Shown here piece by piece: positions 1-64,000 of a stretch of 64,000 nt of DNA. The stretch spans positions 17,539 to 81,538 of the forward strand of contig CALUSC010000006.1 of assembly GCA_944323345.1 (NCBI GenBank), read 5' to 3'. The stretch comes from an uncultured Bacteroidales bacterium. Lineage in GTDB: Bacteria > Bacteroidota > Bacteroidia > Bacteroidales > UBA932. The notes under the pieces are model-generated. The model was not told the origin of the DNA. It saw only the letters and a program-made list of their open reading frames with translations, and searched no databases. Position 1 is the first letter of the stretch, and each line of letters begins with the position of its first letter. A program made the translations under genes and the position numbers.

Positions 1-2
1 AG

Positions 3-563
3 GAAACATACGATCTCGAATGGGGCGGCAAGCTCGAATTCTATAACTGTATCGTGGGCGGAGCCATCGATGCGAGATTCATGCCTGCTATCCTTAAAGG
101 TATCATGGACAAGATGAACGAAGGCCCTCTTACAGGATCGCTTGCGCGTGATATCAGGGTCTATGTCTATGACGGTAAGATGCATCCGGTGGATTCCAAT
201 GAAATCTCTTTCGTGCTTGCGGCGAGGAATGCATTCAAGGAAGCGTTCCGCAATGCCGGACCGAAGATTATGGAGCCTATCTACAATGTCGAAGTGATGA
301 CGCCGAGTGCTTATATGGGTTCATGCATGTCCGATCTGCAGAACCGCAGGGCTATCATTGAAGGAATGGGCAACGACAGAGGTTTCGACACCATAAAGGC
401 CAGAGTACCTCTTGCCGAACTGTACAAGTATTCTACGACCCTGAGTTCGCTGACATCAGGAAGTGCTACGTTTACCATGGAATTTGCCGACTATCAGCCG
501 GTACCGGGTGATGTTCAGGAGAAACTCCTCAAGGCATACATGGAACAGGAAAAGGACGAATAG
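3..563 (+). CDS. fusA2: Elongation factor G paralogue (EF-G2), C-terminal part; 5' end outside window
   Basis: The frame is open from position 3 (ETYDLEWGGKLEFYNCIVGGAIDARF...). It has EF-G domain IV/V motifs DGKMHPVDSNEISF and EPIYNVEV. The WGGKL and AIDARF segments resemble the Bacteroides second EF-G rather than the canonical fusA. Confidence 0.8.
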   Translation, partial: ETYDLEWGGKLEFYNCIVGGAIDARFMPAILKGIMDKMNEGPLTGSLARDIRVYVYDGKMHPVDSNEISFVLAARNAFKEAFRNAGPKIMEPIYNVEVMTPSAYMGSCMSDLQNRRAIIEGMGNDRGFDTIKARVPLAELYKYSTTLSSLTSGSATFTMEFADYQPVPGDVQEKLLKAYMEQEKDE

Positions 564-592
564 AAATTTTTCTTGCCTGAAAAGAATTTATA

Positions 593-635
593 TGCCGGCC
601 TGTCGATCCGCGTAAGGATTCCAGACAGGCCGGCA
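593..635. terminator. Intrinsic terminator hairpin between convergent fusA2 and proA
   Basis: 12-bp stem TGCCGGCCTGTC / GACAGGCCGGCA followed by CATTTT. Confidence 0.75.
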
Positions 636-689
636 CATTTTATTCTATTCCGTCGAATGCGTATTCAGCTACATTGAAGCCTGGCGTCG

Positions 690-1955
690 TTATTTCGGAC
701 GGATCTGTCCGTCGCCGGTGATTACGTATTTGTAGGTATTCAGTTCGGGGAGAGCCATGGGGCCTCGTGCATGGAGCTTCTGGGTACTGATGCCGATTTC
801 CGCGCCGAACCCGAACTGGGCGCCGTCAGTAAATGCAGTGGACACGTTCGCATAGACACATGCCGCGTCTGTCTTTTTCAGGAACAGATCAGCGGTTTCA
901 GGGTTTTCCGTAATGATGGCCTCGCTGTGTCTGGAAGAATATTTCGCGATATGTTCCAGTGCTTCCTCCAGGCTGTCCACTGTCCGTACAGCCATCCTGT
1001 AAGACAGAAATTCCGTTCCGAAACTGTCTTCGACGGCATGTTCCAGCAGCTGTGCGGGATAGTTCTCGTCTAAAGCGGCGTATGCTGCCTCATCCGCGAA
1101 AATCAGGACGCCGGCATCAGCCAGACCGCTGCATAGTCCCGGAAGATCGAAAAGCCTGTCCTTATGGATAATCAGGCAGTCCAGGGCATTGCATACGCTG
1201 ACCCTGCGTGTCTTGGCATTCGTGATGATGGCAGCGCCCTTGTCCAGATCCCCGTCCTTGTCGAAATAAGTGTGGCATATTCCGGCTCCTGTTTCGATGA
1301 CCGGGACAGACGCATTCTTCCTGACGAAGTCGATCAGACCTTTGCTCCCGCGCGGAATCACCAGATCCACTTCTCCTACGGCTCCGAGCAGGGCTGCCGA
1401 AGACTCCCGTCCAGCAGGCATGAGAATCACAGTGTTTTCATCGAATCCATGTTCTGCCAGCACGGAACGGATAAGTCCTGTTATCGCGCTGTTGGAGTTC
1501 TGCGCATCGCTTCCTCCTTTGAGAATGCACGCATTCCCTGACTTTACACACAGGGAAAACACATCGAAACTTACATTCGGCCGGGCTTCATAAATGATTC
1601 CTATCACCCCGAACGGGACACTGACTTTTCTGATGACCATGCCGTTCGGACGTACGGTTTCGCTCAGGATACGGCCTGCCGGCGAAGGAAGCGAAGCCAC
1701 ATTTCTCATGTCGGCCGCTATGCTTTCGAGCCTCTTGCCGTCCAGTTTAAGTCTGTCATACATCGGATTGTCCTGCGACATCCGGGCAAGATCTTCGGAA
1801 TTGGCCTCCAGCAGCTCATCACTGTGCCTGATTATTTCATCTGCCAGGTCCAGAAGCATCCGGCTTATCTTTTCGTCGCTTTCAGACGCCAGTCCGGCTG
1901 CAGCCTTGCGTGCAGCTCTGAACAGCGTAGTGTAGTCAGTCTCTGTCATATCCAT
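690..1955 (-). CDS. proA: Gamma-glutamyl phosphate reductase
   Basis: Motifs [54 protein letters not shown]. Confidence 0.97.
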
Positions 1956-1969
1956 ATTAAGTACCGGCT

Positions 1970-3049
1970 TTATTCCATGTAAAGATAGTCATAATGTATA
2001 AGCGGCTTCCTGCCTTTCATCCCTATGCACTCCGAAGCACGGGCGCTGTCCATCGATACTTTCCCCATTCCGATGGTCTTTCCTTCCGGCGACAGGATAA
2101 GGACTATATCCCCTTTTTCGAAGTCGCCCTCCACCGATGTCACGCCCACTGGCAGAAGACTGGATGCTTTCTCTCCGGCCAGAGCCAGCATCGCCCCCTC
2201 ATTGATGCGTATTTTCCCTTTCGCGAACCCGTCGGAGTGCGCTATCCATTTCTTTATGTGTGAGATAGGCCGTTCGGCAGGTATAAACCGCGTACAGTCC
2301 GATGATTTGTGCAGGAGTATCTCCTGCAATATGTCTTTTTTCTTGCCGTTGGCAATGACCACTTCGATTCCCTCATCCGCCACCTTGGCCGCAATCCTGT
2401 ATTTGGTAAGCATGCCTCCACGGCCGAAACTCGATTTCCCGGTGCCGATAAATCCGGAAACATTGTCTCCGGGACGGATTTCCTTTATTACGGAACTGCC
2501 GGGGCTGTCCGGATTCCCGTTATAGATCCCGTCTACATTGCTGAGAATGACCAGGCAGTCTGCATTCATCATCGATGCGACCATGCCGGACAATTCATCA
2601 TTGTCAGTGAACATCAGTTCAGTGACGGAAATAGTGTCGTTTTCGTTTATTACCGGGATGACGCCGTTTTCCAGCATTACAGTCATGCAGTTCATCTGGT
2701 TCAGATAATGGTCCCGTGTGGAAAGGCTTTCTTTCGTCGTCAGGACCTGTCCGCACACTATCCCGTGCCTGTCGAAAAGTTCGTAATATCTGTTTATAAG
2801 CCGTGCCTGCCCCACCGAAGAGTACAGCTGGCGCGCCGAGACGGAATCCAGTTTCCGCAGGCTTCTGACGATGCTCCGGCCGGATGCCACTGCACCGGAA
2901 GATACCAGAATGACTTCGATGCCTGCATTCCGCAGCGAGGCTATCTGGTCTACAATGCTTTCCATGACTCCCGAATCCAGCATCGAGTCACGGCCAGTCA
3001 GGACATTGCTGCCCACTTTTATTACTGCTCTTACCGATTTTTCTGCCAT
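1970..3049 (-). CDS. proB: Glutamate 5-kinase with C-terminal PUA domain
   Basis: [26 protein letters not shown]...[16 protein letters not shown]. Confidence 0.97.
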
Positions 3050-3050
3050 G

Positions 3051-3854
3051 TCACATACTTTTCAGCAATCCCTGCAGGACCGCTTCCGAAAATCCGTTTT
3101 CCTCCATAGCCGCCAGTCCTTTGGCCGTATAGCCGCCGGGGGTGGTCACCTTGTCTATCTCCTGCTGCGGCATGGTCCCTCCGGCATCCAGAAGCGCAAG
3201 AGCCCCTTTCATCGTGCCGAGAACTATCTGTCGCGCTTCCTTTTCCGTGAATCCTGTCCTCACACCGCCGGAAATGGCTGCATCGATGTATTTCAGTGCG
3301 TATGCTATCCCGCATGATGCCAGAGCCGTACCCGCGGCCATCATTTCTTCCTTCACTTCCAGGACAGTCCCCATCCGGCCGAACATTCCGCAGACTTCTT
3401 CACGGATCCCGTCACTGACGCGGCAGGAAGCTATGAATGTAGTGCTCTGTCCCAGAGCAATGGCCGTATTCGGTATTATCCGCATCAGTGCTGGGACTTC
3501 GTCCCCGTCCTTACGGAGCCATCCTGTCCATTCTCCGAAACTGACGCCGGCGACTACGGAGGCTATGGTACAGCGGGAATAGTCGGCGTGCGGCCTGATT
3601 TCTTTTGCGACATCTTCGGCCTGCCACGGCTTGACGGCAATGATGACAAGATCGGACCCTTCAGCAGCTACGGCATTGTCGGAAGAAGTCCGGATGCCCG
3701 GATAAGCCGCACTGAGCCGGTCGAGGGTGGCTTGCGTCCTGGCGGTGACAGTGATATTGTCCGGACGGACAGTCCCGTTCTTTATCAGGCCTCCGGCTAT
3801 GGCGCCGCCCATGTTTCCGGCGCCTATGATGCATATTCTGTCGATGTTACGCAT
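3051..3854 (-). CDS. proC: Pyrroline-5-carboxylate reductase
   Basis: IIGAGNMGGAI, IAVKPW, RIIPNT, VTTPGGYT. Confidence 0.96.
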   Translation of the reverse strand: MRNIDRICIIGAGNMGGAIAGGLIKNGTVRPDNITVTARTQATLDRLSAAYPGIRTSSDNAVAAEGSDLVIIAVKPWQAEDVAKEIRPHADYSRCTIASVVAGVSFGEWTGWLRKDGDEVPALMRIIPNTAIALGQSTTFIASCRVSDGIREEVCGMFGRMGTVLEVKEEMMAAGTALASCGIAYALKYIDAAISGGVRTGFTEKEARQIVLGTMKGALALLDAGGTMPQQEIDKVTTPGGYTAKGLAAMEENGFSEAVLQGLLKSM

Positions 3855-5163
3855 GTTCTGCCCGGCTTTCGAGGTACTTCCTGAAACTTCCGAAATCGTT
3901 CGGCATCCTGACGGATTTCTTCTCGTTTTTCATGAATTCCTGCAGTTTCGGAGGGATTTCCACCGCCTGTCCGAGAGTCTCTTCCACAGTGTCCTTGAAT
4001 TTGGCAGGATGTGCGGTTTCCAGGAACACTCCGGTTTCTTCAGGCCGGATGTTGTCTGCCAGCCCCTGGTATCCGCACGCTCCGTGGGGGTCCAGGACAT
4101 AACCGTATTTTCTGAAAACCTCTGAAATGGTATTTCTTATGTCTTCGTCAGTATATCTGCATCCCGTGATGTCTTTTCTGACCGCATCGGCTGAATTTCC
4201 ATAGAGATCCATGATGCGGGCGAAATTGCTCGGATCCCCGACGTCCATGGCATTGGCTATGGTCTGTACGGATGCCCTCGGCCTGTACATGCCTGTCCGG
4301 AGATATTCGAGGAACACGTCATTGCGGTTGTTGGCGGCGATGAATCTTTTGACAGGCAGCCCCATCCTCCATGCCATGAGACCGGCCGTGATATTGCCGA
4401 AATTGCCGCTCGGTACACAGAAAACCACATTGTCGGCCTTGCCGGCTCTTTTCAGCTGAGCGTAGGCGTGGAAATAATAGAAAGACTGGGGGAGGAAGCG
4501 TGCGACGTTTATGGAGTTGGCTGATGTCAGTGTCAGGAGTCCGTTCAGGCCTTCATCCATAAAGGCGGATTTCACAAGTCTCTGGCAGTCATCGAAATTT
4601 CCTGCTATTTCCAGAGCCGTGACGTTCTGTCCGAGAGTGGTGAACTGCTTTTCCTGGATTTCGCTGACCTTGCCTTCGGGATACAGGACGATGACATCTA
4701 TCCCGTCTACGCCGAGAAACCCGTTGGCGACGGCGCTTCCGGTGTCACCTGATGTCGCTACCAGTACGGTCACTTTCTTTTTGCCGCCTTCCCTGGCTAT
4801 GAAATATGAAAGCATTCTGGCCATGAAGCGTCCGCCGACATCCTTGAAGGCGAGTGTCGGTCCGTGGAAAAGTTCCAGAGACCATATATTGTCGTGCACA
4901 TTGACCACGGGAGTGTCGAAACTCAGTGTGTCACAGACTATTTTCTTCAGATCTGCCTGAGGGATGTCATCTCCGAAGAACGCTTCCGCTACCGCTGCGG
5001 CAGTTTCGTGGAAGTCCATGTCCGCGATGTTTTCGAAGAATGTTTCAGGGAGACGCATGATGCGTTCAGGCATGTAGAGGCCCTTGTCCGGGGCCAGTCC
5101 CTTTTTCACCGCATCTGCCAGTGAGGCCAGAGGAGCCTGGCGGTTGGTGCTGTAGTATTTCAT
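3847..5163 (-). CDS. thrC: Threonine synthase
   Basis: LELFHGPTLAFKD (PLP lysine), ATSGDTGSA, SANSINVAR, VPSGNFGN, ETAHPAKF. Confidence 0.97.
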   Translation of the reverse strand: MKYYSTNRQAPLASLADAVKKGLAPDKGLYMPERIMRLPETFFENIADMDFHETAAAVAEAFFGDDIPQADLKKIVCDTLSFDTPVVNVHDNIWSLELFHGPTLAFKDVGGRFMARMLSYFIAREGGKKKVTVLVATSGDTGSAVANGFLGVDGIDVIVLYPEGKVSEIQEKQFTTLGQNVTALEIAGNFDDCQRLVKSAFMDEGLNGLLTLTSANSINVARFLPQSFYYFHAYAQLKRAGKADNVVFCVPSGNFGNITAGLMAWRMGLPVKRFIAANNRNDVFLEYLRTGMYRPRASVQTIANAMDVGDPSNFARIMDLYGNSADAVRKDITGCRYTDEDIRNTISEVFRKYGYVLDPHGACGYQGLADNIRPEETGVFLETAHPAKFKDTVEETLGQAVEIPPKLQEFMKNEKKSVRMPNDFGSFRKYLESRAEHA

Positions 5164-5181
5164 ATCAGGTTCGTTTTAATG

Positions 5182-6396
5182 TCATTCTCCGTTGAGGAAG
5201 AGTTCGATGAACTGCCTTCCGGCGATAAGTCCGTAGCTTCCGTCTTTTGCAGACATTTCATCGAATCTTGAGACGCTGTCGCTGCTACCGTTTGTCCTGT
5301 ATATGGCAAACGGTATGGGTGCGGCAGTATGGGTGCGGATGGCGCACGGAGTCGGATGATCAGGCAATATGGCGACAGATACGTCTTCGTCCCATGTCCT
5401 TATTTCTTCCAGTATCGGTTTCACTATCCTGTCATTCAGATAGCGTATGGTAAGTATTTTCAGCTCCGGATCTCCGTCATGCCCGGCTTCGTCGCTCGCT
5501 TCCAGATGCAGGAATACGAAATCCTGTCTTTTGAGCGCGTCTATTGCCGCCGCGGCCTTTCCCTCATAATTGGTGTCGTAAAGTCCTGTGGCCCCTTCCA
5601 CTTCTATCGGATCCAGCCCGGCATATACGCCTATGCCCTTTATGAGATCCACGGCGGAAATCACGGAGCCGCTTCTGATCTGCGGGAACTGCGCTGACAG
5701 AGGCTGCATTTTCGGCCTGTATCCCGGAGACCATAGCCAGATACTGTTGGCGATGTCTTTGCCCGCATTCGCGCGGGCAATATTGACAGGATGCCGTGGA
5801 AGTATTTCCATGGATGCGAGAATCAGCGCGTTGAGCTTCTTGGCCGTGTCCCGGCTTCCTTCTCCGTCAGGTTTTACCAGATATTCTCCGAATTCTTCTC
5901 CGATGATATCGTGCGGAGGTGTCGTGATGATGTGCTTGTTCCCTCCTTTCATCTTGAGCAGATGTCTGTAGGAAACTCCCGGGAAGAAGTTTACGTCTCC
6001 GCCTCCGAGTTCCTGCTGCAGGTATTTTATGAGCTCCGCGGCTTCTTCGGAACTTATCTGGCCGCCGGAGTGGTTCTTTATCCTGCCGTTTTCGACAGTG
6101 ATGAGGTTGCAGCGCATGGCCATTTCATTGTCCCCGATAGGGACACCCATGCTGGCCGCTTCGAGGGAGCCGCGTCCTTCGAAGACTTCCGGAAGATTAT
6201 AGCCGAGTATCGCCAGGTTCGCGATTTCACTGCCAGGGGCGAACCCTTGCGGAATAGTATCCAGCAGGCCGTTGCGGCCATGGGCGGCAAGCCAGTCCAT
6301 TTCAGCCTTAGGTGCGGCCTGGAGAGGTGTCCTGCCTCCTAATGACGGAACAGGCTCGTCAGCCATTCCGTCACCCAATATTATCAGGTATTTCAT
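5182..6396 (-). CDS. Cofactor-independent phosphoglycerate mutase family protein (ApgM-like; proposed homoserine kinase when inside thr operons)
   Basis: ILGDGMADEP, APGSEIAN, GRGSLEAAS, HLEASDEAGHDG, LPDHPTP; sits between thrA and thrC. Confidence 0.9.
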   Translation of the reverse strand: MKYLIILGDGMADEPVPSLGGRTPLQAAPKAEMDWLAAHGRNGLLDTIPQGFAPGSEIANLAILGYNLPEVFEGRGSLEAASMGVPIGDNEMAMRCNLITVENGRIKNHSGGQISSEEAAELIKYLQQELGGGDVNFFPGVSYRHLLKMKGGNKHIITTPPHDIIGEEFGEYLVKPDGEGSRDTAKKLNALILASMEILPRHPVNIARANAGKDIANSIWLWSPGYRPKMQPLSAQFPQIRSGSVISAVDLIKGIGVYAGLDPIEVEGATGLYDTNYEGKAAAAIDALKRQDFVFLHLEASDEAGHDGDPELKILTIRYLNDRIVKPILEEIRTWDEDVSVAILPDHPTPCAIRTHTAAPIPFAIYRTNGSSDSVSRFDEMSAKDGSYGLIAGRQFIELFLNGE

Positions 6397-6397
6397 G

Positions 6398-8836
6398 TCA
6401 GCGGATGTTGGCGATGCTGATGATGTCGGCGAATACGCCTGCGGCAGTCACGCTTGCTCCGGCACCGTATCCCTTGATCTGCATCGGATATTCCTTGTAT
6501 CTTTCTGTAGTTATGAGGATGACGTTGTTGCTTCCCGCCAGATGGTAGAAAGGGCTTTCCCTGTCCACTTCCTTGAGGCCGACTTCTGTCCTGCCGTTTT
6601 CCATCGTGGCCACGAATCTCCAGCATTTCCCTTCTGCGGCGAGAACCTTGCGGCGCTGTTCGAATTCCGCGTCCAGTTCCGGAATGGTGTTCCAGAATTC
6701 TTCGAGGGAGCCGTTGAAATATTTTTCAGGGATGAAAAGGTTTTTCCTGACGTCTTCCTGCTCCACATGATATCCCGCTTCGCGCGACAATATCACCAGT
6801 TTCCTTATGACGTCCGTGCCGCTGAGGTCGATTCTCGGATCCGGTTCCGCATATCCGGCTTCCTTCGCCATTCTTATGGCCTGGCTCAGAGGTACATCCT
6901 CGTTCATTTCGTTGAATATGAAATTCAGCGTTCCGGATACTACAGCTTCTATCTTCAGAATCTTGTCCCCGCTGTTTATGAGGCTGCTTATGGTATTGAT
7001 TATCGGGAGGCCAGCCCCGACGTTCGTTTCGAACAGATATTTGACTCCGCGTTTTCTGGCAGTCTCCTTGAGCTCATGGTATTTCCCGTATTCCGACGAG
7101 GCCGCGATCTTGTTGGCAGCCACTACCGATACGTTATGGTCGAGAAGGCTCTGGTATATGCCGGCCACCTCGGCACTGGCGGTACAGTCCACGAATACGG
7201 AATTGAACATATTCATTCCCAGTATCTCGTCCCTGAAGATTTCAGGCGAGGTGGAGATTTCGGAACTGTTCAGTCTTTCCGCATAGGTATCCAGGTCTAT
7301 GCCTTCCCGGTCTATGATGTACCTCCGCGAATTTGTGATTCCTATGACTTTTATCTGCAGGGACTTCTCTTTCATGAGCTTCTCCTGCTGCATCTTTATC
7401 TGGCTTATGAGGTTGCTGCCGACGAGTCCGTTTCCTGCCAGGAACAGATTCAGTACCTGATAGTCAGACAGGAAGAACGAGTCGTGTATCACGTTGAGGG
7501 CCTTTCTCAGGCTGTCGATGGAAATGACGAACGAAATATTCGTCTCTGATGCACCCTGGGCGCAGGCTATCACATTGATACCGTTCCTTCCGAGCGTACC
7601 GAACAGTTTGCCGGCGATTCCGGGTGTGTGCTTCATGTTTTCCCCCACGATGGCGACGGTGGCGAGATTCCTTTCCTGTTTGATACGGTTTATCTCACCC
7701 ATTCTTATTTCCTGGGCGAATTCTTCGGAAAGCACTTCTATGGCCAGATCCGCGTCCGAGTTACGGACACCGATGGATGTAGTGTTTTCCGATGCGGCCT
7801 GAGAGACCAGGAAGACACTTATTCCAGATTTGGCCAGCGTCTTGAAAATCCTGTAGTTCACTCCTATGACGCCGACCATTCCGAGCCCTTGGATAGTGAT
7901 CAGGCAAGTGTCGTTTATGGACGAAATTCCCTTGATGGCCCTGCTGTGGTCGCTCGCTTCGGGATTCCTGCTGATGAATGTTCCCGGAGAGGCAGGATTG
8001 AACGTATTCTTGATTTTTATCGGGATGTTCTTGTGGTATGCCGGAAAGATGGTAGGAGGATAGATGACCTTGGCTCCGAAGTTGCACAGCTCCATGGCTT
8101 CCACGAAAGTCAGGTGCTCGATCGTATAGGCGTTGCTGATGATTTTCGGATCCGCAGTCATGAATCCGTCGACGTCCGTCCAGATTTCCAGAGTGTCTGC
8201 ATTCAGTACGGAAGCCAGCACCGAAGCGGTGTAGTCAGAGCCTCCGCGACCGAGATTGGTCACGTCTCCGTTTACTGTATCCGAACTGATGAAGCCCGGT
8301 ACAATGGCTATGTGCGGCAGTTCGGCGAATTTCTGCACTACGAGCTTTTCCGTCTCTGCGAAATCCACTATATGTTTGTTGAAATACGGTCTCGTCTTTA
8401 TGAATTCCCTGGCATCATACAGGACCGAATTTCTGATCGTTCCGTTTACAATCACAGATGACAGCCTTTCACCGTAGCTGACTATGGCATCGGCAGTCTT
8501 TGCCGACAGGTCTTTGATCAGGAAAACGCCTTTGAAGATGTTCGACAGTTCGCCGAGCATGGTTTCTAGTCTGGCCCTGACCTCAGGCAGCTTTTCAGGG
8601 ATTACCGTATCTTCCGCCTGCCTGTAGTGCCGTTCGGTGATGGCTTTAAGCTGCTCTTCATAGGCCGGATCTCCTGCAGCAGCCGTCCTGGATGTCCTGA
8701 TCAGCTGGTCCGTAATGCCTCCGAGCGCCGATACGACTACGATAATGTCATCTGAGCATGATTCGATTACGTTTTTAGCCTGAAGAAGGCCTTCGGCTGA
8801 GCCGACAGATGTTCCTCCGAATTTTAAAACTCTCAT
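6398..8836 (-). CDS. thrA: Bifunctional aspartokinase/homoserine dehydrogenase
   Basis: KFGGTSVG, LGRGGSDY, WTDVDG, two ACT domains, GNGLVG, ETNVGAGLP, GYGAGASVTAAGV. Confidence 0.97.
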   Translation of the reverse strand: MRVLKFGGTSVGSAEGLLQAKNVIESCSDDIIVVVSALGGITDQLIRTSRTAAAGDPAYEEQLKAITERHYRQAEDTVIPEKLPEVRARLETMLGELSNIFKGVFLIKDLSAKTADAIVSYGERLSSVIVNGTIRNSVLYDAREFIKTRPYFNKHIVDFAETEKLVVQKFAELPHIAIVPGFISSDTVNGDVTNLGRGGSDYTASVLASVLNADTLEIWTDVDGFMTADPKIISNAYTIEHLTFVEAMELCNFGAKVIYPPTIFPAYHKNIPIKIKNTFNPASPGTFISRNPEASDHSRAIKGISSINDTCLITIQGLGMVGVIGVNYRIFKTLAKSGISVFLVSQAASENTTSIGVRNSDADLAIEVLSEEFAQEIRMGEINRIKQERNLATVAIVGENMKHTPGIAGKLFGTLGRNGINVIACAQGASETNISFVISIDSLRKALNVIHDSFFLSDYQVLNLFLAGNGLVGSNLISQIKMQQEKLMKEKSLQIKVIGITNSRRYIIDREGIDLDTYAERLNSSEISTSPEIFRDEILGMNMFNSVFVDCTASAEVAGIYQSLLDHNVSVVAANKIAASSEYGKYHELKETARKRGVKYLFETNVGAGLPIINTISSLINSGDKILKIEAVVSGTLNFIFNEMNEDVPLSQAIRMAKEAGYAEPDPRIDLSGTDVIRKLVILSREAGYHVEQEDVRKNLFIPEKYFNGSLEEFWNTIPELDAEFEQRRKVLAAEGKCWRFVATMENGRTEVGLKEVDRESPFYHLAGSNNVILITTERYKEYPMQIKGYGAGASVTAAGVFADIISIANIR

Positions 8837-9008
8837 AGATATGGCTTGTATTAAGTTCGTTTCCGTCTTATATCCGCGTCTGCCCGTATGTTCGTTCCCT
8901 CACAATGCCTTTGGCAATCCGCAAAGGTCACAAGTTTAATAAAAAATTTCCGGATTCTGAAATTTTCAATGCTGTCGCCTGCGGAATCTCATATTTTTTT
9001 CGTGGATT

Positions 9009-11741
9009 TCAGTTGTTTTTCCGGCATTTAACCATATATTCCGTCGGAGTCATGTTATACAGAGCCTTGAAACACTTCGCGAAATATGCCGGTGACGAGA
9101 ACCCCGTTTCATAGGCTACTTCACTGACAGTCTTGTGCTCCGAGGCGAGCAGAGCCAGCGACTTTTTCAGTCTGTAGTTTCTCAGCATATCCGAAGGTGT
9201 CATGTCGAAAATATTCGAAATCTTGCGGTAAAGGGAAATCCTGGATATCCCCAGTTTCCCGCTCATGGCTTCGATTTTGAAGTCGCTGTCACGATATTCT
9301 TCTTCAAGTGCATTGAAAAATTTCTCTTTGAATTGTTCGTCCGGACAAGGAAGCTCGGTCACATCCTGTATCATCATGAGAGAAAATCTTTTCGAAAATG
9401 CCCCAGCCATTTTCCTGCGTTCTTCGAGAATCCGTATCAGTTTCAGCTTCAGTATGTTCATGTCGAAAGGCTTGCTGATATACTCGTCGGCCCCTTCTGC
9501 CAGGCCGTAAAGTTTGTGGCTGTTTTCCGAAAGTGCCGACAGCAGAACTACCGGTATATGGCAGGTGGACAGATCCGATTTTATATGTTCGCATAGCTGG
9601 AACCCGTTCAGTGCAGGCATGAGAACATCGCTGAGCAGGAGAGATATCTGTTCTTCCCTGGCTGCTTTCAGCGCATCGAACCCGTTTGACACCGGTATGA
9701 CGTTGAAATTCTCGGACAATTCTTTGCCGAGATACTCTAAAATGTCGGGGTCATCCTCGGCAACCACTATCGTATAGTCATATTTTCCGTGTATAAGGTC
9801 ATTTACTTTACTCTGGTCCGAAATATCGGAATCCAGCGTATCGGTCCGTCTCTCCTCATAAGTCACTTCCTGGCCGAAGTGGTCCTTGCCCTTGAGCAGT
9901 TCGACCCTGAATACGGTATATCTTCCCGGTTCGCTGTTTACGGTAATGCTTCCGTGATGCATTTCCACATATTCTTTCGTCAGATGGAGCCCTATGCCGG
10001 TACTGTAGAGTTTGTCGGATTTGCTTGCCAGAGAATAGAACCTGTCGAATATGCGCGGCAGTTCCTCTTTCGCTATTCCTTTGCCGTTATCCTCAACTTC
10101 TACGATGACGGAAGAAATATTGTCGGTGACGGTCACCGTAATCATTCCGTATTTATAAGAATATTTGAAAGCATTGGAAAGCAGGTTTAGGAATACTTGC
10201 TCGATCTTGCCTTTGTCTATCCATAGTTTCTGGACTGGAATGTCGCTGTGGAATTTGCATACGATTTTTTCCGTTTCGGCATAAGCCTCAAAATAGTTGA
10301 GGATTTCCTGCAGGAATCTGACTATGTTCACCTCACTTACGGAAAGGGTCATCTTGTTGTTCTCTATTTTCCGGATATCGAGAATCTGGTTCACTATCTT
10401 GAGAAGGTGCCTGGCATTTCTTTGGACTATCCATATATCATGTCTGATATTCTGGTCTTTCTCTTTTTTCAGTATATTGTCCAGGGGATTGAGTATAAGG
10501 GTCAGGGGAGTCCTTATTTCATGTGTGATGTTGGTGAAGAGCTGAAGCCGGCTGGTGGTGATGTTCTCTATCTGGGCATGTCTTTCCATGAGGTTATGGG
10601 TCGCGATTTCCACTTCCTTGTTCTTTGCCGACAGTATCTTGTTCCTGCGTCTGAGCAGGATATTGAGTCTCAAGGCATACAGTCCGGCGAAGCCTACCGT
10701 TGCCGCCATGGCCACGACTGCCCAAAGTGAATATTTCAGGGTGGACAGACTGTCTCCGTATTCTCTTATCTTCTTTTCCTGTTTGTTTATCTGTTCCTGA
10801 TAGCTTAGTATCTGTTCCTGCTGTGCTTTCAGCGTATAGGCATTTGTCGAGTCGACGAATGCGGTAGGCAGGCTGTAAAGCTTTTCGACTTTCTGTCCGG
10901 AAAGTATCTTCATCGCGATTTCCATTACTTTATCCCCGCCGGTAGGATAAAGAAATGATGCGCATAGTCTTCCGTCCAGTACGGCATCTACCCCGACCAG
11001 GGCGTCGATTCCGACGAATTTGATACGTCTGGCACTCGCCGGATCTGCGGCATCGATGGCATTGTATGCGGAAAGCGCCATATCGTCATTGTGGGCGAAA
11101 ATGAGGTCGATGGAACTGTAATCGTCCAGTTTTCCGACTGCCTCCAGAGCTTTCTCCGGTTTCCAGTCGCCGCTGACTGTATGGATGGAATAAATCTCGC
11201 TGGCTTCTTCCGTGAAACCCCGGTGTCTTTCTTCCGCCGGAGAGGAACTCATGAGTCCGGTAATTTCGAGTATGGTCGATTCCGGGGCGAGAATAGTTCT
11301 GATGTATTGGCCGACATCCCGGCCGATTTTATAGTTGTCCGCGCAGATGCATGTAGTGTAATGGTCGGACATTATTTTCCTGTCCCAGATAATGGTGGGA
11401 ATCCCGGAGTCGAAGGCACTGACGGCTATCGGCGTTATCGGTTCGGATTCATTGGGCGATATGACGAGAAGGTCTACGTCCATGTCGATGAATTCCTGTA
11501 TCTGGCTGATCTGGGTAGGGGTGTCGTTGCGGGCGTTTTTGACTATAAGTTCAAGACCCGGATATTTGGCGGCCTCGGCGCGCATCTGTACCATCATTAT
11601 CTGCCGCCACAGATCGTCCGTGCATTGGGAAAAGCCTACTGTAAAATGGTCTTTCACATCCGGTGCGGAATCGTATCTGCACCCGGATGTGAAAACCATG
11701 CAAAGCAATAACAGAATACCTGTTATCCTGTCTTTTACCAT
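9009..11741 (-). CDS. Hybrid two-component sensor/regulator with periplasmic sugar-binding domain (BT1754-like architecture: PBP-TM-HisKA-HATPase-REC-AraC)
   Basis: VGFSQCTDDLWR, FAHNDDMA and GIDAL sugar-PBP motifs; THEIRTPLTL; NLLSNAFKY; GIGLHL; LLSDVLMP; AraC end GFSSPAYFAKCFK. Confidence 0.92.
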   Translation of the reverse strand: MVKDRITGILLLLCMVFTSGCRYDSAPDVKDHFTVGFSQCTDDLWRQIMMVQMRAEAAKYPGLELIVKNARNDTPTQISQIQEFIDMDVDLLVISPNESEPITPIAVSAFDSGIPTIIWDRKIMSDHYTTCICADNYKIGRDVGQYIRTILAPESTILEITGLMSSSPAEERHRGFTEEASEIYSIHTVSGDWKPEKALEAVGKLDDYSSIDLIFAHNDDMALSAYNAIDAADPASARRIKFVGIDALVGVDAVLDGRLCASFLYPTGGDKVMEIAMKILSGQKVEKLYSLPTAFVDSTNAYTLKAQQEQILSYQEQINKQEKKIREYGDSLSTLKYSLWAVVAMAATVGFAGLYALRLNILLRRRNKILSAKNKEVEIATHNLMERHAQIENITTSRLQLFTNITHEIRTPLTLILNPLDNILKKEKDQNIRHDIWIVQRNARHLLKIVNQILDIRKIENNKMTLSVSEVNIVRFLQEILNYFEAYAETEKIVCKFHSDIPVQKLWIDKGKIEQVFLNLLSNAFKYSYKYGMITVTVTDNISSVIVEVEDNGKGIAKEELPRIFDRFYSLASKSDKLYSTGIGLHLTKEYVEMHHGSITVNSEPGRYTVFRVELLKGKDHFGQEVTYEERRTDTLDSDISDQSKVNDLIHGKYDYTIVVAEDDPDILEYLGKELSENFNVIPVSNGFDALKAAREEQISLLLSDVLMPALNGFQLCEHIKSDLSTCHIPVVLLSALSENSHKLYGLAEGADEYISKPFDMNILKLKLIRILEERRKMAGAFSKRFSLMMIQDVTELPCPDEQFKEKFFNALEEEYRDSDFKIEAMSGKLGISRISLYRKISNIFDMTPSDMLRNYRLKKSLALLASEHKTVSEVAYETGFSSPAYFAKCFKALYNMTPTEYMVKCRKNN

Positions 11742-11746
11742 GTCGG

Positions 11747-13273
11747 TCAGAAATTTGAGACCAGAAGAATGATTTCTCCAGGGACTGATGACGGCAGTAC
11801 TGTCGGGGAGAACAGGTGTCCGTCATCGCTGTCGAGAGCGAGCAGCTTTTCACCTGACCAGTCGCCTTCAGGTGCGCCGGCATCGCGGAAGACCAGGCCG
11901 CCGGTAGTATTTGATCTGTAAATCATGACATACCTTTGCTGGCTGGCGAGATAGGTCACGCACATTTCGGATGCGGTCCCGTATGTGATGGCAGCTGCGG
12001 CGTCAGGATCGGAAGCGACCCATTCCGCTCCGTCCCAGTAGGTCCATTCGGAGGCATTGTTGATTTCCCCGTCTACAGGTATTCGGGCTACATATATCTG
12101 AGGAGTATTCCTGCCGGCATTCGAACCGAACATGTACAGATATCTGCTGTCCTGGTAAAATGCCGCCTGGACGAAATGTCCGATACCGCTCCATCTGGCT
12201 CTTCCCTCTCTCGTCCATGTCTTTCCTCCGTCCGATGATGAAAGCAGCCCTGAGAAATTTGCAGTCCAGGCCTGGTCGTTTTCAGGATCTGTTTCCTTCA
12301 GGGAATAGTAATGGATATACTGGACACCGTTCACAGTGACTCCTGCGGTAGGGACGCAGGCTGTCTCGCCGTCTCCAGACGGCGCCAGGACAGCTGCAAT
12401 GCCGTCTTCGGCTGAAACGAACTGAGCGAGATGGAATCCGTCGGAGAAATCCATGTCATTGGAGACTGCGTATGCGTTCGGATATACGGTGCCGTCGGAC
12501 TCCACATCAGACAGCGCTATGGAAATGAGATTGTCCGGCCCCTGCCATACTACGGCCTTGGCTGCTGAAGATATACCGGTGAAAGATGCGTTCAGGAAAT
12601 TCCCCGTTTCCGTACAAGTATCCGATTTCAGGGAAGTCTGTGTGGTCCCTTTAGGAACAAGCCTGAAATCATCGAATCTCAGCCATACTCCGGGATATCC
12701 CCAGCATCCGCCGAAAACATTGCCCTGGGTGTAGTCTCCGGAATTGAATTCCTTTGTGAAGAGAGTCCAGCTGTCTGGATTCCATTCAGGCACCTGGGCG
12801 TCATTGATCGGCCCGCCTTCAAGCCTTACTCCTGCAAACGCATTCATGCCTGCCCATGCCGCTTTTCCGTAGCATGTCATGGTATAGTCTTTCCCTTTCT
12901 TGAGAGCTATCGACTGCAGGCATCCGTCGATCCAGACACCGTCATTCGGATTGTCGAGCTGCATTGATACTTCTCCGCCGTGTGCATCATCGGATGCAAT
13001 GGCCTGGACAGGGTCTTTCGCAGCACCTTCAAAATACCAGAGAGAGTTGTAGTCGATTTTCTCTTCAGGAAAAAGCTCGAAACCGGGTTCGGATATCATA
13101 TTGAATTCATCCTGGGAGAAAGTCAGGCGGTAAACATTGATCCCGCTGATTTGGACGGGGTCGGGATTCAGTTTGATTTCATCAGTTCCGTCACCGTTGT
13201 CCAGTGACTTGTTGCATGCGGCAGCCGATGCCGCCAATGCGAAAAGAATCGCAATTTTTACAATTTCTTTCAT
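11747..13273 (-). CDS. Lipoprotein with CBM-like domain followed by degenerate DUF4185 (GH183-like) beta-propeller; probable surface glycan-binding protein
   Basis: Lipobox AAAC. Shares CVPTAGV, SSDGGKTW, YMFGS, SEMCVTY and FRDAGAPEGDWSGEK blocks with the neighbouring DUF4185 gene. Lacks that gene's TD and FGD motifs. Confidence 0.7.
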   Translation of the reverse strand: MKEIVKIAILFALAASAAACNKSLDNGDGTDEIKLNPDPVQISGINVYRLTFSQDEFNMISEPGFELFPEEKIDYNSLWYFEGAAKDPVQAIASDDAHGGEVSMQLDNPNDGVWIDGCLQSIALKKGKDYTMTCYGKAAWAGMNAFAGVRLEGGPINDAQVPEWNPDSWTLFTKEFNSGDYTQGNVFGGCWGYPGVWLRFDDFRLVPKGTTQTSLKSDTCTETGNFLNASFTGISSAAKAVVWQGPDNLISIALSDVESDGTVYPNAYAVSNDMDFSDGFHLAQFVSAEDGIAAVLAPSGDGETACVPTAGVTVNGVQYIHYYSLKETDPENDQAWTANFSGLLSSSDGGKTWTREGRARWSGIGHFVQAAFYQDSRYLYMFGSNAGRNTPQIYVARIPVDGEINNASEWTYWDGAEWVASDPDAAAAITYGTASEMCVTYLASQQRYVMIYRSNTTGGLVFRDAGAPEGDWSGEKLLALDSDDGHLFSPTVLPSSVPGEIILLVSNF

Positions 13274-13297
13274 AATAAAGGCAATTAGTATTATGTA

Positions 13298-14911
13298 TTA
13301 ATTATTGACAGGTTTAAGGCAGATGTCATCGATCAGCATCTTCATTTCCGGACCTCCCCAGACGCCGAAGAATACATCGGCCCGGGAATTGTCTCCGGAA
13401 TTGAAGGTCCTGGATATTTTCGACCATTCATCTCTCGGCAGAGCTTCGGTCACGTCATGAATCGTCCCGTCTGGGAGACGGACTCCGACATAAGCCCCTT
13501 CCGGGATATCCTTTTCCGGACGTATCCAGCATTCTACTGTGTAGTCCGTGTTTTTACGAAGCGTTACAGTCTGTGTGCAGGCATCTTTCCATACACCGTC
13601 TCCGGTATTCGAAAAGCTGCATGAGACTTTTCCGGAATGAGCTGTCCTTGAAGTCATCGCCGAAGCGTCGACTTTCCACATCGTTTTGTATTGGATGGCA
13701 TTGGACGTGTATTCTTCAAAACCTCCTTCAGAAACTATATTGACGCCGTTGTCATCCCATTCCAGATCGGCGTGCATGAGAAATATATTCCAGGTAGGCA
13801 CGGCATGGGACAGGACGAACCACAAGTCTTTTCCATCAGTAAACCACGGGTGGATGTAAGGGCCGTAAAGTGCGTTCCCGTCTTCGTACATTATTATTTT
13901 CTCTCCGGACCAGTCTCCTTCAGGCGACGGGGAGTCGCGATAAACGATGGCTCTCTGGTTCACTGACAAATACATCATGATGTACCTGTCATAAAGACTG
14001 TTATATGAAACAGTCATTTCGGAGACGGTGCCCTGCGCGACCGGAACAGCCTCTGTTTCATCCGGGCTCCAGTCTCCACCGGCCCAATATGAATAGGATG
14101 TTTTGTCCAGCATCTTGTCGCCGGGTACTTTTGCCAGATAGACATTCCCGTATCGGCCCGAACGGGTGCCGTACATATATACCGTATCATCCTTTTTATG
14201 GAAGGCTGCCTGTGCGAAATTGCTTTCAGCATCCCATTTGACTCCGGAGCGGGTCCATGTGAGGCCTCCGTCATCGCTATAGACCAGTTCGCTGTAGTTT
14301 ACCGACCAGTAATCATTGTCTCCGGTAGGAGTCCAGTCATGTATGCTCATGTAGCTGAGATATTGGCGGCCTCCGAAAGATACTCCGGCAGTAGGTATGC
14401 ATGTCACTTCATACATGGAACCGTCCGGGTATTGTCCGGTCTTGGCTCTTGAGACTATGATTTCCTTGACCTGGCCGCCATCCATGATCATGTCGGAATA
14501 ATACAGTCCGTCAGAGAGGTCCGTATCCGTGCTTACGGCTATTGCGTTGGATTTCCAGTTGCCGCCATAATGGTCGAAGTTGTCGCCGAATACGCAGAGC
14601 AGCCGTCCGTCTCCGGCATCCCACATGTTTCCATAATCGGTTCTGCCGATTCCGAATCTTGTATCGGTCCGGTTAGGATTCGGTATCGTTTCTCCGCTTT
14701 CCGATCTTCCTGTCACTCTCGCCACGAGAGTGACGTTTTCAGGAACCAGAGATCCTGTCGCCTCTTTTTCAGGTTCGGGATCAGGTTCTTCGGGTACAGG
14801 TTCCGTAACCGGAGGCTGTCCTGTGTCAGTCTCCGTCCCAGGCTGGATAGCCGTAGTGCAGGACAACGGCACCAGCGCAAAGGCAGTAAGCAGTGTTAAT
14901 ATTTTAAGCAT
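13298..14911 (-). CDS. DUF4185/GH183 family glycoside hydrolase lipoprotein with C-terminal CBM4/9-like domain
   Basis: Lipobox LSC; TDYGNMWD, VFGDNF, WKSN, IPTAGVS, SDDGGLTW, SEMTVSYN, YGPYIHPW. Start placed at 14911, 1 nt after the susD stop. Confidence 0.82.
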   Translation of the reverse strand: MLKILTLLTAFALVPLSCTTAIQPGTETDTGQPPVTEPVPEEPDPEPEKEATGSLVPENVTLVARVTGRSESGETIPNPNRTDTRFGIGRTDYGNMWDAGDGRLLCVFGDNFDHYGGNWKSNAIAVSTDTDLSDGLYYSDMIMDGGQVKEIIVSRAKTGQYPDGSMYEVTCIPTAGVSFGGRQYLSYMSIHDWTPTGDNDYWSVNYSELVYSDDGGLTWTRSGVKWDAESNFAQAAFHKKDDTVYMYGTRSGRYGNVYLAKVPGDKMLDKTSYSYWAGGDWSPDETEAVPVAQGTVSEMTVSYNSLYDRYIMMYLSVNQRAIVYRDSPSPEGDWSGEKIIMYEDGNALYGPYIHPWFTDGKDLWFVLSHAVPTWNIFLMHADLEWDDNGVNIVSEGGFEEYTSNAIQYKTMWKVDASAMTSRTAHSGKVSCSFSNTGDGVWKDACTQTVTLRKNTDYTVECWIRPEKDIPEGAYVGVRLPDGTIHDVTEALPRDEWSKISRTFNSGDNSRADVFFGVWGGPEMKMLIDDICLKPVNN

Positions 14912-14912
14912 A

Positions 14913-16514
14913 TCAATACGAATAACCGTCATTCTGACGAAGGTTTATATTGGACAACAGTTCCGCGGACGGAATCGGGAACAGTTCGAGATATCCTGAC
15001 TTTTTCGGAGAGTGGAATGTCCAGGTGCCGTTGACATACAGATCCCAGCGAATTAGCTGTTCCCGTCTCATGCCTTCGCCTGTAAATTCACGTCCGAGTT
15101 CTTTCAGAAATTCACCATACTTTACCTGTACTCCGTCCACTTCGGTCACGGCTTCCAGCCGGGCAGCCGGGATTTCCCTTACTTCCTGAGGCAGGGACTT
15201 GTCGAAACTGCGGTCCCTGATCTCGTTGACGATTTTTGCCGCCCCTGCGGCATCACCGTCACGCAGCAGGCATTCGGCCTTCATCATGAGGGTTTCCGCA
15301 AGTCTGAATACTACCCAGTCCTGGTCGGTCTCCCATTTCTGGCCGATTTTTATTTCGTATTTGCCGAACCGGTAGCCGTCGAATTCTTCCGCCGCGTTGA
15401 TGGACGCTATTTCATTGACATAATTGAAAGGTGTGACGCCGTCCGTGAAATACAGAGGCTCTTTCGTAATGTAGTCATATTGCTGTCCCATGCAATATGT
15501 CTCCCTGTAGCGGTTGTCGTTATAGTCATCCGGACTTTTCGCGTCGAATGTTTCATTCACGTATGAAGGGACGGCTCTCAGTCCGTTGTAACCGCCGGAG
15601 CCAGCATTGTATATCGGCTGGCAGGACCAGTGCTGGGTCTTGGCGTATATGCAGTGGAATATCGGGGAACCGGTAGTCTCGTCATACGGGACGGCAAATA
15701 TGATTTCCGGTGAACTTTCATTGTCGAGACTGAATATGTGGGAGAAGCTGTCATCCAGCTGGTATTTCCCCGAATTGATTATTTCATCGCACAGGATCAG
15801 TGTGCTGTCTCTCTTTTCGGCATATTTTTCTCCGAGCCATGCTTCCGCATTCAGATACACTTTCGCAAGCAACTGCTTCGCGGACCATTTGTTGAACCTG
15901 CTGTATCTGGCTTCTTCCGGAAGCAGGTCCATACTTTCCCTCAGTTCCTTCACGACGAAGTCGTAGACATCTTCACGGCTGCGTGTGGAAGGCAGATAGT
16001 CTTCAGGCAGGTCATACGTATCTATTATCGGCACATTGCCGAACAATGACAGCAGATAGTAATAATAAAACGCCCTCACTGTCCTTATTTCCGCAAGTGT
16101 CCCGGCATCTATCTCCACCCCGTTCTCTTCGAGCTGGAAAATAGCCCTGTTGCAGCATGTGGTTATGCCATACCACAAGTGACTCCAGCAATTGCTGAAA
16201 TGCGGGTCAGTCGGGAGCCATTCGTGGTTATCCAGACGAAGCCAGATACCGCCGTCGTACCATCCTCCGTCGGTATTTGTCGGTATGACCCATGCGTCAG
16301 TCCCTAATTCGGTCAGGTCCCAAATGCTTCTGTCTTCATTGAACCATCGCATCTGGCCGTACATGGGAGTAAGGATATACGCGGAATTTTCTTCCGGATT
16401 CTCCATGATGGTGTTCAGGGTCATGTCGCTGTATATGACAGGATCCAGATCGGTACATGAATATGCCAGAGCGGAAATCGCCAGTATTGTTGTCAGTTTT
16501 GCCGTATGTTTCAT
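14913..16514 (-). CDS. susD: SusD/RagB family glycan-binding lipoprotein
   Basis: Lipobox AYSC; RAFYYYYLLSLFGNVPI, LLAKVYLN, FRLAETLMMKAEC, ELGREFTGEGMRREQLIRW, LRQNDGY. Confidence 0.93.
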   Translation of the reverse strand: MKHTAKLTTILAISALAYSCTDLDPVIYSDMTLNTIMENPEENSAYILTPMYGQMRWFNEDRSIWDLTELGTDAWVIPTNTDGGWYDGGIWLRLDNHEWLPTDPHFSNCWSHLWYGITTCCNRAIFQLEENGVEIDAGTLAEIRTVRAFYYYYLLSLFGNVPIIDTYDLPEDYLPSTRSREDVYDFVVKELRESMDLLPEEARYSRFNKWSAKQLLAKVYLNAEAWLGEKYAEKRDSTLILCDEIINSGKYQLDDSFSHIFSLDNESSPEIIFAVPYDETTGSPIFHCIYAKTQHWSCQPIYNAGSGGYNGLRAVPSYVNETFDAKSPDDYNDNRYRETYCMGQQYDYITKEPLYFTDGVTPFNYVNEIASINAAEEFDGYRFGKYEIKIGQKWETDQDWVVFRLAETLMMKAECLLRDGDAAGAAKIVNEIRDRSFDKSLPQEVREIPAARLEAVTEVDGVQVKYGEFLKELGREFTGEGMRREQLIRWDLYVNGTWTFHSPKKSGYLELFPIPSAELLSNINLRQNDGYSY

Positions 16515-16524
16515 GGTATGTTCC

Positions 16525-19455
16525 TTAGAATTTGAATGATAGCCCCATAACATAAGTTCTCAGATTCGGGTACTTTTCTACCGGATCCACTCCGGGCGTC
16601 AGCCCTGTAACCGATACTTCCGGATCGATTCCGGAGTATCCTGTCATAGTGAGAAGATTCATCCCGGAGAAAAAGATTCTTATATTCCTTATGACATTGT
16701 TGACTTTCGTCAGGTCGAACGTGTATCCCAGAGTCACATTGTCAAGTTTTACATAATCTCCTTTCTCTATGTAATAGTCGGAATATATTGCCGAAGCGAA
16801 GTTGTAATAGTCTCCTATTTTCCTGTATGCCGCTTTAGGGACGTTGTAGCTCGAAAGCCATGCGAGAGTCTCGTATTTCATGCGGTAAGCGTTGAGTATG
16901 TCGAATCCGAAAGCTCCGCGGAACGATACGGTCGCATCCAGCCCCTTCCATTGCAGGTTGAACTGCAATGCCGAGAACATTTTCGGAATCCCATTCCCGA
17001 TGACTGTCTTGTGGTCTTCGCTCGGATCGGCATTTTCCGCCCCTATGACGTTCCATGCAGTGCTGTTTTTCAGACCGTTGACCTTCCATCCATAGAAATT
17101 TCCGACAGCCCATCCCGCTTCGAGCCTGTGGGTATAAGTCTGCATCGGGGCACCGGTCGAACCGAGAGTCAGATAATCCATGGTATACCGGCTGTTCGAC
17201 AGCGAAACCAGTTCATTCGTATTGTATGAGAAATTCCCGCTTATGGAAAACGTCAGGTCTTTTTTTGCTATCGCAATTCCCGACAAGGCCACTTCTACTC
17301 CTGAATTGCGGATAGAACCCACATTGGCAAGTATCGTATTTGTAATATTCGGGGGAGTCGGGACATTGTAGGTGTACAGAAGATCATCCGTAAACCTTTC
17401 ATAATAATCGACGCTGCCCGAAAGCCTGCCGTCGAAGAACCCGAAATCGAGACCAATGTTCAGCTCCTGCTTCCTTTCCCATTTAAGGTCATCGTTAGGA
17501 TTGTTGGCAGGTATTATCGCATTTATCCATTCCCCGTTGTCATATCCCATATATGAAGAATTGAAGTTATACAGCGATATATACTGGTATGCCGCAGACG
17601 GGGCCGTTCCGGTCACGCCGTATCCCGTCCTCAGTTTAAGGTCCGAAAGCCATTTCACATCCTGCATGAATTTTTCCTGCTTGATCCTCCATCCTGCACT
17701 GACGGCCGGAAACATACCCCATCTGTTGTTCCGTCCGAACTTGTCGCTTCCTTCTCTCCTGAGGCTGACCATGAGCAGATAGCGGTTGTCATAATTGTAA
17801 TTTATCCTGCCGTAGAAACCTATCAGCTTTACCTGATATTTGTAGCTTGTAAGTTTGGACGTTCCGTCCAATGTAGAATTGGCGGACCCGATATTCCACG
17901 CTCCGAAACCATCGATCGGAAAATCGTAGCCGTACATCTCGGAGTTCTGGTGTTCGTATTTGTTGTAACTGTATCCTATGGTGGCGGAGAGAGAATGTCT
18001 GCCCAGCTGTTTCGAGTAATCGGCCTGCAGTTCGAGTGTCTTGTCGACTCCGTGGCCGTTGGTCAGTCTGGCCTGGCCTTTTGTGCTGCCCATAACGGCT
18101 GAATAGTGCTTGTGCGTAGTGCTGTATTCCCTTGAATTGAAATCACCCAGATAATTTACCGTGGCGCTGAGGATAAGGTTTTTCACAGGCTCTACCTCTA
18201 TTTTCCCTGACATCATGAGCTGGTTGTATTTGTTGATATCGCTCGCTTCCTTGAGAACTCCGACAGGGTTGGCGCCGTTGCTGTTTTCATACCACGATCC
18301 GTCCTCGTTATATACAGGTATCGTAGGATTTCTGCTCAGAGCCTGCATGTAGAGGTCATTCGGGACAAAACCCTGGGTGTCGAACTTGTCGCTCATGTTC
18401 AATATTATTCTCAGCCTGTCATTGAACATGGAATGGTTCAGGTTTATCTTGGCTGAAACATATTCGTCGAACGAGCCGGGAAAAACGCCGTTCCTGTCAT
18501 TATATGTCAGGGATGCTATATAGTTTGTCCTGGACGAACCGCCTTGGATCGACAGGTAGTGAGTCTGGCTCACAGGCGTTCTCGTCACTTCCTTTACCCA
18601 GTCGGTATCCGCTCCGAAGTCGTTTATAAGTTCGAAGCGTTCGTCTGTTGAAGACAATTCGGCCCTGAATCTTCTCAATTCGGCCGCATCGGGGTAGTTG
18701 CCGGTTTCGTCTATCATTTTGTCGATGGTGACATAACCTTTATAATCTATCGAGACTCTTCCGGATTCGGGTTTTTTCGTATTGATGATTATGACGCCGT
18801 TCGTCCCTCTTGTCCCGTAAATGGCTGCGGCAGATCCGTCCTTCAGCACATTTATGGATTCTATGTCTTCCGGCGAAACGGAATTCAGGGAGCATCCTGC
18901 CACTCCGTCTATGACGATCAGCGGATCCGAAGATGCGGCCAGAGTGGAAATCCCTCTTAATGAAATGCTTATGTCTCCAGTAGGGTTTCCGGAGGTCCTG
19001 GATATGCCCAGACCGGCCACTTTACCCTGAAGAAGCTGAAGAGGGTTCGAGACACTGCCCTGTATGAAATCCTCGGACCCCACTCTTGCTATGGAACTGG
19101 TTATTTCTTCTTTTTTCACGCTGCCGTACCCTATCGCCACCACTTCTTCGAGATACTCTGTTTCGATTTCAAGAACAAAATCTATTATACCGGTCCCGGA
19201 GCATCTTTTTTCAGCGGTCTGCATCCCTATCATCGAGCATATCAGGACAGAATTGTCGGGCACCGACAGTTGATAAGTCCCGTTTTCATCGGTGGAAGTG
19301 CCGATGGCGGTATCTTTTATGAACACGGCGGCTCCGGCCAGCGGCATACCGTCGGTATCCGAAACTTTTCCGCTGATCTGCACGGTGTTCTGGGCTGCCG
19401 CGTCTGCTATAAATGCAAGTGACAGTATCGTCACCAGAATAATGGTCTTTTTCAT
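16525..19455 (-). CDS. susC: SusC/RagA TonB-dependent transporter
   Basis: ISGKVSD...GTSTDENG, EVVAIGYG, VLKDGSAAAIYGTRGTNGVIII, LKWERK, C-terminal aromatic SFKF. Confidence 0.96.
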   Translation of the reverse strand: MKKTIILVTILSLAFIADAAAQNTVQISGKVSDTDGMPLAGAAVFIKDTAIGTSTDENGTYQLSVPDNSVLICSMIGMQTAEKRCSGTGIIDFVLEIETEYLEEVVAIGYGSVKKEEITSSIARVGSEDFIQGSVSNPLQLLQGKVAGLGISRTSGNPTGDISISLRGISTLAASSDPLIVIDGVAGCSLNSVSPEDIESINVLKDGSAAAIYGTRGTNGVIIINTKKPESGRVSIDYKGYVTIDKMIDETGNYPDAAELRRFRAELSSTDERFELINDFGADTDWVKEVTRTPVSQTHYLSIQGGSSRTNYIASLTYNDRNGVFPGSFDEYVSAKINLNHSMFNDRLRIILNMSDKFDTQGFVPNDLYMQALSRNPTIPVYNEDGSWYENSNGANPVGVLKEASDINKYNQLMMSGKIEVEPVKNLILSATVNYLGDFNSREYSTTHKHYSAVMGSTKGQARLTNGHGVDKTLELQADYSKQLGRHSLSATIGYSYNKYEHQNSEMYGYDFPIDGFGAWNIGSANSTLDGTSKLTSYKYQVKLIGFYGRINYNYDNRYLLMVSLRREGSDKFGRNNRWGMFPAVSAGWRIKQEKFMQDVKWLSDLKLRTGYGVTGTAPSAAYQYISLYNFNSSYMGYDNGEWINAIIPANNPNDDLKWERKQELNIGLDFGFFDGRLSGSVDYYERFTDDLLYTYNVPTPPNITNTILANVGSIRNSGVEVALSGIAIAKKDLTFSISGNFSYNTNELVSLSNSRYTMDYLTLGSTGAPMQTYTHRLEAGWAVGNFYGWKVNGLKNSTAWNVIGAENADPSEDHKTVIGNGIPKMFSALQFNLQWKGLDATVSFRGAFGFDILNAYRMKYETLAWLSSYNVPKAAYRKIGDYYNFASAIYSDYYIEKGDYVKLDNVTLGYTFDLTKVNNVIRNIRIFFSGMNLLTMTGYSGIDPEVSVTGLTPGVDPVEKYPNLRTYVMGLSFKF

Positions 19456-19477
19456 GTTATAAGAGTTTTAGTTCCGG

Positions 19478-21055
19478 CTATTCAGCCAGTGTGTCGAGAT
19501 CTCCGTACCAGTATGATGCAGCCCTGTAGTCCACGGTGCCGGGAACCCAGCTGAGCATTTCAAGATCGAACACCAGGGATTCACGGAATGGCATTATGTC
19601 CAGATTCCTGGTTCTCATGAATGTGTTGTATCCGTGAGATGAGTCTTCGTCAGCTCTCGGAGCCCCTCCGAACGGAGTGTCGAACGGGACGACAGGCGCC
19701 CAGGAACAGTTGAAATAATCTTCCGTGCCGGTTCCCATTATGGAAGGGAAAATGTCGTCATCTATCCATATTTTCTCATCTCCTTCCCCGTACCATGACG
19801 GACAATGGTTATACAGAGAAAGGATGTCTCCGCAATATATGCCCCTGCCTTTCACGGAGGCGAAGTTCCATTCGATGTTATCGTTCGAATTGTAGTCGCT
19901 GCCGGTAGGAACGGCTGCCTGTTCCCTGTAAGACGCATGGAAATACAGAGTGTTGTCAGTCATCTCATAATCATCGACATAGCATGTCAATACCGCTTTG
20001 TAACAGTGTGCCGACGCATTTACGATGCAGATTTCAGCATTGTCCCTGTACGGCATGACCCATCTGGATGAGAATCTGCCTTTCCCGTCAGATGTCAGAT
20101 ACCATCCGTCGACGGCAGGTGTGCCTGTCCCGGCTCCGAAGAAACAGTCCAGAGGGCAGTCCACGCATTCCACACCGTCGAACTTCATCTTTATGTAGCT
20201 GTTCCGCATTATTTCATGGAGAGCGGAACTGTCCTCCAAATCCTTTATGTTCAGTGAGAGATAGCGGACAGCATTATTGCCGGCAGGCAAATCGAGACAA
20301 GAGTCTGACGTTTTCGTCGGAGAAAAAGTCTTTATGCACTCTGTGCCTGAAGTGAAATTTTCCGCATTGAGCAGCCTTTTGCAGATACGTTCTATTTCCG
20401 GAGCAAGATTTCTTGCCTGCTTCAGAGAAAACGTCTTTACGTCCGTTCCGTCCGGATATTTCCTGTAAGTGATCTGATAATACCTCGGTATGTCATTTTT
20501 GCCGGAAGTTTCCTCAAGTGTTATTTTACATGATTCGGAATAAGGCATCGGCAGAAAAAATGTATTTCCTCCCACTCCTGTGAGATTTGCGTCATAATGG
20601 GTGTGGGTCAAAGAGAGCGGGATTCCGGGGTTTACGGGGAATCTGTCCATGTCATAGGCGTCGACGGTGATGTCGGGTTCATCCGATCCGTCGAAATAGA
20701 ACCGCAGCGTACCGGTTTTGTCTCTGGTAGTCATCCATATTCTGGTAATGGCTCCGGGACCTTTCTCATCGAACAGGACTTTTTCCGTCCGGCCCTGGAC
20801 AGAATCGATCCGTTCGAATCCGAATCCGTCGTCATTTGCAAACCAGCCCGGCTCGTCAGGCTTTGTGGTCCTGCGGTCATAGCTGCTGACCTGCGCCGTC
20901 CTGTATTCAGGTTCAGGCCATGAAACCACGGCGTCATACGACACCATTTCATTCAGCAGGCTTTCCGTTGTCACGCATTTCCCGTCATTCCCGGCCTGAA
21001 CGCATGAGACGGCGGATGCCGACAAGAATAAAAGGCAAATCAGATTTTTCATCAT
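19478..21055 (-). CDS. DUF2961/GH172 family exo-alpha-D-arabinofuranosidase / alpha-D-fructofuranosidase lipoprotein
   Basis: Lipobox AVSC; SSYDR, GPGAITRIWMT, WYGEGDEKIWIDD, GTGTEDYFN, typical of DUF2961. Confidence 0.88.
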   Translation of the reverse strand: MMKNLICLLFLSASAVSCVQAGNDGKCVTTESLLNEMVSYDAVVSWPEPEYRTAQVSSYDRRTTKPDEPGWFANDDGFGFERIDSVQGRTEKVLFDEKGPGAITRIWMTTRDKTGTLRFYFDGSDEPDITVDAYDMDRFPVNPGIPLSLTHTHYDANLTGVGGNTFFLPMPYSESCKITLEETSGKNDIPRYYQITYRKYPDGTDVKTFSLKQARNLAPEIERICKRLLNAENFTSGTECIKTFSPTKTSDSCLDLPAGNNAVRYLSLNIKDLEDSSALHEIMRNSYIKMKFDGVECVDCPLDCFFGAGTGTPAVDGWYLTSDGKGRFSSRWVMPYRDNAEICIVNASAHCYKAVLTCYVDDYEMTDNTLYFHASYREQAAVPTGSDYNSNDNIEWNFASVKGRGIYCGDILSLYNHCPSWYGEGDEKIWIDDDIFPSIMGTGTEDYFNCSWAPVVPFDTPFGGAPRADEDSSHGYNTFMRTRNLDIMPFRESLVFDLEMLSWVPGTVDYRAASYWYGDLDTLAE

Positions 21056-21085
21056 GTCATTTATTATATTATGTGGTTTGACTTA

Positions 21086-21946
21086 TTATAATGCGATCCA
21101 TGCACCGGCATGCCTGCATACTTCCGCAGCAGTCTTTACGGCGGCTTCATGTGCTTCCCGGACAGACTTGCCGTTGAGGACCGAACCGATGAAACTTCCT
21201 GTAAACGAGTCACCGGCTCCGACAGTATCCGCGACCTCGACTTCTGGCGTCCTGATTCTGGACAGGCCGTCTCCGGAATATACGGAACTGTATTGTGCCC
21301 CGGCAGTGAGAATCAGTAGCCTGAGATCCCATCTGGACATGATATGTCTGCAGACCTCGTCGGAATCTCCTTACAGACGAAAGAGCCTTTTTATTAAATC
21401 GAATTCTTCATCATTGATTTTCAGCACATTGGATATTTGCAGGTTTTTTTCTATCAGTTCGGTGGAATAGAATTGCTGCCGTATGTTGATATCGAAAATC
21501 CTGTACGCGTCTGCCGGCGTGGCCGCGACTATCGACGCAATGGTATCTCTTGACACCCGGGAGCGTTGCGCAAGCGTGCCGTAACATATTGCCGAAGCTT
21601 CGGCTGCGAGTGAAATCATCTCGTCCGTAAGCCGGATATGGTCCCATGCCACATTTTCATTGATGTGATACTGGGGTATCCCGTCTTTCAGCCGGACATC
21701 TACTGTCCCTGTAGGGTATTCCGTCACGGCAGCCCTTATTCTGATGCCGAATTCTTCCGTTGTCTTCAGCAGTTCCTTACCGAGAGGGTCATCTCCTACC
21801 GCACTGAAAGCGACGGCGCGGACTCCTGATTTGGAAGCGTAATATGTAAAATTCACGGGGGCCCCGCCTGCCTTTTTCCCGTCGGGAAGTATATCCCACA
21901 GGAATTCACCTATTCCCAGAACCAGCGGTTTTTTCATATCATTCAT
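21086..21946 (-). pseudogene. PfkB-family (fructokinase-like) sugar kinase interrupted by an in-frame TAA
   Basis: GIGEFLWD..GGAPVNF, FDINIR and LKINDEE run into ...RLFRL-TAA-GDSDEVCRHIMSRW... in the same frame, then DTVGAGDSF. Stop at 21371-21373. Confidence 0.88.
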
Positions 21947-23193
21947 TTTCCCAGTTTGTTTTGAAGATAATTTTCTATTTCATCGAGAGATTTTCCTTTA
22001 GTTTCAGGAATATAGATCCAGATAAATATCATGGCGGCCAGACACAGGATACAGAATGCTCCGAAAACAGCGGCCGGACCGTATGCGGAAACCGTGACGG
22101 GGAAAAGCTGTACTACGAGAAACGCGCATATCCAGCTGACTCCCGTGGAAACAGCCATCGCCGTTCCCCTTATGGATGAAGGGTAGATTTCGGACGTCAC
22201 TACAAACATGAGCGGGGAGAGAGACATTGCGAAAAATGCAATATACATGAGAATCGCTGCCAGAATGGCAATATTGTCCGCCTCCGGCTGCATGAATTCG
22301 TAAACAAGAAAAGCCAGGGAGACCACAAGTCCGGCACATCCGGCGATCAGTATTTTCTTTCGGCCGAGTCTGTCTACAAGCCAGACGGCCAATATTGTAA
22401 AGACGAAATTCACAATGCCGACATAAACGGATTGCAGCAGGGCTGCATCTCCTCCGATTCCGGCTTCTTTCAATATGCCGGGAGCATAATTGATGACGAC
22501 ATTGATACCTGTTATCTGCTGGAATGCCGCCAGCAATATGCCCAGAATGAGGATTTTCCCGTTCACTCCGCCCGTCAATGTTTTCCAGGATACGGAATCG
22601 TTTTCCCGTTTGCCGGCCCTTGCCGACCAGACAGGGCTTTCAGGAATGAATGCAAGGAACACCAGGGAAAGTACCGATGCCGCTGCCGGGACTCCGAGCA
22701 TCCACCGCCAGTTGTCGGCCCAGGTCATCATCATGAAATCCAGAAGATAGGCTATGAGGATGCCGGTGACGATAAACATCTGGTACAAAGATACCAGAGT
22801 CCCTCTCCATTTCGCCGGAGATATTTCAGAGACGTAGACAGGAATGACCGTAGAGAGGACACCCATGCCCGTCCCGATGAAAAACCGTGAGATCACAAGA
22901 AGAAGTACGCCTGAAGAGAATGCGCTCAGCAGAGAAAACAGCATTATGATGAATACGGAGCATGACAGTATTCTGACTCTGCCATATCTGTCACTCAACG
23001 TGCCTCCGGACAGTGCCCCGAACAGGCATCCTATCATTATGATGCTGGTGACGAACCCTGCCTGGAGAGGAGTCAGGGAGAAATCGGAAATCAGATAATC
23101 CAGGGCTCCTGATATCCCTCCCAGATTCAGACCGGCTACAAACGCGGCGAAAGATGCAGCTACGGCGCTGTAAACCATTTTTCTGTTATCCAT
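21943..23193 (-). CDS. Sugar porter family MFS transporter
   Basis: SDRYGR, YVSEISPAKWRG, PESP, QQITGIN, VDRLGRK, SEIYPSSIRG, PETKGKSLDEI. Confidence 0.93.
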   Translation of the reverse strand: MDNRKMVYSAVAASFAAFVAGLNLGGISGALDYLISDFSLTPLQAGFVTSIIMIGCLFGALSGGTLSDRYGRVRILSCSVFIIMLFSLLSAFSSGVLLLVISRFFIGTGMGVLSTVIPVYVSEISPAKWRGTLVSLYQMFIVTGILIAYLLDFMMMTWADNWRWMLGVPAAASVLSLVFLAFIPESPVWSARAGKRENDSVSWKTLTGGVNGKILILGILLAAFQQITGINVVINYAPGILKEAGIGGDAALLQSVYVGIVNFVFTILAVWLVDRLGRKKILIAGCAGLVVSLAFLVYEFMQPEADNIAILAAILMYIAFFAMSLSPLMFVVTSEIYPSSIRGTAMAVSTGVSWICAFLVVQLFPVTVSAYGPAAVFGAFCILCLAAMIFIWIYIPETKGKSLDEIENYLQNKLGK

Positions 23194-23223
23194 TGCCTGT
23201 ATTAATTATTGGTTAGCTGTAGG

Positions 23224-23289
23224 CAAAGATATGGTTTCAGACTGCCGGGGTTAATAAAAATCGTATCAATATCAATAATGAATGTTTCA
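23224..23289 (-). promoter_or_regulatory. PUL promoter (-7 TATCTTTG) with candidate HTCS direct-repeat operator
   Basis: Minus-strand TATCTTTG at 23231-23224. TGAAAC (23289-23284) and TGATAC (23268-23263) lie 21 bp apart upstream. Confidence 0.55.
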
Positions 23290-23320
23290 TCCGGCAGGCA
23301 GAATACTGATATTCCCGTAT

Positions 23321-23683
23321 TCAGTCATGTTTCCCGATTATTTTTTCCATCCAGATCATGCTGTACCAGCGTCCGAATTTATATCCGCATTTCCTCGCAT
23401 CCTTGTCGATGTAGATGCTCAGCTCGCACGATCTGCCGTATGCTTCACGCCCGACAAACGGACCGGCGTAGGTGTATCCCATGATCCTGCCGTCCTTTTC
23501 GATGACCAGATAAGGGTATTTTTCCAATGTGTGTTCTATCCTTTTCCGGAACACCTCGGCGGAAGGAGTCAGATATTCGAAAGAGACAGCTGTTTTCTCT
23601 ACATAATAGGAATATATTTCCAGCAGCCTGGGGGCATCTTCCGGTACTGCACTTCTGATCCGTATGTCTGTGTTTTCTTTCAT
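23321..23683 (-). pseudogene. GNAT N-acetyltransferase (Pat/YncA-like) with in-frame internal deletion
   Basis: N-terminal LLEIYSYYVEKTAVSFE...YPYLV...GYTYA...ELSIYI joins directly to the C-terminal GYKFGRWYSMIWMEK; only 120 aa. Confidence 0.7.
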
Positions 23684-23735
23684 ATCCAGGAAATTCTGCT
23701 TTTTTGTTTCAAGCCAGATACCGGAAAATTTTCCG

Positions 23736-24557
23736 TCAATCTGCCGAAAATTTTCCGGTGAGGGCGATGAAGTCTTCTACGCCGAGCCTTTCGGGACGGA
23801 GGTCGAATACAGGGTCGGATACGAATCTGGCCGTCTGTTCCGGAGACAGTCCGTTTTTCTCCGCCATTGCCGCGACGAGCGGCTTCAGGGAGTTTCTCAG
23901 AGTCTTGCGGCGCTGGTTGAATGAAGTTTTCACTATGGTTTTGAAAAGGCTTTCGTCGCAGCCGAGATCTTTTCTGGCATTGCGCCGGAGGCGGATGACT
24001 GCCGATTTTACTTTTGGAGGAGGGTTGAATGCGCCCTCTCCCACTGTGAACAGATATTCTATGTCGTACCAGGCCTGCAGCAGGACAGACAGTATGCCGT
24101 ACACTTTGGTTCCCGGCTTTTCGGCTATCCTTTCAGCCACTTCTTTCTGTATCATGCAGACTACCTGGGGGATACGGTCTTTGTGGTCCAGAATTCTGAA
24201 AAAAATCTGGGACGAGATGTTGTACGGGAAATTCCCGATGACGCAGAAATCCCCGCCGAAAAAACTCGCCAGGTCCAGTTTCAGGAAATCCGCCTGGATC
24301 AGGGAACCGTTTGCCTTCGGGAAGTTCATCAGGAGATAATCCACAGATTCACTGTCGATTTCCACCATTTTCAGGGCAATGTCTTCTCGTTCGAAAAGGT
24401 ATTGCGACAGCACTCCCATTCCGGGGCCTATTTCCAGGACGTCTGCCGGATGTTCCGGGGTGGCACCGTCCGGCTGCAGGCTGTCCGCTATTTTCCGGGC
24501 TGCCGACAGGTCTGTCAGAAAATGCTGGCCCAGGGACTTTTTGGCTCGTACTTGCAT
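23736..24557 (-). CDS. rsmA: 16S rRNA m6,2A dimethyltransferase
   Basis: [46 protein letters not shown]. Confidence 0.96.
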
Positions 24558-24584
24558 GTTTTCTTCATTTTCTTCAAAGTGACG

Positions 24585-24611
24585 CAAATATAGAATATTT
24601 TTGTACTTTTG
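24585..24611. promoter_or_regulatory. Back-to-back Bacteroidetes -7 elements for rsmA (TATATTTG, minus) and aspS (TACTTTTG, plus)
   Basis: CAAATATA at 24585-24592 and TACTTTTG at 24604-24611 match TAnnTTTG. Confidence 0.6.
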
Positions 24612-24676
24612 CAAGTTATTGGCATTGGCCGGCAGGGCGCCGGCATGTGCCTGATTGTTTAAAAGACAGTATCGTT

Positions 24677-26446
24677 ATGTACAGAACTCATACTTGCGGC
24701 GAACTCCGTATCGCTGATGCGGGAAAGACCGTGACATTGGCCGGCTGGGTGCAGAAATCCAGAAAACTCGGCGGGATGACTTTCATAGATCTCCGTGACA
24801 GATACGGAATTACGCAATTGGTAGTGGATGCGGCCGCAGATGCCGCCTTAGTGGAGACCGCTTCTTCGCTCGGACGTGAATATGTCATTCAGGCTACAGG
24901 AACCGTCATCGAGAGACAGAGCAAGAATCCGAAAATGCCGACCGGCGATATAGAAATAAGTCTGTCTTCGCTGAATGTGCTGAACAAGGCGCAGACTCCG
25001 CCGTTCACCATAGAGGACGAAAGCGACGGAGGCGAGGAACTGCGTGCCAAGTACAGGTATCTCGACCTTAGAAGGAATCCGTTGAAGAAAGCGCTTGAAC
25101 TCAGGCACAGGATAGCTCATGAAGTGAGGAATTATCTCGACGCCCAGGGATTCCTGGAGATAGAGACTCCGTATCTGATCAAGTCCACGCCCGAAGGGGC
25201 CCGCGATTTCGTGGTGCCTTCCAGAATGAATCCGGGACAGTTCTATGCCCTTCCGCAGTCTCCGCAGACATTCAAGCAGCTGCTGATGGTGGCCGGGTAC
25301 GACAGATATTTCCAGATAGTCCGCTGCTTCAGGGACGAAGACCTCAGGGCAGACCGCCAGCCGGAGTTCACCCAGATAGACTGCGAGATGTCCTTCGTGG
25401 AGAGGGACGATGTGCTGGACACATTCGAAGGAATGATGAGGACGCTGTTCAGGAACGTCCTGAATACAGACATCCCGAATCCGATTCCGCGCATGAGCTG
25501 GTTCGATGCCATGGACTATTACGGGTCTGACAAGCCGGATATCCGTTTCGGCATGAAAATCCACGATATCACGACACTGGTGAAAGGTCACGGCTTCACG
25601 GTTTTCGATTCATCGGAATATATAGGTGCCATTTGCGCCGACGGTCTGGCTTCATATACCCGCAAGCAGCTCGACGAGCTTACCGAGTGGGTGAAGAGGC
25701 CGCAGGTCGGAGCCAAAGGCCTGGTTTATATAAAAGTCAACGAGGACGGCAGCGTCAAGTCATCGGTCGACAAATTCTATTCTCCGGAAGAACTTCAGGG
25801 CATTGCATCGGAGATGCAGGCCAGGAAAGGCGACTTGATTCTTGTGCTCTGCGGACCGAAGAGAAAGACACAGACTATGCTGGGTGTGCTCCGTATCGAG
25901 ATGGGCAACAGGCTGGGTTACAGGGATCCGCATGTTTTCGCCCCTCTCTGGGTAGTGGATTTCCCTCTGCTCGAATGGGATGACGAGACATCCCGATTCT
26001 ATGCCATGCACCATCCGTTCACGGCTCCGAAACCTGAGCATCTGGACCTTTTCTACAGCGACAGGAAAGAGGATCTCGAAAAGGTATGTGCCAACGCCTA
26101 CGATTTCGTCCTTAACGGCACCGAGCTCGGCGGAGGTTCCATCAGGATTCACGATGCGAAGGTGCAGCAGAGAATGTTCGAAGTCCTCGGTTTCTCCGAT
26201 GAAGACGCCCAGTACAAGTTCGGCTTCATCATCAATGCGTTCAAGTTCGGGGCGCCGCCTCATGGAGGACTTGCATTCGGATTCGACCGTGTATGCGCCC
26301 TGTTCGGCGGCCAGGAGACCATCAGGGATTATATCGCATTCCCGAAGAACAATCAGGGCCGCGATGTCATGATAGATTCTCCGTCGTACATCGACCGGTC
26401 CCAGATGGACGAACTGTTCCTCACATCCACAGCCAAAAAAGATTAG
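24677..26446 (+). CDS. aspS: Aspartyl-tRNA synthetase
   Basis: [63 protein letters not shown]. Confidence 0.98.
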
Positions 26447-26448
26447 CC

Positions 26449-26856
26449 ATGCGGAAACTTCTGTATATCGTATGTTCAGCTGTCACTGCCGTGACAATGT
26501 TGCCGTTTTCCGGCAATGCCCAACAGCCTCAGGAGCCTCCTACAGTGACAGAGATGGCTGCGGAAGAGGCTGAAAGACTGGAGCGCCTGCTCGACCTGGA
26601 ATACTGGCAGGTATTTTATGTGGATTCGACTCTGCAGCATGACTTCCAGGCCATGCGTGACGAACTCATAGCCCTGAGTGAAGCCAAAGTGTCGAATTCT
26701 TCGATGTATGTTTCGGTCCAGGACAAATGGATGGAAAAGATTGACAGCAGCTACAGAAAGTATTTTACCGATGAACAGTGGAAGGCTTATCTGAAAAGCG
26801 GGGCTGCCAAACAGCAGAAAGCCAGAGAGAAGAGAAAGGCGAAAGCCAATAAGTAA
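26449..26856 (+). CDS. Small exported helical hypothetical protein
   Basis: Signal peptide MRKLLYIVCSAVTAVTMLPFSGNA; starts 2 nt after the aspS stop. Confidence 0.75.
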   Translation: MRKLLYIVCSAVTAVTMLPFSGNAQQPQEPPTVTEMAAEEAERLERLLDLEYWQVFYVDSTLQHDFQAMRDELIALSEAKVSNSSMYVSVQDKWMEKIDSSYRKYFTDEQWKAYLKSGAAKQQKAREKRKAKANK

Positions 26857-26889
26857 CGTATTGCCGGAAGGCGGAAATATGATAGTGTC

Positions 26890-27369
26890 ATGGATTTCTT
26901 TGAAGTGATAGCTGAAAGGCACAGTGTCAGGAAATATTCTGACAGGCCTGTGGAAAAGGACCTGCTGGACAGGATGATTTCGGTCGCGGAGACGGCGCCG
27001 TCCTCAAAAAATACCAAGAGTTCGGCCTTTATGGTGATTCAGGAGAAAGATACCATAGCGGCAGTTTCCGAGATGCGGGACAGGGGGTCGGCATTCGTCA
27101 AGGATGCTCCGGCCGTGATAGTGGTTCTCGGCGATGAGACCAAGACAGACCTTTGGGTGGATAACTGCGCCATATCCGCCACGTTCCTCCAGCTTGCCGC
27201 TACTGCGCTCGGTCTGGGAAGCTGCTGGGTCCACGTGAACGGACGTCCCCGTATAAGTGATGATCCTTCGGCAGGCAATGCCGAGGATTATCTGAGGAAT
27301 CTGCTCGGAATCAGGGACGGAATGCGGGTATTGTGCGTGGTTGCAGTGGGATATCCTGCCGAGGCGTGA
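26890..27369 (+). CDS. Nitroreductase family protein
   Basis: RHSVRKY, APSSKN, LAATALGLGSCWV, VAVGYP. Confidence 0.92.
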   Translation: MDFFEVIAERHSVRKYSDRPVEKDLLDRMISVAETAPSSKNTKSSAFMVIQEKDTIAAVSEMRDRGSAFVKDAPAVIVVLGDETKTDLWVDNCAISATFLQLAATALGLGSCWVHVNGRPRISDDPSAGNAEDYLRNLLGIRDGMRVLCVVAVGYPAEA

Positions 27370-27478
27370 CGCTGGCCGCGGCTCATGTCTTCGTGGGCTG
27401 TGCCGGGAAATTGAATTTAACGGACTGTGAAACTATTGCCGGCCGGCTGTATTGCCGGAGGCACTGAATATAAATGAG

Positions 27479-28501
27479 ATGAAAGAGAAAATAGATGCGC
27501 TTCTGGCTGAGATAGAGGCACTTGAATGTAAAACAGAGAATGAGATAGAGGAGGCGAGAGTCCGTCTGCTCGGAAAGAAAGGTGAAATAACCAGGCTTTT
27601 TGAGGAATTCAGAAACGTGGCTCCGGAGCAGAAAAGGGAATTCGGACAGAAGCTGAACCAGCTCAAGAATGCGGCTGCGGCCAGGATCGAGGCTCTCAGG
27701 GATTCACTTCAGGACAGCGGGACCTCTTTTGCGTCCTTTGATCTGACCAAACCGGGAGATCCGTTCAAGCTCGGTTCCAGACATCCGGTTTCCATAGTCA
27801 GAGAGGAGATTGTCGAGATTTTCCGCAAATTCGGCTACGACGTGGCGGAAGGACCGGAAGTGGAGGATGACTGGCATGTGTTCGAGGCCCTGAATTTTCC
27901 TCCTGAGCATCCGGCGAGGGACATGCAGGATACTTTCTTCATTTCTACGAGTGCAAATTCCATCCTGTTGAGGACCCATACTTCTTCGGTACAGGTCAGG
28001 GCCATGGAAAAACTTCCTCTTCCTATCCGTATCGTATGCCCGGGACGAGTCTTCAGAAACGAGGCTATTTCCGCCAGGGCCCACTGCATATTCCATCAGG
28101 TGGAAGGTCTTTATATAGATGAAAACGTGACTTTCGCGGATATGAAGCAGGCCATCCTCCTTTTCGCCCGCGAAATGTTCGGCGCAGGCAGTCAGATCAG
28201 GATGCGGCCGTCTTATTTCCCGTTTACCGAACCTTCTGCCGAAGTCGATGTCAGCTGTAATATATGCCACGGAAAAGGCTGCAATATCTGCAAGGGTACG
28301 GGCTGGCTCGAAATCATGGGCTGCGGTATGGTGGATCCAAATGTGCTTGAGGCTTCCGGCATAGACAGCAAGAAATACAGCGGATTCGCTTTCGGAATGG
28401 GTATCGAGCGTATCGCCATGCTGAAATGGCAGGTAAAGGACCTGAGGAATTATTTCGAGAATGATCTCCGTTTCCTCAGGGAGTTCGAGACATTCATTTA
28501 A
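27479..28501 (+). CDS. pheS: Phenylalanyl-tRNA synthetase alpha subunit
   Basis: HPARDMQDTF, LRTHTSSVQ, FHQVEGL, RPSYFPFTEPS, GFAFGMGIER. Confidence 0.98.
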   Translation: MKEKIDALLAEIEALECKTENEIEEARVRLLGKKGEITRLFEEFRNVAPEQKREFGQKLNQLKNAAAARIEALRDSLQDSGTSFASFDLTKPGDPFKLGSRHPVSIVREEIVEIFRKFGYDVAEGPEVEDDWHVFEALNFPPEHPARDMQDTFFISTSANSILLRTHTSSVQVRAMEKLPLPIRIVCPGRVFRNEAISARAHCIFHQVEGLYIDENVTFADMKQAILLFAREMFGAGSQIRMRPSYFPFTEPSAEVDVSCNICHGKGCNICKGTGWLEIMGCGMVDPNVLEASGIDSKKYSGFAFGMGIERIAMLKWQVKDLRNYFENDLRFLREFETFI

Positions 28502-28511
28502 CCGGATTTTC

Positions 28512-28841
28512 ATGAATATAGATTTTACGCGGATGGCTTTCGATTCTTTTCCCGCTTTCAAGGGAGGGGAGAAGGAGCTTCTGGCCAAAATGTCTTTCGA
28601 CGGGAAGAACCGGATCATGCGGGCCAGGCTCGTACCCGGTGCTTCCATCGGAATGCACAGGCATGAAGGGAATTGCGAGATGATTTATATCCTGTCCGGC
28701 TCAGGGTCCGTGATATTCGACGGCGAGAAGAGTCCTGTATGCCAGGGTATGTGTCATTATTGTCCGGAAGGGCACACTCACAGTCTGGTCAATGATTCGG
28801 ATTCGGATCTTGATTTCTTTGCCGTTGTGCCGGAGCAGTGA
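28512..28841 (+). CDS. Cupin domain protein
   Basis: PGASIGMHRHEGNCEMIYILSG ... HTHSLVN cupin motifs. Confidence 0.88.
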   Translation: MNIDFTRMAFDSFPAFKGGEKELLAKMSFDGKNRIMRARLVPGASIGMHRHEGNCEMIYILSGSGSVIFDGEKSPVCQGMCHYCPEGHTHSLVNDSDSDLDFFAVVPEQ

Positions 28842-28888
28842 AATTTCCGTTTTATTTTACGGAAGTTTCACTGAAGTTGGAGAAAAAA

Positions 28889-28919
28889 TTTGCAGAATTA
28901 AAAATTATACCTATCTTTG
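28889..28919 (+). promoter_or_regulatory. Consensus Bacteroidetes primary-sigma promoter for tRNA-Gly
   Basis: TTTG (28889-28892), 19-nt spacer, TATCTTTG (28912-28919). Confidence 0.8.
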
Positions 28920-28958
28920 CAATCCATTCTTGAGAATGGTAGTTCTTCGAACGAAAAT

Positions 28959-29034
28959 GCGGAAATAGCTCAGTTGGTAGAGCACAACCTTGCCAAGGTT
29001 GGGGTCGCGAGTTCGAGTCTCGTTTTCCGCTCCA
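28959..29034 (+). tRNA. tRNA-Gly (anticodon GCC)
   Basis: GCGGAAA acceptor / TTTCCGC, D-arm AGCTCAGTTGGTAGAGC, anticodon loop TTGCCAA, T-loop GTTCGAG, encoded CCA. Confidence 0.97.
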
Positions 29035-29038
29035 GTTT

Positions 29039-29064
29039 CAGCCTCACTTCGGTGGGGCTGTTTT
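29039..29064 (+). terminator. tRNA terminator
   Basis: CAGCCTCAC-TTCG-GTGGGGCTG followed by TTTT. Confidence 0.85.
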
Positions 29065-29076
29065 CGTATATATCAG

Positions 29077-29247
29077 TTAGTTATGCTGCTCTATCTCCGG
29101 TTTGTCCAGAAGTATCAGCAAATCCCAGTCTGAATCTTCTGTGGCTTCATTTCTCGCCCGAGACCCGTAAAGAATCAACTGCCCTCCTTTCGGGAGAACT
29201 TCTTTCGCTATTCGCTTGATTTCCTTTAATATGTCACTCGATTTCAT
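29077..29247 (-). pseudogene. Truncated minimal nucleotidyltransferase (MNT antitoxin-like)
   Basis: ILYGSRARNEATEDSDWDLLIL carries the GSxARG-like and DxD motifs. Stops after 56 aa; no HEPN partner is present. Confidence 0.72.
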
Positions 29248-29324
29248 AACTTCGTGGCTTATATGGCAAATATAACACATTTATCTGTAAACAGGTATAG
29301 TTAATGGCTATTCTGTTTAAGTCT

Positions 29325-29533
29325 AACGTGAGTTCGATGAAAAGAACGCAGTGAATTTCAGAGAACTACCTCTTTTATAGGATTCGGGAAACGAATCCGT
29401 AGGTAAGTCCTCCCATACGAAGGGGAGGATTTAGGAGGGGTGGCACGTAAAAGGAAAGAGATTTCGAAGAAATCGTAACGTCAGTTCGACGAAGTCTCTG
29501 GTCCTGAGTATAATAGTTCGTCGAACTGACGTT
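29325..29533. mobile_element. MITE-like non-autonomous element with terminal inverted repeats and target-site duplication
   Basis: AACGTGAGTTCGATGAA ... TTCGTCGAACTGACGTT (2 mismatches). TTAAGTCTAA occurs at both ends (29317-29326 and 29532-29541). A third terminal copy lies at 29476. Confidence 0.65.
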
Positions 29534-29808
29534 AAGTCTAATATTTTTGGAGTAATCAGTATGGGTATATCTAAATGAGTGTAGGTATAGTTAAAGGCCA
29601 TAATATCCAAATCAATTTTCCGGTTTTATCTGGAAATCAATCGGGTATATTTAAGGCAGGCATCCGATTGAATATACCTTAATGTCTTTTTATCTATAAT
29701 CCGGAAAATCAAGATATTATAGCAGTGACAAAAATTTCAGAGGGGTTATATGTGAGGATTTCAAAAATTTGTCACACCTACCTATAAACGAAAAGCAGCC
29801 TTGAAACA

Positions 29809-29843
29809 ACAGTTCCGGCAGATCTTAAATCTGCCGGAACTGT
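29809..29843 (-). terminator. maeB terminator hairpin
   Basis: Perfect 15-bp stem ACAGTTCCGGCAGAT / ATCTGCCGGAACTGT, 5-nt loop. Confidence 0.75.
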
Positions 29844-29855
29844 CTGAAGTATCAA

Positions 29856-32153
29856 TTACTGCTGCTGGTCGGAATTTTCCACTTTCTTCGCCACGATAGC
29901 GTCGATGACTGCCACCGCAGTGATGTTCACTATGTCGCGGACCGAACTCTCGATATCTGTGAAATGTATCGGCTTGTTCAGTCCCATCTGGATAGGTCCT
30001 ATCATTTCCGCATCGCTCATCGCCTGAATCAGCTTGTATGCGGAATTCGCCGAACTCAGATTCGGGAAAATCAGAGTATTGACTATTTTCCCGCGCAGCT
30101 TATTGAACGGGAATTTGTGGTCCCTCAACTTGTCATCCAGAGCGAAATTAACCTGCATTTCACCGTCGATGATGATATCCGGATACATCTCCTGAATGTA
30201 ATCCACAGCCTGGTGAACTGTTTTCGGACTGCCCTCCGTATCGGCTCCGAAATTCGAGTATGAAACCATGGCCATTACAGGTTCATGGTTGAAGAACTTT
30301 ACAGTATGGTCGGCCAGAAGGGCTATATCTATCAGCGCTTTCGAATCAGGATGCCTGTTTATCAGTGTATCGGCGAGGAAATATGTACCCTTTTTCGAAT
30401 TCATGATGTGCATGGTCCCGAAATGCTCCAGACCAGGACGAATTCCGATTACTTCCTTGGCTACCTTTATGGTATTGCTGTACTTGGTATATGTACCGGT
30501 GATGAATGCATCGGCATCTCCGGTCTCGACCATCATCATGCCGAAATAGTTCGGCTCGAACATCTTGTCGCAGGCCTCATCGTAAGTCGCGCCCTCGCGC
30601 GCCCTTTTCCTGGACAATATCCGTGCGTACTTTTCACGTCTGGCCGCCTCGTTGTCATGCCTGAGATTCACGATTTCCACTCCTTCCAGGCTCAGTTCGA
30701 GCTTCTTGGCTATCTTGGCTATTCTTTCGTCGTTTCCGAGCAATATAGGATAGCATATTCCCTCCGATCTGGCTTCGACCGCAGCCTTGATCATATTCGG
30801 ATGATTTCCTTCGGCGAATACCACTCTCTGGGGATCTGTCCTCGCCGTAGTATAAAGCTGACGTATGAATTCCGATTCGAATCCCATAAGCTCCTTCAGA
30901 TGCTCGCGGTAGGCATTCCAGTCAGTGATTTCCTTACGGGCTACTCCTGATGCCATGGCAGCCTTCGCTACGGCTATCGACACATCCGTGATAAGCCGCG
31001 GATCGACAGGCTTCGGTATGAAATAGTCCGGTCCGAAAGTGAAGTTATTCACCTTGTAAGCCTCGTTCACGATATCCGGGACAGGCTTTTTGGCCAGATC
31101 CGCGATGGCGTGTACCGCCGCCAGCTTCATCTCCTCGTTTATGGCCGAAGCATTCACATCCAGAGCTCCGCGGAAAATATACGGGAATCCGATTACATTG
31201 TTGATCTGGTTAGGATAATCCGATCTGCCGGTAGAAATCAGCACATCATCTCTCGAAGCCTTGGCATCTTCATAGCTTATTTCAGGAACAGGGTTCGCCA
31301 GAGCGAAGACGATAGGGGATTTGGCCATGCTCCGCACCATATCCTGAGTCAGCACATTTCCTTTGGAAAGACCGAGGAATACATCTGCGCCCTTTATGGC
31401 TTCAGCCAGAGTATGGACATCCTTTCTGTCTGTAGCGAAAAGTTTCTTCTGTTCGGTAAGATTCGGTCTGTCGGAAGTGATGACACCTTTGCTGTCCAGC
31501 ATTATGATATTTTCCTTCTTTGCTCCGAGGGCCACGTAAAGGCTTGTGCAGGAAATAGCCGAAGCGCCGGCGCCGTTGACCACAATCCTGACTTCATCTA
31601 TCTTTTTCCCCGCCACTTCCAGCGCATTCAGCAGGCCGGCGCTCGATATGATGGCAGTACCGTGCTGATCATCGTGCATTACGGGAATATCCAGTTCCTC
31701 TTTCAGCCTACGCTCTATTTCAAAACATTCCGGAGCCTTGATATCCTCCAGATTTATGCCCCCGAAAGTCGGGGCAATGGCCTTGACAGTCTCTATGAAT
31801 TTGTCTGGATCCTTCTCGTCTATTTCGATATCGAACACATCGATTCCTGCATAAATCTTGAACAGCAGCCCCTTGCCTTCCATGACCGGTTTCCCGCTCA
31901 ATGCTCCTATGTCTCCGAGGCCCAGAACCGCCGTACCGTTTGAAATCACCGCCACGAGATTTCCTTTGGCCGTATATTTATACGCGTCATGCGGATTCTT
32001 CTCGATTTCCAGACATGGTTCGGCCACACCTGGTGAATAGGCCAGCGACAGGTCTCTCTGCGTGCTGTGCGGCTTGGTGGGAACCACCTCGATTTTGCCT
32101 GGCTTGCCCTGGGAATGATACAGCAGGGCTTCTTCTTTGGTTATATTACTCAT
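29856..32153 (-). CDS. maeB: NADP-dependent malic enzyme with phosphotransacetylase-like domain
   Basis: [53 protein letters not shown]. Confidence 0.97.
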
Positions 32154-32197
32154 ATATAGTCCGTCTTATATTTAGTGTAATAAATGTTCCATGTTTC

Positions 32198-32236
32198 AAA
32201 AAAACCGGCCCCAAAATTCTCAGGGCCGGTTCTTTT
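32198..32236 (-). terminator. Intrinsic terminator of the TPR lipoprotein gene
   Basis: AACCGGCCC / GGGCCGGTT stem with a poly-T tail on the minus strand. Confidence 0.75.
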
Positions 32237-32253
32237 CCAATGCCGAAACTGGC

Positions 32254-33894
32254 TTATTTGTACTGAGCGAATTCTATATCCTTCGTAGCTCTCTCAGCCA
32301 GTTTGCTGTCCTTGCTTGCAGCTTCGATGTATTTCTTGACATCGTTTGCGTTGCCCTGACGGGCTGCGATGACAGCCTTAAGGTAAGAAGTGGTAGGGCA
32401 GCTGCATGTAGCGGCAGCGGATGCCTTGTCGAGCTGGCCTGTAAGGATATAAGCCAGAACCTTGTTGCAGCAATTGTCAGCAGAAGCGAGTTTCGCTGCG
32501 GCATCGGCATATTTGCCGTCGAGAATATCGAGGACTGCGGCATTTTCCTTTGAAGTGGCGTTGCCGGCAGCTGCGAAATACTTGGCAGCCTCGGCGTTGT
32601 TACCTTCCCTCAAGGCGATTACGCCCATTGCATTCTGCCAGTCGGCATCTTTTTCAGCCTTGGCAAGAGCAGATTTGGCATTTGCGAGGTCGTTTGCGCA
32701 GATATAAGCGGCGCCGAGGTTATATTTGGCGCGTGCGCTGTTGAATTTCTCGATAGCTTTCTTGTAAACTTCAGCCTTTGCAGCGTAATCCTTGACTACT
32801 GAAGCGGCGCGGAGGAGAGCCTCTTCATCGAGGATGTCGATATTCTCTTCGATCAGAGACAGAAGCTCGTCGTTGGAATAGTTGGTGAATTCGACATTGG
32901 CGATGAACCTTGCGCGGCGGAGTTCAGGAAGAATTTCCTTCTTGAGTGACTGGTACACTGCAGACATGTTCTTGATTTCCTTCTCGCGGACAGCAGGATC
33001 GCTGTACATGGAAAGAACGCGGATGATCAGGTCCTTGTCCTCAATGTCGGACTCTGATACGAGTTCCTTGAAGCCTTCCCAGTCCTGACCTACGCTCGTA
33101 ACGTTTACAGGAGCCTCGACCTCATGTTTCTTGGTCACTTTGCCGAAAGCCTTCTCTGCAGTCTCCGAACGTTTGCCTGAGAGCTTGGTGTTGAGTTCCT
33201 CGCCTCCGTCAGGTGAAGCGTATGCGATGATGTCGGTGCTGGTGATGGCCTTGCGCTCGTTGGCTTTGATTTCATCGAGAGCAGCCTGGAAGTTCTTGAT
33301 GGACTCGGATTTGAGTTGGCTGCCTCTTACGTATGAACTGTTGATGGTGTAGAGGATCTGGCCCTCGGCAGTCTGCTTGATGATTTCCTGATAGTTGTCA
33401 GCCTTGAAATCCACCTTTCCGGTCTTGTTTACGAGCATGTATGTGGCATTTGCTCCGTCAGCAGCCTTCATGGTAGGGATTTCGATGACTTTCTTCTTGT
33501 ATTTCACTACTCCGCGAAGTTCGAGATAACTCTTTTCCATACCCGGAACATACTCGAAGCTTACTTTCTCCGACACGGTAGTGCCGTCTGAAGGAATCAC
33601 CTTATAGTTATCCTTGACGTCTTCGCCCTGATATGTGAAAGGAGCCATTTCCACTTCACCGCCTTCGTAAACGAGGACAGGAGTCACCTCAAGGATAGCC
33701 TTAGGGTGGAAGTAGTCGGCAGGATAAGTCACTGAAACAGTAGCATCGATCTTGTTTGCCACCACTTCGAGGACAGCAGGATCGCTCTGCACGCTTACGT
33801 TCTCTGCCATTTCTGCCATTTTCTCAGGAGAGCTGCAGGCTACGGCAGCAAGTCCCAACACGGCAGAAGAAAGGATTTTGAAACTTTTTTTCAT
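32254..33894 (-). CDS. Conserved Bacteroidetes lipoprotein with OmpA-like domain and C-terminal TPR repeats
   Basis: Lipobox AVAC; AYASPDG...NTKLSGKR; Ala-rich TPR helices. Confidence 0.8.
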   Translation of the reverse strand: MKKSFKILSSAVLGLAAVACSSPEKMAEMAENVSVQSDPAVLEVVANKIDATVSVTYPADYFHPKAILEVTPVLVYEGGEVEMAPFTYQGEDVKDNYKVIPSDGTTVSEKVSFEYVPGMEKSYLELRGVVKYKKKVIEIPTMKAADGANATYMLVNKTGKVDFKADNYQEIIKQTAEGQILYTINSSYVRGSQLKSESIKNFQAALDEIKANERKAITSTDIIAYASPDGGEELNTKLSGKRSETAEKAFGKVTKKHEVEAPVNVTSVGQDWEGFKELVSESDIEDKDLIIRVLSMYSDPAVREKEIKNMSAVYQSLKKEILPELRRARFIANVEFTNYSNDELLSLIEENIDILDEEALLRAASVVKDYAAKAEVYKKAIEKFNSARAKYNLGAAYICANDLANAKSALAKAEKDADWQNAMGVIALREGNNAEAAKYFAAAGNATSKENAAVLDILDGKYADAAAKLASADNCCNKVLAYILTGQLDKASAAATCSCPTTSYLKAVIAARQGNANDVKKYIEAASKDSKLAERATKDIEFAQYK

Positions 33895-33946
33895 TGTGTT
33901 CTGTTATTTAATGGTTTTGTTTGACATCAAATGCGCATATTCTGCA

Positions 33947-33963
33947 CAAATATAACAAATATA
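33947..33963 (-). promoter_or_regulatory. Tandem -7 elements (TATATTTG x2)
   Basis: CAAATATA at 33947-33954 and 33956-33963, upstream of the TPR lipoprotein. Confidence 0.5.
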
Positions 33964-34040
33964 CTTATTATTCGACCGCTCATTTAAAAAAAATCCCCAC
34001 ATTCTTCCTAATTCCGGGCGTTTTCGTAACTTTGTGCGAT

Positions 34041-35297
34041 ATGACGACTCAGGAATTACAGACTTTAAAAAACAAGTTCGACATAATCGGCAATGATCCT
34101 GCGCTGAACCGGGCTCTGGAGATAGCGGTAGCCGTGGCTCCGACCGACCTTACCGTACTTATCAGCGGCGAGAGCGGTGTCGGAAAGGAAAATATTCCCA
34201 AGATCATCCACCAGTTCAGTCTCAGGCGTACCGGCAAGTACTTCGCCATAAACTGCGGGGCTATCCCGGAAGGCACTATAGATTCCGAACTTTTCGGCCA
34301 CGAAAAAGGCTCTTTTACTGGAGCCAACGAAATGAGGCGCGGCTACTTCGAGGAAGCCGACGGTGGTACGCTGTTTCTGGACGAGATAGGCGAACTTCCA
34401 CTGCCGTCCCAGGCCAAGCTGCTCAGAGTCCTGCAGTCGGGAGAATTTATCCGTGTCGGATCTTCGAAGGTCCTGAAGACCGATGTCAGGGTCGTGGCGG
34501 CTACCAACGTGAATCTCAGCTATGCCGTGTCCAGAGGAAAATTCAGGGAAGACCTGTATTACAGGCTGAATGCCGTACCTGTCCTGATGCCTGCACTCCG
34601 CGAAAGGAAGGACGACATACATCTGCTGTTCAGGAAATTCGCCTCTGACTTCGCGGCTAAATATAATATGGTGAAGATATCGCTGACAGACGATGCCGTC
34701 GCACTGCTGAAAAACTACCGCTGGCCCGGCAATATCAGACAGCTGAAGAATGTGGCCGAGACAGTCTCCGCCCTGGAATCCGTGAAATCGGCTCCCGGCA
34801 GCGAGAGACGCGAGATCGATGCCTCGGTCCTGTCCAGATATATCCCGAAGGACGAGCCGAATCTGCTGCCGGTGAAAGCAGACGCGAACGAAGATACATT
34901 CACCTCTTCGGAAAAGGAAATGCTCGTACGTACCATTTACCAGCTGAGGCAGGATGTAGACTATCTTAAATCCATCGTCGCAGGCAGCCGGACCCCTGAC
35001 CAGAGCCATGCCTCCGGAATGCCCCTTCTGGGCAATACGGGCGAAACCCGCGCCGAAGCTCCTGACGAGCAGCCGGCGAGGGAGATTTTCAAGGAAAGCA
35101 CCGAGCCCGACGAGCAGACCAGCGCCGGCGGTGCTCCGATGGGTGAAAACGCAGGGAATCTGTCCATAGAAAGGACCGAACTGCAGCTGATCAGACGCGC
35201 TCTGGACAAATACAGGGGAAACCGCAAGCTCGCGGCGGAGGAACTGGGAATATCGGAAAGGACATTGTACCGTAAACTGAAATCCCTGGACAAATAA
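34041..35297 (+). CDS. Sigma54-dependent Fis-family transcriptional activator (no receiver domain)
   Basis: ISGESGVGKE, SELFGHEKGSFTGA, LFLDEIGE, FREDLYYRL, WPGNIRQL, C-terminal HTH AAEELGISERTLYRK. Confidence 0.93.
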   Translation: MTTQELQTLKNKFDIIGNDPALNRALEIAVAVAPTDLTVLISGESGVGKENIPKIIHQFSLRRTGKYFAINCGAIPEGTIDSELFGHEKGSFTGANEMRRGYFEEADGGTLFLDEIGELPLPSQAKLLRVLQSGEFIRVGSSKVLKTDVRVVAATNVNLSYAVSRGKFREDLYYRLNAVPVLMPALRERKDDIHLLFRKFASDFAAKYNMVKISLTDDAVALLKNYRWPGNIRQLKNVAETVSALESVKSAPGSERREIDASVLSRYIPKDEPNLLPVKADANEDTFTSSEKEMLVRTIYQLRQDVDYLKSIVAGSRTPDQSHASGMPLLGNTGETRAEAPDEQPAREIFKESTEPDEQTSAGGAPMGENAGNLSIERTELQLIRRALDKYRGNRKLAAEELGISERTLYRKLKSLDK

Positions 35298-35313
35298 TAT
35301 TATTATCGGTATC

Positions 35314-35832
35314 ATGAGAAAGACGTTATCTGTCATATTTTTCGTGCTGTCCATGGCTGTACTGGCATTCATCGTACGGTCATGCGGCATCTATTCTTTT
35401 TCAGGAACATCCATCCAGGCGGATGTATATACTGTGAATATCCATTATTTCGAATACAAGGCGCTCAGGGTGAACCCTACTCTGAGCAATGACCTGACGG
35501 AAGCCCTCAAAGACCAGTTCCGCCGGCTTACCAGGCTCGAACAGGTGGACGAGGACGGCGATTTGGATATCGTGGGTGAAATCACCGGATACGATGTGAA
35601 GGCGATGGGTATTACAGCTAATGAAGTGGCATCGCAGAACAGGCTGACTGTCAATGTGAAAATATACTTTACAAACAGGAAATACCCGGAGGACGACTTC
35701 GAGCAGTCATTCTCGGCATACGCCGATTTCGATGCCACCCAGTCCCTGGATGCCGTAGAATCTTCCATCTGCGAAGAAATCATAGACAAGCTCGTGGAGG
35801 ATATTTTCAACGCCACTGTGGCCAACTGGTAG
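35314..35832 (+). CDS. lptE: LptE-family lipoprotein
   Basis: SCGIYSFSGTSI, NRLTVNVKI, C-terminal IFNATVANW typical of Bacteroidetes LptE; conserved position. Confidence 0.75.
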   Translation: MRKTLSVIFFVLSMAVLAFIVRSCGIYSFSGTSIQADVYTVNIHYFEYKALRVNPTLSNDLTEALKDQFRRLTRLEQVDEDGDLDIVGEITGYDVKAMGITANEVASQNRLTVNVKIYFTNRKYPEDDFEQSFSAYADFDATQSLDAVESSICEEIIDKLVEDIFNATVANW

Positions 35833-35835
35833 ACT

Positions 35836-36438
35836 ATGGAAGGATACATAAATCTCAAGACCCTGACTTTCGACGAACTGGTGGGCGTGGTGAATCTGTA
35901 CCCGTGGTTCGGAAATGCGCGGAAGGAGCTGTGTGTCAGACTTCTGTCTATGGGGGACATGGACGTGGCTTCGGAGGCCCTTTCGGATGCTTCCATGTAT
36001 GTGTCATCCAGAAGGGCCCTGGCGTCGCTGCTCAGACAGCAGGATAAGGCAGACTGTTCGGACAAGGATATCGATGCCGTCCTGCGCGCATATATAACCG
36101 AGGCCGGCGAACCGGAAAAATCCGATGACTCCAGACCGCGCCAGGTCCTCGTGGTGGGCGGCGATTATTTTTCCCAGGAGCAGTATGACCGTGTCCGCAA
36201 ATCGGATGATTCCATTTTTTCGGGATTTGCGGGTAAGGCCGCGGACAGCCGCAGGGATGAAACGGCTGGCGGAGCTGAAGACATGCCTGAATTCTATACG
36301 GAAACGCTGGCACGGATATATGCCGAGCAGGGCTATCCGGAACAGGCCAGAAAGATTTATTCAAAACTAATTTTGGCATATCCGGAAAAAAATGCTTACT
36401 TTGCAGCCCTTATTCAGAAAATTGATCAGGAAAATTAA
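35836..36438 (+). CDS. Conserved hypothetical TPR-like protein
   Basis: YPWF N-terminal motif and TETLARIYAEQG...YPEKNAYFA C-terminal motif; lies between lptE and secG. Confidence 0.8.
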   Translation: MEGYINLKTLTFDELVGVVNLYPWFGNARKELCVRLLSMGDMDVASEALSDASMYVSSRRALASLLRQQDKADCSDKDIDAVLRAYITEAGEPEKSDDSRPRQVLVVGGDYFSQEQYDRVRKSDDSIFSGFAGKAADSRRDETAGGAEDMPEFYTETLARIYAEQGYPEQARKIYSKLILAYPEKNAYFAALIQKIDQEN

Positions 36439-36453
36439 AATTCAGGACATATT

Positions 36454-36822
36454 ATGAATGTAGTTTTTACAATTCTGGCAGTGCTCGTCATTCTTGCAAG
36501 CATCTTCCTCACGATTGTAGTATTGCTTCAAAACGGCAAAGGCGGCGGTCTTGCCAGCAACTTCGCTGCAGGAAACCAGACTTTCGGTGTCCGTCAGACA
36601 GCGGATATTCTGGAAAAGATAACCTGGGGCCTTGTAGCATTCGTATTTGTAGTGGCCATCGTATCTTCATTCGTTACGGATACAGGTAAGGGAGGCATGG
36701 ACGTTACAGACCAGATAGAAAGGTCTATCGAGGAAAGCCGTCCTCAGTTCCCTCCGGTACAGCAGGGAATCCCTTCTCAGGAGGCCCCGGCACAGGAAGC
36801 TCCTGCTACTGAAGCTGAGTAG
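36454..36822 (+). CDS. secG: Preprotein translocase subunit SecG
   Basis: VLLQNGKGGGLASNF...ILEKITW with two TM segments. Confidence 0.93.
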   Translation: MNVVFTILAVLVILASIFLTIVVLLQNGKGGGLASNFAAGNQTFGVRQTADILEKITWGLVAFVFVVAIVSSFVTDTGKGGMDVTDQIERSIEESRPQFPPVQQGIPSQEAPAQEAPATEAE

Positions 36823-36833
36823 CGGGTATTGCG

Positions 36834-36854
36834 TGACTGACATTTTGTCAGTCA
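36834..36854. promoter_or_regulatory. Perfect palindrome upstream of clpB, candidate heat-shock operator
   Basis: TGACTGACA-TTT-TGTCAGTCA. Confidence 0.55.
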
Positions 36855-36879
36855 AAAGATAATCGGAATATATTTTGAG

Positions 36880-36913
36880 TATAGCCGTTTGTTCGCAAGA
36901 GCAGACGGCTATA
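36880..36913 (+). terminator. Hairpin downstream of secG (possible terminator)
   Basis: TATAGCCGTTTGTTC / GAGCAGACGGCTATA stem with G-U pairs; weak U-tail. Confidence 0.45.
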
Positions 36914-36978
36914 GGTGCATATAATATTAAGGTATGTGCAGCCGTCCTGAAGAATGGAAATAAAAAGGAGAATACGAG

Positions 36979-39126
36979 ATGGAAAACAATAAACTTGAAT
37001 TTCTTGAAAAATTTGCCGTCAATCTGAACGAAAGGGCGGCACAGGGAAAACTGGACCCTGTCATCGGACGTGACGAAGAGATCCGCCGTGTCCTCCAGAT
37101 ATTGAGCCGAAGGACGAAGAACAACCCTATCCTGGTCGGAGAACCTGGTGTGGGAAAGACGGCAATTTCCGAAGGCATTGCACAGAATATCGTGAACGGC
37201 AATGTCCCTGAGAACCTTAAATCGAAGAAAATATATTCCCTGGATCTGGGTGCGCTGATTGCGGGAGCCAAATATCAGGGAGAGTTCGAAGAGAGGCTCA
37301 AGGGCGTGGTAAAGGAAGTAGTCGACAGCAACGGCGAGATTATTCTCTTCATAGACGAGATTCATACGCTGGTAGGAGCCGGAAGGAGTTCGGGAGCGAT
37401 GGATGCGTCCAATATCCTGAAGCCTGCCCTGGCCAGGGGAGAATTGAGGACCATCGGTTCCACTACCCTGGACGAGTACCAGAAATATTTCGAGTCGGAC
37501 AAGGCTCTGGAGAGACGATTCCAGATGGTGATGGTGGACGAACCTACTCCGGCAGAGTCCATTTCCATACTGAGGGGGCTGAAAGAGAAGTACGAAAACC
37601 ACCACAAGGTGCGTATCGAGGATGATGCCCTTATCGCCGCAGTGGAACTGTCCCACAGGTATATTACGAACAGGTTCCTGCCGGACAAGGCTATCGACCT
37701 GGTCGATGAAGCCGCCTCAAAACTGAGGCTCGAAATGAATTCCGTACCTGAACCGATAGATACGCTGAACAGCCGTATCCGTCAGCTCGAAATCGAAAAG
37801 GCTGCCATCAAACGCGAAGGGGTATCCCTGAAGATGGACAAGATAGAGGAAGAATTGAAGAGCCTGAACAGCCAGCGTGATGCCTTGATGAAGAGATGGG
37901 ACGAAGAGAAAGCCATACTTTCCGGCCTTCAGACTGCACGTCAGCAGGTAGAGGACTATAAGATACAGGCACAGAATGCCGAGCGGGCAGGGGATTACGG
38001 GAAAGTCGCGGAGATACGCTACGGAAAGATGGCGGACGCGAAAAAGAAAATCGATGAACTGACCGCCAGACAGGCCTCCATAAAGGACCCTATCATCACC
38101 GAAGCTGTCACACCGGAAGACATAGCCGAAGTGGTAGCCAAATGGACAGGTATACCTGTAAAGAGAATGCTTGAAAGTGAAAAGGAAAAGCTGCTGAGGA
38201 TGGAAAGCGAGCTCCACAAAAGGGTCGTAGGGCAGGATCAGGCCATACAGGCTGTGGCCGATGCCGTCCGCAGAAGCCGTGCCGGACTGCAGAATGAAAA
38301 ACGTCCTATAGGTTCTTTCCTCTTCCTCGGTACTACCGGCGTGGGCAAGACTGAACTGGCGAAGGCTCTGGCCGAGTTCCTGTTCAACGATGAGAACATG
38401 ATGACCCGTATCGACATGAGCGAATATCAGGAACGTCACTCAGTGAGCCGGCTGGTAGGTGCGCCTCCGGGATATGTCGGATATGACGAAGGCGGACAGC
38501 TGACCGAAGCCGTCAGGAGGAAACCATATTCGGTAATTCTTCTCGACGAAATCGAAAAAGCCCATCCCGACGTGTTCAATATCCTGCTTCAGGTTCTGGA
38601 TGACGGTCGTCTGACCGACAATAAAGGCCGGACAGTGGATTTCAAGAACACCATCCTGATCATGACATCCAACGCGGGAGCAGAAATCATCCAGGGCTAT
38701 ATGGACAGGCTTTCCGACGGCGACAGTCCTGACAGGAGGGCCGATATCCTCGGCCAATGCAGGAAAGAGGTCATCGACGTGCTGAAAAGCACAGTGCGCC
38801 CTGAATTCCTGAACAGGATAGACGAGATAATAATGTTCGAGCCGCTCACCAAGAAAGATATCAGGGAAATTCTGCACCTGCAGATGAATGACCTGAAGGA
38901 GAAGCTGGCTTCCAACGGCGTGGATATCTCATTCTCACAGGCCTTCGAGGACTATATGACAGAGAAAGGCTATGATCCCGCTTACGGTGCCCGTCCTGTA
39001 AAGAGGCTCATGCAGAGGGAACTCGTAAACCTGATAGCGAAAGCCATATTGGACGGAAGCGTCCACAGGGAATCTGCCATAGAGGTGGATGTACGTGACG
39101 GAGCTATCAAGATACGGAACAAATAA
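36979..39126 (+). CDS. clpB: ClpB disaggregase lacking the N-terminal domain
   Basis: [23 protein letters not shown], coiled-coil M-domain, [31 protein letters not shown]; 715 aa. Confidence 0.92.
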
Positions 39127-39133
39127 TCACTGC

Positions 39134-40450
39134 CTATCTGCCGGCTCCGATATATTCTTTCAGTGACGAAATGTTGATTTCGATACCGAAATTGAGGTTT
39201 ACCAGGCCGTCGTAATATGTTTCGCGCAAGCCTCCGCTGCTGAGATAATCGGATTCGAAGTCTATATAATAAGGTGTCAGGGAAAATCTCGGTTCTATGT
39301 ACAGTGCCAGAAAGTCCAGTATCCTGTATCTGAGCTGCAGCGCTGCCGTAGGGCCGAGATACATTTTGCCGATTTCCCTGGACCTGTCATCCTTGTACAG
39401 GTATCCGCATTCGGCGCCGAACAGTACAGGCACGGAAAATCCGCTTTTCTCTTCCCATCCAGGAATCATCATCAGAGGGTCGAATCGCCCTTCCACACGA
39501 AATCCGAGATAACGGCTGGCTCTCAGCGAGCCGTCGATATCCTTGATCCACTTGTCGGTGGAATAGAACGCCGAAGCCTGCATGGCGAAATAGTCAGTCA
39601 CCCAGTTCCCGACAGTCAGGTATGCATGCGGGCCGAGTGCGTTGAAAATACCGATTTCATTCACCACCAGGTCTGAATTCTGCATCTGAGGCCCTGCCGC
39701 GACAGCCAGGTATGTGCTTCCGTTCCTCTCTCTCGGAGGCGCGGCATGGCGGACTTTGGACCTGATGTTCACGTTCAGTCCGGCAGCTATGCCGTATTCC
39801 AGGTCGTAATGATGCCAGTTCATGGCTCCTGAATGGTCTATCGCATCTGTATGCAGTATGATACCCGGCTCCAGATACAGATCTACCGCGTCCGAAAGCC
39901 TTATGTTGAAATTCAGCCCCACATTCACCCCGATGGCGTGGCGGACATCGGTTTCTCCGATGGAGCAGTTGTACATCAGCCCTTCGACAGTAGAAAGTTC
40001 GAAGAACCTGCTTTTACGGTATCCTCCGAGATAAGAACTGATATTGAACATGTGGCTGATGCCTGCGCTCGCTACATGGAAATCATAAATATCTCTTTTC
40101 CTGGTAAATCTGTTCCAGGAGAAAGAGACTCTGAGAGCATTGTATTCATTGATCCACTTTCCGAAATGCAGCGCCGCGGTCGGTCCGTACCCGAATTCTG
40201 TCTCGCCCCTGTTCAGCATGTCCATCAGTCCTCCCTGTATGCCGATGAACGTATTGTCTATGAACTTTTCATTCACAAACGGGTCGTTCTTCGGCCTGTA
40301 TCTCCTCTGGAGACTGTAGTCCAATGCATTGAACTGCTTTACAGTATCTTCCTGCTGTCCGGTCTCCGCAGCAGTCTCCCGGGCGGAGACTCCGGCGGAA
40401 AATACCGGCAGCAATGCCGCGATGAATATATATGCTCTCTTCAAGTCCAT
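39134..40450 (-). CDS. Outer-membrane protein with two tandem beta-barrel-like domains (pilus cluster)
   Basis: Signal peptide; two repeats of a GP...GxW...YxEP...G pattern of amphipathic strands. Confidence 0.65.
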   Translation of the reverse strand: MDLKRAYIFIAALLPVFSAGVSARETAAETGQQEDTVKQFNALDYSLQRRYRPKNDPFVNEKFIDNTFIGIQGGLMDMLNRGETEFGYGPTAALHFGKWINEYNALRVSFSWNRFTRKRDIYDFHVASAGISHMFNISSYLGGYRKSRFFELSTVEGLMYNCSIGETDVRHAIGVNVGLNFNIRLSDAVDLYLEPGIILHTDAIDHSGAMNWHHYDLEYGIAAGLNVNIRSKVRHAAPPRERNGSTYLAVAAGPQMQNSDLVVNEIGIFNALGPHAYLTVGNWVTDYFAMQASAFYSTDKWIKDIDGSLRASRYLGFRVEGRFDPLMMIPGWEEKSGFSVPVLFGAECGYLYKDDRSREIGKMYLGPTAALQLRYRILDFLALYIEPRFSLTPYYIDFESDYLSSGGLRETYYDGLVNLNFGIEINISSLKEYIGAGR

Positions 40451-40462
40451 AAACAGTCAATA

Positions 40463-42745
40463 TCAGTAAAGGCTGCCGCTCTTGTACCTGCTTTCGGCGT
40501 CCTTGTAAATGTCTTTGTTGATATCCGCGTCGCCTGAGGCAATCCCCACGTATTTTTCATCCTTGAAGAAAGACTGGGTCAGGAAATCTCCTGCCGTCAT
40601 CAGCGACATGATATCATTTGGGTCAGCCTCGAACTTGCGGCTGTAAATCACGGCCCAGAAATAATCTGTCAGGGCATCGTCCTGAGGCAGTTCCGACATT
40701 GCGCGCTCTGCCAGCGCATTTCCTCCTGCAGAGTTCATGGCCAGGTACATCACCACACGGTTCCTCGGTGACGATTCCTTGACTATGTCGAAAGTCTTTT
40801 TGGCCTCTTCGCGTTCCTGCTGGTTCCGGCCGCCCTTGTAATATCCTCCGAGACACATGGTGAATGCCTTCAGCGTCCTGTTCCTGTCATTGTCCGGAAG
40901 CAGCTGCGCCATCACGCTTGCACGCTTGAAGTTGTTGTCCCGCAGGAACATGCACAGCTGGTTCGCAACGACGGCCTCAGGATTCACTATTTCGCTGGTG
41001 ATACCGTTCATGTGCATGATCTTCTTGTTCACCGTATGTACCCTCGTGTCTATGAACGGAGCCAGAATCGTGGTGTCCACTATCCCTCTTTCGATGTATG
41101 CAGAAGCCAGGTTGTTGGCGGCGAGCACCCATCCTTTCGGATATACTTTCTTCGAATCTTCGTATGCCCTCTTGTAAAGCTCGAAAAGTTCGTCCTTGTC
41201 CTTCACCATCTGGAACAGATGCCAGTATTCGTAGAGGGCGAATGATTTCCGGCCGCTCCTGTACTCTTCGTCATGCTCGTATCTTTCCAGAATCTCGGCA
41301 GGAGTCAGCTCCCTGTTTATTTCCTGGACATAGGAGTATTCGATGGACCTTAGCTGCGGCAGGTAGTCTACGACAGTCGGCCTGTAGAACTTGAGCGCGC
41401 GGATCAGCCTTCCCTGCCTGTCGTGGCTGTCCGGATTCTGCTCTATGATTTTGTATATGGCATTGGCTTCAGCCACCAGTGAGTCGGCCATCATCAGGTC
41501 TGCCACATCTTTCCATGGGGCGACCTCGGCTCTGGTAGTCATGTAGACACGGTCCCTCACGCGTTTGGGCAGGACTGACGTAATCTGTCTCAGCGCGAAC
41601 TGCATTCTCTGTTTGGCCAGCTGCAGGTTCTTCGCATAGGTCCCGTCCGGAGACGAAACGCCGATGATGTGGAATTCCTTCAGCTGCGTGTCCTCTCCGT
41701 GGACGATGTCCAGCAAGTCCCTTTTCAGGTTATCCATGTAGAACCGGTTCATCGTATCCGCCTCGTCCAGTTCCGCCTTTCCGATCTTGAACGTGAGGGA
41801 TATCTTGTCGGCAGTGTTTCTTCTTTCCTTCTGGGCTCGCTCTACATAGTCATTCGGGTCCAGATCCCTGTTGGTGAGGGAATATTCCAGGAATTTCAGC
41901 GGCCTGCGCACCCTTGCCGATGCCAGTTCGTAGTCTTTCTCGAAATAAATCACATTATAATCCTCGAACCGTACCACACCCCTGACAAAATAGCTCTTGT
42001 TCGGGTCCTTGAGCTCGATGGTATCGGTCCACGGGATGTTCATCCTGTCGGATGTCAGTTCTATGTCCCGGACATAAGGTTTCAGCGGGTCTGTGCAGTC
42101 ATCGAATCCCATCCTTCTGTCCTGCGTCATCGCGTATTCCTTTCCGTCCACCACGTATGGCCTGAGGCATTTCAGGGTGTCCTTTGTCTCTCCGTCCAGG
42201 AGGAACGGCTGCAGGATGAGCCTGGCATTGGCCTTGCCGTTGTTTTTCGGTATAGGAATGATAGCTTTTACTCTCAGACTGTTGCCCTCTATTTCGGGAT
42301 TTTCCGGCATAGGGGCGATAGTGGTGAGGTCGGCGGACTTTACGGCAGACTTGAGGATGTTGCCTCCTACCAGGGCCACATTTATTTCCATCCTGAAGTT
42401 CACTTTCTCCAGGATCGGTTCGTCTGCCATCTCGGCCTTGAATATCAGGGCCCCGGTCTCAGGGACACGTATCTGGTAGTAGCCGTTGTTGTCGGCGGTC
42501 TCGTAGTTGTTCGCGAAGATGGTTCCTCCGTCCTTGATGCCGGGAAAAGCGTCCTGGGCCTCGGCTACGGTATTGAACGAATAGATGAACACTGCCACGT
42601 CATTGCCGAACGGCATGTTGGTGGTCTTGTTCACTATCCTGCCGGAAATCACTTTCATTTCCTGCCCGTATGCGCAGATGCCTGCGCCGAGCAATGCACA
42701 TGTCACTGCGAATCTTATCCAGCGAGAAATTCCCATTTCTGTCAT
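40463..42745 (-). CDS. Large exported protein with DUF3868-like and OmpA-like domains (pilus cluster)
   Basis: Signal peptide; IIGVSSPDGTYAKNLQLAKQR OmpA-like motif; AANNLA TPR-like segment; ATGA overlap with the upstream gene. Confidence 0.65.
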   Translation of the reverse strand: MTEMGISRWIRFAVTCALLGAGICAYGQEMKVISGRIVNKTTNMPFGNDVAVFIYSFNTVAEAQDAFPGIKDGGTIFANNYETADNNGYYQIRVPETGALIFKAEMADEPILEKVNFRMEINVALVGGNILKSAVKSADLTTIAPMPENPEIEGNSLRVKAIIPIPKNNGKANARLILQPFLLDGETKDTLKCLRPYVVDGKEYAMTQDRRMGFDDCTDPLKPYVRDIELTSDRMNIPWTDTIELKDPNKSYFVRGVVRFEDYNVIYFEKDYELASARVRRPLKFLEYSLTNRDLDPNDYVERAQKERRNTADKISLTFKIGKAELDEADTMNRFYMDNLKRDLLDIVHGEDTQLKEFHIIGVSSPDGTYAKNLQLAKQRMQFALRQITSVLPKRVRDRVYMTTRAEVAPWKDVADLMMADSLVAEANAIYKIIEQNPDSHDRQGRLIRALKFYRPTVVDYLPQLRSIEYSYVQEINRELTPAEILERYEHDEEYRSGRKSFALYEYWHLFQMVKDKDELFELYKRAYEDSKKVYPKGWVLAANNLASAYIERGIVDTTILAPFIDTRVHTVNKKIMHMNGITSEIVNPEAVVANQLCMFLRDNNFKRASVMAQLLPDNDRNRTLKAFTMCLGGYYKGGRNQQEREEAKKTFDIVKESSPRNRVVMYLAMNSAGGNALAERAMSELPQDDALTDYFWAVIYSRKFEADPNDIMSLMTAGDFLTQSFFKDEKYVGIASGDADINKDIYKDAESRYKSGSLY

Positions 42746-43329
42746 TTTATAATATAACAAATAGAAACACCGAGTTCGACAGGGAACATCTTGTATCCCC
42801 AGCCGTTGGTCCTGACGGCCTCGTCTACGAAATAATCGTCGTAGTTGTCATTCACGTAATATTGCTTCTGCCGGAAGCCGACCAGCCCGAAACTTCCTGA
42901 AAGCTCTATGTTCCAGCGTCTGCCGATGGAAAAGACATATCCTCCGGTCAGGCCGATGCCTATGGCGTCGCCGTCGAATACCGACCGCTTCCAGGTGATG
43001 TCGTATGTAGTCAGCAGCATTCCCACTCCGATGTATTCACGGGTCATCGGACGTCCGTTGAACCAGTACTTGAATTCAGGCTGGAATCCGAAAAGCGTAG
43101 AGGTGATCCCGTACGGATTCTTGTGCCCGAAAGCAGAGAAATCCGCACTCGTATGCTCCCCGGTCACGATTTCGCAGCCGAGGTTTGGAGTGAGGGCTCC
43201 CAGCATCAGGGCATTGGTCTTCACGGCTATCTGCTGTCCGTGCATCTGCCCGATGCCTGCAAACAGCAGAAATGCCGTCAGGACCCATGCGGTCCGGGAA
43301 AAATGTCTGGAACGTGCTTTCCGAGTCAT
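42742..43329 (-). CDS. DUF3575 outer-membrane beta-barrel protein
   Basis: IAVKTNAL...TPNLGCE, QPEFKYWF, GLTGGY, RWNIELS. Confidence 0.88.
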   Translation of the reverse strand: MTRKARSRHFSRTAWVLTAFLLFAGIGQMHGQQIAVKTNALMLGALTPNLGCEIVTGEHTSADFSAFGHKNPYGITSTLFGFQPEFKYWFNGRPMTREYIGVGMLLTTYDITWKRSVFDGDAIGIGLTGGYVFSIGRRWNIELSGSFGLVGFRQKQYYVNDNYDDYFVDEAVRTNGWGYKMFPVELGVSICYIIK

Positions 43330-44576
43330 TTCAGTGCTTGTTTCCGTGGGTCCCAGGTGAAGGTGGCTTCTTTCCCGTCACCGAACTCGTTCAGTTCAGT
43401 CGCGATTTCGAAGCTCACGGCATCATCGATGGTGATGTTTACCGTGTATTTCTTGCCGGCCTCGAAAACGGTCTTGCCTTTAGGCGGAGTCACGGTCGCC
43501 GTCTTTACCACAGTGCTTCCGGTCAGCGTCCCGTCGGAAGAGCAGGTCCCCAAAGTCACATCCATCTTGAATTCGCTTACGGGATGCGCCTCGTCTCCCG
43601 GAAATACTATGAATTTGGACAGTTCGGTATATTCCGTGCCCAGGGCAATGTCGGAGAAGTCCGTCTTTTCTCCGTTCTCTCCGCCTTTCAGAGTGATGGT
43701 GGTCTCGTCAGGTTCCCCTACAGGCTCCATTTTTCCGCTCATGTTCCCTGATGTCCTGCTGTCGGCTACATACAGGGTGGCAGATGTGTAGACGTCCTTG
43801 AGCTCCACTTTCACTACCCTTACACTTGATGCGTCGGCCGTAGAGTTCGCCTGTATGGCCAGTGCTGTCAGCAGGTGCCTGAATACGAGTTTCGGTTTGT
43901 AGTCGGTGTAATACTGAGAACCTTCCTCATATTTTTTCAGAAACCTTATGTATCCGCCGTTGAAGCCGAGCTCTCCTGGATACGACTTGAATCTGTAGGC
44001 ATCATCGTATGCATACAGGACATCCGTGTTCCCTAACTCGTATGTGACCGAATAATAGTCTCCGTCGGAGCCTGACTGACCCCTCGTACTCTCCATGTAG
44101 GGATAGTAGCTGTAAAACGAATACTGGTATGTGTCATCGAGAGGATAGAACTTGTCTTTCAGTTCGATGTATCCGTTGCTTCCCGTAGTGACTTTCTCAT
44201 TTGTCAGGAGCAGGCTTTCCCTGTCCGCCAGTCTCCATGTCTGCGGGTACTGGTGGGTGTTGAACACGTTGTCCTGCGGTTTCCCGGATTCTGCAGGTTC
44301 ATGGTCATCGGTCACGGCCAGGGCGAATATCCCGACATCCAGGCCGGATATGGCAGTTCCATCTATAACGCCTGGCTTTACGGCCTTGGTCTCTGACGAC
44401 ATCCCGTAGGAGGCGAATGTTATGGGCACTCTCTGTGACGGGTCGTTTACCCATGATTCTTCTCCGGACGTAAAATCATTCGGGACTGCGGCATCGTTTT
44501 TAGAGCACCCTGCTGCCGATAGCAGCAGCAGAGCGCCTGAAAATAATCCGCAGATATTTGAAACTTTTCTGATCAT
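43326..44576 (-). CDS. Fimbrillin (type V pilin, Mfa-like) lipoprotein
   Basis: Lipobox AAGC; VPITF...TKA; GIFALA; YSFYSYYPY; FRHLLT; FEAGKKYTV. Confidence 0.85.
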   Translation of the reverse strand: MIRKVSNICGLFSGALLLLSAAGCSKNDAAVPNDFTSGEESWVNDPSQRVPITFASYGMSSETKAVKPGVIDGTAISGLDVGIFALAVTDDHEPAESGKPQDNVFNTHQYPQTWRLADRESLLLTNEKVTTGSNGYIELKDKFYPLDDTYQYSFYSYYPYMESTRGQSGSDGDYYSVTYELGNTDVLYAYDDAYRFKSYPGELGFNGGYIRFLKKYEEGSQYYTDYKPKLVFRHLLTALAIQANSTADASSVRVVKVELKDVYTSATLYVADSRTSGNMSGKMEPVGEPDETTITLKGGENGEKTDFSDIALGTEYTELSKFIVFPGDEAHPVSEFKMDVTLGTCSSDGTLTGSTVVKTATVTPPKGKTVFEAGKKYTVNITIDDAVSFEIATELNEFGDGKEATFTWDPRKQALK

Positions 44577-44591
44577 GTCGTGTATCAGGTT

Positions 44592-45749
44592 TTATTCCGC
44601 GAGGGACGGATAGACAGTACCTCCGTCCACCCAGTCCTTCAATGTGTAGGTAACTTCTATGCCGAGTGCCTCATCGAGTTCGAATACGACATCGTATCTG
44701 GTCCCGGCCTTGAACAGGTCTGATTTTTTTATAGTATATTCTTTCGTGGTCTGGTTGCTGAAGTCTTCGCCGTTCCAGATGCCGAAAGTGATTTCCAGGG
44801 TATATTCGGCGGCTTCGAGTACCAGAAACTCGGACAGATAAGTCTCGTCTCCGTTCAGGGCTACATCCGAAAAGTCGGTCGTCATGTTCTCCGTTCCGTC
44901 AGTTCCGATGTCCTTTTTCAGGTTTATGACACCGATACGGTTTCCTACCAGTTGTCCGCTGAGATTCCCTTCCGCCCGGCTGTCGGCTATGTACAGGTAT
45001 GCATCGTTATGGGTATTCTTTATTCTCACGAACTGCACCCTGACATTGCTGGTCCCTTCCGTGAGGTCCTTGATCCTGGCATTGATTTTCAGCCTCGTCA
45101 GCATGTGGTTGAACGAAAGATTCGGTTTGTGGAGTTCATAGTAGTTGCTCGTGCTTTTCAGATACCTTATGTATTTTGCGTTGAACCCTATGTTGTTTTC
45201 CTGACCACTGAATCTTTTGGCATGGCTGTATCCGTAGATAATATCTGTATACCCGATGTCAAACAGGACTCTGGCATAGTCCGAATGCATATCGACAGTT
45301 TCGGAGTAAGGGTAGTAGCTGAAGAAAGAGTACGAACGGTCGCTGTCTACCGGATAGTATTTCACTTCGTCCATGATGATGGAACCATCCGTATTTGTAG
45401 TGGCGTGTTCGTTGTTCAGGAGAACTGTCCCGGTGGTGCCTGTATTCCAGATTTCCTTGTTCGGTCCGGAATAATAGCCTGTAGTTCCAGGGCTCCCGTC
45501 TTCTACGGCCAGGGCGAAGATACCTATGTCGAGATTATCCATGACTGTCCCCTCTATCGAACCTGACGGGGTAGCCTTGGTCTTTACGCTTGAGGACGAA
45601 AATTCGATAGGTACCGGCAGCGTGAGATCGTTTACCCACGCATCCTTCGATGGTTGAGGATCATCTGTGACCTCGACCGTACTTTTGGAGCATCCTGCTG
45701 CAGTCAGCAGCAGGGCGCCCAATATAAGTGTCTGTTTCAGATTCAGCAT
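44592..45749 (-). CDS. Fimbrillin (type V pilin) lipoprotein
   Basis: Lipobox AAGC; VPIEF...TKA; YSFFSYYPY; FNHMLTRL; FKAGTRY; LKDW. Confidence 0.85.
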   Translation of the reverse strand: MLNLKQTLILGALLLTAAGCSKSTVEVTDDPQPSKDAWVNDLTLPVPIEFSSSSVKTKATPSGSIEGTVMDNLDIGIFALAVEDGSPGTTGYYSGPNKEIWNTGTTGTVLLNNEHATTNTDGSIIMDEVKYYPVDSDRSYSFFSYYPYSETVDMHSDYARVLFDIGYTDIIYGYSHAKRFSGQENNIGFNAKYIRYLKSTSNYYELHKPNLSFNHMLTRLKINARIKDLTEGTSNVRVQFVRIKNTHNDAYLYIADSRAEGNLSGQLVGNRIGVINLKKDIGTDGTENMTTDFSDVALNGDETYLSEFLVLEAAEYTLEITFGIWNGEDFSNQTTKEYTIKKSDLFKAGTRYDVVFELDEALGIEVTYTLKDWVDGGTVYPSLAE

Positions 45750-45787
45750 AGTCCTATGCTTTTTTTATGGTTTTATATGACAGGACT

Positions 45788-47050
45788 TCAGTTCTGTGCT
45801 GAAGGCTTCTGGTCATCATCCTGTCCGATGTTGATTTCGTCACCATCTTCCCATGCGGCAAGTGTGGCCTTGATTTCGATTTTTTCGAGAGAGTAGACGG
45901 TAATGATGACATTGTAGCTTTTCCCGGCTTCGAATTGTGCGTTTTCAGCCAGCGTGAGTACTTTTTCTATATCAGCTATTTCGGCGTCTATTCCTGAGGC
46001 TTCATTCATCTGGGTCTGGATGGTAATATTGTATGAAGTTTCGCCAGGAATTACCATGATGCTTTCTCCTGCTTTCACGCCGGTCTCTGCTCCTACTGTA
46101 GCGTCAGTCAGGGATACAGGCTGGAGGGCTGTGCAGGTCTCGCTGTCTGCTGCACGTTCCATCAGAGTGAATGTGGCGAGAGGGTTATTTGTCTCATCGA
46201 AAGGCAGAGCCGTGATCGTACCCTTGTCTTCTCCTGCTATGCCCAGGAAACCTTTTGAGTTCGCCTCGATGGAAATGCCGGTCACTTCTACATTCTTGGA
46301 AGCATCGGTACCTGGTTTGATTTCGAAGGTGAAGCGGGTGAGTTCATGTGCGAACTGGAGGTTCGGCTGGACACCGCGGCGTGCTGCGTATGCACTGTAG
46401 CAGTCTGCTGCGTCCACTTCATTGTTTTCGGAGGTTTCATTCAGTTCATCTTTGCTTTTATCTGCTTCGGCAGTCATGATATCCTGTGCGCCGTTGATGA
46501 TGAACGGAATGTATACGCCTTTCTTCAGGGTGACTCCGCTTACCGGAGTGGTTGCGGATTCTGTGGTCACTACTGTAGGAGTAGGGTCTGTGTCGGCGGT
46601 AACAGGTGTCCATGTCGTTCCTTCTACTGTAGCTGCCGCGTTATCGATATAGTAGCCGAAGAAGTCGTATGTATTGTTCCCCTGATAGTAGAAAGGTTCT
46701 GTTCCTGCACCATCGGCGCTTTCAGGGTCAAGTACTGTCAGAGTCTGCTCAGTACCTCCTGTAGCTTTGTTTGTAGTGGCCTTGACGTTGTAGATAAGGG
46801 TAGTGGCCTCTCCTTCAGAGTATTCTGCCGCATTTGTCTGGTATCCGAATATATAGAGGTCATTCGTTCCCCATGCTTCGAGAGAGCCGGCAGATTTTAC
46901 GGCTACATCGAATTCCGGCTGTCCGAGTCCGAACTGTACTGCTACCGGTTTGGTGTCATCTATAGGCGTGATGTCTGTCTTGACTTCAGTCTTCTGGCAT
47001 CCTGCTGCTGCCATGAGCAGGGCTGCTGATAAAAGTATGTACTGTTTCAT
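45788..47050 (-). CDS. Fimbrillin (type V pilin) lipoprotein, candidate major subunit
   Basis: Lipobox AAGC; YDFFGYY; QDIM; FAHELTRF; FEAGKSY; LAAWEDG. Confidence 0.85.
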   Translation of the reverse strand: MKQYILLSAALLMAAAGCQKTEVKTDITPIDDTKPVAVQFGLGQPEFDVAVKSAGSLEAWGTNDLYIFGYQTNAAEYSEGEATTLIYNVKATTNKATGGTEQTLTVLDPESADGAGTEPFYYQGNNTYDFFGYYIDNAAATVEGTTWTPVTADTDPTPTVVTTESATTPVSGVTLKKGVYIPFIINGAQDIMTAEADKSKDELNETSENNEVDAADCYSAYAARRGVQPNLQFAHELTRFTFEIKPGTDASKNVEVTGISIEANSKGFLGIAGEDKGTITALPFDETNNPLATFTLMERAADSETCTALQPVSLTDATVGAETGVKAGESIMVIPGETSYNITIQTQMNEASGIDAEIADIEKVLTLAENAQFEAGKSYNVIITVYSLEKIEIKATLAAWEDGDEINIGQDDDQKPSAQN

Positions 47051-47122
47051 AATCTGTGGATTTAATTGGTTTATAGTATTATAATATTCTTATTTTATGC
47101 TTGTGTATATGTGTCGGCGACA

Positions 47123-48475
47123 CTACGGCACCGGCACCTCTTCCTGGTCAGGATTTTCATCACCTGTGTCAGGGACTTCAGGTTCTGTCCCCGGCTCTTC
47201 TTCTGCGCCCGGCTCTTTCCATTCGTCAGGATCGATGGCTACGGAACCGCCGTCTTCCCATTGGGTCAGGGTGACTGTCGGAACTACGGATTCCGGACCA
47301 TAGATGGTAAGGGTAACGGTATAGGATTTCCCTGCCTCGAATTCCGTAACTGTGCCTCCTGTGACAGCCGCAGGTGTCAGTGTGTATGTCTGTGCCGGTA
47401 TCGGAGTATGTACGCCATCCTGACTGGTCTGTACGGTCAGGATATACTGCTCTTCTCCAGGTATGACCATTATGCTTTCGCCGATTTCTTTTGCAGTCAC
47501 TGGTGTATCGGCATCGGTGTATTCGGCCGGTTGTGCATGCGTAAGGGCCTGGCAGGTACCGTCTGCGCCTGTTTCCATAAGGTTCATGGCTACAGGGTTA
47601 TTGTCAGTCGTGGCTTTTACGATTCCTCTCGTATTGTCACCGCCTGCTACGCAGAGGTATCCCTTGGAAGGAGAGGTGAGGCTGATGCTTTCTACGAAAA
47701 CAGTGTTTCCGGCGATGGAGCCTGACTTGATTTCAAAAGTAAAACGGGACAACTGGTGCTGGAAAACCAGATTCGGCTGGATTCCCCTGCGTGCAGCGTA
47801 TGCACTGTAGCATCTGGTAGAGTCTACGCCTGAGGTCCCGACATCGGTTTTCCTTTCAGCCTTGGCTATCATGATGTCCTGAGAGCCGTTTATCTGGAAC
47901 GGGATGTAGACGCCGTCATTCGCGAGGTTGGCTGCAGTTATTGCAGGATCGGCCGTGCCTCCAGTCACGATGACCGGTACAGGGTCTGAATCTGCAGGGT
48001 CGAGGGCTGTGAAATCCGCGTTCACAGCGGCATCGTCTACATAGTAGCCGAAGAATTTGTAGATATTGGAGCCCGAGTAGTAGAACGGCTCCGTAACAGT
48101 CTGCGGAGTCCCTGCAGGATCTTCATACGGTACTTCGTGTTCCACTGTCAGCTGCTGCTTCGTGCCGTCATATCCTTCATCTCCGCTTGACAGTGTGGTG
48201 GCCTTGATGTTCGGAATGAATGCGTCGTCCAGACTATAGTCTGGTGCGGCAGTATCATATCCGAGTATGTAGAGAGAATGTCCGTTCCATGCTTCTATCG
48301 AGCCGACTGATTTCACGGATACGTCGAATTTCGGCTGTCCGAGACTGAACAGGACAGGGACCCTGTCGTCTCCGGTTTCGTCCCCGGGAGTCACGGTAGT
48401 CGTGACCTCGGCTTTCTTGCAGCCTGCTGCCGATATGACAGCGGCGAGGGCAAGTAAGGAATAAATCTTTTTCAT
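47123..48475 (-). CDS. Fimbrillin (type V pilin) lipoprotein with acidic Pro-rich tail
   Basis: Lipobox AAGC; YKFFGYY; QDIM; FQHQLSRF; FEAGKSY; LTQWEDG; paralogue of 45788-47050. Confidence 0.85.
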   Translation of the reverse strand: MKKIYSLLALAAVISAAGCKKAEVTTTVTPGDETGDDRVPVLFSLGQPKFDVSVKSVGSIEAWNGHSLYILGYDTAAPDYSLDDAFIPNIKATTLSSGDEGYDGTKQQLTVEHEVPYEDPAGTPQTVTEPFYYSGSNIYKFFGYYVDDAAVNADFTALDPADSDPVPVIVTGGTADPAITAANLANDGVYIPFQINGSQDIMIAKAERKTDVGTSGVDSTRCYSAYAARRGIQPNLVFQHQLSRFTFEIKSGSIAGNTVFVESISLTSPSKGYLCVAGGDNTRGIVKATTDNNPVAMNLMETGADGTCQALTHAQPAEYTDADTPVTAKEIGESIMVIPGEEQYILTVQTSQDGVHTPIPAQTYTLTPAAVTGGTVTEFEAGKSYTVTLTIYGPESVVPTVTLTQWEDGGSVAIDPDEWKEPGAEEEPGTEPEVPDTGDENPDQEEVPVP

Positions 48476-48537
48476 TGCTTTAATTGTTAAAAAGGTTAAT
48501 TATATGATTTCAGTTTCTTGTCCTTGTTTTCCGTATG

Positions 48538-49749
48538 TCAGCCCCACGGCCATTCGTCTTCGTCTATGACGATGTTTCCGCCTTCTCCCCACTTGTCCAC
48601 TGTCACCGACGGTACCACTTCCCTGAGTCCGTAGATGGTGACTCTTACCGTGTATTGCTGTCCCGGTTCGAAATCGCCGTCCTGGCTGGTTATCCGGAAT
48701 ATGTTTTCGTAGTAGTTTACGGTGCCTGCGGCTGTTTTTTCTTTCACGTACATGTGGACTTGATATTCTTCGTCCGGTGCTGCCAGTATGCTGCCGCCGA
48801 CCATGACCGCATCACGCGAATAGACCGGAGTGCCGAAGTCTCCTGTATAGGATGTGTGGTAAGTGTCCTTTTTCAGTTTCCCTCCGTCACTTTCCGTCAG
48901 TGCGAGCAGTTCTTTCCCGGTGTCGCCGGAGAAGTCTATTCCCATGTTTTTAGGAGATTTGTCGGCGACCGTGAAGATTCCGTGCGTCCTGGACAGGACT
49001 TTGATGGAGTCTACGATGACATTGTTCGCGGCGAGGCTTCCGGGGTACAGCTGGAAACGCAGGCGCGACAGATGGTGGTTGAACAGGAAGGTCGGGTGTA
49101 TTCCGCGCAGTGCGGTGAATGAACTGTATGCGTAGTTTACGATTTCGACTCTTTCCCTGTCGGTGTATTCTTTCCCGTAGAGCTGTTCTTCGGTAAGTTC
49201 TGCCATGGCCGACATGACATCCTGTGTTCCGTCTATGGTGATGTCGAGTCTGATGGCATCTTCTGTCCTGACGATGTCCTCAGGGCCTATTTCGATATCG
49301 TCGATGTAGTATCCGTAGAAGTCGTAAGGCAGATAGTCGAGCGGATAGAAGACACTCCTTTCTATTCCGGTCCAGGTCGTATAGGCATCGTAGGTGTTTC
49401 TTCTGGCCGCTTTCCCGGCGAGGTTCCCCTGACCGTCTTTCGAACCGTCTATCAGGCAGCTCCCGTTATCGGAACTGAGGTCTGCGAAGGAGGTGCCGAG
49501 GTCGCGCTTGAATGCGTAGAAGAACATTTCCTTGTCGGCCCACGGGTCCTGGTCGTAGTCTATGGCTCCGCTGCCTTTCGGGGAGAGGATGTTTTCAGGA
49601 GTCCCGATGATGAGCATCACCGGAATCTGTTCCTGAAGGTAGTAGTCTGACGTGCCGTCCGGAGCGATACCGTTATATGACTTGTCCGTACAGCTCCAGA
49701 GAGCCGTACAGAGCAGAAGTGCAGTCATATATTTCAGTATCCTGGTCAT
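48538..49749 (-). CDS. Fimbrillin (type V pilin) lipoprotein
   Basis: Lipobox LWSC; YDFYGYY; QDVM; FNHHLSRL; FEPGQQY; DKWGEG. Confidence 0.82.
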   Translation of the reverse strand: MTRILKYMTALLLCTALWSCTDKSYNGIAPDGTSDYYLQEQIPVMLIIGTPENILSPKGSGAIDYDQDPWADKEMFFYAFKRDLGTSFADLSSDNGSCLIDGSKDGQGNLAGKAARRNTYDAYTTWTGIERSVFYPLDYLPYDFYGYYIDDIEIGPEDIVRTEDAIRLDITIDGTQDVMSAMAELTEEQLYGKEYTDRERVEIVNYAYSSFTALRGIHPTFLFNHHLSRLRFQLYPGSLAANNVIVDSIKVLSRTHGIFTVADKSPKNMGIDFSGDTGKELLALTESDGGKLKKDTYHTSYTGDFGTPVYSRDAVMVGGSILAAPDEEYQVHMYVKEKTAAGTVNYYENIFRITSQDGDFEPGQQYTVRVTIYGLREVVPSVTVDKWGEGGNIVIDEDEWPWG

Positions 49750-49761
49750 TCTTCCGGCGGT

Positions 49762-51072
49762 TTAGATTTCTGCGTCTATCTTGTTGCTGTCGCTGTCCAC
49801 CCAGATTTCCACGCCCTGGTCGTCGCCCGGAGCCACCTGGTCTTTGGCGATGCTCAGCGTATTCGGTATTTCGAGGACGGCCGTACCTGCGGTGATCCTG
49901 TATCTGTCGTTTTCGAGTTTTTCGAGCAGCCGGGCGGAGGATATGGTTTCCTTGATGTTGATTCCGGCATGGAATACTTTCGTGTTTTCCCCGTCGCTGG
50001 CACGGATGCTGAGCTGCAGGATGCCGGGACCGGTGATGAACGCGAGGTCTTTGGACGGGAAAAGTCCGAATGTGAGGAGTTTTCCTTCATAGATTCTGTC
50101 TGCTCCGTTTGCGGAGACTTCCGTCATCTTGAATATGGAGCGGAACGTTTCCGTATCGTCTATCTGTCCGGACATGATTTCCACGCTGCCTGCCAGGCCG
50201 GAAATCTCGGCCGATACATCCTGTATCTCTACTCCGTCTTCTATCTTCATCCTGACTCTGAAGGTGATTTCCTGTGTCAGAGGGGCAGGTGTTATGGTGA
50301 TTTCTGTCGGATGTGCCGGTGAAAGCTGTACTTCCTTGACTTCGATATATACCGGGACGATAGTGCGGATGAATTCGTAGCGGGGGTTGAAGTCAGTCAT
50401 TTCAGTGCCGTATTCCGCTTCGAATTCTTCATGGGTGTATTTCCTGGCTGCCAGTCTTATGTCTTTCATGCTGCATGCTGGGTCGGAGATGAATTCATCC
50501 AGGCCTCCGACTGTGAATGCGGAGATGTCACGGTTGAAGGCCATGACGTAGTATTCTCCGTTCTGCACGTTCATGTCGGCAGTTTCAGGACTTTCCGCTG
50601 CCGGGGCGTCGGAGTCTGTGCCGGCTTCGTCCTTGGCTTCCGGTGTGTTTTCTTCCTCTGCTGCGGGGCCTGCTTCTGACGCGCTGCCTTCTGTCGTGTT
50701 TCCGTCTCCTGTTTCCGTTCCGCCCGCCGTATCCGTGTCACCGGTCTCCGAACCGTCATCTGTATTTGTGCCATCTGTCCCAGTGCCGCCATCAGTCCCC
50801 GAGCCGTCCGTATCCGGCGTGTCAGGGACCGGATTTATATTTTCTTTCACGGAACCGGAAGGATCCACGAGCCATCCGTAGTGGACAGTGTTTATGATTC
50901 TGCTCATCACCACGCACATCTCGTCGGGCGCCGTCTGGTCCTGCCAGTCGAACTTGAAACTTATGTCCACGCTGTCAGGCATGTCTTCCGGTGCACCGAA
51001 CTTTACTTTGGTGCAGGAAATCATGGCTGCTGTCATGATGAACAGTATCGATATGCGTGCTGCGTGTTTCAT
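49762..51072 (-). CDS. FimB/Mfa2/DUF5119-like lipoprotein (candidate pilus anchor) with acidic low-complexity insert
   Basis: Lipobox MISC; FKFDW; GEYYVMAFN; AEISGLA; no obvious K/R processing motif. Confidence 0.6.
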   Translation of the reverse strand: MKHAARISILFIMTAAMISCTKVKFGAPEDMPDSVDISFKFDWQDQTAPDEMCVVMSRIINTVHYGWLVDPSGSVKENINPVPDTPDTDGSGTDGGTGTDGTNTDDGSETGDTDTAGGTETGDGNTTEGSASEAGPAAEEENTPEAKDEAGTDSDAPAAESPETADMNVQNGEYYVMAFNRDISAFTVGGLDEFISDPACSMKDIRLAARKYTHEEFEAEYGTEMTDFNPRYEFIRTIVPVYIEVKEVQLSPAHPTEITITPAPLTQEITFRVRMKIEDGVEIQDVSAEISGLAGSVEIMSGQIDDTETFRSIFKMTEVSANGADRIYEGKLLTFGLFPSKDLAFITGPGILQLSIRASDGENTKVFHAGINIKETISSARLLEKLENDRYRITAGTAVLEIPNTLSIAKDQVAPGDDQGVEIWVDSDSNKIDAEI

Positions 51073-52175
51073 TTCTGTTTTTTCCCGGTTTTCTTTTTTT
51101 CGGCTTTCCGAGCCTTTGCCTTTTCTTTATCCGATGTCTTCACGTCTTTCTCCGTGTCCTTTTTTTCAGACTTCCGGACCTTTGTGTTTTCTTTATCCGA
51201 CGCTTTCAGGTTTCCGTCATTTTTCTTTTCCTCGGCTTTCCTGGCTTTCAGGGTCTCCTTCTCCTCTGCCTCCCGGACTTTTGCAGCTTCCTTTTCCTCT
51301 GCTTCCCTGACCTTTGCAGCCTCCTTGTCAGCTTTCTGCTGCTCCTTGTCGAGGCGGGCCTGGTTCTTGGCATCTATCCTGTTCTGCTTCTTCATCAGAC
51401 GCTCCGGATCCACTTTGTCGTATTTGTCCTTGATGGACCTGGTCCTGTACACGAAGGCGACCTTGATTTCCGTCAGTAGCGGATACGGGACCACATGCCA
51501 GTCGCGTCCCTGGTTTTCATATTGGAAATAATAGTTTCCTACAGGATTATGGCCGAAACATTCGTACCGGGTCATCAGCATTCCGAGGGAGAATCCGAAT
51601 TCCACATCTATGAAATTCCGGGTGTAGCTGTAAAGAGGCACGCCGTATCCGAGGCTGATTCCCAGTCCGCAGAAACTTCCCTGTCTGCCGGTCTTCCCGA
51701 ATTTGTATGCGTATGTCCCGGCATTGGCGTAAACGCCGACGTAATAGGCCCTGCCGGTCTTCGCGTTGACTTTGGCGTTAGTGAAGACATCTTCTTTGAG
51801 CCATTTGAAGAATCCTCTTTTCGTGGTGTCGGACGGATCGCGCGGCTCTTTGTTCACCGGACGCCAGTATTTGCGGAATTCCGGTTTGATTTCCGAAAAG
51901 TTGAATACCATCGGAGGCGAGTAGTTGTGGTAGGTCGGCCAATTATACTTGGCTGTAAGTCCGATAGTTGTCTTCCGGTACGGAGACTTGGAGAGATCGA
52001 ATTCCACCCCTGCGTTGGGGATGGTGACGAGCCATTCGAATGCGTTGGTACGGAAAGAAAAACGGTCTATGATGCGGACAGTATCCGGTCTGGCCTTTTC
52101 CTGTCCGTAACATATCCCGCTGCAGAATATGCATGTGCACACCCACAAGACAATATTTCTAACACACTTTTCCAA
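51069..52175 (-). CDS. DUF3575 family protein with Lys/Glu-rich repetitive C-terminal tail
   Basis: FSFRTNAFEWLVTIPNAGVEF, KPEFRKYW, GISLGY; TTG start; first gene of the cluster. Confidence 0.78.
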   Translation of the reverse strand: MEKCVRNIVLWVCTCIFCSGICYGQEKARPDTVRIIDRFSFRTNAFEWLVTIPNAGVEFDLSKSPYRKTTIGLTAKYNWPTYHNYSPPMVFNFSEIKPEFRKYWRPVNKEPRDPSDTTKRGFFKWLKEDVFTNAKVNAKTGRAYYVGVYANAGTYAYKFGKTGRQGSFCGLGISLGYGVPLYSYTRNFIDVEFGFSLGMLMTRYECFGHNPVGNYYFQYENQGRDWHVVPYPLLTEIKVAFVYRTRSIKDKYDKVDPERLMKKQNRIDAKNQARLDKEQQKADKEAAKVREAEEKEAAKVREAEEKETLKARKAEEKKNDGNLKASDKENTKVRKSEKKDTEKDVKTSDKEKAKARKAEKKKTGKKQK

Positions 52176-52201
52176 CCTGCTATTTTCTCTTCGAAGAAAA
52201 G

Positions 52202-52209
52202 CAAATATA
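52202..52209 (-). promoter_or_regulatory. -7 element for the pilus operon
   Basis: TATATTTG on the minus strand, 27 bp upstream of the start codon. Confidence 0.55.
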
Positions 52210-52275
52210 GGAAAAAATTCGTTCAGTTGTCTAAAAACCAGCCAATAAGGCTCAATTTTTTATTGCCGGCCCGAT

Positions 52276-54465
52276 TCAGTCGCGCCCGGAATCCGAAATC
52301 ATCGATTTGACCAGACTGTTGAATTCACCGGCGGCGACAAGTTTCTCCAGTGTCAGATGCATGCGGTAATGCCAGTAATGGTCGGGGTCGGAAGGTTCGT
52401 TGATGCGTTCGTCCGCCGGATCTCCGCCGTAGCGCAATTCCCCGTCCATGGCGAGCCAGTCCTGCAGAGGCAGAATGGTCAGCATCGCAGGCGAGTCCAG
52501 ATGTGCCTTGATTATCTCCCTGCACACCTGCGGCGTGCAATCTTCAGGCGCATCGCCGTTTTTCCCCATGACTTCCTGCCAATATCTTCGTGTAAGCTGC
52601 CTGTCTTCGTTCCACCATGCCCGCAGCGGATTCATGTCGTGCGTGGATGTGGTGCAGACGCTCAGATACGGATACCAAGCCGGATTAGCGAATGTCTCCC
52701 CGACCGTTTTCGGCATTCTCTGGATTTCGAGGGACAATATCCTGAGTTCGGACATGACTTCCGGGACTGATGCGGGAATCATGCCGAGGTCTTCACCGCA
52801 GACCAGCATCCCGGTAGAGGCCAGCAGGTCTGGCAGTTTGCTTAAAGCGGAACCTTTCCAGAACGCATTGTGCCTGTGATAGAAGAAGTCATCGTGTATA
52901 CGGTCGAATTTTTCCTGCAGTTCTTTCGGCAGTGCGGCATAGGCAGCGGTTTTCGATGCAGATATCCTGGGGTGGAAGAAGCCTTTTCTCCTGTCCTCCA
53001 CGAACAGGACATCTTCCATTCCTTCGGTGTTTTTCCGTGTCTTGCCGGAATATGTACCCCTCAGCGCTGTCCTTTTGTCTTTCATGTCGAATCCGAGGGA
53101 TGCCAGTTCTTCTTCCCTGTACGGGAGGGCGGGGTTGAAATGGCCGAGGATGCCGCCGCTGATTCCGTACGGTATCTCCCAGATGCGGAAGAAGCCCAGC
53201 AGATGGTCTATCCTGAATGCATCGAAATACTGCGCCATGTTCGCAAGCCTTTCCTTCCACCATGCATAGTCATCTTCCGACATCTTTTCCCAGTTATATG
53301 TAGGAAGTCCCCAGTTTTGTCCGTCTTCGGAAAATGCGTCAGGCGGCGCTCCTGCGCAGGAGTCCAGGTTGAACAGTTCGGGATGTAGCCACGCATCGGC
53401 GCTGGTCCGGCTTATGCCGATAGGAAGATCGCCTTTCAGAATCACGCCCTTGCTCCTGGCGTATGCCCTGGCGTCGGCCAGCTGCAGGTGCAGATGATAT
53501 TGTGTGAAATACCAGACCCCTACCTCATCCGGATATTCCTCGCAGTATTTCCGGGCTTTCTTTTCCGAGTATTTCTCATATCCTTTCCACAGGGAAAAGT
53601 CAGCTGTCCTGTATTTGTCGCGCAGACAGCAGAATACGGCATAAGGCATCAGCCAGTAGCCGTTTTCCTCGAAAAATTTCCTGAAACCTTCGGACTCCAG
53701 GTCTTTCTTTCCTTTCCGGGCGAACAGTTCGCGCAGATAAGTTCTCTTGTAAAGGTTCACCCTTTCGTAGTCTACATCGGGGAGGGCATTCAGTTCGGCC
53801 AGAAGTTCCGTATATTCTTCATCGGCTTCCTTGCCTGCTTCCACCAGATTTATGAACTGCGGATGCAGGGCATAAATGGAATTGGCCTTGTACGGATAGG
53901 AGTCGAACCAGGAATCAGTCATCGTGGTGTCATTGACAGGAAGCAGCTGCAGCACTTTTTGTCCTGTCATGGCCGCCCAGTCCGCCAGCAGCCTGATGTC
54001 GCAGAACTCTCCCACACCGAAACTTTTTTCGGATCTGAGCGAGAAGACAGGTATGGCGGTGCCGGCAGCTTTCCAGGTCTTGCCCGGCTCTGTCCTGAAA
54101 ACGCCGTCTGCGAACGGAGCCGAGTGCAGCGGCAGATCTTCCGGTACATCTGACCAGAAATCCCTGACTTCTATTGTATCTTTTGCATTTTCAGCGCATG
54201 TAACATGGCTGTTATTGCAGCTCGCCGCATCTTTGGCTTTGGATGGAACAAAAATGTTATGCGATTTCCATTCGGCTTTGACGCATATTCCGTCTTTTTC
54301 GACCTCATATCTGTATCCGAAATTCCTGCCGGATTTCAGCCCTCCTATTTCGACTTTCCAGATGTCTCCCGGAGTGTATTGCATCGGATAGTTCTTCCCC
54401 ATTGCCCGAAGGCGCATATTTTCTCCCCAGACGGTATGATATTCAATGTAAAAGACTGCTTTCAT
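52276..54465 (-). CDS. malQ: 4-alpha-glucanotransferase (GH77) with N-terminal CBM20-like domain
   Basis: AGTAIPVFSLRS, LQLLPVNDT, LKGDLPIG, AGAPPDAF..GQNWG, RIDHLLGFFRIW, GEDLG, STHDM, RINEP. Confidence 0.93.
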   Translation of the reverse strand: MKAVFYIEYHTVWGENMRLRAMGKNYPMQYTPGDIWKVEIGGLKSGRNFGYRYEVEKDGICVKAEWKSHNIFVPSKAKDAASCNNSHVTCAENAKDTIEVRDFWSDVPEDLPLHSAPFADGVFRTEPGKTWKAAGTAIPVFSLRSEKSFGVGEFCDIRLLADWAAMTGQKVLQLLPVNDTTMTDSWFDSYPYKANSIYALHPQFINLVEAGKEADEEYTELLAELNALPDVDYERVNLYKRTYLRELFARKGKKDLESEGFRKFFEENGYWLMPYAVFCCLRDKYRTADFSLWKGYEKYSEKKARKYCEEYPDEVGVWYFTQYHLHLQLADARAYARSKGVILKGDLPIGISRTSADAWLHPELFNLDSCAGAPPDAFSEDGQNWGLPTYNWEKMSEDDYAWWKERLANMAQYFDAFRIDHLLGFFRIWEIPYGISGGILGHFNPALPYREEELASLGFDMKDKRTALRGTYSGKTRKNTEGMEDVLFVEDRRKGFFHPRISASKTAAYAALPKELQEKFDRIHDDFFYHRHNAFWKGSALSKLPDLLASTGMLVCGEDLGMIPASVPEVMSELRILSLEIQRMPKTVGETFANPAWYPYLSVCTTSTHDMNPLRAWWNEDRQLTRRYWQEVMGKNGDAPEDCTPQVCREIIKAHLDSPAMLTILPLQDWLAMDGELRYGGDPADERINEPSDPDHYWHYRMHLTLEKLVAAGEFNSLVKSMISDSGRD

Positions 54466-54478
54466 ATAAATTGTGCTC

Positions 54479-55849
54479 TTATTTCTTCATTTTTTTCCAG
54501 TTCAGTACGGGCAGGAGGAACGATATCAGTGCAGCCGTCAGCCAGAATATGGATACGGGCGTGAAATCGTAGACTGCATCCGCGATGTCCGCAGCCTGCT
54601 GCATGTTCCCTTCTATAAGATATCCGCTGGCGATATCCTGGATGCCTGCCGCCATGTAGCTCGATATGCCCACTATTCCCAGAGCGGCTCCTGTGGCTTT
54701 TCTCGGCACTATGTCCACTGCCATGAGTCCGGCGACGATACAGTAAAGCACCCCGATGGCCAGGCTGAATACCGATACGTAAATCACATTCAGGACATAT
54801 CCTCCGCCGGAAAACAGGAAAAGCGCAAGTGCCGCGAAGCCTGTGGCTCCGGACAATATCGCCGGCTTGATACGGTCGCTTTTGAATACCGTATCGGAAA
54901 GCCAGCCCGCCAGGACAGTCCCGACCACTCCGAAAATGGCAGAAAATGCGATGATCTGTGAAGCGGACTCCAGCGAAAACAGTTTTTCTTTCTGCAGGAA
55001 AAGTATGCCCCAGCCGGCCACGGCGTATTTTGTGATGTATATGAATGCGCTTGCCGCCGAAATGATCCATATTCCCGGATGTTTCAGCACCAGTTTCTGG
55101 ACCTGTGTGGTCTTCATCCTGTCTTCTTCTTTCACCTCCTCAGCCGAAAGGGTCTGTACGGACGGAAGTCCCTTGCTTTCCGGAGTGTCACTCACGAAGA
55201 ACAGTATGATCAGCGTGCCGGCTACACCGGCAATGGCGGAAAATATGAATCCCGACTGCCATCCGAATGTCCCGACTATAGCTCCTATCACGATGAATGA
55301 CAGGAATTCTCCCAAATAAGGACTGGCGCTGAAAATCCCGTAATATGTCCCTCTTCTGTTCAGCGGAAACCATCTGGACAGGCTTATGACTCCGGGAGGG
55401 GAGCCCATGGACTGCGCCCAGCCGTTGATGCCCCAGAGTATGGCGAAGGACAGGAATACGGCCACAGAGGCGAATTCCATGTCTCCGTGCAGGAATCCCA
55501 GGACTCCCATTATCAGATTTATCAGGGCGGATACGGCCAGACCCGTGGCCATGAATCGGCGGATGTTGCAGTAATCGGCGATGAAACCGTTCATGAATTT
55601 CCCTACTGCGTAGACGAACAGAAGGGCGGAGCCGATTATGCCCAGCTGTCCGGCTGTCAGCAGCTCGGAATCGATGACCGGCTGTTTCACCACGCTCAGG
55701 CTCAGACGGCAGACATAATAAAGGCTGTATGCTATGGTAGCTCCCCAGAAAGTGTTTCGCCTCAATGTCCTGTACACTTTCGGGATGTCTGCCTCAGGTA
55801 CTTTTTCCGCTGACGGCTTGCTTATCCGGAAGAATGAGTATAACCCCAT
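54479..55849 (-). CDS. MFS transporter, organophosphate:Pi antiporter (GlpT/UhpC-like)
   Basis: YSLYYVCR, YAVGKF, NGWAQSMG, RWFPLNRRGT, DTPESKGL, GWLSD. Confidence 0.88.
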   Translation of the reverse strand: MGLYSFFRISKPSAEKVPEADIPKVYRTLRRNTFWGATIAYSLYYVCRLSLSVVKQPVIDSELLTAGQLGIIGSALLFVYAVGKFMNGFIADYCNIRRFMATGLAVSALINLIMGVLGFLHGDMEFASVAVFLSFAILWGINGWAQSMGSPPGVISLSRWFPLNRRGTYYGIFSASPYLGEFLSFIVIGAIVGTFGWQSGFIFSAIAGVAGTLIILFFVSDTPESKGLPSVQTLSAEEVKEEDRMKTTQVQKLVLKHPGIWIISAASAFIYITKYAVAGWGILFLQKEKLFSLESASQIIAFSAIFGVVGTVLAGWLSDTVFKSDRIKPAILSGATGFAALALFLFSGGGYVLNVIYVSVFSLAIGVLYCIVAGLMAVDIVPRKATGAALGIVGISSYMAAGIQDIASGYLIEGNMQQAADIADAVYDFTPVSIFWLTAALISFLLPVLNWKKMKK

Positions 55850-55866
55850 AATATTAAATTAGCCGT

Positions 55867-55918
55867 CAAAGGTAATAATTTTAAGTCACTTCCTTGTCGC
55901 TTTTTTCTGCTATCTTTG
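55867..55918. promoter_or_regulatory. Divergent -7 elements (TACCTTTG minus; TATCTTTG plus)
   Basis: CAAAGGTA at 55867-55874 and TATCTTTG at 55911-55918. Confidence 0.6.
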
Positions 55919-55922
55919 CGGG

Positions 55923-56960
55923 ATGTTGCATATCTGGTCGGATGTCATGGAATACGGAGGCGGGAAAAGATACAATTCATTCGTAGGTTATTACAGGGAA
56001 AAATACGGCGAACGGCTGCAGAAGATAGTTCTGGATGCGGGATTTACTTGTCCCAACAGGGACGGTTCCGTCGGTCTGGGAGGCTGCACCTATTGTGACA
56101 ATGCGGCTTTCCATCCGGGGTACAGCACTCCGGGGAAGACATTGCGCCGGCAGATGGATGAGGGGATAGAATTCCATCGTGTCAGATACCGTAATTCCGG
56201 CCATTATCTGGCTTATTTCCAGTCCTATTCGAACACTTACGCCCCCGTCGGACGTCTGCGTGCCCTTTATACGGAAGCATTGGACCACCCGGAGGTGGTC
56301 GGAATAGTCATCGGGACCAGGCCGGACTGCGTGGATGCTGAGAAATTGGATATGATAGCGGCATTGAAAGACGGCAGTCTTTCACCCGGATGGCGGCGGA
56401 CTCTCGGCGGAAAAGTTCTGAATGCGCCGCTGGTGACGGTCGAGTACGGGATAGAGTCGTGCTATGATGCGACATTGAAGAGGATAAACAGGGGACATGA
56501 TTTCGCCTGCGCGAAAAGAGCCGTGGAGATGACTGCCGAGAGGGGAACCGATGTCGGGGCGCATTTCATCCTGGGGCTTCCCGGCGAGTCCCGGCAGATG
56601 CTGCTGGACCAGACGGCGCTGATCAATGCCCTGCCTCTGAAGTCGGTGAAGTTCCATCAGTTGCAGATAATAAAAGGTACTGAGATGGAGAAGGAGTATG
56701 CCGCTCATCCGGAGGATTTCCTGCGTTTCGGGATGGAGGAGTATCTGGATTTCATCATCGATATCCTGGAGAGGCTGCGTCCCGGCCTTTATGTCGAGCG
56801 GATAGCCGGTGAAGTGCCTCCGCGTTTCGTGAACGAGACCCCGTGGGGACTGGTGCGGAATTTCGAGCTTCTCCGTATGCTGGACAAGCGCATGGAGGAA
56901 CGGGATGCATGGCAGGGACGACTCTTGGAAGAGGGTGCGCGGAAGGAATGTGCCCGCTAA
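55923..56960 (+). CDS. TIGR01212/YhcC-family radical SAM protein (start may be 55947)
   Basis: DAGFTCPNRDG...GGCTYC, YFQSYSNTY, IGTRPDC, INRGHD, VKFHQL. Confidence 0.92.
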   Translation: MLHIWSDVMEYGGGKRYNSFVGYYREKYGERLQKIVLDAGFTCPNRDGSVGLGGCTYCDNAAFHPGYSTPGKTLRRQMDEGIEFHRVRYRNSGHYLAYFQSYSNTYAPVGRLRALYTEALDHPEVVGIVIGTRPDCVDAEKLDMIAALKDGSLSPGWRRTLGGKVLNAPLVTVEYGIESCYDATLKRINRGHDFACAKRAVEMTAERGTDVGAHFILGLPGESRQMLLDQTALINALPLKSVKFHQLQIIKGTEMEKEYAAHPEDFLRFGMEEYLDFIIDILERLRPGLYVERIAGEVPPRFVNETPWGLVRNFELLRMLDKRMEERDAWQGRLLEEGARKECAR

Positions 56961-58493
<1,533 letters not shown>

Positions 58494-58498
58494 GCCAA

Positions 58499-59362
58499 GT
58501 GAAAAGATACATTCTGTCTTTCCTGATAGTTGTTGTCGCCTTGCCGATGTTCATGTCGTGTAAGGCGTTTTCATCGCTTTTCCACGATGACCATGTCATC
58601 GCCAGAGTCGGCCAGCACAAACTGACGGGGAACGACATAGCGTCTCTGGTCCCTCCGGGCACTTCTCCGGAAGACAGCATGAGGCTGGTGATGCAGTATA
58701 TCAATTCCTGGGCATCGGATTTCGTGTATTCCGACATTGCGGAGTCGCAGCTTTCGAAACAGGAAAAGGATGTGTCGGAAGAGCTGGAGGAATACAGGAA
58801 GGCTCTGCTGAAATACAGGTACGAGCAGCGTTATGTAAACGAAAGGCTGGATACTGCCGTGTCCGCATCGGAACTGGAGGAATATTATGTTTCCCACAGG
58901 CAGGATTTCGTGGCCGAACTGCCGATAGTCAAGGCCCGTTTCATGAGGATATCTTCGGATTCCCCGTTCGTGGAGACGATAAAGACCAATATGTCATCCG
59001 ACAATGCCGAAGATCTCGCCTATGCTGACAGTCTGGCGGCCATGTATGCCGACAAATACACGGACTACGGCGGCGGGTGGATAGCCATAGTCGACCTCGC
59101 GAGGGATTTCGGGACTGATTACGGCAGTCTGCTGTCCGGCATGAGGCATTCGTTCATACAGATGCCCGATATAGTTTACGATAAACTCAATGTCGCCTAT
59201 ATTTCGGATTTCATCAAGGCCGGAGACCCTCTTCCTTTGGAATATTGCAAGCCTGAAATAAAAGGCATACTCATCGGCATACGCAGGCATAAGCTGGTGA
59301 CTGATTTGGAACAGGACTTGCTGAAAGATGCGCGCGAAAAAGGAAAGTTTGTGATCTATTGA
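58499..59362 (+). CDS. Conserved lipoprotein, PPIase/foldase-like, in the guaB-surA cluster
   Basis: Lipobox FMSC; IARVG..L; DS...YINSW; GTG start; conserved Bacteroidetes position. Confidence 0.7.
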   Translation: MKRYILSFLIVVVALPMFMSCKAFSSLFHDDHVIARVGQHKLTGNDIASLVPPGTSPEDSMRLVMQYINSWASDFVYSDIAESQLSKQEKDVSEELEEYRKALLKYRYEQRYVNERLDTAVSASELEEYYVSHRQDFVAELPIVKARFMRISSDSPFVETIKTNMSSDNAEDLAYADSLAAMYADKYTDYGGGWIAIVDLARDFGTDYGSLLSGMRHSFIQMPDIVYDKLNVAYISDFIKAGDPLPLEYCKPEIKGILIGIRRHKLVTDLEQDLLKDAREKGKFVIY

Positions 59363-59393
59363 AAAACTTTCCGAGGTTTTGAAAACATATAAA

Positions 59394-64000: not shown

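Follow-up and report, generated by a model that had tools for sequence, protein, structure and literature searches.

A conserved Bacteroidales locus pairing GH183 and GH172 enzymes with a fructan-type sensor and kinase, a candidate system for D-arabinan use

A polysaccharide utilization locus (PUL) of eight genes, in which GH183 and GH172 enzymes are accompanied by a sensor and a kinase descended from fructan-PUL homologues, was identified on the minus strand at 9009-23193 of the window, the whole stretch of 64,000 nucleotides analysed from an uncultured Bacteroidales bacterium. Judged from sequence, the preferred explanation, to which we give about an even chance, is a conserved Bacteroidales PUL for an alpha-D-arabinofuranose (D-Araf) polymer, whose D-arabinose would be sensed, imported and phosphorylated to arabinose-5-phosphate. 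Actinobacterial arabinogalactan, lipoarabinomannan and other D-Araf glycans are candidate sources of the polymer. The sensing and catabolic arm was taken from a fructan PUL and would have been retuned to D-arabinose. Evidence was found on both sides between D-arabinan and alpha-fructosides; D-arabinan is favoured, and alpha-fructoside use is a live rival. The pairing points to a new way to sense and burn D-arabinose, or to a new substrate for these enzymes. No paper describing GH183 and GH172 enzymes paired with a fructan-PUL-type sensor and kinase was found in the literature; in the original prediction, too, the combination was not known as a described system.

Locus organization and conservation

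The genes, read from open reading frames and Pfam profiles, were tightly packed and all co-oriented, in the following order:

21943..23193, minus strand: sugar-porter MFS transporter, 416 aa (Pfam Sugar_tr, 3e-95)
21086..21946, minus strand: PfkB sugar kinase (Pfam PfkB), interrupted by an in-frame TAA at 21371-21373
19478..21055, minus strand: GH172 (DUF2961) exo-alpha-D-furanosidase, lipoprotein, 525 aa (Pfam DUF2961, 4e-62, in two stretches)
16525..19455, minus strand: SusC-like TonB-dependent transporter, 976 aa (Pfam CarbopepD_reg_2, Plug, TonB_dep_Rec)
14913..16553, minus strand: SusD-like lipoprotein (Pfam SusD_RagB, SusD-like_3), likely start 16514
13298..14932, minus strand: GH183a (DUF4185, Pfam 1.6e-85) with a C-terminal CBM4_9-like domain, likely start 14911
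11747..13273, minus strand: GH183b, DUF4185 (Pfam 2.7e-49, profile positions 50-299 only) behind an N-terminal CBM-like domain
9009..11741, minus strand: hybrid two-component sensor (HTCS) with a periplasmic sugar-binding domain (Pfam Peripla_BP_4, HisKA, HATPase_c, Response_reg, HTH_AraC)

Intergenic gaps were -29 to +30 nt, with an ATGA overlap between the MFS and PfkB genes. The likely true starts of GH183a and SusD were placed from lipoprotein signal sequences, the SusD lipobox (AYSC) following an internal Met. The flanking genes, thrA (6398-8836) and aspS (24311-26446), were housekeeping genes. Neither the locus nor the window's genome (88% complete) yielded a GH32, so the single co-oriented eight-gene locus without GH32 that had been predicted was borne out.

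All eight genes recurred in identical order, at 34-77% amino-acid identity, in 7 other Bacteroidales species genomes and in about 50 metagenome contigs, most of which were labelled human gut; the arrangement is therefore not due to chance. Metagenome-assembled genomes (MAGs) with the locus included mouse, Hadza and deer sources. In every full-length locus, across several lineages, the enzyme genes were closely accompanied by those for kinase, porter and sensor. Identity of the window SusC to its counterparts in related loci was 57-73%, but to those in fructan PULs it was only 25-38%.

Glycoside hydrolases

The predicted assignments to DUF4185 and DUF2961 held, both in the Pfam profile search of the two enzyme genes and in matches to PDB structures. 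GH183a matched EndoMA1 (8hhv) across residues 85-541 (E 1e-69). With residue roles taken from PMC10509167, D33, D51, E243, W138, R198, L292 and Y293 of EndoMA1 were all matched in the window GH183a, the first five being invariant among 8 orthologues; all catalytic and subsite residues that hold alpha-1,5-D-arabinotetraose were kept. Since the characterised GH183 enzymes are all endo-D-arabinanases (PMC10115798, PMC10509167), this counts for the D-arabinan explanation, and GH183a is predicted to be an endo-alpha-D-arabinanase-type lipoprotein acting as a surface endo-enzyme. In its CBM, with the alignment read by hand, the arabinan site of EndoMA1 was not conserved.

The second gene, predicted as DUF4185-like, did belong to the family but lacked the catalytic nucleophile, whose position was Ala or Gly in 8 of 8 orthologues. 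Its residues 114-206 matched the EndoMA1 CBM and residues 262-506 the propeller; the acid/base position was D or N in the 8 orthologues, and R198 was retained only in the window and the two L001 copies. GH183b looks like a pseudo-enzyme, which would be a catalytically dead surface glycan-binding lipoprotein.

GH172 (lipobox AVSC) matched ExoMA1 (8ic8), BACUNI_00161 (4kq7), Dg79 (8ah3) and alphaFFase1 (7v1v). Both catalytic motifs were conserved, GEG for the acid/base and GTGTED for the nucleophile, and the catalytic E270 and E291 and the -1 subsite W267, D292 and W298 of alphaFFase1 were matched. An extra N-terminal beta-sandwich gave three jelly-roll-like domains (AF2 model pTM 0.82, of which only about 310-346 alignment columns superposed on GH172 structures). 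It is the joint presence of GH172 and GH183 that marks the characterised D-arabinan loci, which counts for D-arabinan. The residue at nucleophile+8 counts against it, though ambiguously, being Ala in the window and in the six orthologues where the motif search found GTGTED, and Cys or Asn in three arabinofuranosidase-type structures and Gly in the fructofuranosidase alphaFFase1.

This small Ala speaks for harvest of alpha-fructosides, in which GH183a and GH172 would act on Fruf, the sensor would bind fructose and the kinase would be a fructokinase. The glycan would carry alpha-D-fructofuranosyl linkages, as in oligomers of caramel or DFA type or in some alpha-fructan not yet described. Such use, which would work without an isomerase, is unlikely on balance, even with a genuine alpha-D-fructofuranosidase, alphaFFase1, within GH172 (PMC8605356). 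All arabinan-binding residues of EndoMA1 are kept in GH183a, fructoside activity is shown for no GH183, and DFA I is not cleaved by the GH172 enzymes of Dysgonomonas gadei. Furthermore, an endo-enzyme, a binding protein and SusCD are present although no natural alpha-fructofuranan polymer is known.

Sensor, kinase and transporter

HTCS residues 30-331 matched BT1754 (PDB 2x7x, E 1.5e-63), followed by a single membrane-spanning segment at about 338-360 and then HisKA, HATPase, receiver and AraC HTH domains. An intact kinase orthologue (L001:2959-3813) matched PDB 2qhp, 'fructokinase' (E 3e-82), which we take to be BT1757. In the trees, the GH183-linked sensors formed one clade (support 100/99, stem 0.48) and so did the GH183-linked kinases (95/91), each nested among GH32-linked homologues. 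The two sister groups overlapped, with loci L069, L073 and L074 in both, which argues that sensor and kinase were co-opted together. The proposal of a repurposed fructan-PUL chassis is supported by this nesting.

From the predicted fructan-PUL set, sensor and kinase were confirmed and the MFS was not, being a PF00083 sugar porter rather than MFS_1 (NCBIfam sugar porter 3e-92; nearest equivalogs GlcP and XylE, both under cut-off). It is predicted to be the inner-membrane importer of the released monosaccharide. A sugar porter was present in every GH183-linked locus where the transporter gene was read; among GH32-linked loci, five had an MFS_1 transporter (including L073 and L074 of the sister clade, presumably BT1758-like) and two a sugar porter. 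The exchange of transporter type counts for D-arabinan and against alpha-fructosides.

The clade-specific residues of the sensor (I48, Q52, W119 and V248) adjoined predicted ligand-contact motifs: W119 precedes the D-R pair, the helix that follows D-D-x-W carries I48 and Q52, and V248 comes behind D245. These fixed changes and the long stem also count for D-arabinan. The contact motifs themselves (D-D-x-W, D-R, E-R-H, W, H-N-D, G-x-D, Y-P) were identical to those of GH32-linked sensors, and clade-specific change in the kinase was almost nil (only GGAPVNF vs GGAP(I/A)NF), which counts against D-arabinan and for alpha-fructosides. So does the company kept elsewhere by the BT1754-like sensor and PfkB, which was fructose-releasing GH32 in 16 of the 19 fetched loci and GH13, which may also release fructose, in one genome. 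Metagenome contig L136 bears in the same direction, having SusD, GH183b, GH183a and GH32 (Pfam 8e-87) in a single orientation, with GH32 beside the GH183 pair. On the other side, the Muribaculaceae genome G401 contained, besides this locus, an entire fructan PUL of the classical kind, in which two GH32 genes go with a second HTCS, an MFS_1 transporter and another PfkB kinase. That a genome has both sets of sensor, transporter and kinase in full suggests that they serve different sugars; if both served fructose, they would be redundant.

In the window kinase, the TAA separated an N part of 191 codons from a C part of 94 codons in the same frame, which continued after the stop with the GAGD motif. 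This position was F, L or P in orthologues and E or D in sister fructan-locus kinases. The gene was intact in the seven relatives holding it, while L004 ended before PfkB. Given the in-frame stop, and an end branch that measures 0.88 where the median is 0.3, the kinase is probably decaying or inactivated in the window's genome.

A kinase dispensable enough to bear a nonsense codon, the unchanged ligand motifs of sensor and kinase, and the resemblance of L136 to a fructan/GH183 hybrid locus would also fit degradation of D-arabinan with a module that was not retuned. The sensor would then answer fructose or both sugars, the kinase would still be a fructokinase, and D-arabinose would be used otherwise or poorly. 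Cross-recognition is plausible, D-Araf being Fruf minus the C1 hydroxymethyl group. This is quite improbable in our view, because the tight linkage of kinase, porter and sensor would be odd if they were irrelevant to the product, and in G401 fructans have a distinct PUL equipped with a module of its own.

Proposed pathway and downstream metabolism

Under the D-arabinan explanation, we infer that surface GH183a would make internal cuts in the polymer while GH183b, with its CBM and propeller, would retain the glycan at the surface. Oligosaccharides would enter via SusC/SusD and be trimmed to the monosaccharide by the three-domain GH172 in the periplasm. The monosaccharide would bind the periplasmic domain of the HTCS and switch on the operon, to which the HTCS itself apparently belongs, and would be taken in by the sugar porter. 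PfkB would then phosphorylate the furanose at O5, equivalent to O6 of fructofuranose, giving D-arabinose-5-phosphate, which could be converted into ribulose-5-phosphate by an arabinose-5-phosphate isomerase of KdsD/GutQ type.

In 4 of 6 genomes carrying the locus, a search for FucI-type D-arabinose isomerase found none, so use of D-arabinose would require the kinase to act first; FucI was not found in the window's own genome (88% complete) either. In L005/G404, a KpsF/GutQ-family arabinose-5-phosphate isomerase (E 6e-105) opened the co-directional cluster, immediately preceding the MFS, with divergent genes before it. Its place at the head of the cluster counts for D-arabinan. Counting against are its adjacency to only 1 of about 60 loci, its being the sole copy detected in that genome, and the fact that neither this isomerase nor KDO8P synthase was found in the window's 88%-complete genome.

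GH116 beta-D-arabinofuranosidase was likewise looked for and not found, which counts against D-arabinan, and by Pfam the locus had no member of a galactofuranosidase family. These two negatives, the first of which concerns an enzyme for beta-caps, give a slim chance to another D-arabino-configured furanoside glycan (e.g. pilin or LPS glycans that bear D-Araf, or an as yet unknown polysaccharide of gut microbes) in place of classical mycobacterial arabinan. The altered CBM site of GH183a points the same way, as does the three-jelly-roll Dg71, an enzyme without known preferred substrate. So does the frequency of the locus in human-gut contigs and its presence in mouse, Hadza and deer MAGs, since material from mycobacterial walls should be scarce there. 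The GH183a subsite residues, which match the alpha-1,5-arabinan cleft of EndoMA1, stand against it, and it is a refinement of the D-arabinan explanation, not a contradiction.

Comparison with known systems

PUL42 of D. gadei (Al-Jourani et al. 2023, PMC10115798; Ross et al. 2026, preprint 10.64898/2026.08.13.744632) is likewise a Bacteroidota PUL with GH183 endo-D-arabinanases and GH172 exo-alpha-D-arabinofuranosidases, and its GH172 Dg71 has three jelly-roll domains, as the window GH172 appears to. It has three GH172, two active GH183 and GH116; the window has a single GH172, lacks GH116, and of its two GH183 one is active and the other dead. For catabolism PUL42 uses an FGGY ribulokinase and a fucose/D-arabinose isomerase, the latter being the protein most abundant on arabinan. 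The window has instead a BT1754-type HTCS, a PfkB kinase and a sugar porter, with no FucI found in its genome.

In the D-arabinan cluster of Microbacterium arabinogalactanolyticum (EndoMA1/2 GH183, ExoMA1 GH172, ExoMA2 GH116; Shimokawa et al. 2023, PMC10509167), EndoMA1 shares its architecture (propeller and C-terminal beta-sandwich) and its catalytic and subsite residues with GH183a, and the catalytic glutamates are kept in the window GH172. This Gram-positive system takes up sugar through an ABC importer, has its exo-enzymes in the cytoplasm, includes GH116 together with a putative isomerase and kinase, and is without the SusCD, HTCS and dead GH183 paralogue of the window. GH172 is also tied to fructose metabolism in the alphaFFase1 and GH32 cluster of Bifidobacterium dentium (Kashima et al. 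2021, PMC8605356), but alphaFFase1 is a cytoplasmic hexamer whose substrates, DFA I and inulobiose, are disaccharides. Its neighbours are GH32 and an ABC importer, without endo-enzyme or SusCD, and it is only about 22% identical to the window GH172 over the superposed model.

The fructan PUL of Bacteroides thetaiotaomicron comprises the BT1754 HTCS, BT1757 fructokinase, BT1758 transporter and GH32 enzymes (Sonnenburg et al. 2010, cited via PMC3404733). The window shares its homologous sensor domain (2x7x) and kinase (2qhp) and the logic of periplasmic monosaccharide sensing; it differs in having no GH32 and a sugar porter instead of the MFS_1 of sister fructan loci, and the SusC/D are related at family level only. 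BT1754 has its own constitutive promoter, whereas the window HTCS starts 5 nt past the last structural gene and is thus probably co-transcribed with the operon.

Gene organization and distribution of the locus

Eight genes run head to tail between thrA (6398-8836) and aspS (24311-26446), with spacing from an ATGA overlap up to 30 nt.

Genes of the locus (window coordinates, strand, product and profile match)
21943-23193, minus, sugar-porter MFS transporter (Pfam Sugar_tr, 3e-95)
21086-21946, minus, PfkB kinase (Pfam PfkB)
19478-21055, minus, GH172 (Pfam DUF2961, 4e-62)
16525-19455, minus, SusC (Pfam Plug and TonB receptor)
14913-16553, minus, SusD (Pfam SusD_RagB)
13298-14932, minus, GH183a (Pfam DUF4185, 1.6e-85, plus a CBM4_9-like domain)
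11747-13273, minus, GH183b (DUF4185, profile 50-299 only, with a CBM-like domain N-terminal to it)
9009-11741, minus, hybrid two-component system, HTCS (Peripla_BP_4, HisKA, HATPase, receiver and AraC HTH)

The profile searches bore out the original prediction of GH183 (DUF4185) at 13298-14911 and GH172 (DUF2961) at 19478-21055. Lipoprotein signal sequences were found on GH172, SusD, GH183a and GH183b. Since only 5 nt separate GH183b from the HTCS gene, the latter is probably co-transcribed with the rest of the locus; scans for sigma-70 promoters and terminators performed no better than on shuffled sequence.

The genome holding the window (2.12 Mb, 49.8% G+C, 88% complete) has Muribaculaceae-like Bacteroidales as its relatives. 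GH32 and a FucI-type isomerase were not found in it, nor was GH116 above the cut-off, and no second BT1754-type sensor or additional GH172 or GH183 was found at this completeness. The locus itself had been predicted to lack GH32, and Pfam revealed none there; GH32 was also absent from the related loci L001-L007, with the metagenome contig L136 as the exception.

In line with the synteny check suggested in the original prediction, all eight genes recurred with unchanged order in 7 other species genomes (34-77% amino-acid identity), including a mouse Muribaculaceae MAG, Hadza gut MAGs, a water-deer rectum MAG and UBA7258, and the locus was also present on about 50 metagenome contigs, most of them labelled human gut (GH183a identity 66-74%). 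Of 401 genomes sampled evenly from the order, only 4 gave full-length matches to GH183, and 34 had BT1754-like sensors.

GH183 and GH172 proteins

GH183a could be aligned over its entire length with the Microbacterium GH183 EndoMA1 (8hhv, E 1e-69) through the motifs T-D-Y-G, F-G-D and S-E-M, retaining the nucleophile Asp (EndoMA1 D33), the acid/base Asp (D51) and the essential E243. Also conserved were W138, R198, L292 and Y293 (EndoMA1 numbering), the residues of the cleft that hold alpha-1,5-arabinotetraose in the EndoMA1 crystal structure (PMC10509167), and D33, D51, E243, W138 and R198 were invariant in GH183a of 8 orthologues. GH183a is a predicted endo-alpha-D-arabinanase of the DUF4185 five-bladed-propeller family. 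The arabinan site of the EndoMA1 CBM is for the most part unconserved in GH183a by a hand-read alignment, with F379 kept and N361, D365, R381, N383, W468 and Q470 changed; the EndoMA1 authors themselves doubted this site (PMC10509167).

GH183b also aligned to the EndoMA1 propeller, with its CBM shifted to the N-terminus relative to EndoMA1. In place of nucleophile D33 there is Ala in the window's copy and Gly in the remaining 7 orthologous copies; the acid/base residue is D or N among orthologues, and R198 was kept only in the window and two copies of L001, a Muribaculaceae MAG. The gene formerly described as DUF4185-like carries the DUF4185 fold but, with the nucleophile Asp missing, is not a predicted enzyme. 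GH183b would be a conserved pseudo-enzyme, most naturally read as a surface glycan-binding protein, and clearly illustrates how a PUL can recruit the fold of an enzyme for glycan binding.

In GH172 (525 aa), the motifs GEG (acid/base Glu, E270 of the fructofuranosidase alphaFFase1) and GTGTED (nucleophile Glu, E291) were aligned, and W267, D292 and W298 in the -1 subsite (alphaFFase1 numbering) were retained. The residue at nucleophile+8 is Ala, likewise in the six orthologues where the motif search located GTGTED, while it is Cys in BACUNI_00161 (Cys304) and in Dg79 (C285), Asn in ExoMA1 and Gly in alphaFFase1. As a guide to alpha-D-Araf or alpha-D-Fruf specificity this residue appears ambiguous. 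Residues 83-206 repeat the first jelly-roll segment, and an AF2 model (pTM 0.82) had three beta-sandwich regions, with about 310-346 alignment columns superposing on the solved GH172 structures 4kq7, 8ah3, 8ic8 and 7v1v (Foldseek probability 1.00), in keeping with the double jelly-roll fold of the family. In this respect the protein is like Dysgonomonas gadei Dg71, a GH172 with three jelly-rolls, itself without an established preferred substrate.

Sensor, kinase and transporter

The HTCS combines in one chain a periplasmic type-I sugar-binding domain, a membrane-spanning segment (hydrophobic at about 338-360), HisKA, HATPase, a receiver and an AraC HTH. Its sensor domain matched BT1754, the sensor of the Bacteroides thetaiotaomicron fructan PUL (2x7x, E 1.5e-63), and the intact kinase orthologue L001:2959-3813 matched the PDB 'fructokinase' 2qhp (E 3e-82), which we take to be BT1757.

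GH32 lay next to the sensor in 16 of a further 19 BT1754-like loci retrieved from the order. In maximum-likelihood trees, the seven GH183-linked sensors formed one clade (support 100/99, stem 0.48) and so did the nine GH183-linked kinases (95/91); both were nested among GH32-linked sequences, and their two sister groups had the loci L069, L073 and L074 in common. These single nested clades with overlapping sister loci indicate that sensor and kinase were recruited jointly, once, from a fructan-PUL module, in line with the original inference of a repurposed fructan-PUL chassis. The transporter had been counted in the same set, which did not hold: an MFS_1 transporter was present in the sister-clade loci L073 and L074 and in three further GH32-linked loci, whereas a sugar porter was present in every GH183-linked locus whose transporter gene was read. 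By this distribution the transporter was not recruited with the other two.

The predicted sugar-contact motifs of the sensor were conserved relative to the GH32-linked homologues; they were located by analogy with ribose-binding protein, and the mapping is weak. The GH183-linked sensor clade carries four fixed changes, I48, Q52, W119 and V248, which adjoin these motifs.

A second BT1754-like HTCS was observed in UBA7258 (L089, G405:C23:88000-107043), next to a PfkB kinase, SusC/D and a GH13 enzyme of the alpha-amylase family but no GH32, which by its gene content is a further enzyme context for the fructose-type module.

In one subclade the regulators were only 487 aa long, consisting of the sugar-binding domain, a single transmembrane segment (about 333-357) and the AraC HTH (L002:13123-14586, L003:13096-14559 and L006:12987-14450; also in L131-L134, L146, L148 and L157). 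Judged from these domains, they are ToxR-like one-component derivatives of the HTCS, in which the deletion of histidine kinase and receiver implies signalling without a phosphorelay.

The window's own kinase frame was broken by an in-frame TAA (21371-21373) into parts of 191 and 94 codons, the 94 codons downstream still including the catalytic GAGD motif. All seven relatives holding the gene had an intact kinase of 285-292 aa; the residue at the stop position is F/L/P in orthologues and E/D in kinases of the sister fructan loci. The end branch of the window kinase was about threefold longer than the median (0.88 against 0.3, maximum-likelihood tree), and an exact search pattern taken from around the TAA found no match among metagenome contigs. 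The stop looks like genuine decay and not an assembly slip; together with the long branch, it suggests that in this genome the kinase has become a pseudogene within an otherwise intact locus. The PfkB family assignment made originally was right, and an intact kinase in the window was not found.

Possible substrates of the pathway

The favoured reading, given about an even chance on these sequence comparisons, is that the locus degrades D-arabinan with a sensing and catabolic module retuned to D-arabinose. Counted for D-arabinose were the match of the GH183a cleft to EndoMA1 and the fact that every characterised GH183 is an arabinanase (PMC10115798, PMC10509167). A further point for D-arabinose was the Muribaculaceae genome G401, in which this locus stands alongside an entire fructan PUL that has a sensor, a transporter, a kinase and two GH32 of its own. 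The transporter swap and the fixed sensor changes (I48, Q52, W119, V248) were both counted on the same side, and FucI was not found in four of six genomes carrying the locus (G000, which is the window's own genome, and G401-G403).

A KpsF/GutQ-family arabinose-5-phosphate isomerase (322 aa, E 6e-105) was also counted here. It was found in one relative (L005:101-1069, equal to G404:C6:275223-276191), where it and a 122-aa ORF are the leading genes of the co-directional cluster, placed just ahead of the MFS gene; the genes before them are divergent. It was the only copy detected in that genome, and the arabinose-5-phosphate idea preceded its discovery. No such isomerase was detected in G402, G403 or G405, and in G000 (88% complete) neither it nor KDO8P synthase was detected above the cut-off, which is unexpected for a Bacteroidales genome; these absences may reflect missing contigs or divergent isomerases. 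As a test of the route, isomerase presence gave a mixed result.

In the proposed mechanism, the GH183-linked BT1754-like clade would sense D-arabinose, as the first HTCS of this kind, and the PfkB kinase would act as a D-arabinofuranose 5-kinase giving arabinose-5-phosphate, which could enter the pentose phosphate pathway via a KdsD/GutQ-type isomerase. We put this complete scheme forward tentatively, at somewhat below an even chance. Such a module could have originated by exaptation of a fructose module, because D-Araf is Fruf minus the C1 hydroxymethyl group.

Use of alpha-fructosides is unlikely, though several observations fit it. The predicted contact motifs of the sensor, like the motifs of the kinase, have hardly changed, the module elsewhere goes with fructose-releasing GH32, or with GH13 in one genome, and the residue at GH172 nucleophile+8 is a small Ala. 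In addition, the 5.8-kb contig L136 (JAEIGA010060336.1) reads SusD, GH183b, GH183a and then, in the same orientation, GH32 (4593-5774, Pfam 8e-87); it could be a hybrid of fructan and GH183 loci or an evolutionary intermediate. Against this reading, no natural alpha-fructofuranan polymer is known, although the locus is equipped with an endo-enzyme, a binding protein and SusCD. That arabinan is degraded while the module stays unretuned seems quite improbable, and another D-arabino-furanoside glycan as target is a long shot. A classical fructan PUL was rejected as the locus is without GH32, and a chance arrangement as the gene order is kept across many loci.

Comparison with known systems

Enzymes degrading D-arabinan were identified only in 2023. 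The D-arabinan PUL42 of D. gadei encodes three GH172, two active GH183 and one GH116, along with a fucose/D-arabinose isomerase that is highly expressed and an FGGY ribulokinase (PMC10115798), and the Microbacterium cluster has an ABC importer, GH116 and a putative isomerase and kinase (PMC10509167). A cluster of LacI, GH183 and GH172 was found in G062, another genome of the order. The PUL42-type core, GH172 and GH183 with SusC/SusD, was present in our locus, whereas the FucI-type isomerase and GH116 of PUL42 were not found in the 88%-complete genome; the pairing of a BT1754-type sensor with a PfkB kinase seen here is not known from PUL42, the Microbacterium cluster or the G062 cluster. Full-text literature searches on GH183, DUF4185, GH172 and D-arabinan returned no description of such a locus, in agreement with the original view of the gene combination as not a described system, and no published description of a kinase-then-isomerase D-arabinose route via arabinose-5-phosphate was found.

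Since about 50 metagenome contigs and MAGs from mouse, Hadza and deer carry the locus, pairing of GH183 with GH172 is not a Dysgonomonas curiosity, and here D-arabinan-type enzymes are coupled to another arm for sensing and catabolism. Were this arm to act on D-arabinose, a structurally tractable sensor family would gain a new ligand specificity, a biosensor for D-arabinose or arabinan might become feasible, and a rare pentose would have a kinase-then-isomerase route not described before; were it to act on fructose, GH183 would have a second, hitherto unrecognised activity.

Variation in and around the locus

The genes flanking the locus vary from species to species, and the window sensor clusters with that of the Muribaculaceae MAG L001, not with that of its own genus-mate (G269/L006). 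In a human-gut variant, a MobA/VirD2-like relaxase fragment (L097:498-1043) directly precedes the MFS gene. The locus may be horizontally mobile.

A 120-aa GNAT acetyltransferase ORF (23321-23683, minus strand) matches the 155-position profile at positions 1-88 only, although it goes on to a typical C-terminal motif, and probably carries an internal deletion. In many relatives, an extra ORF of 161-169 aa not present in the window lies between GH183b and the HTCS gene (L097:12644-13141, with most human-gut contigs having it at this position too, and L150:11589-12074). It is related to the GH183a CBM and in L150 is a CBM_4_9. Two conserved proteins (743 and 291 aa) without Pfam match come after GH183a and the small CBM protein in L150 (12771-15849) and L140 (2724-5802), where the arrangement differs, reading GH183b, HTCS, GH183a.
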